Source: Macrostomum lignano | Taxonomy: Eukaryota | Direction of reading: 5' to 3' | Assembly: GCA_002269645.1 (NCBI GenBank) | Contig: NIVC01001814.1 | Coordinates: 94,751-158,750, forward strand | DNA: 64,000 bases | Part shown: positions 1 through 64,000 of the stretch, piece after piece | Layout: each line of letters starts with the position of its first letter | Position numbering within the stretch: position 1 is the stretch's first letter | Notes under the pieces: model-generated | What the model was told of the DNA's origin: nothing | The model's input: the letters and a program-made list of their open reading frames with translations, nothing else | Database searches by the model: none | Made by a program: the position numbers and the translations under genes

Positions 1-168
1 TCAATTTGTTTTGAATTTGGTAGATATTAAATCCATAGCATGGCCCTTTCAATTAAATAATAGCTTAAATAAAACATTAAAATGAGTATAACTATTAACA
101 AATCAGATGCGTTTAAGTGCAGTAATAATGTAATAATAACGTTTTCATATTATTCAGCGGCCTAAACA

Positions 169-453
169 ATGGCCTACAATGGCAACGAAAAGATCATTGA
201 TGACCCTGTCATGGTCAATGGAAAATTTGTTCGCAGTGTTGGGTCCAGACCGAGCACCAGCATGTACAAGTACGTGTACTTGAAAGACGGCGACAAAGAC
301 TTCATGAAGCGGGCAGATCTCGCCGTTCGGGTTGGCGGCTCGCTCGGCGTTACGGTTGGCATTTTTCACTTGGCTACTTTTGGTCGCAATCCGAAGTTTC
401 CTAGCAGATGGGAACCAATTTATAAGATTGGTGAGAATTTTCCTGCATCTTGA
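169..453 (+). CDS. Orphan intronless ORF, 94 aa, unknown function
   Basis: ATG in good context (aacaATGg) and natural-looking composition (MYKYVYLKDGDKDFMKR). It starts 3 nt after the stop of a 27-aa ORF (82-165). No family recognised. Confidence 0.45.
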   Translation: MAYNGNEKIIDDPVMVNGKFVRSVGSRPSTSMYKYVYLKDGDKDFMKRADLAVRVGGSLGVTVGIFHLATFGRNPKFPSRWEPIYKIGENFPAS

Positions 454-512
454 TTGCATTTGGTAGTTAAGAGTTCTTTTAAACAGTTTTAAAAGGGATT
501 TGTTTAGATTCA

Positions 513-3500
513 ATGACTTCAGGCAATCTACATTCTTCCCTAAAGACTTCAGGCAATCTTCATCCTTCCCTAAAGACTTCAGGCAATCTTCATCCTTCCC
601 TAAAGACTTCAGGCAATCTTCATCCTTCCCAAAAGACTTCAGGTAATCTGTGTCCTTCCCAAAAGACTTCAGGTAATCTGCATCCTTCCCAAAAGACTTC
701 AGGTAATCTGCGTCCTTCCCAAAAGACTTCAGGTAATCTGCATCCTTCCCTAAATTAGACTTCAGGTAATCTTCATCCTTCCCTAAATTAGACTTCAGGT
801 AATCTGCGTCCTTCCCTAAATTAGACTTCAGGTAATCTTCATCCTTCCCTAAATTAGACTTCAGGTAATCTTCATCCTTCCTAAATTAGACTTCAGGTAA
901 TCTGCATCCTTCCCTAAATTAGACTTCAGGTAATCTGCATCCTTCCCTAAATTAGACTTCAGGTAATCTGCGTCCTTCCCTAAATTAGACTTCAGGTAAT
1001 CTGCATCCTTCCCTAAAATAGACTTCAGGTAATCTGCATCCTTCCCTAAAATAGACTTCAGGTAATCTGCATCCTTTCCAAAAGACTTCAGGTAATCTGC
1101 GTCCTTCCCTAAAATAGACTTCAGGTAATCTGCATCCTTCCCAAAAGACTTCAGGTAATCTGCATCCTTCCCTAAATTAGACTTCAGGTAATCTGCGTCC
1201 TTCCCAAAAGACTTCAGGTAATCTGCGTCCTTCCCAAAAGACTTCAGGTAATCTGCGTCCTTCCCAAAGTTAGACTTCAGGTAATCTGCATCCTTCCCTA
1301 AATTAGACTTCAGGTAATCTTCATCCTTCCCTAAAGACTTCAGGTAATCTGCATCCTTCCCAAAAGACTTCAGGTAATCTGCATCCTTCCCTAAAATAGA
1401 CTTCAGGTAATCTGCATCCTTCCCTAAATTAGACTTCAGGTAATCTGCGTCCTTCCCTAAATTAGACTTCAGGTAATCTGCGTCCTTCCCAAAAGACTTC
1501 AGGTAATCTGCGTCCTTCCCAAAAGACTTCAGGTAATCTGCGTCCTTCCCAAAGTTAGACTTCAGGTAATCTGCATCCTTCCCTAAATTAGACTTCAGGT
1601 AATCTTCATCCTTCCCTAAAGACTTCAGGCAATCTTCATCCTTCCCTAAAGACTTCAGGCAATCTTCATCCTTCCCAAAAGACTTCAGGTAATCTGTGTC
1701 CTTCCCAAAAGACTTCAGGTAATCTGCATCCTTCCCAAAAGACTTCAGGTAATCTGCGTCCTTCCCAAAAGACTTCAGGTAATCTGCATCCTTCCCTAAA
1801 TTAGACTTCAGGTAATCTGCATCCTTCCCTAAATTAGACTTCAGGTAATCTGCGTCCTTCCCAAAAGACTTCAGGTAATCTGCGTCCTTCCCAAAGTTAG
1901 ACTTCAGGTAATCTGCGTCCTTCCCAAAAGACTTCAGGTAATCTGCGTCCTTCCCAAAGTTAGACTTCAGGTAATCTGCATCCTTCCCTAAATTAGACTT
2001 CAGGCAATCTTCATCCTTCCCAAAAGACTTCAGGTAATCTGCGTCCTTCCCAAAAGACTTCAGGTAATCTGCATCCTTCCCTAAATTAGACTTCAGGTAA
2101 TCTTCATCCTTCCCTAAATTAGACTTCAGGTAATCTGCGTCCTTCCCTAAATTAGACTTCAGGTAATCTTCATCCTTCCCTAAATTAGACTTCAGTGTGT
2201 AATCTGCATCCTTCCCTAAATTAGACTTCAGGTAATCTGCATCCTTCCCTAAATTAGACTTCAGGTAATCTGCATCCTTCCCTAAATTAGACTTCAGGTA
2301 ATCTGCGTCCTTCCCTAAAATAGACTTCAGGTAATCTGCATCCTTCCCTAAATTAGACTTCAGGTAATCTGCGTCCTTCCCAAAAGACTTCAGGTAATCT
2401 GCGTCCTTCCCAAAGTTAGACTTCAGGTAATCTGCATCCTTCCCTAAATTAGACTTCAGGTAATCTTCATCCTTCCCTAAAGACTTCAGGTAATCTGCAT
2501 CCTTCCCAAAAGACTTCAGGTAAACTGCGTCCTTCCCAAAAGACTTCAGGTAATCTGCATCCTTCCCTAAATTAGACTTCAGGTAATCTTCATCCTTCCC
2601 TAAATTAGACTTCAGGTAATCTGCGTCCTTCCCTAAATTAGACTTCAGGTAATCTTCATCCTTCCCTAAATTAGACTTCAGTGTGTAATCTGCATCCTTC
2701 CCTAAATTAGACTTCAGGTAATCTGCATCCTTCCCTAAATTAGACTTCAGGTAATCTGCGTCCTTCCCAAAAGACTTCAGGTAATCTGCGTCCTTCCCAA
2801 AGTTAGACTTCAGGTAATCTGCATCCTTCCCTAAAGACTTCAGGTAATCTGCATCCTTCCCTAAAGATTTCAGGCAATCCTCATCCTTCCCTAAAGACTT
2901 CATGTAATCTTCATCCTTCCCTAAAGACTTCAGGCAATCCTCATCCTTCCCTAAAGACTTCAGGTAATCTTCATCCTTCCCTAAAGACTTCAGGCAATCC
3001 TCATCCTTCCCTAAAGACTTCAGGCAATCCTCATCCTTCCCTAAAGACTTCAGGCAATCCTCATCCTTCCCTAAAGACTTCATGTAATCTTCATCCTTCC
3101 CTAAAGACTTCAGGCAATCCTCATCCTTCCCTAAAGACTTCAGGTAATCTTCATCCTTCCCTAAAGACTTCAGGCAATCCTCATCCTTCCCTAAAGACTT
3201 CAGGCAATCCTCATCCTTCCCTAAAGACTTCAGGCAATCCCCATCCTTCCCTAAAGACTTCAGGTAATCTTCATCCTTCCCTAAAGACTTCAGGCAATCC
3301 TCATCCTTCCCTAAAGACTTCAGGCAATCCTCATCCTTCCCTAAAGACTTCAGGCAATCCCCATCCTTCCCTAAAGACTTCAGGTAATCTTCATCCTTCC
3401 CTAAAGACTTCAGGCAATCTTCATCCTTCCCTAAAGACTTCAGGTAATCTGCATCCTTTCCTAAAGACTTCAGGCAATTCTCATCCTTCCCTAAAGACTT

Positions 3501-3545
3501 CAGGTAATCTTCATCCTTAACTAAAGACTTCATGTAATCTTCATG
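513..3545. repeat. 30/33-nt tandem array (aaagacttcaggtaatctgcatccttccct and an aaattagac variant), roughly 95 units
   Basis: Directly visible. It contains higher-order duplications, e.g. the rare tcagtgtgtaatc variant near 2190 and 2680. Confidence 0.97.
861..3533 (-). CDS. Putative repeat protein (KSLGKDEDYL / KSNLGKDADYL)n, 890 aa
   Basis: ATG at 3533 and a stop-free frame. Unit length variants are 30/33/36 nt (all 3n), and many variants are synonymous (GAT/GAC, GAA/GAG). It terminates only because of a 1-nt deletion near 880. Confidence 0.4.
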   Translation of the reverse strand: MKSLVKDEDYLKSLGKDENCLKSLGKDADYLKSLGKDEDCLKSLGKDEDYLKSLGKDGDCLKSLGKDEDCLKSLGKDEDCLKSLGKDEDYLKSLGKDGDCLKSLGKDEDCLKSLGKDEDCLKSLGKDEDYLKSLGKDEDCLKSLGKDEDYMKSLGKDEDCLKSLGKDEDCLKSLGKDEDCLKSLGKDEDYLKSLGKDEDCLKSLGKDEDYMKSLGKDEDCLKSLGKDADYLKSLGKDADYLKSNFGKDADYLKSFGKDADYLKSNLGKDADYLKSNLGKDADYTLKSNLGKDEDYLKSNLGKDADYLKSNLGKDEDYLKSNLGKDADYLKSFGKDAVYLKSFGKDADYLKSLGKDEDYLKSNLGKDADYLKSNFGKDADYLKSFGKDADYLKSNLGKDADYLKSILGKDADYLKSNLGKDADYLKSNLGKDADYLKSNLGKDADYTLKSNLGKDEDYLKSNLGKDADYLKSNLGKDEDYLKSNLGKDADYLKSFGKDADYLKSFGKDEDCLKSNLGKDADYLKSNFGKDADYLKSFGKDADYLKSNFGKDADYLKSFGKDADYLKSNLGKDADYLKSNLGKDADYLKSFGKDADYLKSFGKDADYLKSFGKDTDYLKSFGKDEDCLKSLGKDEDCLKSLGKDEDYLKSNLGKDADYLKSNFGKDADYLKSFGKDADYLKSFGKDADYLKSNLGKDADYLKSNLGKDADYLKSILGKDADYLKSFGKDADYLKSLGKDEDYLKSNLGKDADYLKSNFGKDADYLKSFGKDADYLKSFGKDADYLKSNLGKDADYLKSFGKDADYLKSILGKDADYLKSFGKDADYLKSILGKDADYLKSILGKDADYLKSNLGKDADYLKSNLGKDADYLKSNLGKDADYLKSNLGRMKIT

Positions 3546-3656
3546 CTTCCTTTAAAAATGAACTAATTAATAATGAAACAATGGTAGTGTAAGGAAATCT
3601 CACACTGGCTTAGCCAACCCATCCCGTTACTAGCGTACTCGTGGGCTGGCGGCATC

Positions 3657-3932
3657 ATGGCCTCTCTGCTACACGCTGGCACCGTGTCAATCAGCTCGCA
3701 GCTGCAGGGCGGCCGCGATCTGGTGCGAAACTGGGCCCTGGGTGGTGCTGTCTCCGGCGCGTTCATCTATTCTATTGTGCGCATGACGCCCGCTCGGCAG
3801 TCTTACCTGGCCCGCGTACCGCTGACCCTGGCTGCCATCTGCGCCGCTATTAAGGTTGGTCTGATTGCTTTTCGCTTCGGCTGGTTTTCTATATATCGTC
3901 TAATTGGCTGTTTTGTTTTTAAGTGCGGCTGA
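3657..3932 (+). CDS. Orphan small membrane protein, 91 aa, two hydrophobic segments
   Basis: ATG in catcATGg context. Hydrophobic stretches are WALGGAVSGAFIYSIV and VPLTLAAICAAIKVGLIAF. Intronless. Confidence 0.45.
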   Translation: MASLLHAGTVSISSQLQGGRDLVRNWALGGAVSGAFIYSIVRMTPARQSYLARVPLTLAAICAAIKVGLIAFRFGWFSIYRLIGCFVFKCG

Positions 3933-5395
3933 ACTGGTGAATAGCCAGGCTGAACTGGTGAATAGCCAGGCTGAACTGGTGAATAGCCAGGCTGAACTGG
4001 TGAATAGCCAGGCTGAACTGGTGAATAGCCAGGCTGAACTGGTGAATAGCCAGGCTGAACTGGTGAATAGCCAGGCTGAACTGGTGAATAGTGAGGCTGA
4101 ACCGGTGAATAGCCAGGCTGAACCGGTGAATAGCGAGGCTGAACCGGTGAATAGTGAGGCTGAACCTGTGAATAGCAAGGCTGAACCGGTGAATAATGAG
4201 GCTGAACCGGTGAATAGCCAAGCTGAACCGGTGAATAGCCAGGCTGAACTGGTGAATAGTGAGGCTGAACCGGTGAATAGTGAGGCTGAACCGGTGAATA
4301 ATGAGGCTGAACTGGTGAATAGTGAGGCTGAACCGGTGAATAATGAGGCTGAACTGGTGAATAATGAGGCTGAACCGGTGAATAGCGAGGCTGAACCGGT
4401 GAATAGTGAGGCTGAACCGGTGAATAGTGAGGCTAAACCGGTGAATAATGAGGCTGAACCGGTGAATAGTGAGGCTGAACCGGTGAATAGCGAGGCTGAA
4501 CTGGTGAATAGCGAGGCTGAAGCGGTGAATAGCGAGGCTGAACTGGTGAATAGTGAGGCTGAACCGGTGAATAGTGAGGCTGAACCGGTGAATAATGAGG
4601 CTGAACTGGTGAATAGTGAGGCTGAACCGGTGAATAATGAGGCTGAACTGGTGAATAATGAGGCTGAACCGGTGAATAGCGAGGCTGAACAGGTGAATAG
4701 CGAGGCTGAACTGGTGAATAGCGAGGCTGAACTGGTGAATAGTGAGGCTGAACCGGTGAATAATGAGGCTGAACTGGTGAATAATGAGGCTGAACCGGTG
4801 AATAGTGAGGCTGAACCGGTGAATAGTGAGGCTGAACTGGTGAATAGCCAGGCTGAACTGGTGAATAGCCAGGCTGAACTGGTGAATAGCCAGGCTGAAC
4901 TGGTGAATAGCCAGGCTGAACTGGTGAATAGCCAGGCTGAACTGGTGAATAGTGAGGCTGAACCGGTGAATAGTGAGGCTGAACCTGTGAATAGCAAGGC
5001 TTAACCGGTAAATAATGAGGCTGAACCGGTGAATAGCCAGGCTGAACCGGTGAATAGCCAAGCTGAACCGGTGAATAGCCAGGCTGAACCGGTGAAAAGC
5101 GAGGCTGAACCTGTGAATAATGAGGCTGAACCGGTGAATAGCGAGGCTGAACTGGTGAATAGCGAGGCTGAAGCGGTGAATAGCGAGGCTGAACCGGTGA
5201 ATAATGAGGCTGAACCGGTGAATAGTGAGGCTGAACTGGTGAATAGTGAGGCTAAACCGGTGAATAGTGAGGCTGAACCGGTGAATAATGAGGCTGAACT
5301 GGTTAATAGTGAGGCTGAACCGGTGAATAATGAGGCTGAACCTGTGAATAGCTAGGCTGAACCGGTGAATAGCGAGGCTGAACCGGTGAATAGCA
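3927..5395. repeat. 21-nt tandem array (gctgaaccggtgaatagtgag), ~70 units; + frame reads NSEAEPV
   Basis: Directly visible. The + frame has stops at 5002-5004 and 5353-5355. Confidence 0.97.
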
Positions 5396-6046
5396 AAAAT
5401 ACTATTCCATCACTGTTAAATTGCAGATCGCCGTTATCTACGACAAGCCACTGCAAGGCCACCCGGTAACATCCTACGGAATGGTCCCGTTGGACCGCAC
5501 CTTGGGTCCGCGCCACTACGACACAATAAATCCCTATCGCAAGCAGGAAGAGCACTACCTGGAGAAGTACCTGTGAAGTTTTTTTGGAGCGTAGAGACTG
5601 CTTGTTTGATCGCCTATTTGGACCCACGTTTAGAGAAGGCGATATAGTTTTAACTCTGTTCATATTGTGCATGAACGCTGTAGTACTCATCGTAGTGTAA
5701 AATAAATAAAATAAATCGGCTTGGATTGACACCTGCGACTCCCTCTCCTTTAAAGTACAGACTGGTAACGCTAGTAGGAGTTATATTATTAATTTTTCTT
5801 TCAATTTAGCATTAACCACACGCTATAGGCATGAAGTACTTGTTTTATTACTAACAGTAGTTATGCCATGCCGGCCCTATGATAGAAATAAATAAACTGC
5901 ACAGATATCGTTTGAATAGAAATTAGTGTGACCAGTGGCGTGTTTCACCCTGCTGTCTATCAATCATTTTAAAAAGACTTGCGCAATTTCGAATGACGTT
6001 TGACTTTGTTAATTTGCTTACACCAATCTTGGCCAACAAGCGGAAA

Positions 6047-6920
6047 CTGTGAGCGGCCCGCTAGAGGACCACAGAAACAATGAGAATCTGTGAGCGGCCC
6101 GCTAGAGGACCACCGAAACAATGAGAATCTGTGAGCGGCCCGCTAGAGGACCACAGAAACAATGAGAATCTGTGAGCGGCCCGCTAGAGGACCACAGAAA
6201 CAATGAGAATCTGTGAGCGGCCCGCTAGAGGACCACCGAAACAATGAGAATCTGTGAGCGGCCCGCTAGAGGACCACAGAAACAATGAGAATCTGTGAGC
6301 GGCCCGCTAGAGGACCACAGAAACAAAGAAACTGTGAGCGGCCCGCTAGAGGACCACAGAAACAATGAGAAACTGTGAGCGGCCCGCTAGAGGACCACAG
6401 AAACAATGAGAAACTCTGAGCGGCCCGTTAGAGGACCACAGAAACAATAAGAAACTGTGAGCGGCCCGCTAGAGGACCACAGAAACAATGAGAAACTGTG
6501 AGCGGCCCGCTAGAGGACCACAGAAACAATGAGAATCTGTGAGCGGCCCGCTAGAGGACCACAGAAACAATGAGAATCTGTGAGCGGCCCGCTAGAGGAC
6601 CACAGAAACAATGAGAATCTGTGAGCGGCCCGCTAGAGGACCACAGAAACAATGAGAAACTCTGAGCGGCCCGTTAGAGGACCACAGAAACAATAAGAAA
6701 CTGTGAGCGGCCCGCTAGAGGACCACAGAAACAAAGAAACTGTGAGCGGCCCGCTAGAGGACCACAGAAACAATGAGAAACTGTGAGCGGCCCGCTAGAG
6801 GACCACAGAGAAACAATAAGAAACTGTGAGCGGCCCGCTAGAGGACCACAGAAACAATGAGAAACTCTGAGCGGCCCGTTAGAGGACCACAGAAACTGTG
6901 AGCGACCCGTTAAAGAGGAC
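6047..6920. repeat. 41-nt tandem array, ~21 units, each with an agcgg-c-ccgct palindrome
   Basis: Unit is ctgtgagcggcccgctagaggaccacagaaacaatgagaat. There are no unique spacers. Confidence 0.95.
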
Positions 6921-6959
6921 CACAGAAAAAAGACGGAAATAGCGAAAAGCATATTGGAG

Positions 6960-7770
6960 GATCTATGACTTTTTGACTTGACTTTGTTGCAAGGGATTAT
7001 GAAGCGTGGAGGCGGAGACCGCCCATTCCTCTAGCTGCCCTGGCGACCAACATGCAACATCCAACGAAGTAATGTTCAGGGGGAACCCATCGGTCTCGCC
7101 TTCCGCGCGGTCCCCAACAGCAGTGGGGAAGAAATCAGCTGGTTTCGTGTCCGTGAGGTACATGTAACGCGAGCAAGCAGCGGCATGCTCTCAGTCCTGC
7201 ATTCGCCGGAGAGAACTGGGTTTGGCCCCATGTCAGTGATCAGACTTGCCCTGGTGAAAACCGATGAAGTGCTCAGCGTTTTCACTGCCTAAACGACAAA
7301 AAGGGCATCGCTACTTAGGTACTTGCCCTGGAGGAAAAGATGGGGAGAAAAAGCAGCCACGGCCTGAGAGGCCATGCTGACTGCTCTAAGATCCCTGCGG
7401 TTGAGCCAAAGGAGGGGCTCGACGCAGAAGGGGGGAGGGCAGGGAAGGGGTGGTAGCACGGGATCGCTTGCAATTCCGAGTGTCATTGAGATGCTTAAAG
7501 TCTGTCCAGTGTCTGCTCGGGGTCTCACCGAGACAGGGATGCGGCCTTAGCCAGCAGGTCAGCGTGCGAGGAAACCAGCGTGGCTTTTGAGCTCCACCTG
7601 ACGTGGTTGCCCCGTTACCCTGGGAAGCGACGGCTTAATGATTGAGGCGGCGAGTTTGTTTTCGACATACTGCGATGCACTATTCTGAGAAGCAGCTCGA
7701 TGCAGCCAGCTTCCAATAGCAGTCGCACGCACCTGTAAAGCTGGCGTTTCACATTTCTTCATTGGAGCAT
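6960..7770 (-). mobile_element. Decayed 3' fragment of an RNase H-containing non-LTR retrotransposon (I/R1-like)
   Basis: Minus-strand translation across stops and frameshifts gives LKSHAG...DLLAKAA (RNase H C-terminal motif, ~7545-7620) and LSGRGCFF...RCPFCRLGSENAEHF (LINE C-terminal Cys/His knuckle region, ~7262-7370). Confidence 0.6.
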
Positions 7771-8163
7771 TTCACAATCACTTTGCACTACTGTTAGTAC
7801 GCTCGTAGAATGTAGAAAATGCATGGTTATACTGCATGCGCCTGTTTCAGTTGGGTCCCAACTTGCCAGCCAATAGGAATGGTCGGAGCTAGCTGTAAGG
7901 TAGCAGGCTGGGCTCTCAGGTATTAATATAAAAGCCGTGGAATGCAACCTCTTACCTCCGATACGCTAATTGTTCCTCGCCGCATACAAGCTATATAGCA
8001 CTTGATTGAATATTAATATTTTGATAGCCAACAAAGCTGAACTGCTTGCCTTTTCTAGTCAAGTATGCAAGGTCTGGCTACTTGATAATAAAGCCCCAAT
8101 CATAAGAGACACAATAATTAATAATCCACCTAAAACTACGCCAAAAACAACTGTAAAGTTGTC

Positions 8164-11100
8164 ATGCGACTGGAGAAGCTCGGCTGCGTCTGCCGGCTTG
8201 ATTGCCTGGTGCTTCTGCTGGTCTGCTGGAGTTCCTGCGTTTCAACAGCACCTTCTAACAGTAGAAAGGATCGAATTGTCTACTGGAATGCGACTAGTTC
8301 TGTGTAAGTACAGGCTCTACTTTTATTTTCAGCGTCGCCAGGATCTTGCCAGCGGGGGGTGTGGGGGCCTTGCCATTGCCACACTTGCGGCCTCGTGGGC
8401 TCGTGGCCACTAGCTATGTCCCTGCCGCTGGCGTCCTCATCACTAATCAGAATAAAGGGGCTTGCATGTATAAAACAGGTGTTTATCGCTTTTTTGCTGT
8501 GATACATTTTACTATAGTGGGTTAATTTAATTTGTTTATTGCACAGCGGCTCTTGGGGTGGTGGTTGCATTCTTCCACCCTTAGGGTTGTTTGTCTGACT
8601 CCGATAATCGATATTAGGCGGCGGGGGTGGGGGTATGGCTGGGACGAGAAATTCTAGGGGTAGGCCAGTTCGTCAGTTTGTAATGTACATATGTATGTAC
8701 ATTGGCTTATTTTTTTATCGTTCCAAATGTGATAAGCCCGTACAGAAAAGACTGTCCGCTTCGATCCACACCCAAGGAAGCGAAGCGACACTGAGTCACT
8801 GACATGTGCAACCCCCATTTTTGCAAGTTTAGTTACTCTCGATTCTCGAACCTTTTAGAAAGGGGTATTTCACACAATTCCCTAAATTTCAAATTGACTT
8901 AAAGTTAAACATCCTGTGGTTAAGAAAAAACTGAAAAAAGCTTCTAGAATTGAAATGTGCTAAATGTTTTTCGCTTCTCGAGACTCGAGAGTACTAAAAT
9001 CTGGTTTAGTCTGGTTTGCAGTTGAAATTATTTCACAGAAATATTTTTGTTGCAAACATCGTTATGGACTTGAAACGTTAAGTCACACCTGTACTTGTTG
9101 GTGCAGCAAAGTAATGTTCTGTGATATGTCATTGTAAAATGGAAACAATGTTGCGAAACTACGCTCCTAACATCAAAGTAAGAAATATTGAGAAAACTCA
9201 AAAAGTTTAGTACTTCTGGGAAGCAAAGAAAATTTCAGCACACAATCACCCTTTAAATTCCTGTTGAAAATCTTTAAATTAGGTTTTTTCTACGAGCCGT
9301 GATCAAGCGGGATTATCCAAAAACTTCCGGATTGAATCGTGGAAACACAAAAAGCTACTTGTGTACGACGACGCTATGAACTCGCGCTGGCGCTGCCTGC
9401 ATCCCATAAAGCTAGCCTATTCAAAAAAACGAGAATAGTTTTGCTGAGATGCGCTGCTGAGTTTCTTTTTGGGATCAGATTTTGGGATTTGCATCTGGTT
9501 CTCTCGTTTTGTAATGCTGGGGGGGGGGGGCATCCGCTGTTTTGGAACGAATTCCCATTGGGAAGCAATCTCGGGCAGGGATGCGAGAATTGCAAACAAG
9601 CTATATAGGACGAACTTCGGCACTCATGATATGCAAATCCTGAGTCTAATAGGGGTTGGGGATAATAGTTTATCAGTCCTGAGAGGCAGACAGAGAGTGA
9701 AGACCAATAGCAAACTTGCCAAGCTTAGATTCCACATTCCATTCCTACCAAAGGACTCGGCGCAAAAATGGACAGGAATGCATGTTGTCCCTACCTACTA
9801 CTACATAGTATATGAACATGGTCCGGGATAAGGTCCGGGATAATTTTCTCTAAGTGGAAAATAACAGAAAATAACTTCTGTAGAGGCTGTGGACAGTGTG
9901 ACTGGCTTGCCATCATAAGATTGACACATGAGTTTAAAATTACAGTGCCCATGTTCTGACATTCTGATTCTAGCCATTTAGCATTTCCAATCTCGAAAAT
10001 CCTGTTTATATTTCGGATCCTGCATTTTCTTCTTCTAAATCTTTAAATTCAATGTTACAATGTTTCAGTGGCTTCTTTTGTTTGACTTAAAAAAAATGGA
10101 GAAACAGTCTCTCTCGGGTTACTTCGCCATGCTGTGTAGATTCTTGAGTACCTGTTGCCTGGCATGATGACTCAAAGCAGTGAGGAGATTGTAATCTGGG
10201 AGAGTGGCGGGAGACGACCTGTGTGATGGGGAAAGATTACCTGGAGTAAAGAGGGAAGGAAATCTTTCCCTTTGACGACTGCTGACGGATGGGCCAGGGG
10301 AGGGGGTGGACCACCCGCGTGTCTGGACGCCGGGAAACTTGATGGCGCCAATCTGGGAGAAATAAATTACCTGCTGAAGAGGCGGCAATTGCCTAGGCTG
10401 GTCTCAGGGTGCACTAATGCTTGGCACTAGGCTGTGATGAGCCATTGAGCAGCGGAACGGCTCAATGATTGCTATCTATCTCCGATTCTCTTTCTCAACT
10501 TTCTTCCCTCCGTTGGGACCTGCCAGCCCATCTCTTTCTTGACAAAGCAATAAGCTCTTCTACCTGATTTATTAAATATGGCTTGGGAATAATGGTGTGA
10601 ATTTCATCAGTGCCCGAACAACAAGTTAAATAGCCACTTGACTGAGTTGTGAAGCTGATGGTCACCTACTATAATCGAAGTAAAGTTTCCGACAGACTGG
10701 TCCGTTCCTCATCCTTAGCCATTAGCTTTTTATTTGTAAATATCCACACAAACAAACAAAAGCTTCATTTGCTATTCGATAGGTCAGCTCAGGATTTGAG
10801 AAATTAGGAACTTGGTGCTGCAAAAATTGATATTTCCTATTAATTGAATGCAGCAGAAAGCTGCACCGCACCATTCGAAAGTAATCAGTGCACTGAAACC
10901 CTCTACAGGGGATTGTGTCCGATTGCTTCTACTCGTACAAGCAAACACACAACAAACGGAGCTATAACATAAGTGCTTGGCTAGCTAGAAAGAGCGATGA
11001 TCTATCTAGAAACCTCGCGTGCGGCATCGGTGAATTTGAGAGGCATTTGGAGGAGGGAGGCACAAAGAGAATGTTGGAAAACCGCGAAGTCGCTTGAGTT

Positions 11101-12984
11101 TTACATGTATAGAGAAGCAAGGCGGCAGGGAGGAGGAGACAGAGTGGGGGGCCCTCGGGGCAGTCTCAGCTATCTTCCGTGTCTTGAAGTCGCTCGCCTC
11201 CCACGCCTATGGTCGGCAGGCATAGGCGGCGGCGAGTGGTCAGGCGTGAAATCGCTAACAGTGGGTAGAGAAAGAAAAACCTTGCGCCCCGGGAAAAGCG
11301 ATTTTGCTCAGCCCCATCGCCCCTCCCGTTCTTGTGGGCTGCTCAGCCAGTCGACGGTCGGTGAATGATGAAGGAGTGCTGTGTGTTCTCAAGCCCACAC
11401 TATAGTTGGCCCACTGTCGGGCACCTTGTGGCCCCCCGCCGTGCGTCCTGACGGTTCCCCCTTCGGTCCAGTAACTCTTCCTCTCTGCAGGCGGCGCTCC
11501 GATTCTCCACTCTCTTAGCTCCCAAATAGCCGGTCTGCCTACAGCTGGAGTTTGCGTGACCGGCAACTCGTTGCGGACCCGCCGGGCCCCGCATGCCGGG
11601 CTTGACAAGCAGCCTGCTGTAGCCCAATGTGTTTGCATGATTGGCATTGGACTAAAGAGCGGCACGGTTGCGGGTTACGGTGGGTCGAATTCGAACTAAA
11701 CACTAGCTGTCCGTGTCTATGGCAACACCTGCGAGTATTTCAGGCCTAGAAACAAGCATTAACGCGCGACCAAGCGTACAGAATCGCTTTGTCTTTTTTC
11801 TAGCTTTGCTTTTCACTCGAACTAAAAGAATTCAACGATGCTTCAAAATGGTCGCTCTTGATCGTTTACTTGCAGCTTCGTGCAGTCGGCTGCCCGCGGC
11901 GGCTTCTTCGTACCAAAAAATGATCGCCTTGTCATCGTCTGCCCGACTAGTGGGACAGAGTTCTACAAGATCTACTGGGTGAGTCAGTGGTCTTTGTCTT
12001 CGTTTGAGACAATCTTAGACTCGGTACTCTGTTTACTTGTGCGTCTAGCCAAAGTATTTTAAAGTATGCGAGATGGCCGTTTTCCGTTGGAATTTTAGTT
12101 GAGACAAAATGACTGATTTGGCTACGAGTAAAACCAGCCTCCCAACTCCCGCTCGCAGACCCACAGCTCCGCAGCTGCCGCCAAGTGTCTCGTGGAGGCT
12201 CCTCAGGTTTTCTTCCTGCTGGAGTGCCGACACGCCGGCAGCACAGGGGCCTATCTAGTGACGGACTTTTCGCCGATTCCGGATGCGCCAACTTTTGACA
12301 GGCCCGTGTTTTTGTTCAGTAAGTGAGGACACAAATTGCTATTAGCTTCTTGAAGTGCCTTTCATTGCCAACAGCTATAGTTTAAAGTTGTTAGTTTCCT
12401 GGGCATTGGTTAGTTTCACAGTGTCACACTCAACAAGTCATATCTCAAGTGCTCCTTCGCCTCGCGCAGGTCCGTCAACAGGCGATCGGTCCGGCCTGGA
12501 GCAGTTGAGCGGCGGCGCCTGTCAGCAGAAGCACATGCGACTCATGGTGGCGATTGGCGATCCCGGTGAGCTGAGATGGGTTCTTTTGTCGCGGAGGGAG
12601 CCGCTAAGTTGTCGTGCGAAACACGCTTTAGTCGAGAAAGTTGAATCGCAAAAAAAAACTATACTATTTCATGTTTTTCATAGACACTTCAGACTCCCTA
12701 AAGCTGACTCCTTGAAAGCATTTCGTAGTCTTACTGATTTTCTGCATCCCCCCTGTGATTCTTCTTAAGAAAGTCAGGCTGGAATAGTTTCCGCTTGAAG
12801 TAGTTTTGGGGAAGATTTATCTATATTTATAAATAGCTGCTGTTGCAGCATGTGATTCATACCCCCCTTGGGCGCCTGTCTCCACGGGCTCGGCTTCTCG
12901 CCTCTAGGTCTTCAAAAAAATGAAAAATAGAAAATTTATCTAAAAATTGTGACGCATCATCCGCCGATTGAATTTCGCACCCTG

Positions 12985-13018
<34 letters not shown>

Positions 13019-16000
13019 TTTTTTCTCTTGCGCAGAAATCCGTCCCCACCCCGCATGTTCAGCCGCAGCTGCCCCAGGGGAATCTGCCTGCTAAAGTAAA
13101 CAGCCCGGATCTCTTCATACCGAGGCTTCAGCAGCCGATATTTTGAGTCGAGCCTATCGTCAAATCACTGTTCAGGTTGGCACCAGCTGTGCTTGGCCCA
13201 GATGAAAATCGCGGCGTTTAGGGAAATAAAATCGCGTCACAGAGGCACCGCCTCGCCCTCCGCCCTGCTGGCCGGGCTCTAATCAGCCCTGGCGTTGCTC
13301 AATTGAAAAAAATTCTTACAATAATAATGGCGACTTCATCTGGATTGGTGAGCCGCTGCACCTGAGGCTCACCGCTCGTCTTCGCCCCTGCTCAAAGTGG
13401 CCTTCAATTTCCATCGCTTTGCCAGCACCGCCACATTTTCCTTGTCCAGCTTCCCAGTGCGTCATGGAGCTTGATAAATTTATCAGAAATTGAATTTTTT
13501 CTGTCAATCTATCGCTTGATCGGTGCAACTACCGAGTTTTGATTCGCTTGTCCTTACATTCTGAAGCATGCTAGCCAAACAGGTAGCATTCTGTACTGAA
13601 CAGATGTTTAGGATAACACGCTGAGGATAATCTCCCTCCCCTCCTCTTCCCTACCGGACTGCAGAATGTCAGATTTATCCCCCCTCCTCCCAGATCCCCA
13701 TTAGCTCACCCGAACCCCTCGGTTCATGCGTCTGTGTGTGTTTTGTATTTCTAATTGCGCAGACAAACGAGAGCTTTGCATTCTTACCCTCGAGGGTAGA
13801 GGAGCAGCTTATTAATTGCAAACAGGAGGCTGAGAGGGGCGGTGGATGAGCAGATGGGCATTGAGAAAAGCCGGTCAAACAGACAGCGGACTGCCTGTAG
13901 CACCCATGCCTGCTAGGCCGAATATTGAAAGCCCTTTGATCAGCGCTGAACAGTAACATTATTCCTCATCAGACTCGTATCCGCCCAGCCGCACCAGGAC
14001 TTGCCTCCCCTGCCTGTGCCGCTCGGTCCAAATGGCCAGACGATATTGTTGACGCTTGACAATGCCAGAGCCGCTGGGTGGATTTGATGCATGAGCTTTT
14101 TGGCCAATCCAAAAAAACGCGCACACGAATTCCTTCTGGCTTTTTACGTCTCTTTTTTTCGATTTTCTTTTGCTCCATCAATCGAAAAAATTTTTTCCCA
14201 CAGCGAGCTTATCTTCCTGCCCATCTTGAGGTTGATAATCCCATTGTGCGCTGCTGACTCGGGCACTCAGGCCTAGATTGAGGATTGACATTTCTTTGTG
14301 AATAATGGATAACGCAAATGGCTGCGTGCTTAGCAGATGGGATAAAAAAGTTTTTTTTCCTCGACTAAAAACTGCCCCGCTGAGCAGATGAAGCGGTTGG
14401 CGTTAAAGTTTTCCTCCACACTGTGTCATATTTACGATATTTTAATATTTAACTACGCCTGAATAAGCTTGGCATAGCCATTGTCTTCATGTGCCAGTCT
14501 CAGTCCTATTGTCCCGATTCCTGAGCCGCGTCGCTTTCTCCCAAAACTGCCAAACCCAACAAACCCCCTGGCCAGTCAGTGATGACGCAATCGAAGGTCG
14601 CCGCTGCTTTCCCTCCCGCATCTCCAGCGAATGTCAATTCGTGGTGATTAATTACCGGGGGCCGCTAACTGGCGCCTGGACTTCCGAGAGGCTTCATCAT
14701 CCAGTCTCCAGTTGGCTTTGTCTGGTTGAATTTTTTTTACTCTTTTATCATAGCTGACCACTTCCTTTTTTTGCTGCGCTAGTCTCTGGTCGGCCCAGGA
14801 TTTGCCAGCTCGAACTCTCGGGGGGAGAAGCGAGAATGAAGATCAATATAAGATTGTATCTTTCATTTGATAAATGGACACTGAAAAAGCGAAAATATCT
14901 TTTTTAATTGTTTTTTTGGGTACTGCTTTCAACTTGTTCCCATCCTCGTACTGAATTTAATCACATCTAAACAATGTTTAAATTCATTCTTTTGTGTGCA
15001 TTCTTTTCAGCATCCTCATCCACAGCCTCATCTTCATCCTCACCCACAGCCTCATCTTCATCCTCATCAACAGCCTCATCTTCATCCTCATCACCAGCCT
15101 CATCTTCATTCTGATCCACAGCCTCATCTTCATTCTGATCCACAGCCTCATCTTCATTCTGATTCACAGCCTCATCTTCATTCTGATTCACAGCCTCATC
15201 TTCATTCTGATCCACAGCCTCATCTTCATTCTGATCCACAGCCTCATCTTCATTCTGATCCACAGCCTCATCTTCATTCTGATTCACAGCCTCATCTTCA
15301 TTCTGATTCACAGCCTCATCTTCATTCTGATCCACAGCCTCATCTTCATTCTGATCCACAGCCTCATCTTCATTCTGATCCACAGCCTCATCTTCATTCT
15401 GATTCACAGCCTCATCTTCATTCTGATCCACAGCCTCATCTTCATTCTGATCCACAGCCTCATCTTCATTCTGATCCACAGCCTCATCTTCATTCTGATC
15501 CACAGCCTCATCTTCATTCTGATCCACAGCCTCATCTTCATTCTGATTCACAGCCTCATCTTCATTCTGATCCACAGCCTCATCTTCATTCTGATCCACA
15601 GCCTCATCTTCATTCTGATCCACAGCCTCATCTTCATTCTGATCCACAGCCTCATCTTCATTCTGATCCACAGCCTCATCTTCATTCTGATCCACAGCCT
15701 CATCTTCATTCTGATCCACAGCCTCATCTTCATTCTGATCCACAGCCTCATCTTCATTCTGATCCACAGCCTCATCTTCATTCTGATCCACAGCCTCATC
15801 TTCATTCCTATTCACAGCCTCATCTTCATTCTCATCCCCAGCCTCATCCTCATCTGAACGCACCCGCAGACTCCCAGCCGCCACAGCCACCGCCGCAGTC
15901 AGTAGACGATTCCCCTTTGCTTTCGGCCCACCAGCCTCTGCCCAGCGCTCGGCAGACGCCGCCGGGACAAGTCGGTTACCAAGGTAAGAATTTCTATTTT

Positions 16001-18581
16001 TTAGAATAATATTATAATGATGCATCGTTTCTGGCTTCCGTCTGATGTTTAAAACAAATATTTTGACGGAGTTTTTATATTCTTATTCCCTTACGAGAGG
16101 CTGAAAGATACTTCATCTATCCGGTGGGTTGCCAGGGGCGGGGCCCGCTGGGAACAGAAGTTTCAGGCCAGACTCTCGCATGGCTTTCGTCAATTGCGCC
16201 CCTGGGATTTGCACGGGCTGGGGGATATTCAGGCTCGTAGGCACCGCAGATGCGATGACACAGGCCCGGCCCATTGTTTTCATTGCCAAAACAATTCGCG
16301 GGACTAAAAGCTGTTGCCGGGTCTAAACTGCTGCGTTTAACAAGTCAGCGGGATCGGCACTCGACTTTATTATGAGTTAAGCGAAGCATAACATAAACAC
16401 AGGCTGCATATAAAAGGGAAATCAACATTTTCATTCACCAATATTTCCTATCGACAATTATAAAACAGTATTATCAAGCATATTGCGCAGCTCTTCATCT
16501 AGAGTAAAAAGCAGTCAGTTTTCGATGCTCGGGGGCACGGACGGACGGCCTTGGGCCAGAATCCGGAAGGCTGACTACGGCCCTTATTTTCAGACACTGC
16601 AGGCTATAGCATTTTGTTCAGTTTACACAACAAGGTCCCTGGTTCGATTCGCCACATTCATGAGGGGGGGGGTTGATCGTAGCATTCGCAGCCATGAGGA
16701 ACAACCCCCAAGGCACAGATAGTGTACATGTCTGATGGTTAGAAAGTCAGGGCTGCTGTACACCCTGTGTGAGCGTGTGTACGAGTGCGCGCCCGCGTAT
16801 GGGACGGTGTCGCTGAAGGCGTTGCTATACTTTATGGGAAGAGTGAAAATTTCTTTCCAAAGCAGTCCCACTCCCAAAGCAGTGTTGAGATTTTCGCGGC
16901 CCAATTGCCGCCCAGGTCCGGACCTGGCACAACAGTTTTACCGGGTTTTTTTCAATATGATGCGCCAGAGAGAGAGAAAAGTCACAAATTCTCGCCACAG
17001 AAGATGATGGAGTCTGCCGGTATCATAGCAGCAATTACAATCTGATATTGGTGCCGTGTCTGCAGACCCAGTTCTTGGCTGCTTCTTTTCTTGTGTCTCT
17101 GACTGAGACTTCGCCACAATTTTTGTTCTACTCTTTGTGAGGCTCCTTTTGGCGGGAACCAGAAATTGGAGAGAACAATTAACCTCTGCTGCTGGCGCTG
17201 CTGTTGTACACTTTTATAATGGGCTTTTATCCACTGACCCTAAGGGCCTTTGTTTTAGCAGGCCATGACGTGTCCTTACCGTGGGATATTTGCCACGCGC
17301 TTACTCTAGAAACTTGGGAGAGGCCCAACAGAATTCCCAGGATTCGCCAGAGAGCCTGAAATTGATCCCGCGGAACCTTATCTTTTGGGAGACATTCAAT
17401 TAGCAACTACACGACTTCCTTGACAACCGAAGCAAATGGGGAGATTCCTGTACAATTCCTCGCTTTCTGCATGGGGCCGAAAAGCAAACGATAAAATTGC
17501 CTCGATTTACGAGGGGCTTCGCGCCAAGACTGAGGGTCTGACACAACCCCCAACCCCGGTGATGAATTGCCCGAAGGTACAACAGCAACAGGGCAACAGG
17601 AAGTGAGAAAATTCAGAAGCCATTGGGAAGTCAGTAAGTCAATCTTGGTTTCTGTTGCAGCACAAGGCCTCTTGCGCTCCTAGCCTGATAGAACAGGCTG
17701 GCGAGTGCCCTGCGATCTAAAGTGTATTTCATTTTCTGTCCTGTTCACCAAAATCTGCTGATTGATAGCAGAGATCCGTGATTATTCTAGCTCTCTGTGC
17801 GATGTGGATCCTGCGGATACTAACAATAGGTCTGCGAATGGGTAGACTAGACTGAATTCATTCTGCGTTTTTTTGTTTCACGTGAGCATTTCTATTCCAC
17901 TGAGTGGACTTCGAACAGTCCGGTCCGGTCCAGATACTATTTATATAGACGTCTTTGATTAGCGTCCGAGCATTGGTTTACTGAGAATGCTTTTAACTGA
18001 AGGAATTTTTTTTATAGATTTACATCGTCTCTCTTTGTGTAGAATGGAATTACAAAGTCGCCAGCATCTTGAAAAATGTCTTTACCTTTGCGGAGGAATC
18101 GCAGGGATGATGTCGGATGCTGTGTTTCAAATTTCAGCTGCCCGAACGATAGGGGCAAGAACTGCGGAAAGCACAGAGCCTGCGAGATGAGGGCCTTGTA
18201 GAAAAAATTTAAAAGCGACTGATTTAGAAGTCTTAAAATATATCAATTTTGAGGCAGCTCATTTTCCTGCCTCTGCTGATTCCTCAGTGACTCACTCCAT
18301 GCTGTTGCGTCACTCGCCTCATCAACCGACTGAGCGGCTTCCCCGCAGCTATCCACTTTGCCGACTTAATCTTCTCCCCCGTATCCACTGCTGTAGGCGG
18401 AGAAGCTTAATCCCCGTGCGTCAAAGCAGATTCACCTGCAGATTAGTTGCTGCCGAATTTCCACCTGTAATGGCATTCGCAGTGGACAGTCCGTGTGTCA
18501 GTCAGCTGTCAAGTTTTGTTGCACTGGAGTGACTGCTTTATCAGTTTAGTTAGTTAGTTAGTTAGTTAATTAGTAAGTTAA

Positions 18582-18618
<37 letters not shown>

Positions 18619-21600
18619 CAGTTAGCTAGATAGTTACTTAGTCAGTTAGCTAGATAGTTACTTAAGTCAGTTAGCTAGATAGTTACTTAGTCAGTTAGTT
18701 AGTCAGTAAGTTAGCAAAATCAGACCCAGAGATTTCTGTCACGAGTCGGACGCGTTACCGCTCAGCTGCTCAGCTGCTCAGCCCCACGACTTTATTTAAC
18801 CATGACAGCAAGTTTCGAGCAGTCTTTAGTGACCAGGCCAACTTTAGTGTGCGAGCCGTGCGGTCCGAACTCGAAATGTCGCAATGCAAACAGACCAAGG
18901 GTCTTAAGATTGTAGCGAATAGCCAGTGCTTTGGGGCCGCGGGGTGACAGAGCCGCGGGCGAGAAGGAACTGCAAACAAAGAAAATTAGCCCCGAAGCCA
19001 GCTAATCTTCAGCGAACACGAACAGTTTTCATTTTAAACACAAGTGTCTCGCAGAGTAAAATCTCGAGGCTTGGACAAACAGCAGTGCCGGTTTCTGTCT
19101 TGGCATCGAGCAGTTGGCGCAAAAACTTATTGAATTCGAAAAATTTACAATTCCAAGCACAGACTTGCATGCTGGCACGTTTTCTATTAGAGAGGATCGT
19201 TCTACTTTCCTAATTTATCAAGCAGTGGAGATTAGAACTGCATGTCTCGCTATGAATCGATCGGTGCAATTCGTTTCGAAGAAACTGAGCCAATCCAATC
19301 CAATAACTAAGCTAATTTCTGTCTATACTTTCTCCTTGGAGAGTGCATTTATCTGCAAAGCATTTGTCAGCCAGCCACATGTCAATCAGTCAGTCTGCTA
19401 CCTCGGTTCGCTCACTTTACCTATCTACGCTAACGCCAAGATCTGCGGCTATTCTAGTATTGGCAGAAACAAATTTCCTGGGACTCTTGTCACGCACTCA
19501 GGTGGAGGGAGGGGCAGTCAGATACAATTTGACTGCTACCGGAGTGTGTCAGAGACAGAAGAACAGGAGACAACTGCAGCGCCCTCACCTCCTCTGCACG
19601 CAGCTCCTCAGTCGGAGACAGCAGCGGAACTCATTGTTGCGGCATGGTACCTGCCCCCCCCCTGTCCTACAAAAAGTGTAAGCGTTTTAGAGTAAGCATA
19701 TATGAGACGCCTTGCGTGTCAGAGACTCTAAGAGACTTCGATGCGAGGAGAAACGGCTCCTTTATATCCAATTGTGAGCGCGCGTCTACCGGTAGGTCCG
19801 TCTGTCTCGCGGCGCTAAACTCTGCCCCGCCTTCATTACACGCGGCCTTCCCCAACCCCAACCCCAACCCCAACCCCAACCCCAACCCTGTCCGCCTGAG
19901 CCGAAGCTGTGGCGCCAGCCAGTCGCATTGAGGCTGCCGCAGCCGCCGCCGCCGCCGCTGCTGCCGCCACGGCTGCGCTCTGTGCCAACTGGCAGCAGAG
20001 AGGAGGGCTAGCCGGAGAGCAGAAAAAACATGTCAGACTTGCGCTGCTGCAGACAGACGCAAGGGGTGCGCGCCTGTCAGCTGCACTGCATGCTGCAATT
20101 TTCAATTGTCAATCGCGGGGCTGTCAGAGCCGTGAGCTCATCCTTCTTAGTCTGGGAGGTGGCGGGTTGCCCAGGAAAACACTTGCCTGTCGTGTCTCCG
20201 GGGCTGACAATGAGCCTCATTATTATTGAGCACCCACTCGATCACTTTACATTAATGTTCTCATTTCTCTATTATTATAAACCGGCCACTCACTTTCCTG
20301 TGCGCGTGCGGTGAGTCAGCGGATCAACTCTCAGTAGGATCAGTGCACGCGCCTATACTTACTTGACTTGACGCTTCTTTTCAATTAGCTGCATGTACAT
20401 CTGGTATTTTTTTAAACCTACCTCTGGGATCTAGCGTCTAGGATTCAATCTCAGCATTGTAAATAATCTCATTGTCAGTGAGACATCGGCAGCTTACCGA
20501 CGTTTCTATGATCTTGTCTCCCCTGTCTGCCTAGGGGAATCGATTAAGAAATTCTCGGGCTCAGTTACCACCCGCCGTCTAATGAATTAGATATGCAATG
20601 GAGAAGGCAGTGCAGTGTGAGGTGTATAGCTGGATTTTATGTGAGCTGCATACGGCTTCCTCTGTCTCCATGTGTCTGACACTTTACGCCGCACTGTAGC
20701 CAGTTTTTTTCGGATAGAAACGGATCAACAGAAAAATCCTTGTCAAAAACTTTTTTAAAACGTTTTATTCGATACTTTTTAGTTGGTGAAATTTCAAATG
20801 CCTCTACGTTGTAAAATTTCTAGTTAAGATTAGTATTGGCGGACTAGCCATCTGCCCCCCCCCCCGAAGGGGCGTGGCGTGGCGTCTCTAATGCATGACC
20901 GTCTGAGGCAGTTCTGCTTAATGACCCCGATCAGTTCGATCTAACAGAAACTTCAAAGCGAAAGTTTAATAAATTCCCAAGTAATCTAGGAAGCATAATT
21001 AATCAATTTGAAAAAAGCCATGCGGCGATAGGGCAAACTAAGATGAGAAGTTAACGGGTAAAAGAGTATTGAAGAAAAAGCAGAAGATGAAGCGCTTCCT
21101 TGCAAGAAAAAGGCCTCAATTACGGCGCGCCTCCTTCGCTCTAGCAAAATCTCAGGTCCCCCCCGTCACTACGGGAGTTCCCACTTCCCTTATCGCAACT
21201 CCCAGCGCATGATTCACACAGTTGGGCCACCCTTTTTTCGCTTCCTTCTTTCATCATTTTCCAAGTTTTTTCAGTCCGGCTCCTTGTAATTTTCTGCTGA
21301 AGCAGCCCGGAAGTTGGGCCTGCGTGTTTGAAAATTTGTTTCGTCTTTTTTACAACAGAGAAAAAAAACCTCAAACCACAACTGAAAAAGATTAAAGAAC
21401 TGACACGGGTAGTGGTACGACCCTCTCTCATCGTACAAGCCTTCTGATCATGAGGCTAAACTTTTTGATTGCGATGCTATATGATCCCGATACTCTATGA
21501 TCCCGATACTCCATGATCCCGATACTCTATGATCCCGATACTCCATGATCCCGATACTCTATGATCCCGATACTCTATGATCCCGATACTCCATGATCCC

Positions 21601-24600
21601 GATACTCTATGATCCCGATACTCTATGATCCCGATACTCTATGATCCCGATACTCCATGATCCCGATACCCTATGATCCCGATACTCCATGATCCCGATA
21701 CTCCATGATCCCCATACTCCATGATCCCGACCCCATACTCCATGATCCCGATACTCTATGATCCCGATACTCCATGATCCCGATACTCTATGATCCCGAT
21801 ACTCCATGATCCCGATACTCTATGATCCCGATACTCCATGATCCCGATACTCTATGATCCCGATACTCCATGATCCCGATACTCTATGATCCCGATACTC
21901 CATGATCCCGATACTCCATAATCCCGATACTCTATGATCCCGATACTCTATGATCCCGATACTCCATGATCCCGATACTCCATGATCCCGATACTCTATG
22001 ATCCCGATACTCCATGATCCCGATACTCTATGATCCCGATACTCTATGATCCCGATACTCTATGATCCCGATACTCCATGATCCCGATACTCTATGATCC
22101 CGATACTCCATGATCCCCATACTCCATGATCCCGACCCCATACTCCATGATCCCGATACTCTATGATCCCGATACTCTATGATCCCGATACTCTATGATC
22201 CCGATACTCTATGATCCCGATACTCCATGATCCCGATACTCTATGATCCCGATACTCTATGATCCCGATACTCTATGATCCCGATACTCCATGATCCCGA
22301 TACCCTATGATCCCGATACTCCATGATCCCGATACTCCATGATCCCGACCCCATACTCCATGATCCCGATACTCTATGATCCCGATACTCTATGATCCCG
22401 ATACCCTATGATCCCGATACTCCATGATCCCGATACTCTATGATCCCGATACTCTTTGATCCCGATACTCCATGATCCCGATACTCTATGATCCCGATAC
22501 TCTATGATCCCGATACTCCATGATCCCGATACTCCATGATCCCGATACTCCATGATCCCGATACTCCATGATCCCGATACTCCATGATCCCGATACTCCA
22601 TGATCCCGATACTCCATGATCCCGATACTCCATGATCCCGATACTCTATGATCCCGATACTCCATGATCCCGATACTCCATGATCCCGATACTCTATGAT
22701 CCCGATACTCCATGATCCCGATACTCTATGATCCCGATACTCTATGATCCCGATACTCCATGATCCCGATACTCTATGATCCCGATACTCTATGATCCCG
22801 ATACTCTATGATCCCGATACTCCATGATCCCGATACCCTATGATCCCGATACTCCATGATCCCGATACTCCATGATCCCGACCCCATACTCCATGATCCC
22901 GATACTCTATGATCCCGATACTCTATGATCCCGATACCCTATGATCCCGATACTCCATGATCCCGATACTCTATGATCCCGATACTCTTTGATCCCGATA
23001 CTCCATGATCCCGATACTCTATGATCCCGATACTCTATGATCCCGATACTCCATGATCCCGATACTCCATGATCCCGATACTCCATGATCCCGATACTCC
23101 ATGATCCCGATACTCCATGATCCCGATACTCCATGATCCCGATACTCTATGATCCCGATACTCCATGATCCCGATACTCTATGATCCCGATACTCTATGA
23201 TCCCGATACTCTATGATCCCGATACTCCATGATCCCGATACTCCATGATCCCGATACTCCATGATCCCGATACTCTATGATCCCGATACTCCATGATCCC
23301 GATACTCCATGATCCCGATACTCTATGATCCCGATACTCTATGATCCCGATACTCCATGTTCCTCTGGAAATATTTTTGCAAACAACTTAAGTTCTACCT
23401 TCAAAGCAAGTCTAAAGGCATATCTGCCATTCACTTTAACATTTAGAGAGGCAGCTTGAATCGAATGGAACCAGATCTTGCAAGCGATTCAATGAGATAG
23501 AACTCCCGGTTAATCAGATCTTCCCATCCAGCTTCTCCGCCATTTCTTAGAAAATCGATTCGCCATCTCGTCTCGCGTGCAAGCGTCGGGTTTTCGCCGG
23601 CTGTTTTTGTTGTGTTTTGTTCTCCAATCTCTCGCTGCCCCCCCCCCGCTATCAATCAGGAGCTGACTGAGCGCTGGAATTAATGTGCTGTGGAGAGAAC
23701 TGATGGCGCTGGGGCTTGGCGCCTTAATTAACAAACCAATGCTTCTGATCACGCGATGAAGGAAGGAAGCTGCGAGGTGGGAGATCCCTTTGATATCCGG
23801 CAGTCAGTTGCGTGACCAATCTGCATTGAGTTGCGGAATTCGTCCCCAGAATCCTGTACTCCTCATCATCATCATCCCAAAGCTGTCAAACTTACATGCA
23901 TACTAAAGTGGCTGCAATCATCGATAACAAATTGATATCAGCTATTGTTTTACAATATTTGAGTCTAATTAACAGGGCTACTCATTTTAGTTGCCATGCT
24001 GGGATTTTCCTCTGTCTCTACGAGTCGCCTCTCGCTCTCGGTTAGAAATATCGGCAAAATCAGACTAGCTTGTAATTATAAATAGGCAAGAGCCTCAATA
24101 ATTGCCAGTTACTTTTTAGATTATTTTTTAAATGCCTCTCTCCCCTGTTTGCCGACAAGAAGATGGGCAGAAAAAGCGAATAACAAAGAGAGCCCTTTGT
24201 CTGGGCATTGATAAAGAGAAAAATTTGAAACAAGGCGGAAATTGGATGGGGCGGCGGCGACGGCGGCTTGAAGTGGCCCGCATCCACCCGCCCCTAACAA
24301 CGCTCTGGCCTGGCGATTCAAGCCAAGGACTCCTCATTAGTAGTCGCTAGGAACCAAGGAGTATGGAACTGACACCCCCCTAACTCAACTCAGTGCCACT
24401 ACGACCCCCTGGTTCAGTTCCGTGCTGTTACAGTGGTCCCCTGGCCAGGAGGGAGCGGAGCAGCAGGCCACGGCACAACCATAATTAGAAGGCGCGGTGC
24501 ACCCGGGCTCAGCGCGAAATTTGAGTTGCGTGTTTTCGCGAAAGCTCTTCTTCACGGGCCGCTTCAAAACCTCCCTCCCTACCTCAGCTGATATCCTCTC

Positions 24601-27600
24601 TCTGTGGTTGAGGCTGGACAAAGGGAGATGATGAAGATGGGCAACAGGAGAAGGCGGCGCTCATAAAAAGGGAGATGTTTGTAACTGAGGGCAGGCGGTG
24701 AAAGTCGGGTGGAATCAAGGAGGTGTCAAAATGATTTTTTCAACGGCAATGCAGCGGATCGCTTTTTAAAGCTCGAACTTCACAAATATGAAAATTCACA
24801 AATTCGAAACTTCACAAATTCGAAACTTCACAAATACGAAACTTCACAGAATTGAAACTTCACAAATTCGAAACTTCACAAATTCGAAACTTCACAAATT
24901 CGAAACTTCACAAATTCGAAACCTCACAAATTCGAAGCTTCACAGAATTGAAACTTCACAGAATTGAAACTTCACAAATTCGAAACTTCATAGAATCGAA
25001 TCTTTCGAAAAATCGAGAATTTCAATCCTGTCAAGCGCCCTTAATAACAAGCGCCTTCATCCCGGCTGATTAGGAAGATTGGACAGCTGACTGCCTGTTT
25101 GAAAATTTCATTGGGGGAAGGAGGATAGTCTACTCGTAGCTCTAGCGGCTGACCATGGAAATTCAATAGCCCCTTCCAAACCGCGTCTATCACAAAAATT
25201 TCAGCGGCAAGGGAAATGTGGGCCATGTGGGTGCAGGGTTGCAGCCTCCCGGCATTTCTACTGCAGAAATTGACAATAGGAAAAGTTTCGGGGGCACTTG
25301 AAGGGAAGGGCACTGGTGACCCGCCCTCATCCCGGCATTTTGCCTTCAATTTATAAACTATTGTTGATGATTGTCTCGGGGAAGTTAGAATGATTAATTA
25401 TTAATATTATGAAGCCGCTGCGGCCGTATGACAGCATTAAATATGTAGCTTTCTAATAAATTCTTCTGCTATAATTGATTTATGCCGGGCCAATTCATTT
25501 CCGTTCATATCAGAATGCATAGTCAGGCCTGTTTGTATGCTGTGGGGCGTATTGCGTAATCACTGATCTAATGGGATCCTTACCGAGCTGGGTTGCACCT
25601 GAGAAATGCGTATTTTGTAATTGGATTGGGTCCGGGGCGTCTCAGGTCACACCTCTTCCACTGCAGTCTTGGAGAGTTCTCCCCGATTCTATCTTGGTCA
25701 TTCTCCTCCGATTCTATCTTGGTCATTCTCCTCCGGTTCTATCTTGGTCATTCTCCTTCAATTCTATCTTGGTCATTCTCCTCCGGTTCTATCTTGGTCA
25801 TTCTCCTCCGGTTCTATCTTGGTCATTCTCCTCCGGTTCTATCTTGGTCATTCTCCTTCAATTCTATCTTGGTCATTCTCCTCCGATTCTATCTTGGTCA
25901 TTCTCCTTCAATTCTATCTTGGTCATTCTCCTCCAATTCTATCTTGGTCATTCTCCTCCGATTCTATCTTGGTCATTCTCCTCCGATTCTATCTTGGTCA
26001 TTCTCCTCCGGTTCTATCTTGGTCATTCTCCTTCAATTCTATCTTGGTCATTCTCCTCCAATTCTATCTTGGTCATTCTCCTCCGATTCTATCTTGGTCA
26101 TTCTCCTCCGATTCTATCTTGGTCATTCTCCTCCGGTTCTATCTTGGTCATTCTCCTTCAATTCTATCTTGGTCATTCTCCTCCGGTTCTATCTTGGTCA
26201 TTCTCCTCCGGTTCTATCTTGGTCATTCTCCTCCGGTTCTATCTTGGTCATTCTCCTTCAATTCTATCTTGGTCATTCTCCTCCGATTCTATCTTGGTCA
26301 TTCTCCTTCAATTCTATCTTGGTCATTCTCCTCCAATTCTATCTTGGTCATTCTCCTCCGATTCTATCTTGGTCATTCTCCTCCGATTCTATCTTGGTCA
26401 TTCTCCTCCGGTTCTATCTTGGTCATTCTCCTCCGATTCTATCTTGGTCATTCTCCTCCGGTTCTATCTTGGTCATTCTCCTCCGGTTCTATCTTGGTCA
26501 TTCTCCTCCGGTTCTGTCTTGGTCATTCTCCTCCGATTCTATCTTGGTCATTCTCCTCCGATTTTATCTTGGTCATTCTCCTCCGATTCTATCTTGGTCA
26601 TTCTCCTCCGGTTCTATCTTGGTCATTCTCCTCCGATTCTATCTTGGTCATTCTCCTCCGGTTCTATCTTGGTCATTCTCCTCCGATTCTATCTTGGTCA
26701 TTCTCCTCCGGTTCTATCTTGGTCATTCTTCTCCGATTCTATCTTGGTCATTCTCCTCCGATTCTATCTTGGTCATTCTCCTCCGATTCTATCTTGGTCA
26801 TTCTCCTCCGGTTCTATCTTGATCATTCTCCTTCAATTCTATCTTGGTCATTCTCCTTTCCGATTCTATCTTGGTCATTCTCCTCCGGTTCTATCTTGGT
26901 CATTCTCCTTCAATTCTATCTTGGTCATTCTCCTCCAATTCTATCTTGGTCATTCTCCTCCGATTCTATCTTGGTCATTCTCCTCCGATTCTATCTTGGT
27001 CATTCTCCTCCGGTTCTATCTTGGTCATTCTCCTTCAATTCTATCTTGGTCATTCTCCTCCGGTTCTATCTTGGTCATTCTCCTCCGGTTCTATCTTGGT
27101 CATTCTCCTCCGGTTCTATCTTGGTCATTCTCCTTCAATTCTATCTTGGTCATTCTCCTCCGGTTCTATCTTGGTCATTCTCCTTCAATTCTATCTTGGT
27201 CATTCTCCTTTCCGATTCTATCTTGGTCATTCTCCTCCGGTTCTATCTTGGTCATTCTCCTTCAATTCTATCTTGGTCATTCTCCTCCAATTCTATCTTG
27301 GTCATTCTCCTCCGATTCTATCTTGGTCATTCTCCTCCGATTCTATCTTGGTCATTCTCCTCCGGTTCTATCTTGGTCATTCTCCTTCAATTCTATCTTG
27401 GTCATTCTCCTCCGGTTCTATCTTGGTCATTCTCCTCCGGTTCTATCTTGGTCATTCTCCTCCGGTTCTATCTTGGTCATTCTCCTTCAATTCTATCTTG
27501 GTCATTCTCCTCCGATTCTATCTTGGTCATTCTCCTTCAATTCTATCTTGGTCATTCTCCTCCAATTCTATCTTGGTCATTCTCCTCCGATTCTATCTTG

Positions 27601-29001
27601 GTCATTCTCCTCCGATTCTATCTTGGTCATTCTCCTCCGGTTCTATCTTGGTCATTCTCCTCCGATTCTATCTTGGTCATTCTCCTCCGGTTCTATCTTG
27701 GTCATTCTCCTCCGGTTCTATCTTGGTCATTCTCCTCCGGTTCTGTCTTGGTCATTCTCCTCCGATTCTATCTTGGTCATTCTCCTCCGATTTATCTTGG
27801 TCATTCTCCTCCGATTCTATCTTGGTCATTCTCCTCCGGTTCTATCTTGGTCATTCTCCTCCGATTCTATCTTGGTCATTCTCCTCCGGTTCTATCTTGG
27901 TCATTCTCCTCCGATTCTATCTTGGTCATTCTCCTCCGGTTCTATCTTGGTCATTCTTCTCCGATTCTATCTTGGTCATTCTCCTCCGATTCTATCTTGG
28001 TCATTCTCCTCCGATTCTATCTTGGTCATTCTCCTCCGGTTCTATCTTGGTCATTCTCCTTCAATTCTATCTTGGTCATTCTCCTTTCCGATTCTATCTT
28101 GGTCATTCTCCTCCGGTTCTATCTTGGTCATTCTTCTTCAATTCTATCTTGGTCATTCTCCTCCAATTCTATCTTGGTCATTCTCCTCCGGTTCTATCTT
28201 GGTCATTCTCCTCCAATTCTATCTTGGTCATTCTCCTCCGGTTCTATCTTGGTCATTCTCCTCCAATTCTATCTTGGTCATTCTCCTCCGGTTCTATCTT
28301 GGTTATTCTCCTCCGGTTCTGTCTTGGTCATTCTCCTCCGGTTCTATCTTGGTCATTCTCCTCCGATTCTATCTTGGTCATTCTCCTCCAATTCTATCTT
28401 GGTCATTCTCCTCCGATTCTATCTTGGTCATTCTCCTTCAATTCTATCTTGGTCATTCTCCTCCGATTCTATCTTGGTCATTCTCCTCCGGTTCTATCTT
28501 GGTCATTCTCCTTCAATTCTATCTTGGTCATTCTCCTCCGGTTCTATCTTGGTCATTCTCCTCCGGTTCTATCTTGGTCATTCTCCTTCAATTCTATCTT
28601 GGTCATTCTCCTCCAATTCTATCTTGGTCATTCTCCTCCGGTTCTATCTTGGTCATTCTCCTCCAATTCTATCTTGGTCATTCTCCTCCAATTCTATCTT
28701 GGTCATTCTCCTCCAATTCTATCTTGGTCATTCTCCTCTCAGATTATATCTTGGTCATTCTCCTCCGGTTCTGTCTTGGTCATTCTCCTCCGGATCTATC
28801 TTGGTCATTCTCCATTCAATTCCATCCATCTACTCCAAACTCCCCGCTCCATCCACAGACTTGGCCAAGCAGGACTCAAAGAAGCTGCGCCTCATCACAG
28901 GCTCGCCGCTCGGAGCCGTCCCGAGCCTCCGACTGGTCGCAGCAGCCGCCGCCGTCGCTGCCACCGTGGTTCTGCTTCTAGCGTCGAATTCTGTCCAGTA
29001 G
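8164..29001 (+). CDS. Ephrin (Eph receptor ligand), signal peptide plus GPI-type C-terminus, 251 aa, 6 exons
   Basis: Exons are 8164-8303, 11876-11978, 12159-12318, 12470-12565, 15870-15983 and 28859-29001. All introns are GT-AG and phase-compatible (756 nt total). Motifs are IVYWNATSS, DRLVIVCP, EFYKIYW, AKC, LLEC, FSPIPDAPTF and GLEQLSGGACQQKHMRL, including all four ephrin cysteines. The tail is LVAAAAAVAATVVLLLASNSVQ*. The last two exons are less certain than the first four. Confidence 0.88.
12985..13012. repeat. (CT)n microsatellite
   Basis: Directly visible. Confidence 0.9.
14995..15857. repeat. 24-nt tandem array (cctcatcttcattctgatccacag), ~35 units, in ephrin intron 4
   Basis: Directly visible. 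It ends ~12 nt before the exon 5 acceptor. Confidence 0.97.
16600..16812 (+). mobile_element. tRNA-derived SINE-like element, copy 1
   Basis: B-box-like ggttcgattcg at ~16640. The body (ccccaaggcacag..tgtacatgtctgatg..agaaagtcagggctgctgtacaccctgtgtgagcgtgtg) matches the reverse complement of 50940-51025. Confidence 0.55.
18546..18716. repeat. Degenerate (GTTA)n microsatellite
   Basis: Directly visible. It is the inverse orientation of the 36877-39747 array. Confidence 0.9.
19851..19888. repeat. (CCCAAC)n microsatellite followed by a GCC-rich tract to ~19975
   Basis: Directly visible. Confidence 0.85.
21476..23358. repeat. 16-nt tandem array (atgatcccgatactc[t/c]), >110 units
   Basis: Directly visible. 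It contains a 533-bp internal duplication. Confidence 0.97.
24777..24995. repeat. 16-nt tandem array (aaattcgaaacttcac)
   Basis: Directly visible. Confidence 0.9.
25678..28815. repeat. 25-nt pyrimidine-rich tandem array (attctatcttggtcattctcctccg), ~125 units, in ephrin intron 5
   Basis: Directly visible. The unit has no stop codon on the + strand, which explains the >1000-aa pseudo-ORFs. Confidence 0.98.
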
Positions 29002-29139
29002 GTGTCCATGGAGATGTCGCTTTGCTTTATCTTAACTGTACCTGGCGTACCTGGCAAGTGTTGTGGCCGATTAGTCAGTCAGTGTCTGATTTCTGCGCAC
29101 CCATCGATTTTTATACTGGCTATGCACAGCTTCAGGAAT

Positions 29140-29530
29140 GTACGTCTTCAAGTGTACATCGATAATGTTTATCTTCATTAGTTCGAAGGCCATGTACTCG
29201 TACGTCTTCAAGTGTACACCGGCTATGTACATCTTTGATTGTACATCTTCAAGTGTACATCTTCAAGTGTACATCTTCAAGTGTACATCTTCAAGTGTAC
29301 ATCTTCAAGTGTACATCTTCAAGTATACATCTTCAAGTATACATCTTCAAGTGTACATCTTCAAGTGTACATCTTCAAGTGTACATCTTCAAGTGTACAT
29401 CTTCATGTGTACATCTTCAAGTGTATACCGGCAATGTACCTCTTCAAGTGTACACCCAACAATGTAACTCTTCAAGTGTACATCCAACAATGTACATCTT
29501 TAAGTGTACACCGACAATGTACATCTTCAG
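29140..29530. repeat. 14-nt tandem array (tcttcaagtgtaca)
   Basis: Directly visible, downstream of the ephrin stop. Confidence 0.9.
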
Positions 29531-30089
29531 AAGTGCAGTGTCTGAATAGCTTGCTCGTGGAGCAGTCCTGTTCATATCCCCAAGCGCCATCATCCCGAAC
29601 ACACTGGAGACTGACTGGCTGTCAGCTGTTTCCTGTCTCAACTTCGCGCTCACCCCCAGTCTCTCGCTGGTCTCCCGTTTGAGGCCGAGCATTTGGTTCA
29701 GAGTATTTGAGTCTGTCTGGACAAAAACTTTTTTCTGACTAAAATAGTCGAGCCATTGTTCATTGTTTGCAACCAGTGTGCTCTGCTTTCGTCCCTGAAC
29801 TTGTCTTTTTTAGAACAATTGGAGCAAATAGAGTTTTTTGGCTGTACTAACTTTTGTTGCAGCGATTTTGTTCTGTTAAAAAAATAATTCTAGACATTTA
29901 GGTTGTGATTATGAGCAGTTTTGTAATTTCGTGTTTTAATACTTTGCGCCACTTAAGCGTTTGCACTAACTTGTCCATTGTGTATGCAGTAAATTATGAG
30001 TTAGAATGATCAGGTGGGGGGCGATTTTTATTGGAGGACGCGCGTCTTTCAAGGCGCGCCTCTTCACTTAATAGGGCGCCACTTCTCAA

Positions 30090-30640
30090 AAGAAATGGCG
30101 CCTTTCCTCAAATGAAATGGTGCCTCTTCTCAAAAGAAATGGCGCCTCTCCCCAAATGAAATGGCGCCTCTCCTCAAAATGAAATGGCGCCTCTCCTCGA
30201 ATGAAATGGCGCCTCTCCCCAAATGAAATGGCACCTCTCCCCAAATGAAATGGCGCCTCTCCTCAAAATGAAATTGTGCCTCTCCTCAAAATGAAATGGC
30301 GCCTCTCCTCAAAATGAAATGGCGCCTCTCCTCAAAATGAAATGGCGCCTCTCCTCAAAATGAAATGGCGCCTCTCCTCAAATGAAATGGCGCCTCTCCT
30401 CAAAATGAAATGGCGCCTCTCCTCAAAATGAAATGGCGCCTCTCCTCAAAATAAAATGGCGCCTCTCCCCAAATGAAATGGCGCCTCTCCTTAACAAAAT
30501 AGCGCCTCTCCTCAAAATGAAATGGCGCCTCTCCTCAAAATGAAATGGCGCCTCTCCCCAAATGAAATGGCGCCTCTCCTCAATTGAAATGGCGCCTCTC
30601 CCAAATGAAATGGCGCCTCTCCCCAAATGAAATGGCACCC
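30090..30640. repeat. ~23-nt tandem array (aaatgaaatggcgcctctcctca)
   Basis: Directly visible. Each unit carries a GGCGCC palindrome. Confidence 0.93.
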
Positions 30641-31004
30641 CTGAAATGATTGCCGCTAGAGCAGAGCTTATTGTTATCTATGCTTATCGAGCTTAGGCCT
30701 CCTACCGAGACTTACAGAGTTAAGGCTGCTCACCACTTCTAAAAACTCAATCGATTTTTCGCACTAATTGCTTGTCTAATTGCTTTTTTATGTCAGTGTT
30801 TCCGTTCGCATATTTTCGGTCCTGACTGTTCCGTCAATAACTTGACTTGTCTTTCCTGTAAATAAACGCTTTGTGTTTTGCATTGAAATGAAAAAAATAT
30901 TGATTTTCTGAAAGCTCTGGGTGCTCTAGATCAGACTGGAGCACCTGGCACCTTGAGATGTTGGAATCTTGTCTTGCGCGTTTCCTATTAGGTGTGACAG
31001 GCTA

Positions 31005-31530
31005 GAAAGTGACAGACTAGAGAGTGGGTAGAGAGTGACAGAGTAGAGAGTGACAGACTAGAGAATGAAAGATGAGAGAATGCCAGAGTAGAGAGTGACA
31101 GACTAGAGAGTGACAGACTCGAGAGTGACAGGCTAGAGAGTGACGGACGAGAAAGTGACGTGATAGAGAGTGACAGACTAGAGAGTGACAGGATAGAGAG
31201 TGACAGACTAGAGAGTGACAGGCTAGAGAGTGACGGACGAGAAAGTGACGGGATAGAGAGTGACAGACTAGAGAGTGACAGACTAGAGAGTGACAGACTC
31301 GAGAGTGACAGACTAGAGAGTGACAGACTCGAGAGTGACAGACTCGAGAGTGACAGGCTAGAGAGTGACGGACGAGAAAGTGACAGGATAGAGAGTGACA
31401 GACTAGAGAGTGACAGACTCGAGAGTGACAGGCTAGAGAGTGACGGACGAGAAAGTGACAGGATAGAGAGTGATAGACCAAAGTGACAGACTAGAGAGTG
31501 ATAGAGTAGAGAATGACAGACGATAGTGAC
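31005..31530. repeat. 15-nt purine-rich tandem array (gagagtgacagacta)
   Basis: Directly visible. Confidence 0.92.
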
Positions 31531-32427
31531 AGACGAGGAGAGTGGCTTACTAGAAAAGGACAGACCAAAGAGTGACAGACAACAGTGTGACAGACTGGAA
31601 AGTGACTTTATTACTTAGGATTGCCAGTCCGAACAGAGGCAGAACAGTGAGTGACCCGAATTCGGTTGTAAAGCAGGTTGGCAACTGTTCAATTTTCTCT
31701 TCGGTTAAGGCTAAGTAGAAAATGTAAAAGTGTTTACGAGGCACAAAATGTTAGTTAACCTACAAGGAGGATAGTTGCCCAACCATTCGAGACAAGCAAC
31801 TTCGTTAGGGGCTTCTCAATGCCCTGACAAAGAAGCTACTCATGAAAGAAATCGCTGCAGCTGCTCACTAGCTAAATGGCTTCCACCGTCTCTGGGGAGG
31901 GCGGCTGCCGGTAGACTTCCTAAGCGAGGAAAAGTGTATGGAGGAATGGATAGGGAGGGCGCACATTAATCTGCACGCATGGCTTGCCCCTTTGCCCGCT
32001 CGGCTGTTTAATACGGAGCCTAAATAACGAGCTGGCAGACTTTGCGATAAGCGCCTGCCCTCCCCCCCCCTGCGGCAGCATCGCGTGGTGACAAAATTTC
32101 GCGCTCAACTCTCTGCCTTGCCTTCTTCGAGATGCCACAGGCCGCGAGGACGCGAAGCCTCACGCGAGTTTTTAATCCGCTTCTGATCTTCTTCAACCTC
32201 CACCAACTCGCGCCCACCCCCCCCGTTTGAGCAATGCCTGCAACGGATCAAAGCTTGTTTCTTAGAAAAATTTCCGGCTTCGGCAGAGAATGACTTTGTG
32301 ACTCAGTAATGAAAATTAATTAATTTCTGCTTGCAAGTGCCTGGCAGTTGCTTCTAGTTTAACTGCATGCTCGACTTTGTCTTTGCCACTTCTTGAGAAG
32401 GAGAACCTCTGCAAATCCCCGTGACTA

Positions 32428-32900
32428 TGACCCACACTGTTCCTGACCCACACTGTTCCTGACCCACACTGTTCCTGACCCATACTGTTCCTGACCCACA
32501 CTGTTCCTGACCCACACTGTTCCTGACCCACACTGTTCCTGACCCACACTGTTCCTGACCCACACTGTTCCTGACCCACACTGTTCCTGACCCATACTGT
32601 TCCTGACCCACACTGTTCCTGACCCACACTGTTCCTGACCCACACTGTTCCTGACCCATTATATTCCTGACCTATTTTATTCCTGACCTATTTTATTCCT
32701 GACCTATTATATTCCTGACCCATTATATTCCTGCCCCATTTATTCCTGACCCATTTATTCCTGACCCATTATATTCCTGACCCATTATATTCCTGACCCA
32801 TTTATTCCTGACCCATTATATTCCTGACCCATTATATTCCTGACCCATTGAGTTCCTGACCCATTTTATTCCTGACCCACTTTAGTCCTGACCAATTGAG
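32428..32900. repeat. 16-nt tandem array (tgttcctgacccacac) grading into a ttattcctgaccc variant
   Basis: Directly visible. Confidence 0.92.
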
Positions 32901-33511
32901 TTCCTGACTTTTCCTGCTTTTAAGCCTCTTCGGCCCACCTGTTCGAGGAAAATCGCCCCAGACAACCCATTTATTGTACTCTGTTGGGAATACAGCCGAC
33001 CGCATCCCATCCACCGGCCCCATCTTGCCTCAAACTTTTAATCCAGAGTTTATTTTTGCATTTCATCTTTTAGTGGAAGATTTCGAATAAAAAATGAGAA
33101 ATTAGACGATTTTGGGATCGGAGCTGGACAGGTGCAGGCCTCCCAGGTTGGGGAATTCAAGACTCCCCGCTAATGGGATTTCTCGATCTCCCCGATGCCA
33201 ATGTCTGTATCAGCAACTGTCTGCGCGTGTTTATATAGAGAGGGACGGAGAGGGGGCTGGGGTCCTGATCCCCTAGCCGCATTGCGGAGCCCGACAAAGG
33301 CTGAAGGGATATTTTGCAGCCATTATCCCAAACCCATCATGCAGAAAAAGTAACCCTTGCTAATCGCCATCGAAATCGCTTATTTCCGTCTCTACGGATG
33401 TCATGGGCTGTCAGGCCTGCACTACTACCGGCTGTGCACTGTTCTGCCTTGAGCCTCCTTCGTTCTGAAACAGGCAATTCCAGTTTGTCCGACAGCAGGC
33501 TCTCGTATCTC

Positions 33512-35315
33512 CTCAATGTCAGATCCCAGATCCTCAATGTCAGATTCCAGATCCTCAATGTCAGATTCCAGATCCTCAATGTCAGATCCCAGATCCTCAA
33601 TGTCAGATTCCAGATCCTCAATGTCAGATCCTAGATCCTCAATGTCAGATTCCCGATCCTCAATGTCAGATTCCAGATCCTCAATGTCAGATCCTAGATC
33701 CTCAATTTCAGATCACAGATCCTCAATTTCAGATCACAGATCCTCAGTGTTAGGTCCCAAAAAAGTCTATGTCAGACCCCAGATCTTAGATCCTCAATGT
33801 CAGATCACAGATCCTCAATGTCAGATCCCAGATCCTCACTGTTAGGTCCCAAAAAAGTCTATGTCAGACCCCAGATCCTCAAAGTCAGATCCCAGATCCT
33901 CAGTGTTAGATCCCAGATCACCTGTCTTTCTCAAATTTTAACTTGATTTCTAAAGTTAACATTCATATTTTTCAGAGTTTGAAGAAGGGCTTCCGCTAAG
34001 CCAGTTCAATCGAAACGCTTTGCTAGCAAACATGAATCACCGCCAGGCCGCAGGGAGACTGTAGCATTTTGGCCGGGTTCGAGCCATCCGGTGTGTCTTT
34101 CGAATGCTGCTAGAAGGATTTTTATAATTGAAAAGCTTTGGCTTAGGTATTCTTTTGCTGGAAATTGAGAGAATAACAGAAACTATAACTTCGCAATTCG
34201 ATGGGAAAGGAATCAAAGTTTGGAGTAATAAAATGTTACAAAAATGGCATCCTAAATCCCTTACTATTGTAGAACACATCTTCAGATCCCAGATCCGCAA
34301 TGACAGGTCCCAGATCCCTCAGGTCCCAGATCCCTCAGGTCCCAGATCCCTCAGGTCCCAGATCCCTCAGGTCCCAGATCCCTCAGGTCCCAGATCCCTC
34401 AGGTCCCAGATCCCTCAGGTCCCAGATCCCTCAGGTCCCAGATCCCTCAGGTCCCAGATCCCTCAGGTCCCAGATCCCTCAGGTCCCAGATCCCTCAGGT
34501 CCCAGATCCCTCAGGTCCCAGATCCCTCAGGTCCCAGATCCCTCAGGTCCCAGATCCCTCAGGTCCCAGATCCCTCAGGTCCCAGATCCCTCAGGTCCCA
34601 GATCCCTCAGGTCCCAGATCCCTCAGGTCCCAGATCCCTCAGGTCCCAGATCCCTCAGGTCCCAGATCCCTCAGGTCCCAGATCCCTCAGGTCCCAGATC
34701 CCTCAGGTCCCAGATCCTCACTGACAGGTCCCAAATCCTCCCAGATCTCTCAGGTCCCAGATCCTCGTTGACAGGTCCCAGATCCCTTAGGTCCCAGATT
34801 CTCGCTGACAGGTCCCAGATCCCTTAGGTCCCAGATCCTCGCTGAAAGGTCCCAGGTCCCTCAGGTACCAGATCCTCGCTGACAGGTCCCAGATCCCTCA
34901 GGTCCCAGATCCTCGCTGACAGGTCCCAGATCCCTCAGGTCCCAGATCCTCGCTGACAGGTCCCAGATCCCTCAGGTCCCAGATCCTCGCTGACAGGTCC
35001 CAGATCCTCGCTGACAGGTCCCAGATCCCTCAGGTCCCAGATCCTCGCTGACAGGTCCCAGATCCCTCAGGTCCCAGATCCTCGCTGACAGGTCCCAGAT
35101 CCCTCAGGTCCCAGATCCTCGCTGACAGGTCCCAGATCCCTCAGATCCCAGATCCTCGCTGACAGGTCCCAGATCCCTCAGGTCCCAGATCCTCGCTGAC
35201 AGGTCCCAGATCCCTCAGGTCCCAGATCCTCGCTGACAGGTCCCAGATCCCTCAGGTCCCAGATCCTCGCTGACAGGTCCCAGATCCCTCAGGTCCCAGA
35301 TCCCTCAGATCTCAA
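33512..35315. repeat. Related cagatc-containing arrays: 21-nt (33512-33925), and 16-nt plus 37-nt composite (34300-35315)
   Basis: Directly visible. Confidence 0.92.
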
Positions 35316-35792
35316 ATTGTTTAGAGATCCCAAATCACTCAGAGATCCCTAATGTATTAAATCTACATTTTCAAGCAACTAGAAGATTTTTTCTCTCCTC
35401 AAGAAAACAATAACTTCAATCAACTACTTAAAGTAGACTGTCTTGAATATAATTTTCAAAGAATCCAACACCCTGAGATTAAAGGTTTTTTGTTATGAGA
35501 AATTTCCTGCCGAAATTGAAGACTTAGATGAATTTTCTTTTAATTAAGCCCGCCTCATCACTACCTGCATCTGTAGCGAGAGCAAAAGACGAGATAAACA
35601 GAAAATTCAATTTAATCTAAACGGGAGCCCGCGAATGCCCTTGAGACGGGAGCATCTTGCTTGCCTGATATGAGCATTTTCTCAAAAGACTGAGACGCAG
35701 CTGCTCTGATGGCTAATTATAGTTGGTTCTTTCGAAATCACGCAACCATAACAACAAACTTGATGATGGTTTGGACTTTTTGCTGATGAGTA

Positions 35793-36295
35793 CACTGGGT
35801 AGAGTAGAGTAGACTGGGTAGAGTAGAGCAGACTGGGTAGAGTAGAGTAGACTAGGTGGAGTAGAGTAGACTAGGTGGAGTAAAGTAGACTAGGTGGAGT
35901 AGAGTAGACTAGGTGGAGTAGAGTAGACTAGGTGGAGTAGAGTAGACTAGGTGGAGTAGAGTAGACTAAGTGGAGTAGAGTAGACTAGGTGGAGTAGAGC
36001 AGACTGGGTAGAGTAGAGTAGACTAGGTGGAGTAGAGTAGACTAGGTGGAGTAAAGTAGACTAGGTGGAGTAGAGTAGACTAGGTGGAGTAGAGTAGACT
36101 AGGTGGAGTAGAGTAGACTAAGTGGAGTAGAGTAGACTAAGTGGAGTAGAGTAGACTAGGTGGAGTAGAGTAGACTATGTGGAGTAGAGTAGACTAGGTG
36201 GAGTAGAGTAGACTAAGTGGAGTAGAGTAGACTAGGTGGAGTAGAGTAGACTAGATGGAATAGAGTTGACTAAGTGGAGTAGAGTAGAGTAGAGT
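35793..36295. repeat. 19-nt tandem array (gtggagtagagtagactag)
   Basis: Directly visible. Confidence 0.93.
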
Positions 36296-36873
36296 GGCGT
36301 CAGAGTCAGGTTCCGGCAGACTCGGTCCCGCCAGAGCAGTTGATGAAGTGCTCAGAGCGGCAGAACGGCGGGGACTCAAAGCCGCTTATCTCCAGCAGGC
36401 AGGCGGCTCACCGATGAGCTGCACTAATGATTTAGGACTCTTGCAAGCTATGAAAGTCAGCGGCGAGGTAGGGAAGGCAGAAAGAGCTGTGTCGGGCACT
36501 GCTCAGTGAGCTGATCGCCTGCACTCCTTCGTGCCTTTTGTCAACGAATCTCCCTTATTAATGCTTGAACAGCCGCTGCCGGGAAGTATTTCTCATTAAT
36601 TAGCAGGACAGAGTTAATCCCTTTGTGTTTTTGTACTTGTGTACGCGGCAACTACAAGCCACTGCAGGGAAAGACATTCGAGATCAGTGGCATTCTGCAA
36701 ATTGTGAAGACCATTGGCGGGGCTGGGTGTCGGAGCGCCAGAGTCGCCCCGGGTTCGATTCTGCGCTCACGGTTAGGGTTCGTGCGCCGAAATTCGGACC
36801 TCCGCGATTCGCGTCCATGAGGGCCAACCCCCAAGGCAAGGAGAGATGCCCGAAATTCGAAAATCAGTTAGTT

Positions 36874-39747
<2,874 letters not shown>

Positions 39748-39911
39748 AGCTGGCATCCCCAGCTCTGGCAGTCGGCCAATCCCAATTCGAGTCGGTTTCT
39801 ATTGGTCCTCGGACCCGAGCACTTCAACAAGTGTATTTAACGTATCTTTTTCTCCTTCCGCCCACTGCCGGCAAGAGAACTTCCAGCCAAGTCTGGGGAA
39901 ATTTGTTCGAC

Positions 39912-42900
39912 ATGAATTTTCGAGCAGCCATCCACTGCGTCATCTATCTGGTTGCGGTATCCGGTGCTGTCAGTGTAAGTGACGCGGCTCTTTCAGATTT
40001 AGAATTTTGAGTGCCAAAATTATAGGAATTTATTAAGCACCCTACTTTGCCTCAATGCTAACCGGCTTTTTCCGTTGTTTTGGCCACCTCTCCTCTCTGT
40101 CGCCCATAGTTTTATCGCCCTAACCCAAACTCTAACATGAGCTAAACAACCTGAGTTCGATTTCGCAAAAGGCCCGACATTAGTTTGGGTGTCGATTCGA
40201 GTCACACAAACACCACACGATGAGAAATCAGAGCCGTAAGTACACTCAGTGTGAGCGTGTTGCGTGCTTATTCAGGGGTTGCAATCGAGTCTCATTACGC
40301 CGGTAGTCCTTAGCCCTGCCCCTCCTCACTCCCTTGCCCCTCCTCACTCCCTTGCCCCTCCTCACTCCCTTGCCCCTCCTCACTCCCTTGCCCCTCCTCA
40401 CTCCCTTGCCCCTCCTCACTCCCTTGCCCCTCCTCACTCCCTTGCCCCTCTTCACTCCCTTGCCCCTCCTCACTCCCTTGCCCCTCCTCACTCCCTTGCC
40501 CCTCCTCACTCCCTTGCCCCTCCTCACTCCCTTGCCCCTCCTCACTCCCTTGCCCCTCCTCACTCCCTTGCCCCTCCTCACTCCCTTGCCCCTCTTCACT
40601 CCCTTGCCCCTCCTCACTCCCTTGCCCCTCCTCACTCCCTTGCCCCTCCTCACTCCCTTGCCCCTCCTCACTCCCTTGCCCCTCCTCACTCCCTTGCCCC
40701 TCCTCACTCCCTTGCCCCTCCTCACTCCCTTGCCCCTCCTCACTCCCTTGCCCCTCCTCACTCCCTTGCCCCTCCTCACTCCCTTGCCTTTTAGGAGGAA
40801 AGGAGGAGAAAGGAGGCCTTTTTTCTGCTTTCCTCCTTTCCTCCTTTCCTCACTCTCTTGCCCCTCCCCATTCCCTTGCCCCTCCTCACTCTCTTGCCCC
40901 TCCCCATTCCCTTGCCCCTCCTCACTCCCTTGCCCCTCCTCATTCCCTTGCCCCTCCTCACTCCCTAGCCCTAGCACTGTTTCCAACCTTGCGATCTTCG
41001 CCGCGAGGGCAATATTCTTTGCCGCTTCCAGCGTGAGCTTCTTCTCCACCAGGAGTCGGCCAGATTCCGCAGCGCCGCCCAAAAATTGAACAGCCGTCTC
41101 TCCATCTTTTTTCGCCTAAATATTTTGTAGTAGTAGGCACCGTGGCCCGAGCGAATGTACATTGCAATACGTACTTCTGGTAACTAGGCATGATGCTGGT
41201 GAGCATGCAGCCTGCTTACTTGACAACACAATGACAGGGGTCGGCAGAATTTTTTATATTTTAGTATTGTTGACTTCCTCCTCCGTCTCTCTCCTTTATC
41301 CCCTTGTCTATCTCTGCACGCGAATTCCTATATAAAAGTGTTGCTTTGCCGCTCCCTCAATTTCTATATCCAGCAGGGGGATGCCCGCCTTCTGCAAGCT
41401 CTCGGCAATTAGGCTAAGCCAAGGGAAAAAAAAGACAAAGTTTGGGCAGGGCATTTTCCGACAAAAATGTGAAGCTGCAATCTGCTCAAAAAGCAAACAG
41501 CCCGTGCTGAAATATTGCAAAGCAGGCCAGAAAAAGGGCCGCTGGTTTTTCTACAGGTGCGCCGATAGACGGACAGAAAAGCGGGGCAGAGGCGTGCGGG
41601 ACAAATTTGGAAATTTCCGTCCACTTTTCCCCCGCCTCGCTTTTCCTTGACTCAAAAAAAACATTTTCGAAGCGGCTTTGAGAACGAAGTAGGATCCATT
41701 TGTCTTTTGAAGAGAGGAACAAGAGGAACAAAGGCTGGGCCGATCTGAAACAACTCCTGCTCTCGTCCTTTGTGCCGCTTCCAAGATTTCACTAACAGAC
41801 TTCTTCAAGCTTCAATGCTCAATTGAATTTTCTCCTCCCCAATCAAAGCTCACTCTCTGCAATCGAATCTTACCCTCCTCAATTGAATCTTACCCTCCTC
41901 AATTGAATCTTACCCTCCTCAATTGAATCTTACCCTCCCAGAGCGAATCTCACTTTCCGAAATCGAATCTCACCCTCCCCAATCGAATCTCACTTTTCGA
42001 AATCGAATCTCACCCTCCCAGAGCGAATCTCACTTTCCGAAATCGAATCTCACCCTCATCAATCAAATCTTACCCTCCCCAATCGAATTTCACTCTCGTC
42101 AATCGAATCTCACCTTCACCAATCGGATTTCACCTTCACCAATCGAATCTTACCCTCATCAATCAAATCTCACCCTTTCTAATCGAATCTCACCCTCATC
42201 AATCGAATCTCACCCTCATCAATCGAATCTCACCCTTTCTAATCGAATCTCACCCTCATCAATCGAATCTCACCCTTTCTAATCGAATCTCACCCTCATC
42301 AATCGAATCTCACCCTTTCTAATCGAATCTCACCCTCATCAATCGAATCTCACCCTAATCAATCGAATCTCACCCTTTCTAATCGAATCTCACCCTCATC
42401 AATCGAATCTCACCCTCTCCAATCGAATCTCACCCTCATCAATCGAATCTCACCCTTTCTAATCGAATCTCACCCTCATCAATCGAATCTCAACCTCTTC
42501 AATCGAATCTCACCCTCATCAATCGAATCTCACCCTTTCTAATCGAATCTCACCCTCATCAATCGAATCTCAACCTCCCCAATCGAATCTCACCCTCTCC
42601 AATCGAATCTCAACCTCCCCAATCGAATCCCACCCTCGCCAATCGAATCTCACCCTCTCCAATCGAATCTCAACCTCCCCAATCGAATCCCACCCTCGCC
42701 AATCGAATCTAACTCTATACACGAACCAAATCTCACCCGTCATAATTGAATCTTAAACAAAAACACAACAGCATCATTATCAAAGTTATCGTTTGCATCT
42801 GATCCCATTCTGAATACTCAGCCATCTCTATTCACATTCAGGCCGCAGCCGACATAGATGCAGCTGACGCAGTCCTTCAAATCGTCGACGAACTGCGCGA

Positions 42901-45900
42901 CGTCGAAGCCGCCTGCCAGATGTCGCTGCTGGAGCGACGCCTCGACGACTGGCGCTCCGACAACCTCCCCGACTGCCCCGGCAGCTTCGACGGCCTCCTC
43001 TGCTGGCCGCCGCTCCGAAGCGGCGCCGAAATGGCAGCGGCCTGCCCGCCCAGCCTCTTCAGCGGCAACGGCACCGCGTCGGCCTGGCGCCGATGCCCAC
43101 CCGGGCCTCCCCCCGCGACTGTCAACGGCAGCGACAGCAAGGCGGCCGTCGTCGAAGCGGTTACCGACTTGACCGAATGCAAACCGAAGGATAAGAAAGT
43201 CTTTGCTCAAATTGTTGAGGAGGTGAGAAGCTGCTGAAAAGAGCTCCCCACTCCCTGCTACACCCGCTAATTTCCCCTTACTTCATTCGCCTCTCTTCTT
43301 CCTCACTCCCTCCCCACCTCACTCCCTGCCCCACCTCACTCCCTGCCCCTCCTCACTCCCTGCCCCACCTCACTCCCTGCCCCACTTCACTCCCTGCCCC
43401 ACCTCACTCCCTGCCCCACTTCACTCCCTGCCCCACCTCACTCCCTGCCCCACCTCACTCCCTGCCCCTCCTCACTCCCTGCCCCACCTCACTCCCTGCC
43501 CCACTTCACTCCCTGCCCCACCTCACTCCCTGCCCCACTTCACTCCCTGCCCCACCTCACTCCCTGCCCCACCTCACTCCCTGCCCCACCTCACTCCCTG
43601 CCCCCCTCACTCCCTGCCCCACCTCATCTTTTCTAGCTCGTACTATGTGCAGAGGAGCCGCGATCTGTCCTGAGCACGCAATCCAGGATCACGTGTGCCC
43701 TGCCCACCTGCTCACCTTGTGCTCGCCTGACAAAACCCCACACCCAGATTAATAACCTGGGCACAGATTAAATGTCTCAATACTAGAATGGCAGTAGCAT
43801 TGACATAGTCGAAGGAAATAGTTCACTGAATGCATGTCAGCATTCGGAACTTTGAAAGGAATCTAATAAATGCTAGTAATAAAATGACAGATCGTCACAA
43901 TTCTCCTACGAGTATACCTGGCAACTACTAATTACGAGCGTAGTACCTTTGCAGTTATACAAAGCGGTTGATTTAGTGGAAGACCTGTGACTGCTTTGCT
44001 TTCTAAAAGTTCTCTTTCTCAGAATTCTTAGAGCTACTCTAATGGCATCACAAAAAGGAAAAATTCAAATTCGCTTCGAAATTCGCAATTCGCTCTCAAA
44101 ATTTACTCTACAATCCGCCCTGTTAAACTTCCAAATCCGCCATCTAAAACTCCAAATCCACTTTCTAAAACTCCAAATCCGCCTTCTAAAACTCCAAATC
44201 CGCCTTCTAAAACTCCAAATCCGCCTTCTAAAACTCCAAATCCGCCTTCTAAAACTCCAAATCCGCCCTCTTAAACTCCAAATCCGCCCTCTAAAACTCC
44301 AAATCCGCTCTCTAAAACTCCAAATCCGCTCTCTAAAACTCCAAATCCGCCCTCTTAAACTCCAAACCCAACAACTGCAGATGCGCCGGACCAGCATCTC
44401 CAACAGCACGCAGCGCCAGCGATTGCTGCTGGAGAGGCTGATCTGCCGTCGTCGAGTGGCCGAGTTCTCGATTGGAGGCCGATCCGAGCAGAACGAATCC
44501 GTCTCGGCCTCCTGGCCGCGCTGCCCGCCCGAGTTCGATGTGGCCGTCTGCTGGCCGAGCGCGGAGGCCGGCGCCAGGGTCTCGGCGCCTTGCCCCGACT
44601 ATTTGAACGACGTCCTACGCCACCGGCGCGCCAGCCGGCTGTGCACCGACCGAGGCGTCTGGCAGCGAAGGCCAACCGAGTTTGACGGCGATGACGTTGA
44701 CGACAGCGGCGGTGCCGGCGGCGGCGGCTGGACCAACTTTAGCGAATGCCTCATCGAGCCGGCACCGGTGAAGATGCCGGCCGGCTCTGAGTGGATTAAG
44801 GTGAGCTGCGGCGGAGCGCTGAGAGCAGATGAGGCTGAAGAGGTGCTCAGTTAGTCACATGATGCAGGTGCGAGTGACACATAGAGCAGATGTGAGTGAC
44901 ACATAGAGCAGATGTGAGTGACACATAGAGCAGATGTGAATGACACATAGGGCAGATGTGAGTGACACATAGAGCAGATGTGATTGACACATAGACACAG
45001 TGACACATGTAAACAGTGTCACTCTGTAAAACAGTTTAATGCTCCCATGAAACGCCGCAGATGCACATCACCATTCTGGACGGCATCGGGTTCGCCGGCT
45101 TCGGCCTGTCGTTGGCTTCGCTGCTGACGGCCATCTGCATTTTGGCCGCTTTCAGGTGCGATCAGACTGCAAGCTGTTGTTGTGTCTTCTTAAGCTCTCC
45201 CGGGAGCAGAGAAGGCAGCAGAAGAAATTGCTTTCGAGTTCTGCTTTCCGATTGATTTGTTCAGGTGGCAGCGTGTGTGCAGTTACGATAGATAATCAAC
45301 TGCTAATCCTCATCGCAGCAATACTTTTGCCTTGCAGACGGCTGCATTGCCAGCGAAATGCCATTCACGTGAACCTGTTCGCCGCGTTCAGCCTTCGAGC
45401 TGGCAGGTACTTCGTGAACAAGCTCGCTCCGCTGGATGGCCAGGTGAATAAATCACTTCCCATTGACTGTTTGCTGAGCAAGAAATACTAGCGGAGATGC
45501 ACTAAGCCACTTACAGCCGCTTATAGCCACTTACAGCCACTTACAGCCACTTACAGCCGCTTACAGCCACTTACAGCCGCTTACAGCCACTTACAGCCAC
45601 TTACAGCCACTTACAGCCACTTACAGCCACTTACAGCCACTTACAGCCGCTTACAGCCACTTACAGCCACTTACAGCCGCTTACAGCCGCTTACAGCCAC
45701 TTACAGCCACTTACAGCCGCTTACAGCCGCTTACAGCCACTTACAGCCACTTACAGCCACTTACAGCCACTTAAAGCCACTTACAGCCGCTTACAGCCAC
45801 TTACAGCCACTTACAGCCGCTTACAGCCACTTACAGCCACTTACAGCCACTTACAGCCACTTACAGCCACTTACAGCCACTTACAGCCACTTACAGCCAC

Positions 45901-48900
45901 TTATAGCCGCTTACAGCCACTTACAGCCACTTACAACCACTTACAGCACATTACAGCCACTTGCAGTCACTTACAGCCACTTAAAACGCATGTAGTATTA
46001 CTGGAAATAAGGCAGCGGAGCGCCAAAGTCCGGGGTTCGATTCTGTACGGGTGTACGGACCTTGGCGTGAAGCTAATCGTCAGGCTAGGGCCAATCTCTT
46101 AAGGTGCAGAGGCAAGTCAGGTCCCCTGTACACCCAGCGTGCGCCTGCGCGTGCCCGTGCAGTGTAAGTGCTCAGGGGTCTGCGGGTGGGCATATGCATG
46201 CCCGCCTCCTCGCTAGCTGCGGGTCGAATTGTCTCAAAAGCTCTCAGATAGCTCGCTCGTATTGGATTGCTAATTTTTCTACGAATATGCAGACAGGACA
46301 TTGCACTGTGCAATTGGTGATAATAACATGAATATTCTGCCCCGAATGCAATTACCGAGATAGCAATTCTTAGGTTTATTAGTGGCAAAATGAAAATTTC
46401 TCTACCGATACCAGATAACCGAATAGCAAATGAAGCAAGCTGGAATGCCTTTCACACTGTGTTGATCTAAAATTTAACTTTAATCGATTTTGTCTATGGC
46501 AGCGGGCGGAGAATGTGGAGAGTGCTGTCTATGGCAGCGGGCGGAGAGTGTGGAGAGTGCTGTCTATGGCAGCGGGCGGAGAGTGTGGAGAGTGCTGTCT
46601 ATAGCAGCGGGCGGAGAATATGGAGAGTGCTGTCTATGGCAGCGGGCGGAGAATATGGAGAGTGCTGTCTATGGCAGCGGAGAATGTGGAGAGTGCTGTC
46701 TATGGCAGCGGGCGGAGAATGTGGAGAGTGCTGTCTATGGCAGCGGAGAATGTGGAGAGTGCTGTCTATGGCAGCGGAGAATGTGGAGAGTGCTGTCTAT
46801 GGCAGCGGGCGGAGAATGTGGAGAGTGCTGTCTATGACAGCGGGCGGAGAATGTGGAGAGTGCTGTCTATGGCAAGGGAGAATATGGAGAGTGCTGTCGA
46901 TGGCAGCGGGCGGAGAATGTGGAGAGTGCTGTCTATGGCAAGGGAGAATATGGAGAGTGCTGTCTATGGCAGCGGGCGGAGAATATGAAGAGTGCTGTCT
47001 ATGACAGCGGGCGGAGAATATGGAGAGTGCTGTCTATGGCAGCGGGCGGAGAATATGGAGAGTGCTGTCTATGGCAGCGGGTGGAGAGTGTGGAGAGTGC
47101 TGTCTATGGCAGCGGGCGGAGAATATGGAGAGTGCTGTCTATGGCAGCGGGCGGAGAATATGGAGAGTGCTGTCTATGGCAGCGGGCGGAGAATATGGAG
47201 AGTGCTGTCTATGGCAGCGGGCGGAGAATATGGAGAGTGCTGTCTATGGCAGCGGGTGGAGAGTGTGGAGAGTGCTGTCTATGGCAGCGGGCGGAGAATA
47301 TGGAGAGTGCTGTCTATGGCAGCGGGCGGAGAATATGGAGAGTGCTGTCTATGGCAGCGGGCGGAGAGTAGGAATGCATGTAACAGTCTGTCAGTTTTAG
47401 CTAGTCTCAAGTTTAACACACTGCACTTGAGTACTAATTTGATATTTGAAAAAACCTAAAACGAACTGCTGTTTTCAGATGCTGGCCTGCCGGGCGGACC
47501 AATCAGCGATGACCTTTGCTGTAGTTAGCAGCTTCACCTGGGTCTTTGTTGAGGCTCTGCACTTGCACTCGCTGATCTTTGTCAGTGCGCTATCGCACAA
47601 GACGAGGTCAACAAAGACCTACGCTGTTCTGGGCTGGGGTGAGCTGCCAACTTCCACGATAGCAATATTTCACAATGTTTTGAATTTGATTAGAGTTCTT
47701 TTTACAGATCCTCAGTTTCAAAGCTCCTCGGCTTCTATTCACATTTAACGTGTCAGTTTAAGCCGGGTTGGCTCAATTTCCTAATTTGCTCCAGAATTTT
47801 CTCCTTCTCAATAAGCACACGTAATTTCCTCTTTGAGGCATCGATTCGAAAGTCTCCTTTCGAAGAAAATCCGAGGATTAGATAAACGGATAAAGAAACC
47901 GAATTAATAGCTATTGAGGCTAACAGGGTATTAAGATCCCTTTGTAGGAGTTCTGCTGACTGGATTTTTTGTAGAGCCTTGACAGTGCTGCTCAGGCAGA
48001 ATCCAGGCCAAGCACTGTTTCATGCCTCCTCCCTAAAACGGCCTCACTAATAGGTGCGTCAGCGGGCATCACGGCAGTCTGGATACTGCTGCGAATTCTT
48101 TTTGACAACCGCGACTGTTGGAGACAGTTCAGGCCTCTCGGAGCGGACATCTGGCTGATCAACTCCTACCTTTGCGTGCTGGTTCTGGTGAGCAGAGCCA
48201 GTCAGTTAAATACCTTGTTAGTTAGTTCGGGGAGTCGATTAAAATCTGAAGCAATGCTGCCCATCCCGCTGGCTCCTGAGCACATACAAGCGCGCCAATA
48301 CTGTACGCAGGCGCGCACTCATGCGAGCTCGTACAAATGCTCATAGAGGGTGTACAGCTTTCTAATCATCAGGCATGTACACTTCACTGTCTTGGGGGCA
48401 CGGGAGCACGAGCTCCAAATGAGGGTGTTGGCGCTCGGAATCGAACCAAGGTCGTGGCGAGAAGTCAGACGTCTTCACCGTTACGTCGTAGAAAGTTCGG
48501 AAACTTAGATAAGCAGAAATCAGAACAGGACTCTTACAGGAGCATAAACAAATTTGGATTATCCTGCTGCAAATACTCGTATTGTTATCAAGAACACTAT
48601 ACCGGACATTTATTTTCTTTTTTCTTTTTTCTGTTGTCTTTTTCAGGTGAATGCAGTGTTATTTGTTCGAATTGTTCGAGAAATTTTCAAAAAATTAAGA
48701 CTGCAAACAGCAGCTATGGAAGCTACGCAGACTTATAGGTTCGTGCCTCGCTCTCGAGCTTCTACTAATGCACTTTTAATTAAGGATTAAAAGAAACTCT
48801 GAGTAAAGTGTTGAAGCAGGGAGTGAGGTGGCTGTAAAACTGAGGGGTGTTGGATGGAGGGGCGGGAGTGGCTACAAAACTGAGGGGTGTTGGAAAGAGG

Positions 48901-51402
48901 GGGTAGGGAGTGGCTACAAAACTGAGGGGTGTTGGAAAGAGGGGGTAGGGAGTGGCTACAAAACTGAGGGGTCTTGAAAAGAGGGGGTAGGGACTTGCTA
49001 CAAAACTGAGGGGTCTTGAAAAGAGGGGGTAGGGACTTGCTACAAAACTGAGGGGTCTTGAAAAGAGGGGGTAGGAAGTGGCTGTAAAACTGAGGGCTGT
49101 TGGAAAGAGGGGGTAGGGAGTGGCTACAAAACTGAGGGGTCTTGAAAAGAGGGGGCAGGGAGTGGCCGTAAAACGGAGGGTGTTGGATAGCGGGGCAGGG
49201 AGTGGCCGTAAAACGGAGGGTGTTGGATAGCGGGGCAGGGAGTGGATGGCTTGGGAGCATACAGAAGACATTACCATTCCATCGATTGCAGAAAGTTGTG
49301 GAAGTCCACATCAGTGCTTGTTCTGGTATTCGGGATCTACTACCTGATCTTCCTACCCGTGGCTATGATCCCGAAAGACCGTCTCGGAGCGAAACTGGAG
49401 TTTGTCCGACTCTACTACGAGCACTTTTTCAGCTCATTTCAGGTAGCTACTGAATCGAAACCTATTCAGTGAAGCTGAATAGCATTAAGGAAAGCAAATA
49501 ATTCTTAGAAATCTTGATAATCCATTCTTAACAACCCAGGGCTTCCTGGTAGCCCTGCTCTACTGCTTCGTGAATGCTGAGGTGCACCGGGAGCTGCGCG
49601 AGACTCTTCTGGCAACCCGTCTGGGCGCCTGGCTTTGCCGGCGCGGCGCTATCGGCGCTGCGAAGGCGCCGGAGGCTCGACGCTGCAGCGCCGAATGCCG
49701 GAGAACGAAGCGGATGCGCCTGATGCAGGATCAGCTGCAGCTGCCCGGACACGAGGATGTGAGCAGCGGTTTTTAATTGATCTGCACTTGTAGAAATCCT
49801 TTTAATATTTAATATTTTTCCTTGGAAACTATTTTAATAAATGATGCAGGGCTTGATTACATAATCATGCTGATGCTGTGTCAATGGTCTACGACACTTA
49901 CCTGCCGCAAACTGAATAGTATTGCAATTGATGCAATTCGTTTTCCAAGAAACGAAGTTTCCCATTCCTCCTACTCAAGTCGTCCTGGCTGGAATAAATA
50001 TCTGGACACGGAATGTGATGATAACCGCGTAGCTACCTGCGGCACGGGATAAAGGATATTGCCTGGGAATTTAGGGACATGAGCTGCTTAAAGAGAGGCG
50101 GAGAAAGGCAGGGCGCAGGATGTCTTTTAATCAGGCAACTGAACGCTAAACACGAACACTGATTCGAAGCCAGAGTATCCTGATTGGAGTCCTATTAATA
50201 AATACTCAGGTCTGCTAGGGTTGAGAAGGTTGAATTAAATTATTCGTCAACATCTGTTAGGCGTCCTTGCCATTTTTTAATTAAAATATTATCGAGTCAA
50301 AATCTGATCTTGAAGTATGCTTTGTTAAAAACCTGATCCTCAGCCTCCAGCAGGGGGTGGGGTGAGCAGTCGCAATCAAAATATCGTTTAAAAAATTGAT
50401 AAAAGATTTTTTCAGGAAATTCGAGATGGCTCGTAGCTGGGTGAGGTCTACGAATCGCATGGTCATATATTTAGACATCTCCAGCAATCTGTTCTGAAAT
50501 GGCAATGCTAAATGACCCTGTTTAGGAGTTTCTGCGCTCTTATGGGGCCAGCTTCTACGTCATCTCGATCTTTGATGAGTCTAACTTGAAGCCGGCATAA
50601 TAATCAAAACAAAGGAGCGCCTAAAGTTCTGGGCGCGCCTGTACTTTTAAACCAGAAGGCAGTTGAGTGCCTGCAGCGTCAGCAGCAGCACCTCCGGTAA
50701 AGACTGTTGAGCCGACTGGGCACGGATGAAGTCGTCGATGCAGCATCGAAGCGTCTCGCTTTGACGGGCCAATCAACCTTGGCAGACAAACTGCTAACAC
50801 GGTCTGGCAGCCTGCATGACAACTTAAATGTGGCGCTTGCTAATTATTATTTTTCGGTTTCGGCGACATCGTCCCACAGCCAGCGCATTCCGCTGACTCC
50901 TGAGCACATGCAAGCGCACCAATACTGTACGCAGACACGCACTCATACACACGCTCACACAGGGTGTACAGCGGCCCTGACTTTCTATTCGTCAGGCATG
51001 TACAGTCTTTGTGCCTTGGGGGCTGGCCTTATGGCTGTGAATTGCCAAGTTTCGCGGCCTGAGAGTCAGACGCCTTTACCGCAGAGCTCCTCTGACCCCG
51101 ACTGCGGACCTTAACCGAAGCACTACCCTACCAGCCCTAGCCTAAATTGTCAGCATTAAAATGCATTGGATGCGGTGCGGATGTACGGCCTCACAGGCCG
51201 TGTGAGTCTGTGTGAGTGCGTGCTCAAGGTCTGCTAATAAACCAAAATTGTTGCACAAAACTGAAACCCGCAGCTCTTCTTCATCGAACAGAAGCGTCAG
51301 AAGCAGCTGCAGACAGATGAAGCTGCAGACCTCAGCTACACAAATGAATCCATTGAGGAGGCCGGCTGTCTAGTCGTTCCGCTGGCTGATTCGGACGACT
51401 GA
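39912..51402 (+). CDS. Class B1 (secretin/PTH-receptor-like) GPCR with two tandem hormone-receptor ectodomains, ~649 aa
   Basis: Exons are 39912-39974 (signal peptide MNFRAAIHCVIYLVAVSGAVS), 42842-43222 (ECD1), 44381-44800 (ECD2), 45061-45155 (TM1), 45338-45443 (RRLHCQRNAIHVNLF, TM2), 47479-47638 (TM3 CR..WVFVEALHLH..LGWG), 48054-48187, 48647-48738, 49292-49442 (KLWKSTSVLVLVFGIYY..FFSSFQ), 49540-49758 (GFLVALLYCFVNAEV) and a tentative last exon 51274-51402. All introns are GT-AG and in phase. Confidence 0.9.
40312..40965. repeat. 18-nt pyrimidine-rich array (cactcccttgcccctcct) in GPCR intron 1
   Basis: Directly visible. A related 17-nt array lies at 43300-43625. Confidence 0.95.
40985..41125 (-). 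mobile_element. Degenerate LTR-retrotransposon gag remnant
   Basis: Minus strand with one 1-nt shift reads RRKKDGETAVQFL-AALRNLA, then RLLVEKKLTLEAAKNIALA. Both resemble conserved Ty3/Gypsy-type gag motifs (Q..GE...F...LR.LA; RLL.E..LTL..A...A). Confidence 0.5.
41860..42715. repeat. 20-nt tandem array (aatcgaatctcaccctcatc)
   Basis: Directly visible. It ends ~125 nt before GPCR exon 2. Confidence 0.95.
42842..43222 (+). CDS. GPCR exon 2: first, divergent hormone-receptor domain
   Basis: Six Cys: AACQ, DCPGSFDGLLCWPP, AACP, RRC and LTEC. Acceptor is ttcag, donor is gtgaga, phase 0-0. Confidence 0.85.
43300..43625. repeat. 17-nt tandem array (ctcactccctgccccac)
   Basis: Directly visible. Confidence 0.93.
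44105..44365. repeat. 21-nt tandem array (ctccaaatccgccttctaaaa) abutting the GPCR exon 3 acceptor
   Basis: Directly visible. Confidence 0.92.
44381..44800 (+). CDS. GPCR exon 3: second, canonical hormone-receptor domain
   Basis: Six Cys: LICR, RCPPEFDVAVCWP, PCPDY, LCTDRGVW and WTNFSEC. Acceptor is ctgcag, donor is gtgagc, phase 0-0. Confidence 0.9.
44872..45005. repeat. 22-nt tandem array (gagtgacacatagagcagatgt)
   Basis: Directly visible. Confidence 0.88.
45503..45983. repeat. 10-nt tandem array (acttacagcc), ~48 units
   Basis: Directly visible. Confidence 0.96.
46012..46190 (+). mobile_element. tRNA-derived SINE-like element, diverged copy
   Basis: ggagcgccaaagtccggggttcgattc head (a similar head is at 36730-36762), followed by aagtcagg..ctgtacaccc..gtgctcagg, which matches the other copies. 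Confidence 0.45.
46490..47368. repeat. 35/31-nt tandem array (tgtctatggcagcgggcggagaatatggagagtgc)
   Basis: Directly visible. Confidence 0.96.
48265..48490 (-). mobile_element. tRNA-derived SINE-like element
   Basis: The reverse complement has a tRNA-like head (ggtgaagacgtctgacttctcg..ccttggttcgattcc). The body matches 50888-51025. Confidence 0.55.
48825..49245. repeat. 42-nt G-rich tandem array in GPCR intron 8
   Basis: Directly visible. It ends ~45 nt before exon 9. Confidence 0.93.
50888..51100 (-). mobile_element. tRNA-derived SINE-like element
   Basis: Shares ctcctgagcacat.caagcgc.ccaatactgtacgcag with 48270-48320. The reverse complement has the head gcggtaaaggcgtctgactctc. Confidence 0.55.
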
Positions 51403-52692
51403 GCATCTCGATAACAGCGTGTTTTTTGCTTACAGCTGTAGACTTTATGCCTTCTCGGGCCCTGGGGAACGGATTCCCCTATCTATTTGATGCAACCGTT
51501 GAGCTGTAGGTGACTTTAATTGTTTTTTGCACCGATTTCCCTTTGATTAGCAGGTGGCTTCTATTTTCTGCAGAACAAAAACACACCCAGACGTACGTGG
51601 AAAAGTTTCATCATCTCAATCAGCAATACGATAAATATATTTATGCGTCTCAGCAGGGTGTGAAACTCATTTACAGCAGTGATTCTGTCTCTTATACGCC
51701 AAAAAATTACTTAGAGTTTAGAGCGGAGCTTTTATCTTTCACAAGCAATATGATTTTCCTTCCTAGCATTGGGGAGTTGGTCCCAGGAGAAGCTCTCGCA
51801 CGGGCAGAGCCAATTTCAAAAGAGCAGTCATCTTGCTGTGAGCAAACGATTGAACGTCGGCGTGAAGCAGCTGACTCACCAGGGACTTAAGAAAGAAAAA
51901 CTTGTTTCTTTAATCTTGCATGTTACCTATCACGCCATCATAAGGATCTAAGCTAGTTCTTTATTAGTATATAACTACTGAAAGTAGAGATGTTAGTAAA
52001 TTATAATAGCATGCGCAGCAGTGTAATATTGAGAATGCTTAGCATAGCATGACCCAAGTTGGTTGGTGCAAATGCATGTAACAGGGAGATGAGAAATAGA
52101 AAGAGGGTAAGAAGACAGTTTAGCCAAAACCGATGGCTGCACACAGGAGAAGAGAAATGAGAGGCTCGCCAGGTCAGGGGCAGAACAATACGAATCTCGG
52201 CTGGCTGTGCAGGGGGCGCATGAGCCTACAATGCGATTTCAATTCTTAGGCGCCTTCTTCACCAACCGCTTCGAATAGCAACAGAGGACAGGCAAGCTTG
52301 TTGAATAGAAAACGTGCTTGGATGACAGGCAAGCGGGCTAGGGGTAGGGGCCCAGCTGCCACACGTGAGACTGCAGAACACGTGCTGTGCTAGGCTGCAG
52401 CCGCTGCAGAATGCGCGCGCAAACAAAAATTTTACAATGCCGAGCGAGCGCAGAGGGGGGAGACGCTGGCTAGGCTGGGGCTTTTGAACACGCAAGACAA
52501 GAGCGGACTGGAACTCAAAGCAGTGGATAAGCAGAGCCAGCAGCGCTGAGGCTCAGTAAATTTTCCAGCTGAGATCACTTCTAAAAAACTGCATTGGCTC
52601 GGGAGTTATCAGCGTACGCCATCGGACATCCATTTTTAGCCATCGCTGCAGTCGGCGAAGCCTCGGGAAAGGCGGCCCGACGCGGACAAAGG

Positions 52693-54324
52693 ATGCGGCG
52701 GCGGGCAGGGCCGCTGCTTCCGCTGCTGTTGCTTCTGCTGCCGCTGCTGCTGCCGTCGCCGCCACCAGTAGCCGCTGTGGCCACCGCCATCCCCGCCGCC
52801 GGTGCCGACTCCATTCAGCTGGAAGAGGTTCCAGACCTGGACGACGAAGACAGCGAGATTGGCCTAGAGAGACGATCAAAAGAAGAGTTGGCACCGCCTC
52901 CCGAGGGTGGCGACCACAAGGAGCTGCTACGGCAGCTAAAAACCGTGCTGCACAAGGAGCTACAGCGTCGTAAAGCGGTCAGCCAGATCGAGAAGAAGGG
53001 TGCGCATCTTTCTGACGTTGTCAGCGGAGCCTCAAAGGTGGGCAAAGCTGTCTCTAAAGAGGACAAGAAGCACAAGAAGAAAAAGAAGAAAAAGAAGCAG
53101 AAAAACTTTTTTGCTACTCTGTGGCAGAAGCTGCGCAAAATATTGCCTCTGTGGGCCATCATTTTAATATTTTCCGGTATCGGTCTCATTTTTCTGCTGC
53201 TGCTAGCGCTGCTCATCTACTGCTGCTGTTGCCGCAGCAAGTCCAGCCGAAGCCGGATGCAGCCGCCCGCCCAGTCAGTGCTGTACAAAGACCTGGACCT
53301 GACCGGCGCGAACCGGCCCCAGTTCGGCATGATCAACTACTCGCTGGAGTACGATCTAAAGAAGGACAACCTCATAGTGACCGTATCCAACTGTCAGGAT
53401 CTGCCAAAAGGCCTGGACAGCTTAGACCCGTACGTGGTGGTGAGCATGATGAGCGAGAAGGACGAGGCTGCTGGCAAGACGCGCGGCACAAAGCCAAAAA
53501 CGTCGAAAACTGTGCGCAACAGCGGGAACCCGGTATTCAACTTCTCCTGCGTCTTCCCAGTAAAGAAGAAGTCAGAGCTCAAGGAGAAGATTGTCGTGTT
53601 CGAGGTATTCGATTGGGACTACGGAATCAAGCACGACATGGTGGCACGCAAAGTTGTCCACCTACGTCGCCTGGGCGAAGGTCTGGACGAGATTCTCGGG
53701 CGGACAGCCGACTTCTCGAAGGCGCTGCGCCGCGGCTTGCCACGCGACGAACGCGGGCCAGGCGACATCTGCCTGTCGCTGTACTACGCCGCCAAGAACA
53801 TGTCGCTCACCGTGAGCATCATCGAATGCAAGGGCGTCTTCGTCGCCAAGGGTCGCTCCGAGGAGCCGGACCTCGAGACCCTACCAAACACCTTTGTGCG
53901 CCTGAGCCTGCGGCATCCGCAGCTGAAACGCGAACAGGTGAAACGATCCAAGCAGGTCTCGGGCACCAGGAATCCCTACTTCAACCAGCAGTTCGTGTTC
54001 GAAGTTGGCGCTCGCGACATGCTGGAGACGTGCATCCTGCGCATCACTCTGGTGCACAAGACCGAGACCCTGCGGCTCAAGCGGCCCGTCGGCTCTCTGA
54101 AGCTGCACGCAGGCGCCGACCCCGACAGCCTGCCGCTGCTGCACTGGCGCGAGCTGCTGCAGACGCCGAACCGGGCGGTGGCCCGCTGGCACAATCTGAT
54201 CACACCCGAGGCCGAGGAGAGAAACCGCAAGATCAGGGAGAAGGAGGAGAAGCGCCGGCTGCAGGAGCTGCAGGAGGAGGCGGAGGCGGCGGCCGAGACC
54301 GCGGCGCCCTCGGGAAATCGATGA
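52693..54324 (+). CDS. Intronless synaptotagmin-like protein (signal peptide, luminal domain, TM, Cys cluster, C2A, C2B), 543 aa
   Basis: The first ATG is at 52693 (the track start at 52594 is a TTG). KQKNFF..KILPLWAIILI..IYCCCC resembles the Syt1 juxtamembrane/TM region. C2A has DPYV, NPVFN and VFDWDYGIKHD. C2B has GDICLSLYY, NPYFNQQFVFEV and HWRELL..RWHNL. AATAAA lies at ~54513. Confidence 0.88.
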   Translation: MRRRAGPLLPLLLLLLPLLLPSPPPVAAVATAIPAAGADSIQLEEVPDLDDEDSEIGLERRSKEELAPPPEGGDHKELLRQLKTVLHKELQRRKAVSQIEKKGAHLSDVVSGASKVGKAVSKEDKKHKKKKKKKKQKNFFATLWQKLRKILPLWAIILIFSGIGLIFLLLLALLIYCCCCRSKSSRSRMQPPAQSVLYKDLDLTGANRPQFGMINYSLEYDLKKDNLIVTVSNCQDLPKGLDSLDPYVVVSMMSEKDEAAGKTRGTKPKTSKTVRNSGNPVFNFSCVFPVKKKSELKEKIVVFEVFDWDYGIKHDMVARKVVHLRRLGEGLDEILGRTADFSKALRRGLPRDERGPGDICLSLYYAAKNMSLTVSIIECKGVFVAKGRSEEPDLETLPNTFVRLSLRHPQLKREQVKRSKQVSGTRNPYFNQQFVFEVGARDMLETCILRITLVHKTETLRLKRPVGSLKLHAGADPDSLPLLHWRELLQTPNRAVARWHNLITPEAEERNRKIREKEEKRRLQELQEEAEAAAETAAPSGNR

Positions 54325-55211
54325 TGATTTTATTTTAAATCGATAATAATTTTAGTCAACAGAAATTCGAAATTATATGCCGTTCCAGTACTGATCCGAC
54401 CGCTGTTGAGTATTTTGGATAAAGAAATCTGAATTTGGGGAACAAATTGCTTGCTCTATGCACTGTGTTTATTTTCTATCATACAGTACGCCTACATATA
54501 TGAAATGCATAAAAATAAACGTGCTTATGCTTTTAAACAACTACTATCAATTCTATAGCTGAATTCACTGTGGACTCTAAACTCTTGGAAGTAGCAGAGC
54601 TGTTACGAATGAACTGGAAACCAAAACACGTCCGAGCAGTGTTGGTGAAACAGAATTTTAATAAGTAGTCCTTTATTTTTTAGGGTTTATTGATTTTCGC
54701 ACAGTATTTTTGCTGCATCCTTGTCTTAGCTGCTTTTGTCAACAATGACCCTGCCTTGTCATTGGCAGGTGCATGGGCAGGGTTAAGTTGCGGGTATGTA
54801 AAAATTAATCAGTCGGGGGCACAGAGACTAAACTGGTTGAGGACTAAAGACTGTCTGGAGATGTTTTTGAGCTGATTTCGGAAAAATATGCTGCTTTAGG
54901 GAGTGAAGCTTCGGCTGGGAGTCTCCCAGCCGCCGGAGTCTGGTAGGCTGTCGTTGCTTAGAAAATTGATGAAGTCAGCGAGACGAGAAGTCAGCTCACG
55001 AGTTTGGGAAGCCTTCTCTGGAATGCGTCAGGATTAACTGTTTTTTTAAATATCCACTTCGATAATTATTTATATTGCACACTTCGGTAGTCTGCTCACG
55101 CGAGAAAACAGGCACCAAACCCCAATAGACCAGGGAGGAGGGCAGGGGGAGCCTTGCTCGCTGATTAGGCGCCCCCTGTTAATCATTTCACCTATTCCCC
55201 AGCAACTAATT

Positions 55212-55745
55212 TGGTGCTGGCGCCCCTTGGTGCTGGCGCCCCTTGGTGCTGGCGCCCCTTGGTGCTGGCGCCCCTTGGTGCTGGCGCCCCTTGGTGCTGG
55301 CGCCCCTTGGTGCTGGCGCCCCTTGGTGCTGGCGCCCCTTGGTGCTGGCGCCCCTTGGTGCTAAAGCCCCTTGGTGCTGGCGCTCCTTGGTGCTGGCGCC
55401 CCTTGGTGCTAAAGCCCCTTGGTGCTAAAGCCCCTTGGTGCTAAAGCCCCTTGGTGCTAAAGCCCCTTGGTGCTAAAGCCCCTTGGTGCTAAAGCCCCTT
55501 GGTGCTAAAGCCCCTTGGTGCTAAAGCCCCTTGGTGCTAAAGCCCCTTGGTGCTAAAGCCCCTTGGTGCTAAAGCCCCTTGGTGCTAAAGCCCCTTGGTG
55601 CTAAAGCCCCTTGGTGCTAAAGCCCCTTGGTGCTAAAGCCCCTTGGTGCTAAAGCCCCTTGGTGCTAAAGCCCCTTGGTGCTAAAGCCCCTTGGTGCTAA
55701 AGCCCCTTGGTGCTAAAGCCCCTTGGTGCTAAAGCCCCTTGGTGC
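55212..55745. repeat. 16-nt tandem array with two sub-blocks (ggtgctggcgcccctt then ggtgctaaagcccctt)
   Basis: Directly visible. Confidence 0.96.
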
Positions 55746-56048
55746 TCCCAAGATGGCGCCCCCTAGATGGCGCGCCTGCCATGATACTTTTGAGAGGTGG
55801 CGGCTCTTGGTACTGGCGCAAGACCCGGCCCTCAATTATAAAACCTGGCTACGCCCCTGCAATGGACCCCTCAGTCTCAATTTCTGATGATTTAATTGAT
55901 TGATCCCCTCTACTTTGCTGGCATGATGTCTCTCTAATGCTCCGCATTTTGCCTCACTAATTTTTTGAAAATCATACTAATTGGAGATTGTTCTAAGGAA
56001 AACTTCAGGCTTCTTGCCTCCTCTTGCCAAACTGGGTCGCATTGTAAC

Positions 56049-58302
56049 TCACTCGGCCTTGACAGCCAGCGAAGCGCCAGTGGCAAACTGGTGCATCCGG
56101 AGGCGGCGTCGCATCTCCGCCGGGTTGTGCAGCGCCTTCGTTAGCGGTGACGCTGCAGCGGCACTGCGCCGAAGGGGTCGTCGCCGACGTCGCCGTTGCT
56201 GGCAAGGCGCCGATGCAGCCGCTTCTATCGGCGCCAGATCGATAGCCAGGGCGCGCATGTCTGCTCGAGTGAGACCGCGCGGCCCCGGCACCACAGGCGG
56301 CGCTGTGCCGCACATCCGACGCTGATGTGCCGCGTAATTTGACGCGCAGTTGGCCAGCTCAGTCTGACCGGCCATGGCATTGATGAGGCGCCGATAGTTG
56401 GCGTCTGGTCCGTCCGAGTAGGCGGCAACTTCTCGGAGCTGACGCAGCAGCCGGCATCGGTCAGGTCTATTGTCAGAGTCGGCCAGAGCATCAACGAGGT
56501 CGAGGAGGCCTCCGCTGCCGCTTTTGCAGTCGCCTTTTGTGCAGGCAAGTTTCAAGAGACGGCGCAGCCGGCAAAGCTGCGGGCTGGACAGGCGCTCGGC
56601 TGGACACAGCGCGGGACAGCCAGTGCAGCGCACAGCCAGCGCCACAGCCCGGTCGCGCATAGTAACCAGCTCCGTCAGGCTGCTCAGCACCCACTCGAGG
56701 TCGTGGGCAACCGGCGGCGCGCGGCCTCCGCAGCCAGTCCGATAAAACTCGCGGCAGAGATCGCGCAAGTAAGCTGCCACACGCAACGCTTTGGCGTATC
56801 GGAGAGAGCCGCGACGGTAGGCCGCAACGCTAGCCGCCAGGGTGGTAACCCGACGACTGTCGCTGCTGGTATTGTTGGGCGCTGGAGTTTGCAGCGTTGC
56901 GTCCGGGTCTGCGGCTGGGACAGCCGCCGGTACAGTTCGCTGGCAGCAGTTGTTGTTGTTAGTGCCGCTAGACTGGGCGGCTGTCGGCTGCCAGGTGCGC
57001 AGCGTCCACTGGTCCTGCGAAGCTTCCATGTCGGTGATGTTATCCCGAACGTTGCGATGCTGGTGCAGCTGCGAATTGTGCTTTGGCTGCTCCTGCGAGT
57101 CAGCGTTGTTTGCATCATCGAGCCTGCGTTATTTGATCAGTTCGTTGCGCTACGTTAGGTTTGAGTTGATTTGATTTAATCTGGTTTACGTATAAATCCT
57201 CCCTAGATAAAAATAAGCACTCGAGAATTGTTCAGGACATACGCAAATACGATTAATATTCTTAAAGTACTACTTAACACGTCTTTACGAGATAAAGACT
57301 AAAGTGCAAGTACGCAAGTTATGACTCACCCCAGGCTGTTTGGCAGTCGTTTTGGGAAGCTGATGCCACCGCTAGCTCCGCTGGCGCCGAAGCTCAGCAT
57401 GCTGCAGCTGTTGTGTCGGTTGCCACTGTAATCATTATCGGCGTTTTCGTCGTAGCCTTCGCCGGAGAGCTCGCCCTCGCCCTCGCTACTCTTCTTAATG
57501 GACGTAACGATACCGCCGCACCTGCCGCAGGTGCCCGACTGCTGCCGTCGATTAGGTTGTCGACCTCGACGCCCGGCTGTTTTTTCTGCTTTCCCTGCCG
57601 CCCTCTGTCTCTGCCATTGTCCACCGCGGCCATCTCGCCGAGCCGGTCCATGACCACATCCAGCATGTAACGGTCCACTGTGTCTTCACAGCGTGCACCG
57701 ATGTGCTGCGCCCGCCACAGGGCGCGACTCTCGTTTTCCAGCTTGCGCCGCATCGGCGTCTGCAGCGCATTCGCCTGCTGAGCTGATGTCTTTGCTTGAT
57801 CTGGCCGCCTCCGCGGGCGCCGGCTGGTCCGGTTGGCCCGGATGCTGTCCACCAGATCGGTCAGGAACCTGTCGGCTTCGGCTAATCGCCGCTGGTTCCT
57901 CGGAGCCAAGCTGAGCCCCAGCATCATGTTGTTCAGGGAGAACTCCAGCTTATCAAGCGACTTCTGGCACTTTGCCAATCGTTCAACTTGATCCTCGCTG
58001 CACTGGCTACCCTCGCCGCCTGAAAAACCAGCTGGTCCTTCGGAACTGTCATGGTCGATCTCCGTATTGTTCCAGCTTAAATCATGGTACTGAAGCTTCT
58101 TCTCCTGCTGCTTCTGCTGCTGTTGGTACTTCTGCTGATGCAGGCCAGCATCAGGCGACATCGACAGGGGCCGTGTCTGCTGCTGCATCGGCGGCTCCGG
58201 CGGATGCAGCGGTGACCAATCGTCTGGACTGACGGTGGCGAGCGAAGCGCCGCGACTTCGCTGGCGGAACAGCATCCGCCTGAGCGGCCGCTTGCTCGGC
58301 AT
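56049..58302 (-). CDS. Uncharacterised protein, at least 2 exons (58302 to 57330; 57123 to 56049), with a frame discontinuity near 57540-57600
   Basis: Two long GC-rich ORFs (323 aa and 326 aa). The GT-AG intron 57124-57329 (ctggg|gtgag ... taacgcag|g) joins ..RLPNSL-G-LDDANN.. in phase 2. No family recognised. Confidence 0.6.
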
Positions 58303-59224
58303 CTCTGCTGCTGGCGTTACCAAATCTTCCTGCCGTCTCTCAAGTAGCGAGAGCGAGTTGACCAAATGCCTTATAGTTAACCAAAAATTTGTTCATGCCT
58401 TAGTTCGCGCATATAAATTTCCCTATCTGCCTTTCCCAGAAGACGCAAGTACCATAGACACTCGAGATGAATAATGAATAATTTATCAAAAACCTGCTAC
58501 TTGATTGAACAAATTTAACCGTAAAAACAGCGCATCAGCTTTGCATTTTTTCTGCGTTTGCTTTTTCGTCCCGGTGGTGTTTACAAGCAGAAGAGACTAG
58601 CTAATACGAGTACATGCGTACGAGTGGGTAACTTTCCTAAGCCTGTATATCCGTTTAGTTGATGGATGCAACCACAATTTTGGTTAGCCAACTGCAAATA
58701 TTTAAGTAAATCCAACACAGCTGTAAGACTAATTCTTCTATTCGCTAATCCAATGAACGGAAAGAATATGAAATATGAATAATACCTTTATACCAGAACA
58801 AATACGGAAAGTCTTGCCGCAGTCTAGGACTACTTTGGGCATGAAATTTCACCGAAACTCAAGTTTATTCCAGAGTTCCCAAAAATTCGATCATTTTGAC
58901 AGAAAACTCAAATTTTGAGAATAATTTCATTTGAAATCGGATCATCCGCACACCTGGCGCATTCGCGCCTGTCCCTGAAGTTGCCTGGGAAAGGCTGCCC
59001 AGCTTTGTGTAAATGCCCGTCGACAACTGGCACTTAAGAAGTGTTAATGCGGATGCGATTAGTGGAAATAATCCTTTGAAAGCGCAGTGCTTGGGCAGCA
59101 AAGTATTTGCGTCAAAGTAGCTGGACCGTCAGAAAACCTATAAATTAATCGATATTTTAGTCGAATATCTCCCTAGCTGACTGTTGTAGCAACAAACTGG
59201 TTACCATATTCAGACAACTAAAGC

Positions 59225-61114
59225 ATGCGCTACAGCCTAGCTCTGAGCGCCGCTGTTCTGGCGACACTGTCGCTTGCGGTTGGCGCTGCAATCAACTTAG
59301 CCGAGTGCTTTGCCAAGGACCGGGACGCCTGCATCAACTGCGTAGTGCAGTTTAGCAACGAGAGGTACGACGAATTCTGCAAGGCCTCGCCAACCAGCAG
59401 CATGTGCGGCAACGATGCTGGAAAAACCAACTACGTCAGCAACATTCAGAGATCCGCAAGTAACGGCTGCCCAGCTGCAGCAGCGATAGAGAAGGCAGCA
59501 CAAGCAGCAGAAACTACAACCGAAGCTCCGACAACTACCGAATCTCCAACAACTACGACCCAAGCTCTGACAACTACGACCCAAGCTGCGACAACTACGA
59601 CCCAAGCTGCGATAACTACGACCCAAGCTGCGATAACTACGACCGAAGCTCCAACAACTACAACCAAAGCTCCAACAACTACAACCGAAGCTCCAACAAC
59701 TACAACCAAAGCTCCGACAACTACAACCGAAGCTCCAACAACTACAACCCAAGCTCCAACAACTACAACCAAAGCTCCGACAACTACAACCAAAGCTCCA
59801 ACAACTACAACCGAAGCTCCAACAACTACAACCGAAGCTCCGACAACTACAACCAAAGCTCCAACAACTACAACCGAAGCTCCGACAACTACAACCAAAG
59901 CTCCAACAACTACAACCAAAGCCCTGACAACTACAACCGAAGCTCCGACAACTACAACCAAAGCTCCAACAACTACAACCGAAGCTCCGACAACTACAAC
60001 CAAAGCTCCAACAACTACAACCGAAGCTCCGACAACTACAACCAAAGCTCCAACAACTACAACCAAAGCCCTGACAACTACAACCGAAGCTCCGACAACT
60101 ACAACCGAAGCTCCAACAACTACAACCGAAGCTCCGACAACTACAACCAAAGCTCCAACAACTACAACCGAAGCTCCAACAACTACAACCGAAGCTTCGA
60201 CAACTACAACCAAAGCTCCGACAACTACAACCAAAGCTCCAAAAACTACAACCGAAGCTCCAACAACTACAACAAAAGCCCTGACAACTACAACCGAAGC
60301 TCCGACAACTACAACCGAAGCTCCGACAACTACAACCGAAGCTCCAACAACTACAATCGAAGCTCCAACAACTACAACCAAAGCTCCAACAACTACAACC
60401 GAAGCTCCGACAACTAAAACCGAAGCTCCGACAACTACAACCAAAGCTCCAACAACTACAACCAAAGCTCCAACAACTACAACCAAAGCTACGACAACTA
60501 CAACCGAAGCTCCCACAACTACTACTGAAGCGACGACAACAAAGCGTCCAGGACATTGTCGTGGACATGGTCATGGACATTGCCATGGACACGGTCATGG
60601 TCACGGTCATGGAAACGGTCACGGTCATGGACACGGTCATGGTCATGGACATGGTCATGGTCATGGACACGGTCACAGTCATGGCGATGATAATGACGAA
60701 GATGACAAGGACAAAGGAGGCAAGGGTAAAGGAGACAAAGGCAAGGGAAGTAAGGGCAAAGCAGGCAAGGACAGAGATGATAAGAACAGGGGTAAAAGAA
60801 GAGGATACGACAGAAGTTGGGTTGATGATGACAGTGACAGAGGCGACTGGCAAAAGCGTAGAGGCGGCTGGAGAAAGCGTAGAGGCGGCTGGAGAAAGCG
60901 TAGAGGCGGCTGGCAAAAGCGTAGAGGCGGCTGGCAAAAGCGTAGAGGCGGCTGGCAAAAGCGTAGAGGCGGCTGGAAAAGCGTAGAGGCGGCTGGAGAA
61001 AGCGTAGAGGTGGCTGGCAAAAGCGTAGAGGCGGCTGGAGAAAGCTTAGAGGCAGCTGGAGAAAGCGTAGCGGCAGGGGAGGCCGGTGAGGTTAAAGCTG
61101 AAATCAAGAATTGA
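59225..61114 (+). CDS. Secreted multi-block mucin-like protein: signal peptide, 6-Cys domain, TTTT[E/K]AP repeats, (GH)n, D/K/G-rich linker, GGW[RQ]KRR repeats
   Basis: Single 629-aa ORF with signal peptide MRYSLALSAAVLATLSLAVGA. Synonymous third-position variation occurs within the repeats (cca/ccg, cat/cac, ggt/gga). Confidence 0.85.
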   Translation: MRYSLALSAAVLATLSLAVGAAINLAECFAKDRDACINCVVQFSNERYDEFCKASPTSSMCGNDAGKTNYVSNIQRSASNGCPAAAAIEKAAQAAETTTEAPTTTESPTTTTQALTTTTQAATTTTQAAITTTQAAITTTEAPTTTTKAPTTTTEAPTTTTKAPTTTTEAPTTTTQAPTTTTKAPTTTTKAPTTTTEAPTTTTEAPTTTTKAPTTTTEAPTTTTKAPTTTTKALTTTTEAPTTTTKAPTTTTEAPTTTTKAPTTTTEAPTTTTKAPTTTTKALTTTTEAPTTTTEAPTTTTEAPTTTTKAPTTTTEAPTTTTEASTTTTKAPTTTTKAPKTTTEAPTTTTKALTTTTEAPTTTTEAPTTTTEAPTTTIEAPTTTTKAPTTTTEAPTTKTEAPTTTTKAPTTTTKAPTTTTKATTTTTEAPTTTTEATTTKRPGHCRGHGHGHCHGHGHGHGHGNGHGHGHGHGHGHGHGHGHGHSHGDDNDEDDKDKGGKGKGDKGKGSKGKAGKDRDDKNRGKRRGYDRSWVDDDSDRGDWQKRRGGWRKRRGGWRKRRGGWQKRRGGWQKRRGGWQKRRGGWKSVEAAGESVEVAGKSVEAAGESLEAAGESVAAGEAGEVKAEIKN

Positions 61115-62033
61115 CAGCTGATGCACTCACTCAATCAATGAGGTTGAGAAATTTTGCTATTGACAGGACATAACTTGGTGGTGGTAAATGCTTTATCTTG
61201 ATTGAGAACTAGAACAGTAGCAAAATCGAACTTTAAAATAGACGGTTTAAAATAATCGGCTGAACGGAATAATCTACTCCGTTGATTTTGCTATAGCTTT
61301 CAAACACTTTCTATTTTTACATTAGTGTATAACTATAAGTTTACTCAATAAGATTAGCATACAGATCCGTTAATATCTGCTCATTGGTTGGGTCAATGAG
61401 GAGGCAGTAAACGAACAATGATACACTAATGCAACTATGGGCATATAAGGGTAAAAGCAAGAGATAAGTTGTAAAACCTCGTAGAATCAGCCACAAACAA
61501 GGACCGTCGAAGTTTAAAGTCGCATTAGACAGATGGCAGCGAAGTTAGCTCTTAGTACACTATGCTTTTAGTACACTTGCAGGGTTACAGGTACGCTAGA
61601 CAGGGGCAAAAGCAAATGAAGTGCAACACAACATCCAGTCTACACATATCATGCTGCTGAACTTTCGCTGTACGAATATTAGACAAAATGGATTTCAAAC
61701 AGCATTGCACAAGCACATCAAAGAGGAACCACAAGAGCTGGGCAAGCTCTACTGCTTCCATGCTTCCATGCGTCTCCATTAAGCAGAGCCGTAATGATGA
61801 TCAGACAAAATACACGAAAGACTAGTTCCATCATGATCATGCATTATATATGGCTTCTAAAATTCTGAATAGATACGCTCGTAGCATATCTATAAATAGC
61901 AAGCTTGGAAAATCCTACAATCAATCACGGTAAAGAAAAAATGGAAAAAAGTTGGAAAGGTTATAGAAAAGTGCCGACAGCCATGCAACTAGATCTTAGG
62001 GTGGAATCTTGCCCTTGTTGGCCGCTTTGCATG

Positions 62034-62825
62034 CTAGCAGCATTTGCCACCGCCGGCGCCTGAAGCTCCGTCTACGTCATCCTCGCCAACAATGATGCCG
62101 GCGTTTCGGCCAGAGGAACGTCGACCAGCTGACGTTGCGCCCTCAGACCTTGACGTGGACGACCTAGACGAGGAGCCTGGGTTGGACGCCTCCTCGGCGT
62201 CGCGACGAGCCAGCATGTCGGCTGTCAGGCGAGCGAACGCCTCTTCTACGCCGCGGTTCAGCTTAGCGGATGTGCCGCAGTGCTTGGCGCCGACCGAGCT
62301 GGCGAATTCCTCGGCATTCGCTAGCGGTACATGACGATCGCGTTCGAGGTCAATCTGTAGGGAGACAGTTTTACCAAATAGCAATACGAACTGCAAACTG
62401 CTACCAAACAAAGACCGGTACAAATTATCTATCGTGGGGATAATATGCCCTCCCCGCAGTGTTCGCACCTTATTGCCAACTAGGTACAGTGTGACATCGT
62501 TGCCGCGAATCTTGCGCAGCTCCTTGACCCAGTTGCGCGCCTTCTCGAACGAATCCTCGTCAGTGATGTCGTAAACTAGAATAGCGCCGTCACTATCCCG
62601 ATAGTAGATTGGACCGAGGGCGTGAAAGCGCTCCTGCCCGGCCGTGTCCCAGATGTTCAGCGTCACCCGTCGGCCGGAGACGTTAAGTTTCTTAGAAAGG
62701 AACGAGGCCTGCACTGTGGTTAAGTGTTTGTCATTGAACTTATCCTCGACGTAGCGCAGCGCCAAAGAAGTTTTGCCGACACAGCCCTCGCCCAAGAGGA
62801 CAATTTTAAATTCTCTGTTGGACAT
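62034..62825 (-). CDS. RAB21: Rab21 small GTPase, 225 aa, 2 exons (62825-62469; 62354-62034)
   Basis: Rab21-typical motifs FKIVLLGEGCVGKTSL, HLTTVQASF, WDTAGQERFHALGPIYYRDS, GNK|ID, TSAK and C-terminal KCC. The 114-nt GT-AG intron is 62355-62468. Confidence 0.93.
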   Translation of the reverse strand: MSNREFKIVLLGEGCVGKTSLALRYVEDKFNDKHLTTVQASFLSKKLNVSGRRVTLNIWDTAGQERFHALGPIYYRDSDGAILVYDITDEDSFEKARNWVKELRKIRGNDVTLYLVGNKVRTLRGGHIIPTIDNLYRSLFGSSLQFVLLFGKTVSLQIDLERDRHVPLANAEEFASSVGAKHCGTSAKLNRGVEEAFARLTADMLARRDAEEASNPGSSSRSSTSRSEGATSAGRRSSGRNAGIIVGEDDVDGASGAGGGKCC

Positions 62826-64000
62826 TACTGCAACAGTTTTTTCAATCAAATTAGCAAATAACTGTGCTTTTTAGCCGGGTAAAAAATAATTAGAGAAAGC
62901 GAAAAGATAAAAACATACAAGGGGGGCCGAGATTTGAGGTGGTGGCGTGAGGAGGTCCGCTCTGTATTCTAATTATTAAGCTTGTGCGCGGTGCGCACAG
63001 AGCTTGGTCTTCTCGTCCCCAACTCCCTGCACCAGCTCTGGTTGGTGTGTCTGTATTTCTGCACACAAATTTTAGCGTCAGGCTTCAAGGCCTCGAACAC
63101 AAGCCCTCCTCCCGCTCCAGTGCCAGCCCCGCCACTTCTACTAGGACCTGCGACCCGTTTTCAGATAAGCAAACCGGCCGCCCCTTTCTCTCCGCAAATC
63201 AATGTACATTGGTTCTAATTTAAATTTCTAGTGTACATTGGATCAAATGTACACTCGTCGCGACTCGTACACACTGAACGAACGCACGGATCTCTTTTTC
63301 CCTTCACACAGTTTTACAAGCGTACGCTCGTATAAGGCTAGATTACGACTTTACGAGACGCGCGGCAATGAGTAAATGAATTTGTAATACCTTCAACACA
63401 TACGCATCGTACCATGTAATATTTAACGGATCGAATGACAGCGTTATAAAATTGTTCCAATTATTGTTCCAATTGTTCCAATTGTTCCAATGCAAGCCAG
63501 AAAGTAAAAAGGGGATTATTCACTAAGGAAACAAAAAACAATTCAGACTAAAGATTTTTTCGAGTTTATTTTGCTTGACACAGACTGGTTATAAAAAACG
63601 TTCGACAACAATGCACTTTATATTTTTATGGAGACAATTTTCAGCTTTTTAAACCGAGCTGTACTGATTGTTAGCGTTGTAAACAGCGAGCTGTTTTGCA
63701 CTGATAAGATAGCGGACGTCATACATAGCGATTACGGTGCGTATTTTTGAGTCTGGATTTACCAGAGAAAAACAACAAAAAAGTTGCTGCAATTAGCGCG
63801 AAATACGAGTAAATACGAGTATTAAAACAATCAGCGTCAATAGTACATGCACTTCTTGTACATGAAGTATGGTACTAATGTTATATAGTTAACGAACTCG
63901 CCAACCAACTGACAAGCATGCAACCAGCAGTGTTGTTCATCCATTTAAGACTGCAGTAGGTCTTTGCTAAGTTCTCCATTTACTGTTTAAGAATGATACA

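Follow-up and report, generated by a model that had tools for sequence, protein, structure and literature searches.

A class-B1 receptor gene with two tandem ectodomain exons before a single 7TM domain

Structure of the receptor gene

One intact GPCR gene of class B1 (the secretin family) lies at positions 39912-49776 on the + strand of the window (the whole stretch of 64,000 nucleotides that was analysed). Its ten exons, with GT-AG borders at every intron, join into a stop-free reading frame of 612 amino acids, which encodes a putative signal peptide, two HRM domains (ECD1 and then ECD2) and a single 7tm_2 domain. The span of 39912-45155 given in a preliminary description of this DNA takes in exons 1-4 only, and the gene ends at 49776.

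Exon 1 (39912..39974, 63 nt) opens with the ATG at 39912 and ends in phase 0 at the donor AGT/gtaagt. Its product, MNFRAAIHCVIYLVAVSGAVS, is a hydrophobic N-terminus of 21 residues, in which MNFR, a hydrophobic core and SGAVS suggest a putative signal peptide. ECD1, a complete but diverged HRM, occupies exon 2 (42842..43222; cag/GCC to GAG/gtgag), which comprises 381 nt or 127 codons. ECD2, a canonical HRM followed by a stalk, occupies exon 3 (44381..44800; cag/ATG to AAG/gtgag), with 420 nt or 140 codons, and both ECD exons are phase 0-0. TM1 is encoded by exon 4 (45061..45155, 95 nt), which runs from phase 0 to phase 2 and lies inside the 7tm_2 match. Exon 5 (45338..45443) encodes ICL1 and TM2, starting with RLHCQRNAIHVNLF, and its junction with exon 6 is gapless relative to the Macrostomum lignano homologue considered below. 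In the gene model, TM3 and ICL2 follow in exon 6 (47479..47638), TM4, ECL2 and the start of TM5 in exon 7 (48054..48187), the end of TM5 and ICL3 in exon 8 (48647..48738), TM6 and ECL3 in exon 9 (49292..49442), and TM7, the C-terminal tail and a TAA stop in exon 10 (49540..49776). A candidate polyadenylation signal, by its AATAAA motif only, lies 60 nt 3' of the stop, also on the + strand (49836..49841).

These exon phases, together with the Pfam HRM and 7tm_2 matches, reproduced the earlier observation that two six-Cys ectodomains sit on separate phase 0-0 exons before one 7TM. Joining the exons through to the stop also bore out the claim that receptors with ECD1 and ECD2, with ECD1 alone or with ECD2 alone are all in frame, as the full-length, ECD2-skipped and ECD1-skipped mRNAs each keep the frame.

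Two unequal ectodomains

The Pfam scans proposed in the preliminary description placed both ectodomains above the HRM cut-off of 26.2 bits and returned 176.9 bits for 7tm_2 (PF00002) at residues 297-538, which match profile positions 7-250 of 250. ECD2 alone scored 57.2 bits across profile positions 3-63 of 66 and carries EFDVAVCWP, CPDY, GVW and WTNFSEC, which agrees with its earlier designation as canonical. ECD1 alone scored 28.9 bits across positions 4-45 of 66. It keeps all six Cys, the Asp and CW (within SFDGLLCWP), CP and R-x-C, but it has CPPS without the CPxY Tyr and no Trp past the fifth Cys, so that the G-x-W and WxNY Trp are missing as well. ECD1 is thus a complete HRM domain and the degenerate copy of the two, as had been noted from its retained cysteines and its absent G-x-W Trp and CPxY Tyr. 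The core ectodomain motifs of class-B1 receptors are an Asp before C-W, C-W itself, C-P and G-x-W (PMC7200681). ECD2 contains all four and ECD1 all but G-x-W; the receptor therefore carries the full set through ECD2.

The two domains are about 31% identical (31.5% across the C1-C6 core). Each ECD exon encodes exactly six Cys with the same C2-C3-C4-C5 spacing of 9/14/17, and each encodes an N-terminal helix, a core and a stalk, with 14 residues after C6 in one exon and 17 in the other. The shared C2-C5 spacing and the presence of helix, core and stalk in both copies are the signature of a tandem duplication of one exon. When the ectodomain of an unrelated fish PTH1R was used as a tblastn query, it matched both ECD exons (6e-15 and 5e-8) and nothing else across the 64 kb.

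Structure prediction, another of the checks suggested earlier, gave an HRM-like AF2 model of ECD1 alone with a pLDDT of 83.5, in which residues 2-39 are helical and 63-67, 80-84 and 107-109 form strands. This agrees with the fold of class-B1 ectodomains, which consists of an N-terminal helix and two beta-hairpins. The best 50 Foldseek matches of this model in the PDB were all class-B1 ectodomains, with PTH1R first, in a setting where the AF2 models were built on class-B1 receptor alignments and are therefore biased toward that fold.

Relatives of the receptor and of its architecture

Foldseek ranked PTH1R first for the full AF2 model, with PTH1R, GLP1R and CTR structures at E ~1e-19, and sequence matches in the PDB were led by PTH1R at ~200 bits, followed by GIPR, VIPR1, PTH2R and GCGR. 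The best named 7TM homologues are fish PTH1R and PTH2R at 36-38% identity. Among the 7TM matches that were looked up, the highest-scoring, besides M. lignano and a 'VIPR2-like' protein of Ischnura, were vertebrate PTH receptors, mollusc proteins annotated as 'PTH/PTHrP receptor-like' or 'secretin receptor-like' and a shrimp protein annotated as 'secretin receptor-like'. The mollusc 'PTH/PTHrP receptor-like' proteins thus count among the closest relatives in protostomes. Vertebrate PTH1R and PTH2R and the lophotrochozoan and arthropod PTH-receptor-like proteins ('cluster B') provide the best sequence and structure matches for both the 7TM and ECD2. This ranking suggests that the window receptor belongs to a PTH-receptor-like group. 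The label 'PTHR-like' rests on best-match ranking, because a neighbour-joining tree of 7TM domains puts the gene outside the vertebrate PTHR clade, where it forms with the M. lignano protein a separate branch beside the PTHR/secretin/glucagon and arthropod groups. A PTHR-like flatworm receptor with an HRM domain is on record for Schistosoma mansoni (PMC3261222). In contrast to the two HRM stretches of the window protein, the PTH-receptor-like matches that were checked (P0005, P0007, P0036 and others) each showed one in the phmmer search. The best match in a library of 1.84 billion proteins was 38% identical, and no closely related transcript-derived protein was found in that library.

The closest relative is UniProt A0A1I8IK20 from M. 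lignano, an uncharacterised 'G_PROTEIN_RECEP_F2_4 domain-containing protein' that pairs with the window protein at 100% bootstrap in the 7TM tree. It likewise has two HRMs by Pfam, its ECD1, linker, ECD2 and 7TM follow one another as in the window protein, and the two proteins align collinearly at 36-45% identity, even though A0A1I8IK20 is an unreviewed gene model with errors (TM4 is missing, there is an insertion before TM7, and TM1 is partial or erroneous). The inter-domain linker aligns without gaps, and the distance from C6 of ECD1 to C1 of ECD2 is 36 residues in the window protein and 34 in A0A1I8IK20. Unlike the window ECD1, the first ectodomain of A0A1I8IK20 retains the G-x-W Trp (DGRW). 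By Smith-Waterman score, the best partner of the window ECD1 is the M. lignano ECD1 (122, versus 98 and 87); its identity is 34.5% to that domain and 37.7% to the M. lignano ECD2, and the M. lignano ECD1 scores about equally well against its own ECD2. Positional orthology of the two first ectodomains is thus supported only moderately. Given the low identity, A0A1I8IK20 may be a paralogue of the window gene or come from a distant species.

The preliminary description had known of no receptor of this kind, which did not hold: public databases contain HRM-HRM-7tm_2 and HRMx4-7tm_2 proteins, and members of our comparison set have 2 to 4 HRM stretches by Pfam. It had also named an architecture already common and described as a point against its reading, and this applies in part, since multi-HRM-7tm_2 proteins occur in teleosts, in arthropods and, as A0A1I8IK20, in M. 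lignano. Two HRMs are found in teleost and arthropod calcitonin-type receptors, in a dipteran PDF receptor and in the M. lignano homologue, and another fish receptor has four. The teleost calcitonin/CGRP-type proteins (four HRMs in the Stegastes partitus XP_008287491 group, two in Centroberyx gerrardi) resemble the window protein in having tandem HRMs before one 7tm_2, but they belong to the CLR/CTR clade, a different class-B1 subfamily. Judged on the sequences and unquantified, their repeats seem much closer to each other than ECD1 is to ECD2 in the window gene, which suggests that the teleost duplication is younger. Nag et al. are said to have reported tandem hormone-binding domains in the pufferfish calcitonin receptor (CTR) in 2007.

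The HRM-HRM-7tm_2 order is also shared by arthropod calcitonin-type receptors (Ischnura, Cloeon, Penaeus and Trichonephila) and by the PDF receptor of the dipteran Condylostylus, and our literature search found no paper on the double domain of either type. In the arthropod calcitonin-type receptors the distal HRM is, by eye, shorter and more diverged and the proximal one canonical, which parallels ECD1 and ECD2 in the window gene. However, the 7TM tree places the arthropod two-HRM receptors in calcitonin/'cluster A'-like and PDFR clades, unlike the window gene. We considered whether the duplication was inherited jointly with the fish and arthropod cases and rejected this, as the tree keeps the window protein and its M. 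lignano partner apart from the CLR/CTR and PDFR clades. Alignment scores for ECD1 and ECD2 are higher within their own lineage and with single-ectodomain PTHR-like domains than with fish or arthropod ectodomains. Because its PTH-receptor-like 7TM falls outside the calcitonin and PDF clades of the other multi-HRM receptors, the duplication in the window gene is an independent event. The gene is a further example of a known multi-HRM oddity and no new kind of receptor.

Use of the two ectodomain exons and its significance

We consider that the gene probably encodes a PTHR-like double-ectodomain receptor, in which the tandem exon copies are both spliced in, ECD2 captures the peptide and ECD1 serves as an accessory. 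An ancestral ectodomain, with its N-terminal helix, three-disulfide core and stalk on one symmetric phase 0-0 exon, would have been duplicated in tandem, and the mRNA would include both copies, to give a product with two serial HRMs before one 7TM bundle. As is usual in class-B1 receptors, the membrane-proximal ECD2 would capture the C-terminal part of a peptide ligand and leave the ligand N-terminus free to activate the 7TM core. ECD1, the distal domain, would have kept its disulfide scaffold and lost part of the conserved core (the second Trp), and it would play an accessory part, either tuning affinity or selectivity or binding something else. This division of labour, like the type of ligand, is what we infer from the features of the two domains; a role of ECD1 as a RAMP-like, auto-inhibitory or shed module is speculation.

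Whether ECD1 contributes at all depends on how its divergence is read. Relaxed constraint or decay is conceivable, because the G-x-W Trp is lost and the Pfam match extends only two thirds of the way along the HRM profile. At the extreme, exon 2 would be a pseudo-exon that is skipped or inert, and the working receptor would be a conventional one with ECD2 as its single ectodomain. The missing Tyr and Trp residues and a partial match barely over the cut-off fit such a decaying duplicate, and exon 2 is GC-rich with other frames open for more than 100 codons, which makes its reading frame alone weak evidence of coding. Against it stand the six Cys, Asp, CW, CP and R-x-C, all kept at ~31% identity to ECD2, along with consensus splice sites, the confident predicted fold and the existence of a homologous first ectodomain in M. 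lignano, and we judge decay to be very unlikely. The retained cysteines, the codon-position GC periodicity (GC3 0.77 versus GC2 0.53 in exon 2, GC3 exceeding GC2 as in the other exons), the HRM-like model and the M. lignano ECD1 match lead us to favour the view that ECD1 is maintained as coding sequence. It is extremely improbable that exons 1-2 also or instead yield a secreted HRM, a soluble decoy, through retention of intron 2 or polyadenylation within it. Read-through of the exon-2 donor adds VRSC and then a stop after four codons, and around 43866-43880 the unique portion of intron 2 contains AATAAA-type motifs, but chance alone would place early stops and such motifs in any intron, and the donor (GAG/gtgaga) is strong.

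The preliminary description had called the ECD exons interchangeable and proposed a ligand switch. Were the two exons cassettes or mutually exclusive, the gene would produce receptors that have ECD1 alone, ECD2 alone and/or both domains and that differ in ligand selectivity. With all four junctions in phase 0, no combination of the exons breaks the frame; each exon supplies its own N-terminal helix and a similar stalk, so that either could adjoin TM1; and the polypyrimidine tracts at the exon 3 and exon 4 acceptors are weak. The all-phase-0 layout is no evidence of exon switching, because a tandem exon duplication can survive only if the exon is symmetric. Mutually exclusive exon pairs are usually equal in length and much more similar to each other, although this is no strict rule, and exons 2 and 3 depart from that pattern in both length (381 versus 420 nt) and core identity. 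Furthermore, intron 2, at 1158 nt, gives no steric exclusion, core residues expected in a stand-alone ligand-capture domain are missing from ECD1, and in the M. lignano model the two domains stand in series, joined by a linker of conserved length. Taken together, these points leave the proposed interchangeability and ligand switch unsupported and make exon switching unlikely. The more specific proposal, that tissue or stage determines which ECD exon is used and so equips one 7TM with either capture domain, with ECD1 perhaps also released as a soluble decoy, seems to us quite unlikely; if it were true, a class-B1 receptor would carry a genetically encoded ligand switch. We favour constitutive inclusion of both exons, as the unequal lengths, the ~31% identity and the gapless linker of the homologue suggest.

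Class-B1 receptors are the textbook 'one ectodomain, one peptide' machines, and lineages with an extra ectodomain offer natural experiments on the possible uses of a second capture domain, such as in affinity, selectivity, co-receptor mimicry or auto-inhibition. To the fish, arthropod and dipteran cases the window locus adds a PTH-receptor-like, probably flatworm, case of independent origin. With each ectodomain on an exon of its own, the gene has an unusually clean structure, which simplifies the design of isoform assays and of delta-ECD1 and delta-ECD2 constructs. Knowledge of the family is unchanged by this gene, whose value is comparative, as an instance of recurrent, convergent HRM-exon duplication; it is also a candidate in efforts to deorphanise flatworm peptide receptors.

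Organization of the receptor gene and its surroundings

We built the gene model by hand, reading 39500-45600 and 47400-49860 of the window and translating all open segments of the + strand. The resulting class-B1 receptor gene (39912-49776, + strand) comprises 10 exons, all flanked by AG...GT. Exon 1 (39912-39974) ends in phase 0, exon 2 (42842-43222, 381 nt) encodes the first ectodomain, ECD1, exon 3 (44381-44800, 420 nt) encodes the second, ECD2, both of these being phase 0-0, and exon 4 (45061-45155) begins in phase 0. Exons 5 (45338-45443), 6 (47479-47638), 7 (48054-48187), 8 (48647-48738), 9 (49292-49442) and 10 (49540-49776) complete the gene, with a TAA at the end of the last. When spliced, these exons yield an uninterrupted 1839-nt coding sequence that encodes 612 amino acids, and an AATAAA lies 60 nt 3' of the stop codon. 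A shorter exon 5 that uses a donor at 45406 was rejected because it breaks the frame; the donor at 45443 gives a gap-free alignment with A0A1I8IK20, an uncharacterised M. lignano protein and the closest relative. The receptor coordinates, phases and motifs listed in the preliminary description were all correct on re-reading, and its interval of 39912-45155 is right for exons 1-4 but covers only these four of the 10. Searching the 64-kb window by tblastn with fish PTH1R and insect ectodomains revealed no second receptor copy and no extra HRM exons. We conclude that this is a real and intact gene, and an unusual one for its subfamily.

Minisatellites occupy five of the nine receptor introns (1, 2, 3, 5 and 8), with two each in introns 1, 2 and 5 (40317-40971, 41834-42710, 43301-43626, 44112-44366, 44856-44995, 45505-45983, 46491-47367 and 48828-49245). 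Their periods span 10-60 nt, with 6-48 copies and 84-95% matches, and the arrays of introns 1 and 2 contain related C/T-rich units, TGCCCCTCCTCACTCCCT and CCTCACTCCCTGCCCCA. Similar arrays crowd the whole window. A (TAAC)n microsatellite at 38000-39747 (about 437 copies, 98% matches) ends 165 nt 5' of the receptor start codon, which leaves a very short unique promoter region between the two; a telomeric identity was ruled out for this array, a microsatellite of 1.7 kb that immediately precedes the gene. About 3 kb 3' of the receptor, a 579-aa open segment (52585-54321, +) with two Pfam C2 stretches (92.6 bits) looks like a synaptotagmin-like gene, apparently in one large exon. The greater part of a Rab21-type small GTPase is encoded by an exon at 62037-62870 (-), with a Pfam Ras score of 175 bits; its best matches are vertebrate and arthropod Rab21 proteins at 75-80% identity, which point to no close taxon in the protein collection. 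A 630-aa open segment at 59222-61111 (+), for which Pfam returned zero matches, has a signal-peptide-like start, MRYSLALSAAVLATLSLAVGA, and a Cys-containing head, followed by a long Thr-rich (TTTTEAP/KAP) repeat and then His/Gly- and Lys/Gly-rich tails, and looks mucin-like.

Two ectodomains on a probable PTH-receptor-like protein

The claim that the gene encodes two HRM ectodomains was borne out by Pfam: relative to the curated HRM cut-off of 26.2 bits, the exon-3 peptide alone scored 57.2 bits and the exon-2 peptide alone 28.9 bits, the ECD1 match being limited to profile positions 4-45 of 66. Each exon encodes exactly six cysteines, and the C2-C3-C4-C5 spacing is 9, 14 and 17 residues in both. 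With fish PTH1R and insect ectodomain queries, tblastn gave matches at the two exons and nowhere else in the window (E-values of about 5e-8 for ECD1 and 5e-15 for ECD2). GC content at third versus second codon positions was 0.77 versus 0.53 for ECD1 and 0.83 versus 0.58 for ECD2, and the third-position enrichment of ECD1 is the same as in the other exons. AlphaFold2 predicted, for each domain, a long helix at the N-terminus together with beta-hairpins, with pLDDT of 70-87 over ECD1 residues 31-110 in the full-length model and pLDDT of 83.5 with pTM of 0.71 for ECD1 modelled alone, although the input alignments consist of class-B1 receptors and thus bias these models towards the class-B1 fold. 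A PDB search with modelled ECD1 returned class-B1 ectodomains for all of the best 50 matches, with PTH1R on top. In alignment to canonical ectodomains, ECD1 retains the Asp, C-W, C-P, R-x-C and Gly positions and lacks the G-x-W Trp, the CPxY Tyr and the WxNY Trp; it also carries two N-glycosylation sequons. Taken together, the profile, cysteine, tblastn, codon-position, model and alignment results indicate that ECD1 is a genuine yet degenerate HRM domain.

We also examined which family the receptor resembles. The full protein contains a 7tm_2 domain (176.9 bits in Pfam), and its PDB sequence matches are headed by PTH1R (about 200 bits), followed by GIPR, VIPR1, PTH2R and GCGR, with calcitonin-type receptors absent among the best 60. 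A word-indexed search with the whole protein returned only two matches, probably from swamping by low-complexity sequence, and the search was repeated with the 7TM region alone, which placed fish PTH1R and PTH2R on top at 36-38% identity. The best 7TM matches that we looked up comprise the M. lignano protein, an Ischnura 'VIPR2-like' protein, mollusc 'PTH/PTHrP receptor-like' or 'secretin receptor-like' proteins, a shrimp 'secretin receptor-like' protein and vertebrate PTH receptors. Foldseek with the full model likewise ranked PTH1R first. A neighbour-joining tree built on 262 columns of the 7TM region joined the window and M. lignano proteins with 100% bootstrap, on a branch that adjoins the PTHR/secretin/glucagon and arthropod groups, lies outside the vertebrate PTHR clade and is distant from the calcitonin/CLR and PDFR clades. 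On the ranking of its matches, the protein is tentatively classed as PTH-receptor-like. In Schistosoma mansoni, an HRM-bearing PTHR-like receptor has been recorded previously (PMC3261222).

Origin and use of the ectodomain exons

A tandem duplicate of an internal exon survives only when that exon is symmetric, and duplication of a 0-0 exon necessarily leaves the flanking junctions in phase 0. The joined exons keep their frame when either ectodomain exon is skipped, so the exons described as interchangeable are indeed frame-compatible; this property, a by-product of their origin, offers no separate evidence for their alternative use. A helix, a core and a stalk (14 and 17 residues past C6) are encoded in each exon, consistent with the duplication of an ectodomain that was contained whole in a single exon. 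In Smith-Waterman comparisons, window ECD1 scored 122 with M. lignano ECD1, 98 with M. lignano ECD2 and 87 with its own ECD2. For window ECD2, the best score among double-ectodomain proteins was 165, with M. lignano ECD2, and the overall top was 175, with a single-ectodomain Ischnura domain. All four window-M. lignano domain scores were at least 9 SD over shuffles. Percent identity does not favour M. lignano ECD1 as the counterpart of window ECD1 (34.5%, versus 37.7% to M. lignano ECD2). From these sequence comparisons, a single duplication that preceded the split of the two lineages is parsimonious and has moderate support. M. lignano ECD1 retains DGRW whereas window ECD1 lacks the G-x-W Trp, which indicates that this loss is specific to the window lineage.

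The receptor is most likely produced with both ectodomains, such that one chain would carry ECD1 and ECD2 together. ECD2 is canonical and sits at a normal distance from TM1, and by analogy with other class-B1 receptors it would capture the C-terminal part of the ligand. Alternative use of the two exons seems unlikely: they differ in length, their cores share just 31.5% identity, and intron 2, at 1158 nt, gives no steric exclusion. Furthermore, A0A1I8IK20, whose gene model is unreviewed and plainly faulty, joins ECD1 to ECD2 through a C6-to-C1' linker of 34 residues, compared with 36 in the window protein. Two points weaken this argument: the M. lignano model is flawed, and among 1.84 billion representatives no transcript-derived relative exceeds 38% identity to the window protein. 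Isoform usage of the window gene is thus inferred. ECD1 has been kept despite its low identity, with its cysteine scaffold intact; an inert or skipped ECD1 is, in our estimate, quite improbable. Release of a soluble ECD1 through intron-2 read-through would run past the exon-2 donor into 43223-43234, where translation adds VRSC and stops after four codons, and AATAAA-type motifs occur in the unique part of the intron at about 43866-43880; both the stop and the motifs may be chance, and we regard this outcome as very improbable. For a receptor that carries both domains, ECD1 would serve as an accessory domain of unspecified role.

Tandem HRM ectodomains in other receptors

The preliminary description, whose observation we confirm and whose interpretation finds partial support, knew of no receptor of this kind, but the HRM-HRM-7TM layout also occurs in M. 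lignano, fish and arthropod proteins. A0A1I8IK20 (583 aa), the best match overall, aligns collinearly over ECD1, linker, ECD2 and 7TM and has two HRM stretches by Pfam. An exhaustive phmmer search with ECD1 plus ECD2 as the query returned 51 proteins from the 1.84 billion representatives, several with more than one matched stretch, which we fetched, named and scanned with Pfam to define a multi-HRM set. This set includes a Stegastes partitus 'CGRP type 1 receptor' with four HRM stretches and, with two each, a Centroberyx gerrardi CGRP type 1 receptor, calcitonin-type receptors of Ischnura, Cloeon, Penaeus and Trichonephila, and a Condylostylus 'PDF receptor'. A further match, P0035 (a 352-aa Logan contig from outside the window), has two HRM stretches (83 bits in Pfam) and no 7TM. 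Its end resembles one hydrophobic segment; the contig may be truncated, or the protein may consist of HRM domains alone or be single-pass.

A pufferfish calcitonin receptor with tandem hormone-binding domains was reportedly described by Nag et al. in 2007. Double HRM domains are unmentioned in Veenstra 2014, Cardoso 2014, Cardoso 2020, Sekiguchi 2018 and a 2021 preprint. The fish and arthropod multi-HRM receptors differ from the window gene in falling into other clades of the 7TM tree, so the HRM exon has undergone several independent duplications. Among these, the window gene represents the PTHR-like, flatworm-type case, the flatworm label being drawn solely from the receptor's best match. 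Tandem duplication of HRM ectodomains is thus already known among class-B1 receptors, and the window gene adds another case.

What the first reader, a model, noticed from the sequence alone, without database searches (positions are those of the whole stretch)
59225..61114. Secreted block-copolymer protein: mucin stalk, Gly-His metal-binding tract and cationic Trp/Arg repeats
Sequence: signal peptide, 6-Cys globule, ~45-50 TTTT[E/K]AP-type units with mixed charge, ~20 His in a (GH)n tract with 2 Cys, a D-rich then K/G-rich linker, and (GGW[R/Q]KRR)n. Established: Gly/His-rich proteins harden via Zn/Cu (polychaete jaw, mussel byssus). Arg/Trp-rich sequences drive cation-pi coacervation and membrane-active antimicrobial activity, and KR/RR are convertase sites. 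Inference: an undescribed biomaterial or defence protein (mucus, adhesive, rhabdite, eggshell or stylet), or a precursor releasing short GGW peptides.
Basis: partly seen in the sequence, partly recalled or inferred. Interest (0 to 1): 0.72.

Follow-up and report, generated by a model that had tools for sequence, protein, structure and literature searches.

The report
Orphan flatworm mucin with sticky cationic tail
This is a real, intronless gene of the marine flatworm Macrostomum lignano for a secreted mucin-like protein with a histidine-rich and a strongly positive tryptophan/arginine tail; it has no relatives anywhere, its job is untested, and it is most likely a mucus or glue component.

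Summary
Window 59225-61114 (+) is a 629-codon ORF with six blocks:
- a signal-peptide-like start;
- a 6-Cys domain;
- 49 TTTT[E/K/Q]AP heptads;
- a (GH)n tract with 20 His and 2 Cys;
- an acidic then K/G-rich linker;
- GGW[R/Q]KRR repeats.

The organism is Macrostomum lignano. The last 45 residues of the window's ORF come from a frameshift. The GenBank Mlig_3_7 contig NIVC01004709.1 is identical over 2.3 kb except for 22 nt in the GGW array. There the ORF is intact: 628 aa, 12 GGW-type units, ending ...RGGR*.

GenBank's annotation is built from transcripts. It has two partial "hypothetical protein" models in this frame, one starting at the same ATG and one ending at the same stop. The locus is therefore very probably transcribed, but the full-length architecture is not described.

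The N-domain has no sequence homologue among 1.84 billion representative proteins, no significant Pfam match and no PDB fold match.

Best reading (inference): an O-glycosylated brush anchored or cross-linked through a cationic tail that responds to pH and metals, in mucus or glue. Rivals are an antimicrobial mucin, a peptide precursor, a reproductive secretion, and a non-functional ORF grown from minisatellites. Tissue and function remain untested. Interest is moderate.

The parts
59139..59144 (+). TATAAA box-like motif, 86 nt upstream of the ATG
   Evidence: sequence. It is a motif match only; no transcription start data were available.
59225..59290 (+). Start codon and signal-peptide-like segment (aa 1-22, MRYSLALSAAVLATLSLAVGAA)
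   Evidence: basic R2, a hydrophobic core with Kyte-Doolittle 9-mer means of 1.5-2.4, and small residues at -3/-1 (VGA|A). A rule-based reading; SignalP was not available.
59291..59509 (+). Non-repetitive 6-Cys N-terminal domain (aa 23-95)
   Evidence: codon log-odds +14.9 bits in this frame only; single-sequence AlphaFold2: four helices, mean pLDDT 83; no sequence or fold relatives.
59510..60541 (+). Mucin-type Pro/Thr-rich (PTS) array: 49 x 21 nt, TTTT[E/K/Q]AP heptads, net charge about -5
   Evidence: 0% indels, diverged edge units, 7-unit higher-order blocks marked by KAL units 20 and 27 (a third KAL unit, 37, lies 10 units further on).
60542..60685 (+). Gly-His tract (KRPGHCRGH(GH)n; 20 His, 2 Cys)
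   Evidence: variation almost all synonymous; charge +18 at pH 5.5 against +2 at pH 8.1.
60686..60838 (+). Acidic patch (DDNDEDDKD) followed by K/G-rich mixed-charge linker
60839..60976 (+). GGW[R/Q]KRR array, the part in frame with the ATG (first unit RGDWQKR)
   Evidence: charge about +19.
60977..60978 (+). Site where the window lacks 22 nt relative to GenBank NIVC01004709.1 (one repeat unit plus 1 nt), causing the frameshift
   Evidence: window 59000-61300 is otherwise base-for-base identical to L001.
60979..61089 (+). Rest of the GGW array in the +2 frame (KRRGGWRKRRGGWQKRRGGWRKLRGSWRKRSGRGGR) and the TGA that ends the intact allele
60977..61114 (+). Tail as assembled in the window (KSVEAAGESVE...AEIKN*): a frameshift reading of the same repeat DNA

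Best explanation
This is an intronless, lineage-restricted gene of Macrostomum lignano. It encodes a secreted protein of about 63 kDa before glycosylation, built as a block copolymer.

Shown:
- The ORF, its blocks and its frame are as described.
- An intact 628-aa allele exists in the public assembly.
- Transcript-derived gene models cover both ends of the ORF.
- No homologues were found.

Inferred, in order along the protein:
1. The N-terminal signal peptide takes the protein into the secretory pathway.
2. A small disulfide-bonded helical cap follows.
3. The 49 TTTT[E/K]AP heptads receive dense mucin-type O-glycans and form an extended, hydrated, nearly charge-neutral bottle-brush.
4. The C-terminal ~190 residues are the reactive end. 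The 12 GGW[R/Q]KRR units carry about +37 charge. They would bind polyanions and negatively charged surfaces such as glycocalyx, sulfated or acidic glycans, substrate films and microbial envelopes, through electrostatics and Trp/Arg cation-pi contacts.
5. The (GH)20 tract acts as a pH switch. It is polycationic in an acidic secretory granule and neutral in seawater at pH ~8. In the neutral state it can coordinate Zn/Cu/Ni and cross-link.
6. The acidic patch may fold back on the cationic blocks during storage.

Net function proposed: an end-anchored or cross-linking mucin of a secreted mucus or glue layer (epidermal or rhabdite mucus, or a gland secretion). It would work like lubricin plus the KR-rich cohesive regions of Mlig-ap1.
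For: Real coding gene:
- The frame is open from end to end only in this reading.
- Codon log-odds and GC3 of the unique N-domain favour this frame.
- Variation in the GH tract is synonymous-biased.
- The intact 628-aa ORF in GCA_002269645.1 is identical outside a 22-nt indel.
- GenBank has a model that starts at the same ATG (252 aa) and another that ends at the same stop (227 aa). Their lengths differ from the ORF by exactly 1 and 5 heptads.
- That annotation was built only from RNA-seq and de novo transcripts with TransDecoder (PMC5730564).

Secreted mucin:
- Signal-peptide features, and 56% Thr plus 11% Pro in 344 aa.
- M. lignano makes Gal-beta(1-3)-GalNAc O-glycans on a secreted adhesive protein (PMC6410801).

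Sticky end:
- Block charges were computed.
- In the same species, the positively charged K/R repeats of Mlig-ap1 are proposed to mediate cohesion. Heparin blocks attachment (PMC6410801).
- His-rich secretory proteins stored protonated at acidic pH, then cured by His-Zn coordination at seawater pH, are documented in mussel glue (PMC13022425).
Against: - There is no expression pattern, proteomic hit or glycosylation datum for this protein.
- The gene identifier appears in none of the papers or supplements searched.
- No canonical AATAAA or ATTAAA lies within 800 nt downstream of the stop.
- The function rests on composition alone, and low-complexity blocks can arise by minisatellite expansion without adaptive value. 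This window is 36% minisatellites.
- The multiple KRR/RKRR sites could mean the tail is cut off or cut up rather than used intact.
- The window's own copy is frameshifted.
Confidence: 0.45

Rival explanations
1. It is a defence mucin or antimicrobial polyprotein. The mucin part holds the protein in surface or gut mucus. The Gly/His tract and the Trp/Arg-rich repeats kill or trap microbes, either intact or after convertase cleavage at the KRR/RKRR sites into short cationic peptides.
For: - The corrected sequence has 27 dibasic positions and four R-x-[KR]-R sites.
- The GGW array carries about +37 charge with one Trp per 7 residues.
- My own knowledge: Gly/His-rich secreted antifungals (shepherins, holotricin-3, tenecin-3), Trp/Arg-rich antimicrobial peptides (indolicidin, tritrpticin, lactoferricin) and antimicrobial peptides from the His-Gly-Lys-rich domain 5 of high-molecular-weight kininogen. 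That domain also binds LPS (PMC5584120, listed).
Against: - After dibasic cleavage and carboxypeptidase trimming the released units would be only GGW or GGWQ, too short and uncharged to act on membranes. Activity would need the uncleaved array.
- There is no amphipathic pattern.
- No immune-induction data exist.
- The reading is not exclusive of the structural one.
Confidence: 0.2
2. It is a reproductive or egg-attachment secretion, from prostate gland seminal fluid or the cement/shell glands. It would be one of the fast-evolving, repeat-rich orphan proteins typical of such glands. The cationic tail would bind sperm, antrum or egg surfaces.
For: - Many prostate-limited M. lignano transcripts encode proteins predicted to be secreted, with no identifiable homologues or domains (PMC5977470).
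- The complete lack of homologues fits rapidly evolving reproductive genes.
Against: - None of the motifs occurs in the supplementary files of the prostate screen that are held as text.
- There are no positional expression data.
- Orphan status is equally typical of other gland products, such as Mlig-ap1 and Mlig-ap2.
Confidence: 0.15
3. It is a non-functional or barely functional ORF. A small secreted Cys-domain gene was invaded by expanding minisatellites, or is a decaying copy. It is transcribed but has no selected role for the repeat blocks.
For: - The window is 36% minisatellite arrays with long ORFs in several frames.
- The PTS array is highly homogenised, with 89% matches and 7-unit higher-order blocks.
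- The window's copy carries a frameshifting 22-nt indel.
- No homologues exist.
- The syn/non-syn contrast in the PTS array is only modest: 0.40 against 0.30 for the next frame.
Against: - Four different arrays all keep one frame behind a bona fide signal peptide and domain.
- Variation in the GH tract is strongly synonymous-biased.
- The public assembly has the intact frame.
- Transcript-derived CDS models exist.
Confidence: 0.12
4. It is a neuropeptide or hormone precursor releasing about 12 copies of a GGW[R/Q] peptide.
For: A repeated short unit is flanked by dibasic or tribasic sites.
Against: - There is no Gly after Trp to donate an amide.
- A 344-aa mucin array and a GH tract are not features of known neuropeptide precursors (my own knowledge).
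- The products would be 3-4 residues long.
Confidence: 0.03

Closest known systems
Lubricin / PRG4 (vertebrate boundary lubricant). The comparison rests on my own knowledge.
   Same: Both are secreted proteins with a central mucin domain of short Thr/Pro/Ala repeats carrying both Lys and Glu (PRG4: KEPAPTT-type; here TTTT[E/K]AP). Non-mucin end domains anchor the glycosylated brush to surfaces.
   Different: There is no sequence homology. PRG4 ends are folded somatomedin-B and hemopexin domains. Here the ends are an orphan 6-Cys helical domain and a disordered His-rich, cationic tail. No Pfam domains were found.
Mlig-ap1, the cohesive protein of the M. lignano adhesive organs (PMC6410801)
   Same: Same organism, secreted, and no homologues outside flatworms. 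It has extremely cationic Lys/Arg repeat regions proposed to act electrostatically with anionic glycans. The adhesive system also carries mucin-type O-glycans.
   Different: Mlig-ap1 is over 5,000 aa and has C-type lectin, VWD/C8/TIL and EGF domains. None of these is present here. Its repeat motif is different and has no Trp. This protein is about 10 times smaller and has a PTS array and a GH tract.
His-rich metal-coordinating structural proteins: mussel mefp-12 and preCol His-rich domains, the Nereis jaw protein Nvjp-1, squid beak His-rich proteins (PMC13022425, and my own knowledge)
   Same: Gly/His-rich secreted sequences. The His pKa gives a switch from the acidic granule to seawater, and His-Zn/Cu coordination cures or hardens the material.
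   Different: Here the tract is only 48 aa, a pure (GH)n, within a mucin. There is no coiled coil, no Tyr/DOPA and no homology. Metal binding was not tested.
Domain 5 of high-molecular-weight kininogen, and histidine-rich glycoprotein (my own knowledge; PMC5584120 listed)
   Same: GH repeats lie next to Lys/Gly-rich stretches. These bind Zn, heparin, LPS and anionic surfaces, and peptides derived from them are antimicrobial.
   Different: Those are vertebrate plasma proteins with cystatin domains. The resemblance is in composition only; no similarity was detected.
Trp/Arg-rich antimicrobial peptides (indolicidin, tritrpticin, lactoferricin) and Gly/His-rich antifungals (shepherins, holotricin-3). 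My own knowledge.
   Same: Cationic Trp/Arg and Gly/His composition in secreted proteins. Some are made as multi-copy precursors.
   Different: Those are small peptides or precursors. Here the motifs are tandem blocks on a 600-aa mucin. The unit GGW[R/Q]KRR has a much lower Trp density and would be destroyed by dibasic processing.

Membership tests
Mucin-domain (PTS) secreted glycoproteins, a broad functional kind | N-terminal signal peptide | tested here: met
   Rule-based only: n-region Arg, a 16-residue hydrophobic core, VGA|A at -3/-1. SignalP was not available.
Mucin-domain (PTS) secreted glycoproteins, a broad functional kind | Long tandem-repeat region dominated by Thr/Ser/Pro | tested here: met
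   49 heptads; Thr 193 of 344 and Pro 39 of 344 residues.
Mucin-domain (PTS) secreted glycoproteins, a broad functional kind | Dense O-GalNAc glycosylation of the repeats | not testable with these tools
   The only support is that the species makes Gal-beta(1-3)-GalNAc on Mlig-ap2 (PMC6410801).
Gel-forming mucins (MUC2/MUC5 type) | VWD-C8-TIL assemblies and a C-terminal cystine knot for polymerisation | tested here: not met
   The Pfam scan of the whole protein found no family. The N-domain scanned alone gave one sub-threshold hit, DUF6971, at 14.8 bits against a cut-off of 27.
Mlig-ap1 / Mlig-ap2 flatworm adhesive proteins | Sequence similarity, or the shared domain set (C-type lectin, VWD, EGF, TSP1, LDLR) | tested here: not met
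   No Pfam domains. The searches with the N-domain and the C-terminal blocks returned no M. lignano protein.
Mlig-ap1 / Mlig-ap2 flatworm adhesive proteins | Expression in adhesive gland cells and presence in footprints | not testable with these tools
   No expression or proteomic data could be reached.
His-rich metal-cross-linked biomaterial proteins (Nvjp-1, mefp-12, preCol His-rich domains) | High His content in a secreted protein | tested here: met
   20 His in 48 aa, but only 3% of the whole protein.
His-rich metal-cross-linked biomaterial proteins (Nvjp-1, mefp-12, preCol His-rich domains) | Demonstrated Zn/Cu binding and location in a hardened or cured material; homology to a member | tested here: inconclusive
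   No homology was found. Metal binding and location cannot be tested here.
Multi-copy neuropeptide or antimicrobial peptide precursors | Repeated peptide units flanked by dibasic convertase sites | tested here: met
   KRR or RKRR follows every GGW unit; there are 27 dibasic positions in the corrected sequence.
Multi-copy neuropeptide or antimicrobial peptide precursors | Released units of functional length, a C-terminal Gly amide donor, and a small precursor without structural domains | tested here: not met
   The units would be GGW or GGWQ after trimming. No Gly precedes the basic site. The precursor carries a 344-aa PTS array.

The most novel reading that the evidence does not exclude
One small polypeptide carries everything needed for a self-packaging, self-curing secretion. 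It has a glycosylated brush, an acidic patch and polycationic Trp/Arg blocks that could form an internal complex coacervate for granule storage. It also has a (GH)20 switch that loses its charge and gains metal-coordination ability when it meets seawater. If so, this would be a minimal natural design for pH- and metal-triggered underwater mucus or glue, for example the rhabdite matrix or a still-unidentified component of flatworm adhesion.
Probability: 0.12. Interest if true: 0.75.

Novelty: new variant of a known kind. Interest (0 to 1): 0.42.

Why it matters
M. lignano is the best-developed animal model for temporary bioadhesion. It has transgenesis and RNAi by soaking, so a 628-aa intronless gene with four chemically distinct blocks is unusually easy to test. 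Each block (PTS brush, (GH)n, K/G, GGWxKRR) corresponds to a motif that materials scientists already study separately. Finding them joined in one natural protein gives a ready-made test of how charge patterning, His-metal switching and cation-pi stickiness work together.

There is also a practical annotation point. Repeat-rich secreted genes like this one are split or frameshifted in current assemblies. GenBank holds it as two fragments, and the window's copy is frameshifted. Such proteins are therefore under-counted in secretome surveys.

If it turns out to be an ordinary mucus component, it is a modest addition to the list of flatworm orphan secreted proteins.

Tried and rejected
- Exact-protein look-ups of the window ORF and of a neighbouring ORF found nothing on record.
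- The word-index homology search with the N-domain gave no hits.
- The exhaustive phmmer search of the mature N-domain against 1.84 billion representatives gave one hit, P0003, at E = 3e-4. It is a triplicated MADS-like repeat protein whose score is inflated by three stretches, so I rejected it as spurious.
- The search with the C-terminal blocks gave five weak low-complexity hits (E from 4e-6 to 8.5e-4) with no BLASTP alignment. I rejected these too.
- Pfam gave no significant match. DUF6971 scored 14.8 bits against a cut-off of 27.
- The PDB sequence search was not significant, E = 0.72. Foldseek of the AlphaFold2 model against PDB gave a best E of 5.5.
- Rfam and tRNA scans of the window found nothing.
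- tblastn found no paralogue of the N-domain or the C-terminal blocks elsewhere in the window.
- Literature: no paper contains TTTTKAP, GGWQKRR or the related strings in a relevant context. GHGHGHGH occurs only in unrelated contexts. "Macrostomum lignano" with "histidine-rich" gave two unrelated papers.
- The gene identifier stem Mlig021003 is absent from all full texts and from the supplements of three M. lignano papers. The motifs are absent from the supplements of the prostate screen.
- I considered and rejected an intron that would bypass the frameshift. The comparison with the GenBank contig shows a simple 22-nt indel.
- The synonymous/non-synonymous comparison of PTS units across the three frames favours the ORF frame only mildly (0.40, 0.30 and 0.06). 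It is confounded by higher-order repeat homogenisation, so I gave it little weight.
Full report
**What is there**

Window 59225-61114 (+) is a 629-codon ORF. An in-frame TAA sits two codons upstream of the ATG, and a TATAAA lies 86 nt upstream. The protein has these blocks:

| Residues | Window coordinates | Content |
|---|---|---|
| 1-22 | 59225-59290 | Signal-peptide-like: MRY, a 16-residue hydrophobic core, VGA/A |
| 23-95 | 59291-59509 | Non-repetitive domain with six Cys |
| 96-439 | 59510-60541 | 49 heptads of 21 nt, mostly TTTEAPT (19) and TTTKAPT (14); 56% Thr, 11% Pro, net charge about -5 |
| 440-487 | 60542-60685 | KRPGHCRGH(GH)n, with 20 His and 2 Cys |
| 488-538 | 60686-60838 | Acidic DDNDEDDKD patch, then a K/G-rich mixed-charge stretch |
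| from 539 | from 60839 | GGW[R/Q]KRR units of 21 nt |

TRF reports the arrays with periods of 21, 6/18, 15 and 21 nt and no indels.

**The C-terminus is a frameshift product**

The seventh GGW unit reads GGCTGG-AAAAGCGT. Four more GGW-type units then follow in another frame and end at a TGA at 61087-61089.

I fetched the neighbour gene's GenBank contig, which gave locus L001. This is GCA_002269645.1, contig NIVC01004709.1, from the Mlig_3_7 assembly of M. lignano DV1. Window 59000-61300 is base-for-base identical to it, except that the window lacks 22 nt after position 60977. That is one repeat unit plus one base.

In the GenBank contig the ORF is intact. It is 628 aa, has 12 GGW-type units, and ends ...GGWRKLRGSWRKRSGRGGR*. 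The window's tail KSVEAAGES...AEIKN is therefore the same repeat DNA read out of frame. Whether the indel is an assembly error or an allele cannot be decided here.

**Organism and context**

The C2-domain ORF at 52693-54321 is 100% identical to Macrostomum lignano BOX15_Mlig021003g3. The neighbouring genes are ordinary:
- a class-B GPCR hormone-receptor-domain exon;
- the C2 protein;
- two domain-less ORFs on the minus strand;
- a Rab-type GTPase.

The gene sits alone, on the + strand, in the 58.4-62.0 kb gap.

**Is it more than chance?**

A long ORF alone is weak evidence in this window. Outside the finding, about 22.9 kb of the 64 kb is minisatellite or microsatellite arrays. These give long ORFs in several frames. 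Only 8 of those 25 arrays have periods divisible by three, which is the chance expectation.

Against that background, six observations support a real gene:
- Only one frame is open from end to end.
- In the unique N-domain, a codon log-odds score trained on neighbouring genes gives +14.9 bits in this frame and negative values in the other five. Its GC3 of 0.65 matches the neighbours.
- In the GH tract, 17 of the 22 nucleotide departures from (GGT CAT)n fall on third codon positions. That is 15 synonymous against 5 non-synonymous codons. This pattern is expected if the peptide is under selection, though higher-order duplication makes the events non-independent.
- All four arrays keep the frame.
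- A second assembly has the intact ORF.
- GenBank calls two CDS models inside it: 252 aa starting at the same ATG and 227 aa ending at the same stop. The second starts in frame with the first ATG. Their lengths fall short of the continuous ORF by exactly 7 and 35 residues, that is, by whole repeat units.

The GenBank annotation of NIVC01 was produced only from RNA-seq and de novo transcripts (StringTie, TACO, TBONE, TransDecoder), without ab initio prediction (PMC5730564). These models are therefore indirect evidence that the locus is transcribed. The split is what repeat-induced assembly breaks would give.

The repeat-unit synonymous/non-synonymous comparison in the PTS array favours the ORF frame only mildly.

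**Relatives**

No relatives were found by any of these searches:
- Pfam: no significant match.
- Word-index search with the N-domain: nothing.
- Exhaustive phmmer against 1.84 billion representatives: one spurious repeat hit.
- Search with the C-terminal blocks: only weak low-complexity hits.
- PDB by sequence: nothing significant.
- Paralogues within the window: none.

Single-sequence AlphaFold2 gives the N-domain a four-helix fold at mean pLDDT 83. Foldseek finds no PDB match for it.

The two GenBank fragments were not returned by the homology searches. I cannot explain this. They may be filtered from the index as low-complexity.

The literature library holds no paper with these motifs in a relevant context. 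It also holds none describing a histidine-rich Macrostomum protein. The gene identifier stem appears in no text or supplement searched.

**How it most likely works (inference)**

The signal peptide and the PTS array place this among secreted, O-glycosylated mucin-domain proteins. M. lignano is known to put Gal-beta(1-3)-GalNAc on the secreted adhesive protein Mlig-ap2 (PMC6410801).

The brush is nearly neutral, with E and K units alternating. The chemistry is concentrated in the last ~190 residues:
- The GH tract carries +18 at pH 5.5 but +2 at pH 8.1.
- The acidic patch carries -6 to -7.
- The K/G stretch carries +5.
- The GGW array carries about +37 in the intact allele.

In the same animal, the K/R-rich regions of Mlig-ap1 are proposed to provide cohesion electrostatically. 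Heparin blocks attachment. In mussel glue, His-rich proteins are stored protonated in acidic vesicles. They solidify by His-Zn coordination as pH rises to that of seawater (PMC13022425).

I therefore propose an end-anchored or cross-linking mucin. The cationic Trp/Arg tail sticks to polyanions or anionic surfaces. The GH tract switches from a charged storage state to a metal-coordinating state on secretion. Confidence in this mechanism is about 0.45. Confidence that this is a genuine gene for a secreted mucin-like protein is about 0.85.

**Rivals**

- **Antimicrobial mucin or polyprotein (0.2).** The composition fits, but dibasic processing would leave only GGW or GGWQ.
- **Reproductive or cement-gland secretion (0.15).** This is a question of location rather than mechanism. 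Orphan secreted proteins are common among prostate-limited transcripts (PMC5977470), but the motifs are absent from that paper's held supplements.
- **Non-functional minisatellite-expanded ORF (0.12).**
- **Neuropeptide precursor (0.03).** There is no amidation Gly, and a mucin array is atypical for such precursors.

The stylet forms intracellularly, and this protein has only three Tyr. Both points rest on my own knowledge.

**Comparison and novelty**

It works like lubricin/PRG4, which has a mixed-charge Thr/Pro brush with anchoring ends, combined with Mlig-ap1-type cationic cohesion and mussel-type His switching. It is a member of none of these families. The defining domains (VWD/C8/CK, EGF, lectin, SMB/hemopexin, cystatin) were looked for and are absent.

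I class it as a new variant of a known kind. It is a lineage-restricted mucin-domain protein with a block combination not described before. It is present in GenBank only as two uncharacterised fragments. Interest is moderate (0.42). It is easy to test in a tractable model and attractive for biomaterials work, but orphan low-complexity secreted proteins are common in invertebrate glands, and nothing yet shows function.

Noticed in passing
window 1-56000 (arrays listed): About 36% of the window outside the finding is tandem arrays: 25 arrays with periods of 4-42 nt (8 of the 25 divisible by 3). Many give long ORFs in several frames, for example 861-3533(-) and 25571-29165(+). Repeat-derived ORFs in this genome need independent evidence before being called genes.
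   Followed up: partly
window 36874-39747: A 2.9-kb nearly perfect (ACTA)n microsatellite: 718 copies, 98% matches, GC 29%.
   Followed up: no
window 52693-54321 (+): The C2-domain ORF is 543 aa from its first ATG. It has a Leu-rich N-terminus, a poly-Lys stretch and a hydrophobic, Cys-rich segment before two C2 domains, which looks synaptotagmin-like. The GenBank model BOX15_Mlig021003g3 covers only the last 331 aa and so looks 5'-truncated.
   Followed up: partly
window 44874-50836 against L001 1159-7735: The window and GenBank contig NIVC01004709.1 are 99.15% identical with 70 gaps over 51052-64000, the span that includes the gene. Upstream, in the minisatellite-rich stretch, they are only 92-95% identical with many gaps. 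Array lengths differ between the two assemblies.
   Followed up: no
window 60839-60847: The first GGW-type unit reads RGDWQKR, creating a single RGD tripeptide (DSDRGDWQ) at the start of the cationic array. It may be chance.
   Followed up: no
window 40246-41082 (-): Another low-complexity ORF (278 aa) has an acidic EEGQG-repeat stretch followed by about 30 GKGVRR units on an 18-nt array. It is cationic-repeat coding potential like the finding's tail (tblastn E = 0.02). It starts at TTG, I did not examine it for a signal peptide, and there is no evidence that it is a gene.
   Followed up: no
window 44500-44760 (+): A hormone-receptor domain (HRM, PF02793, E = 5.6e-15) of a secretin-class GPCR lies in the ORF 44042-44854, directly downstream of a 21-nt minisatellite that the ORF reads through.
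   Followed up: no
L001 15928-16704 and 17026-17814: The two GenBank CDS fragments of this gene were not returned by the large protein searches, although a neighbour from the same contig was. Low-complexity products may be missing from the search index.
   Followed up: partly
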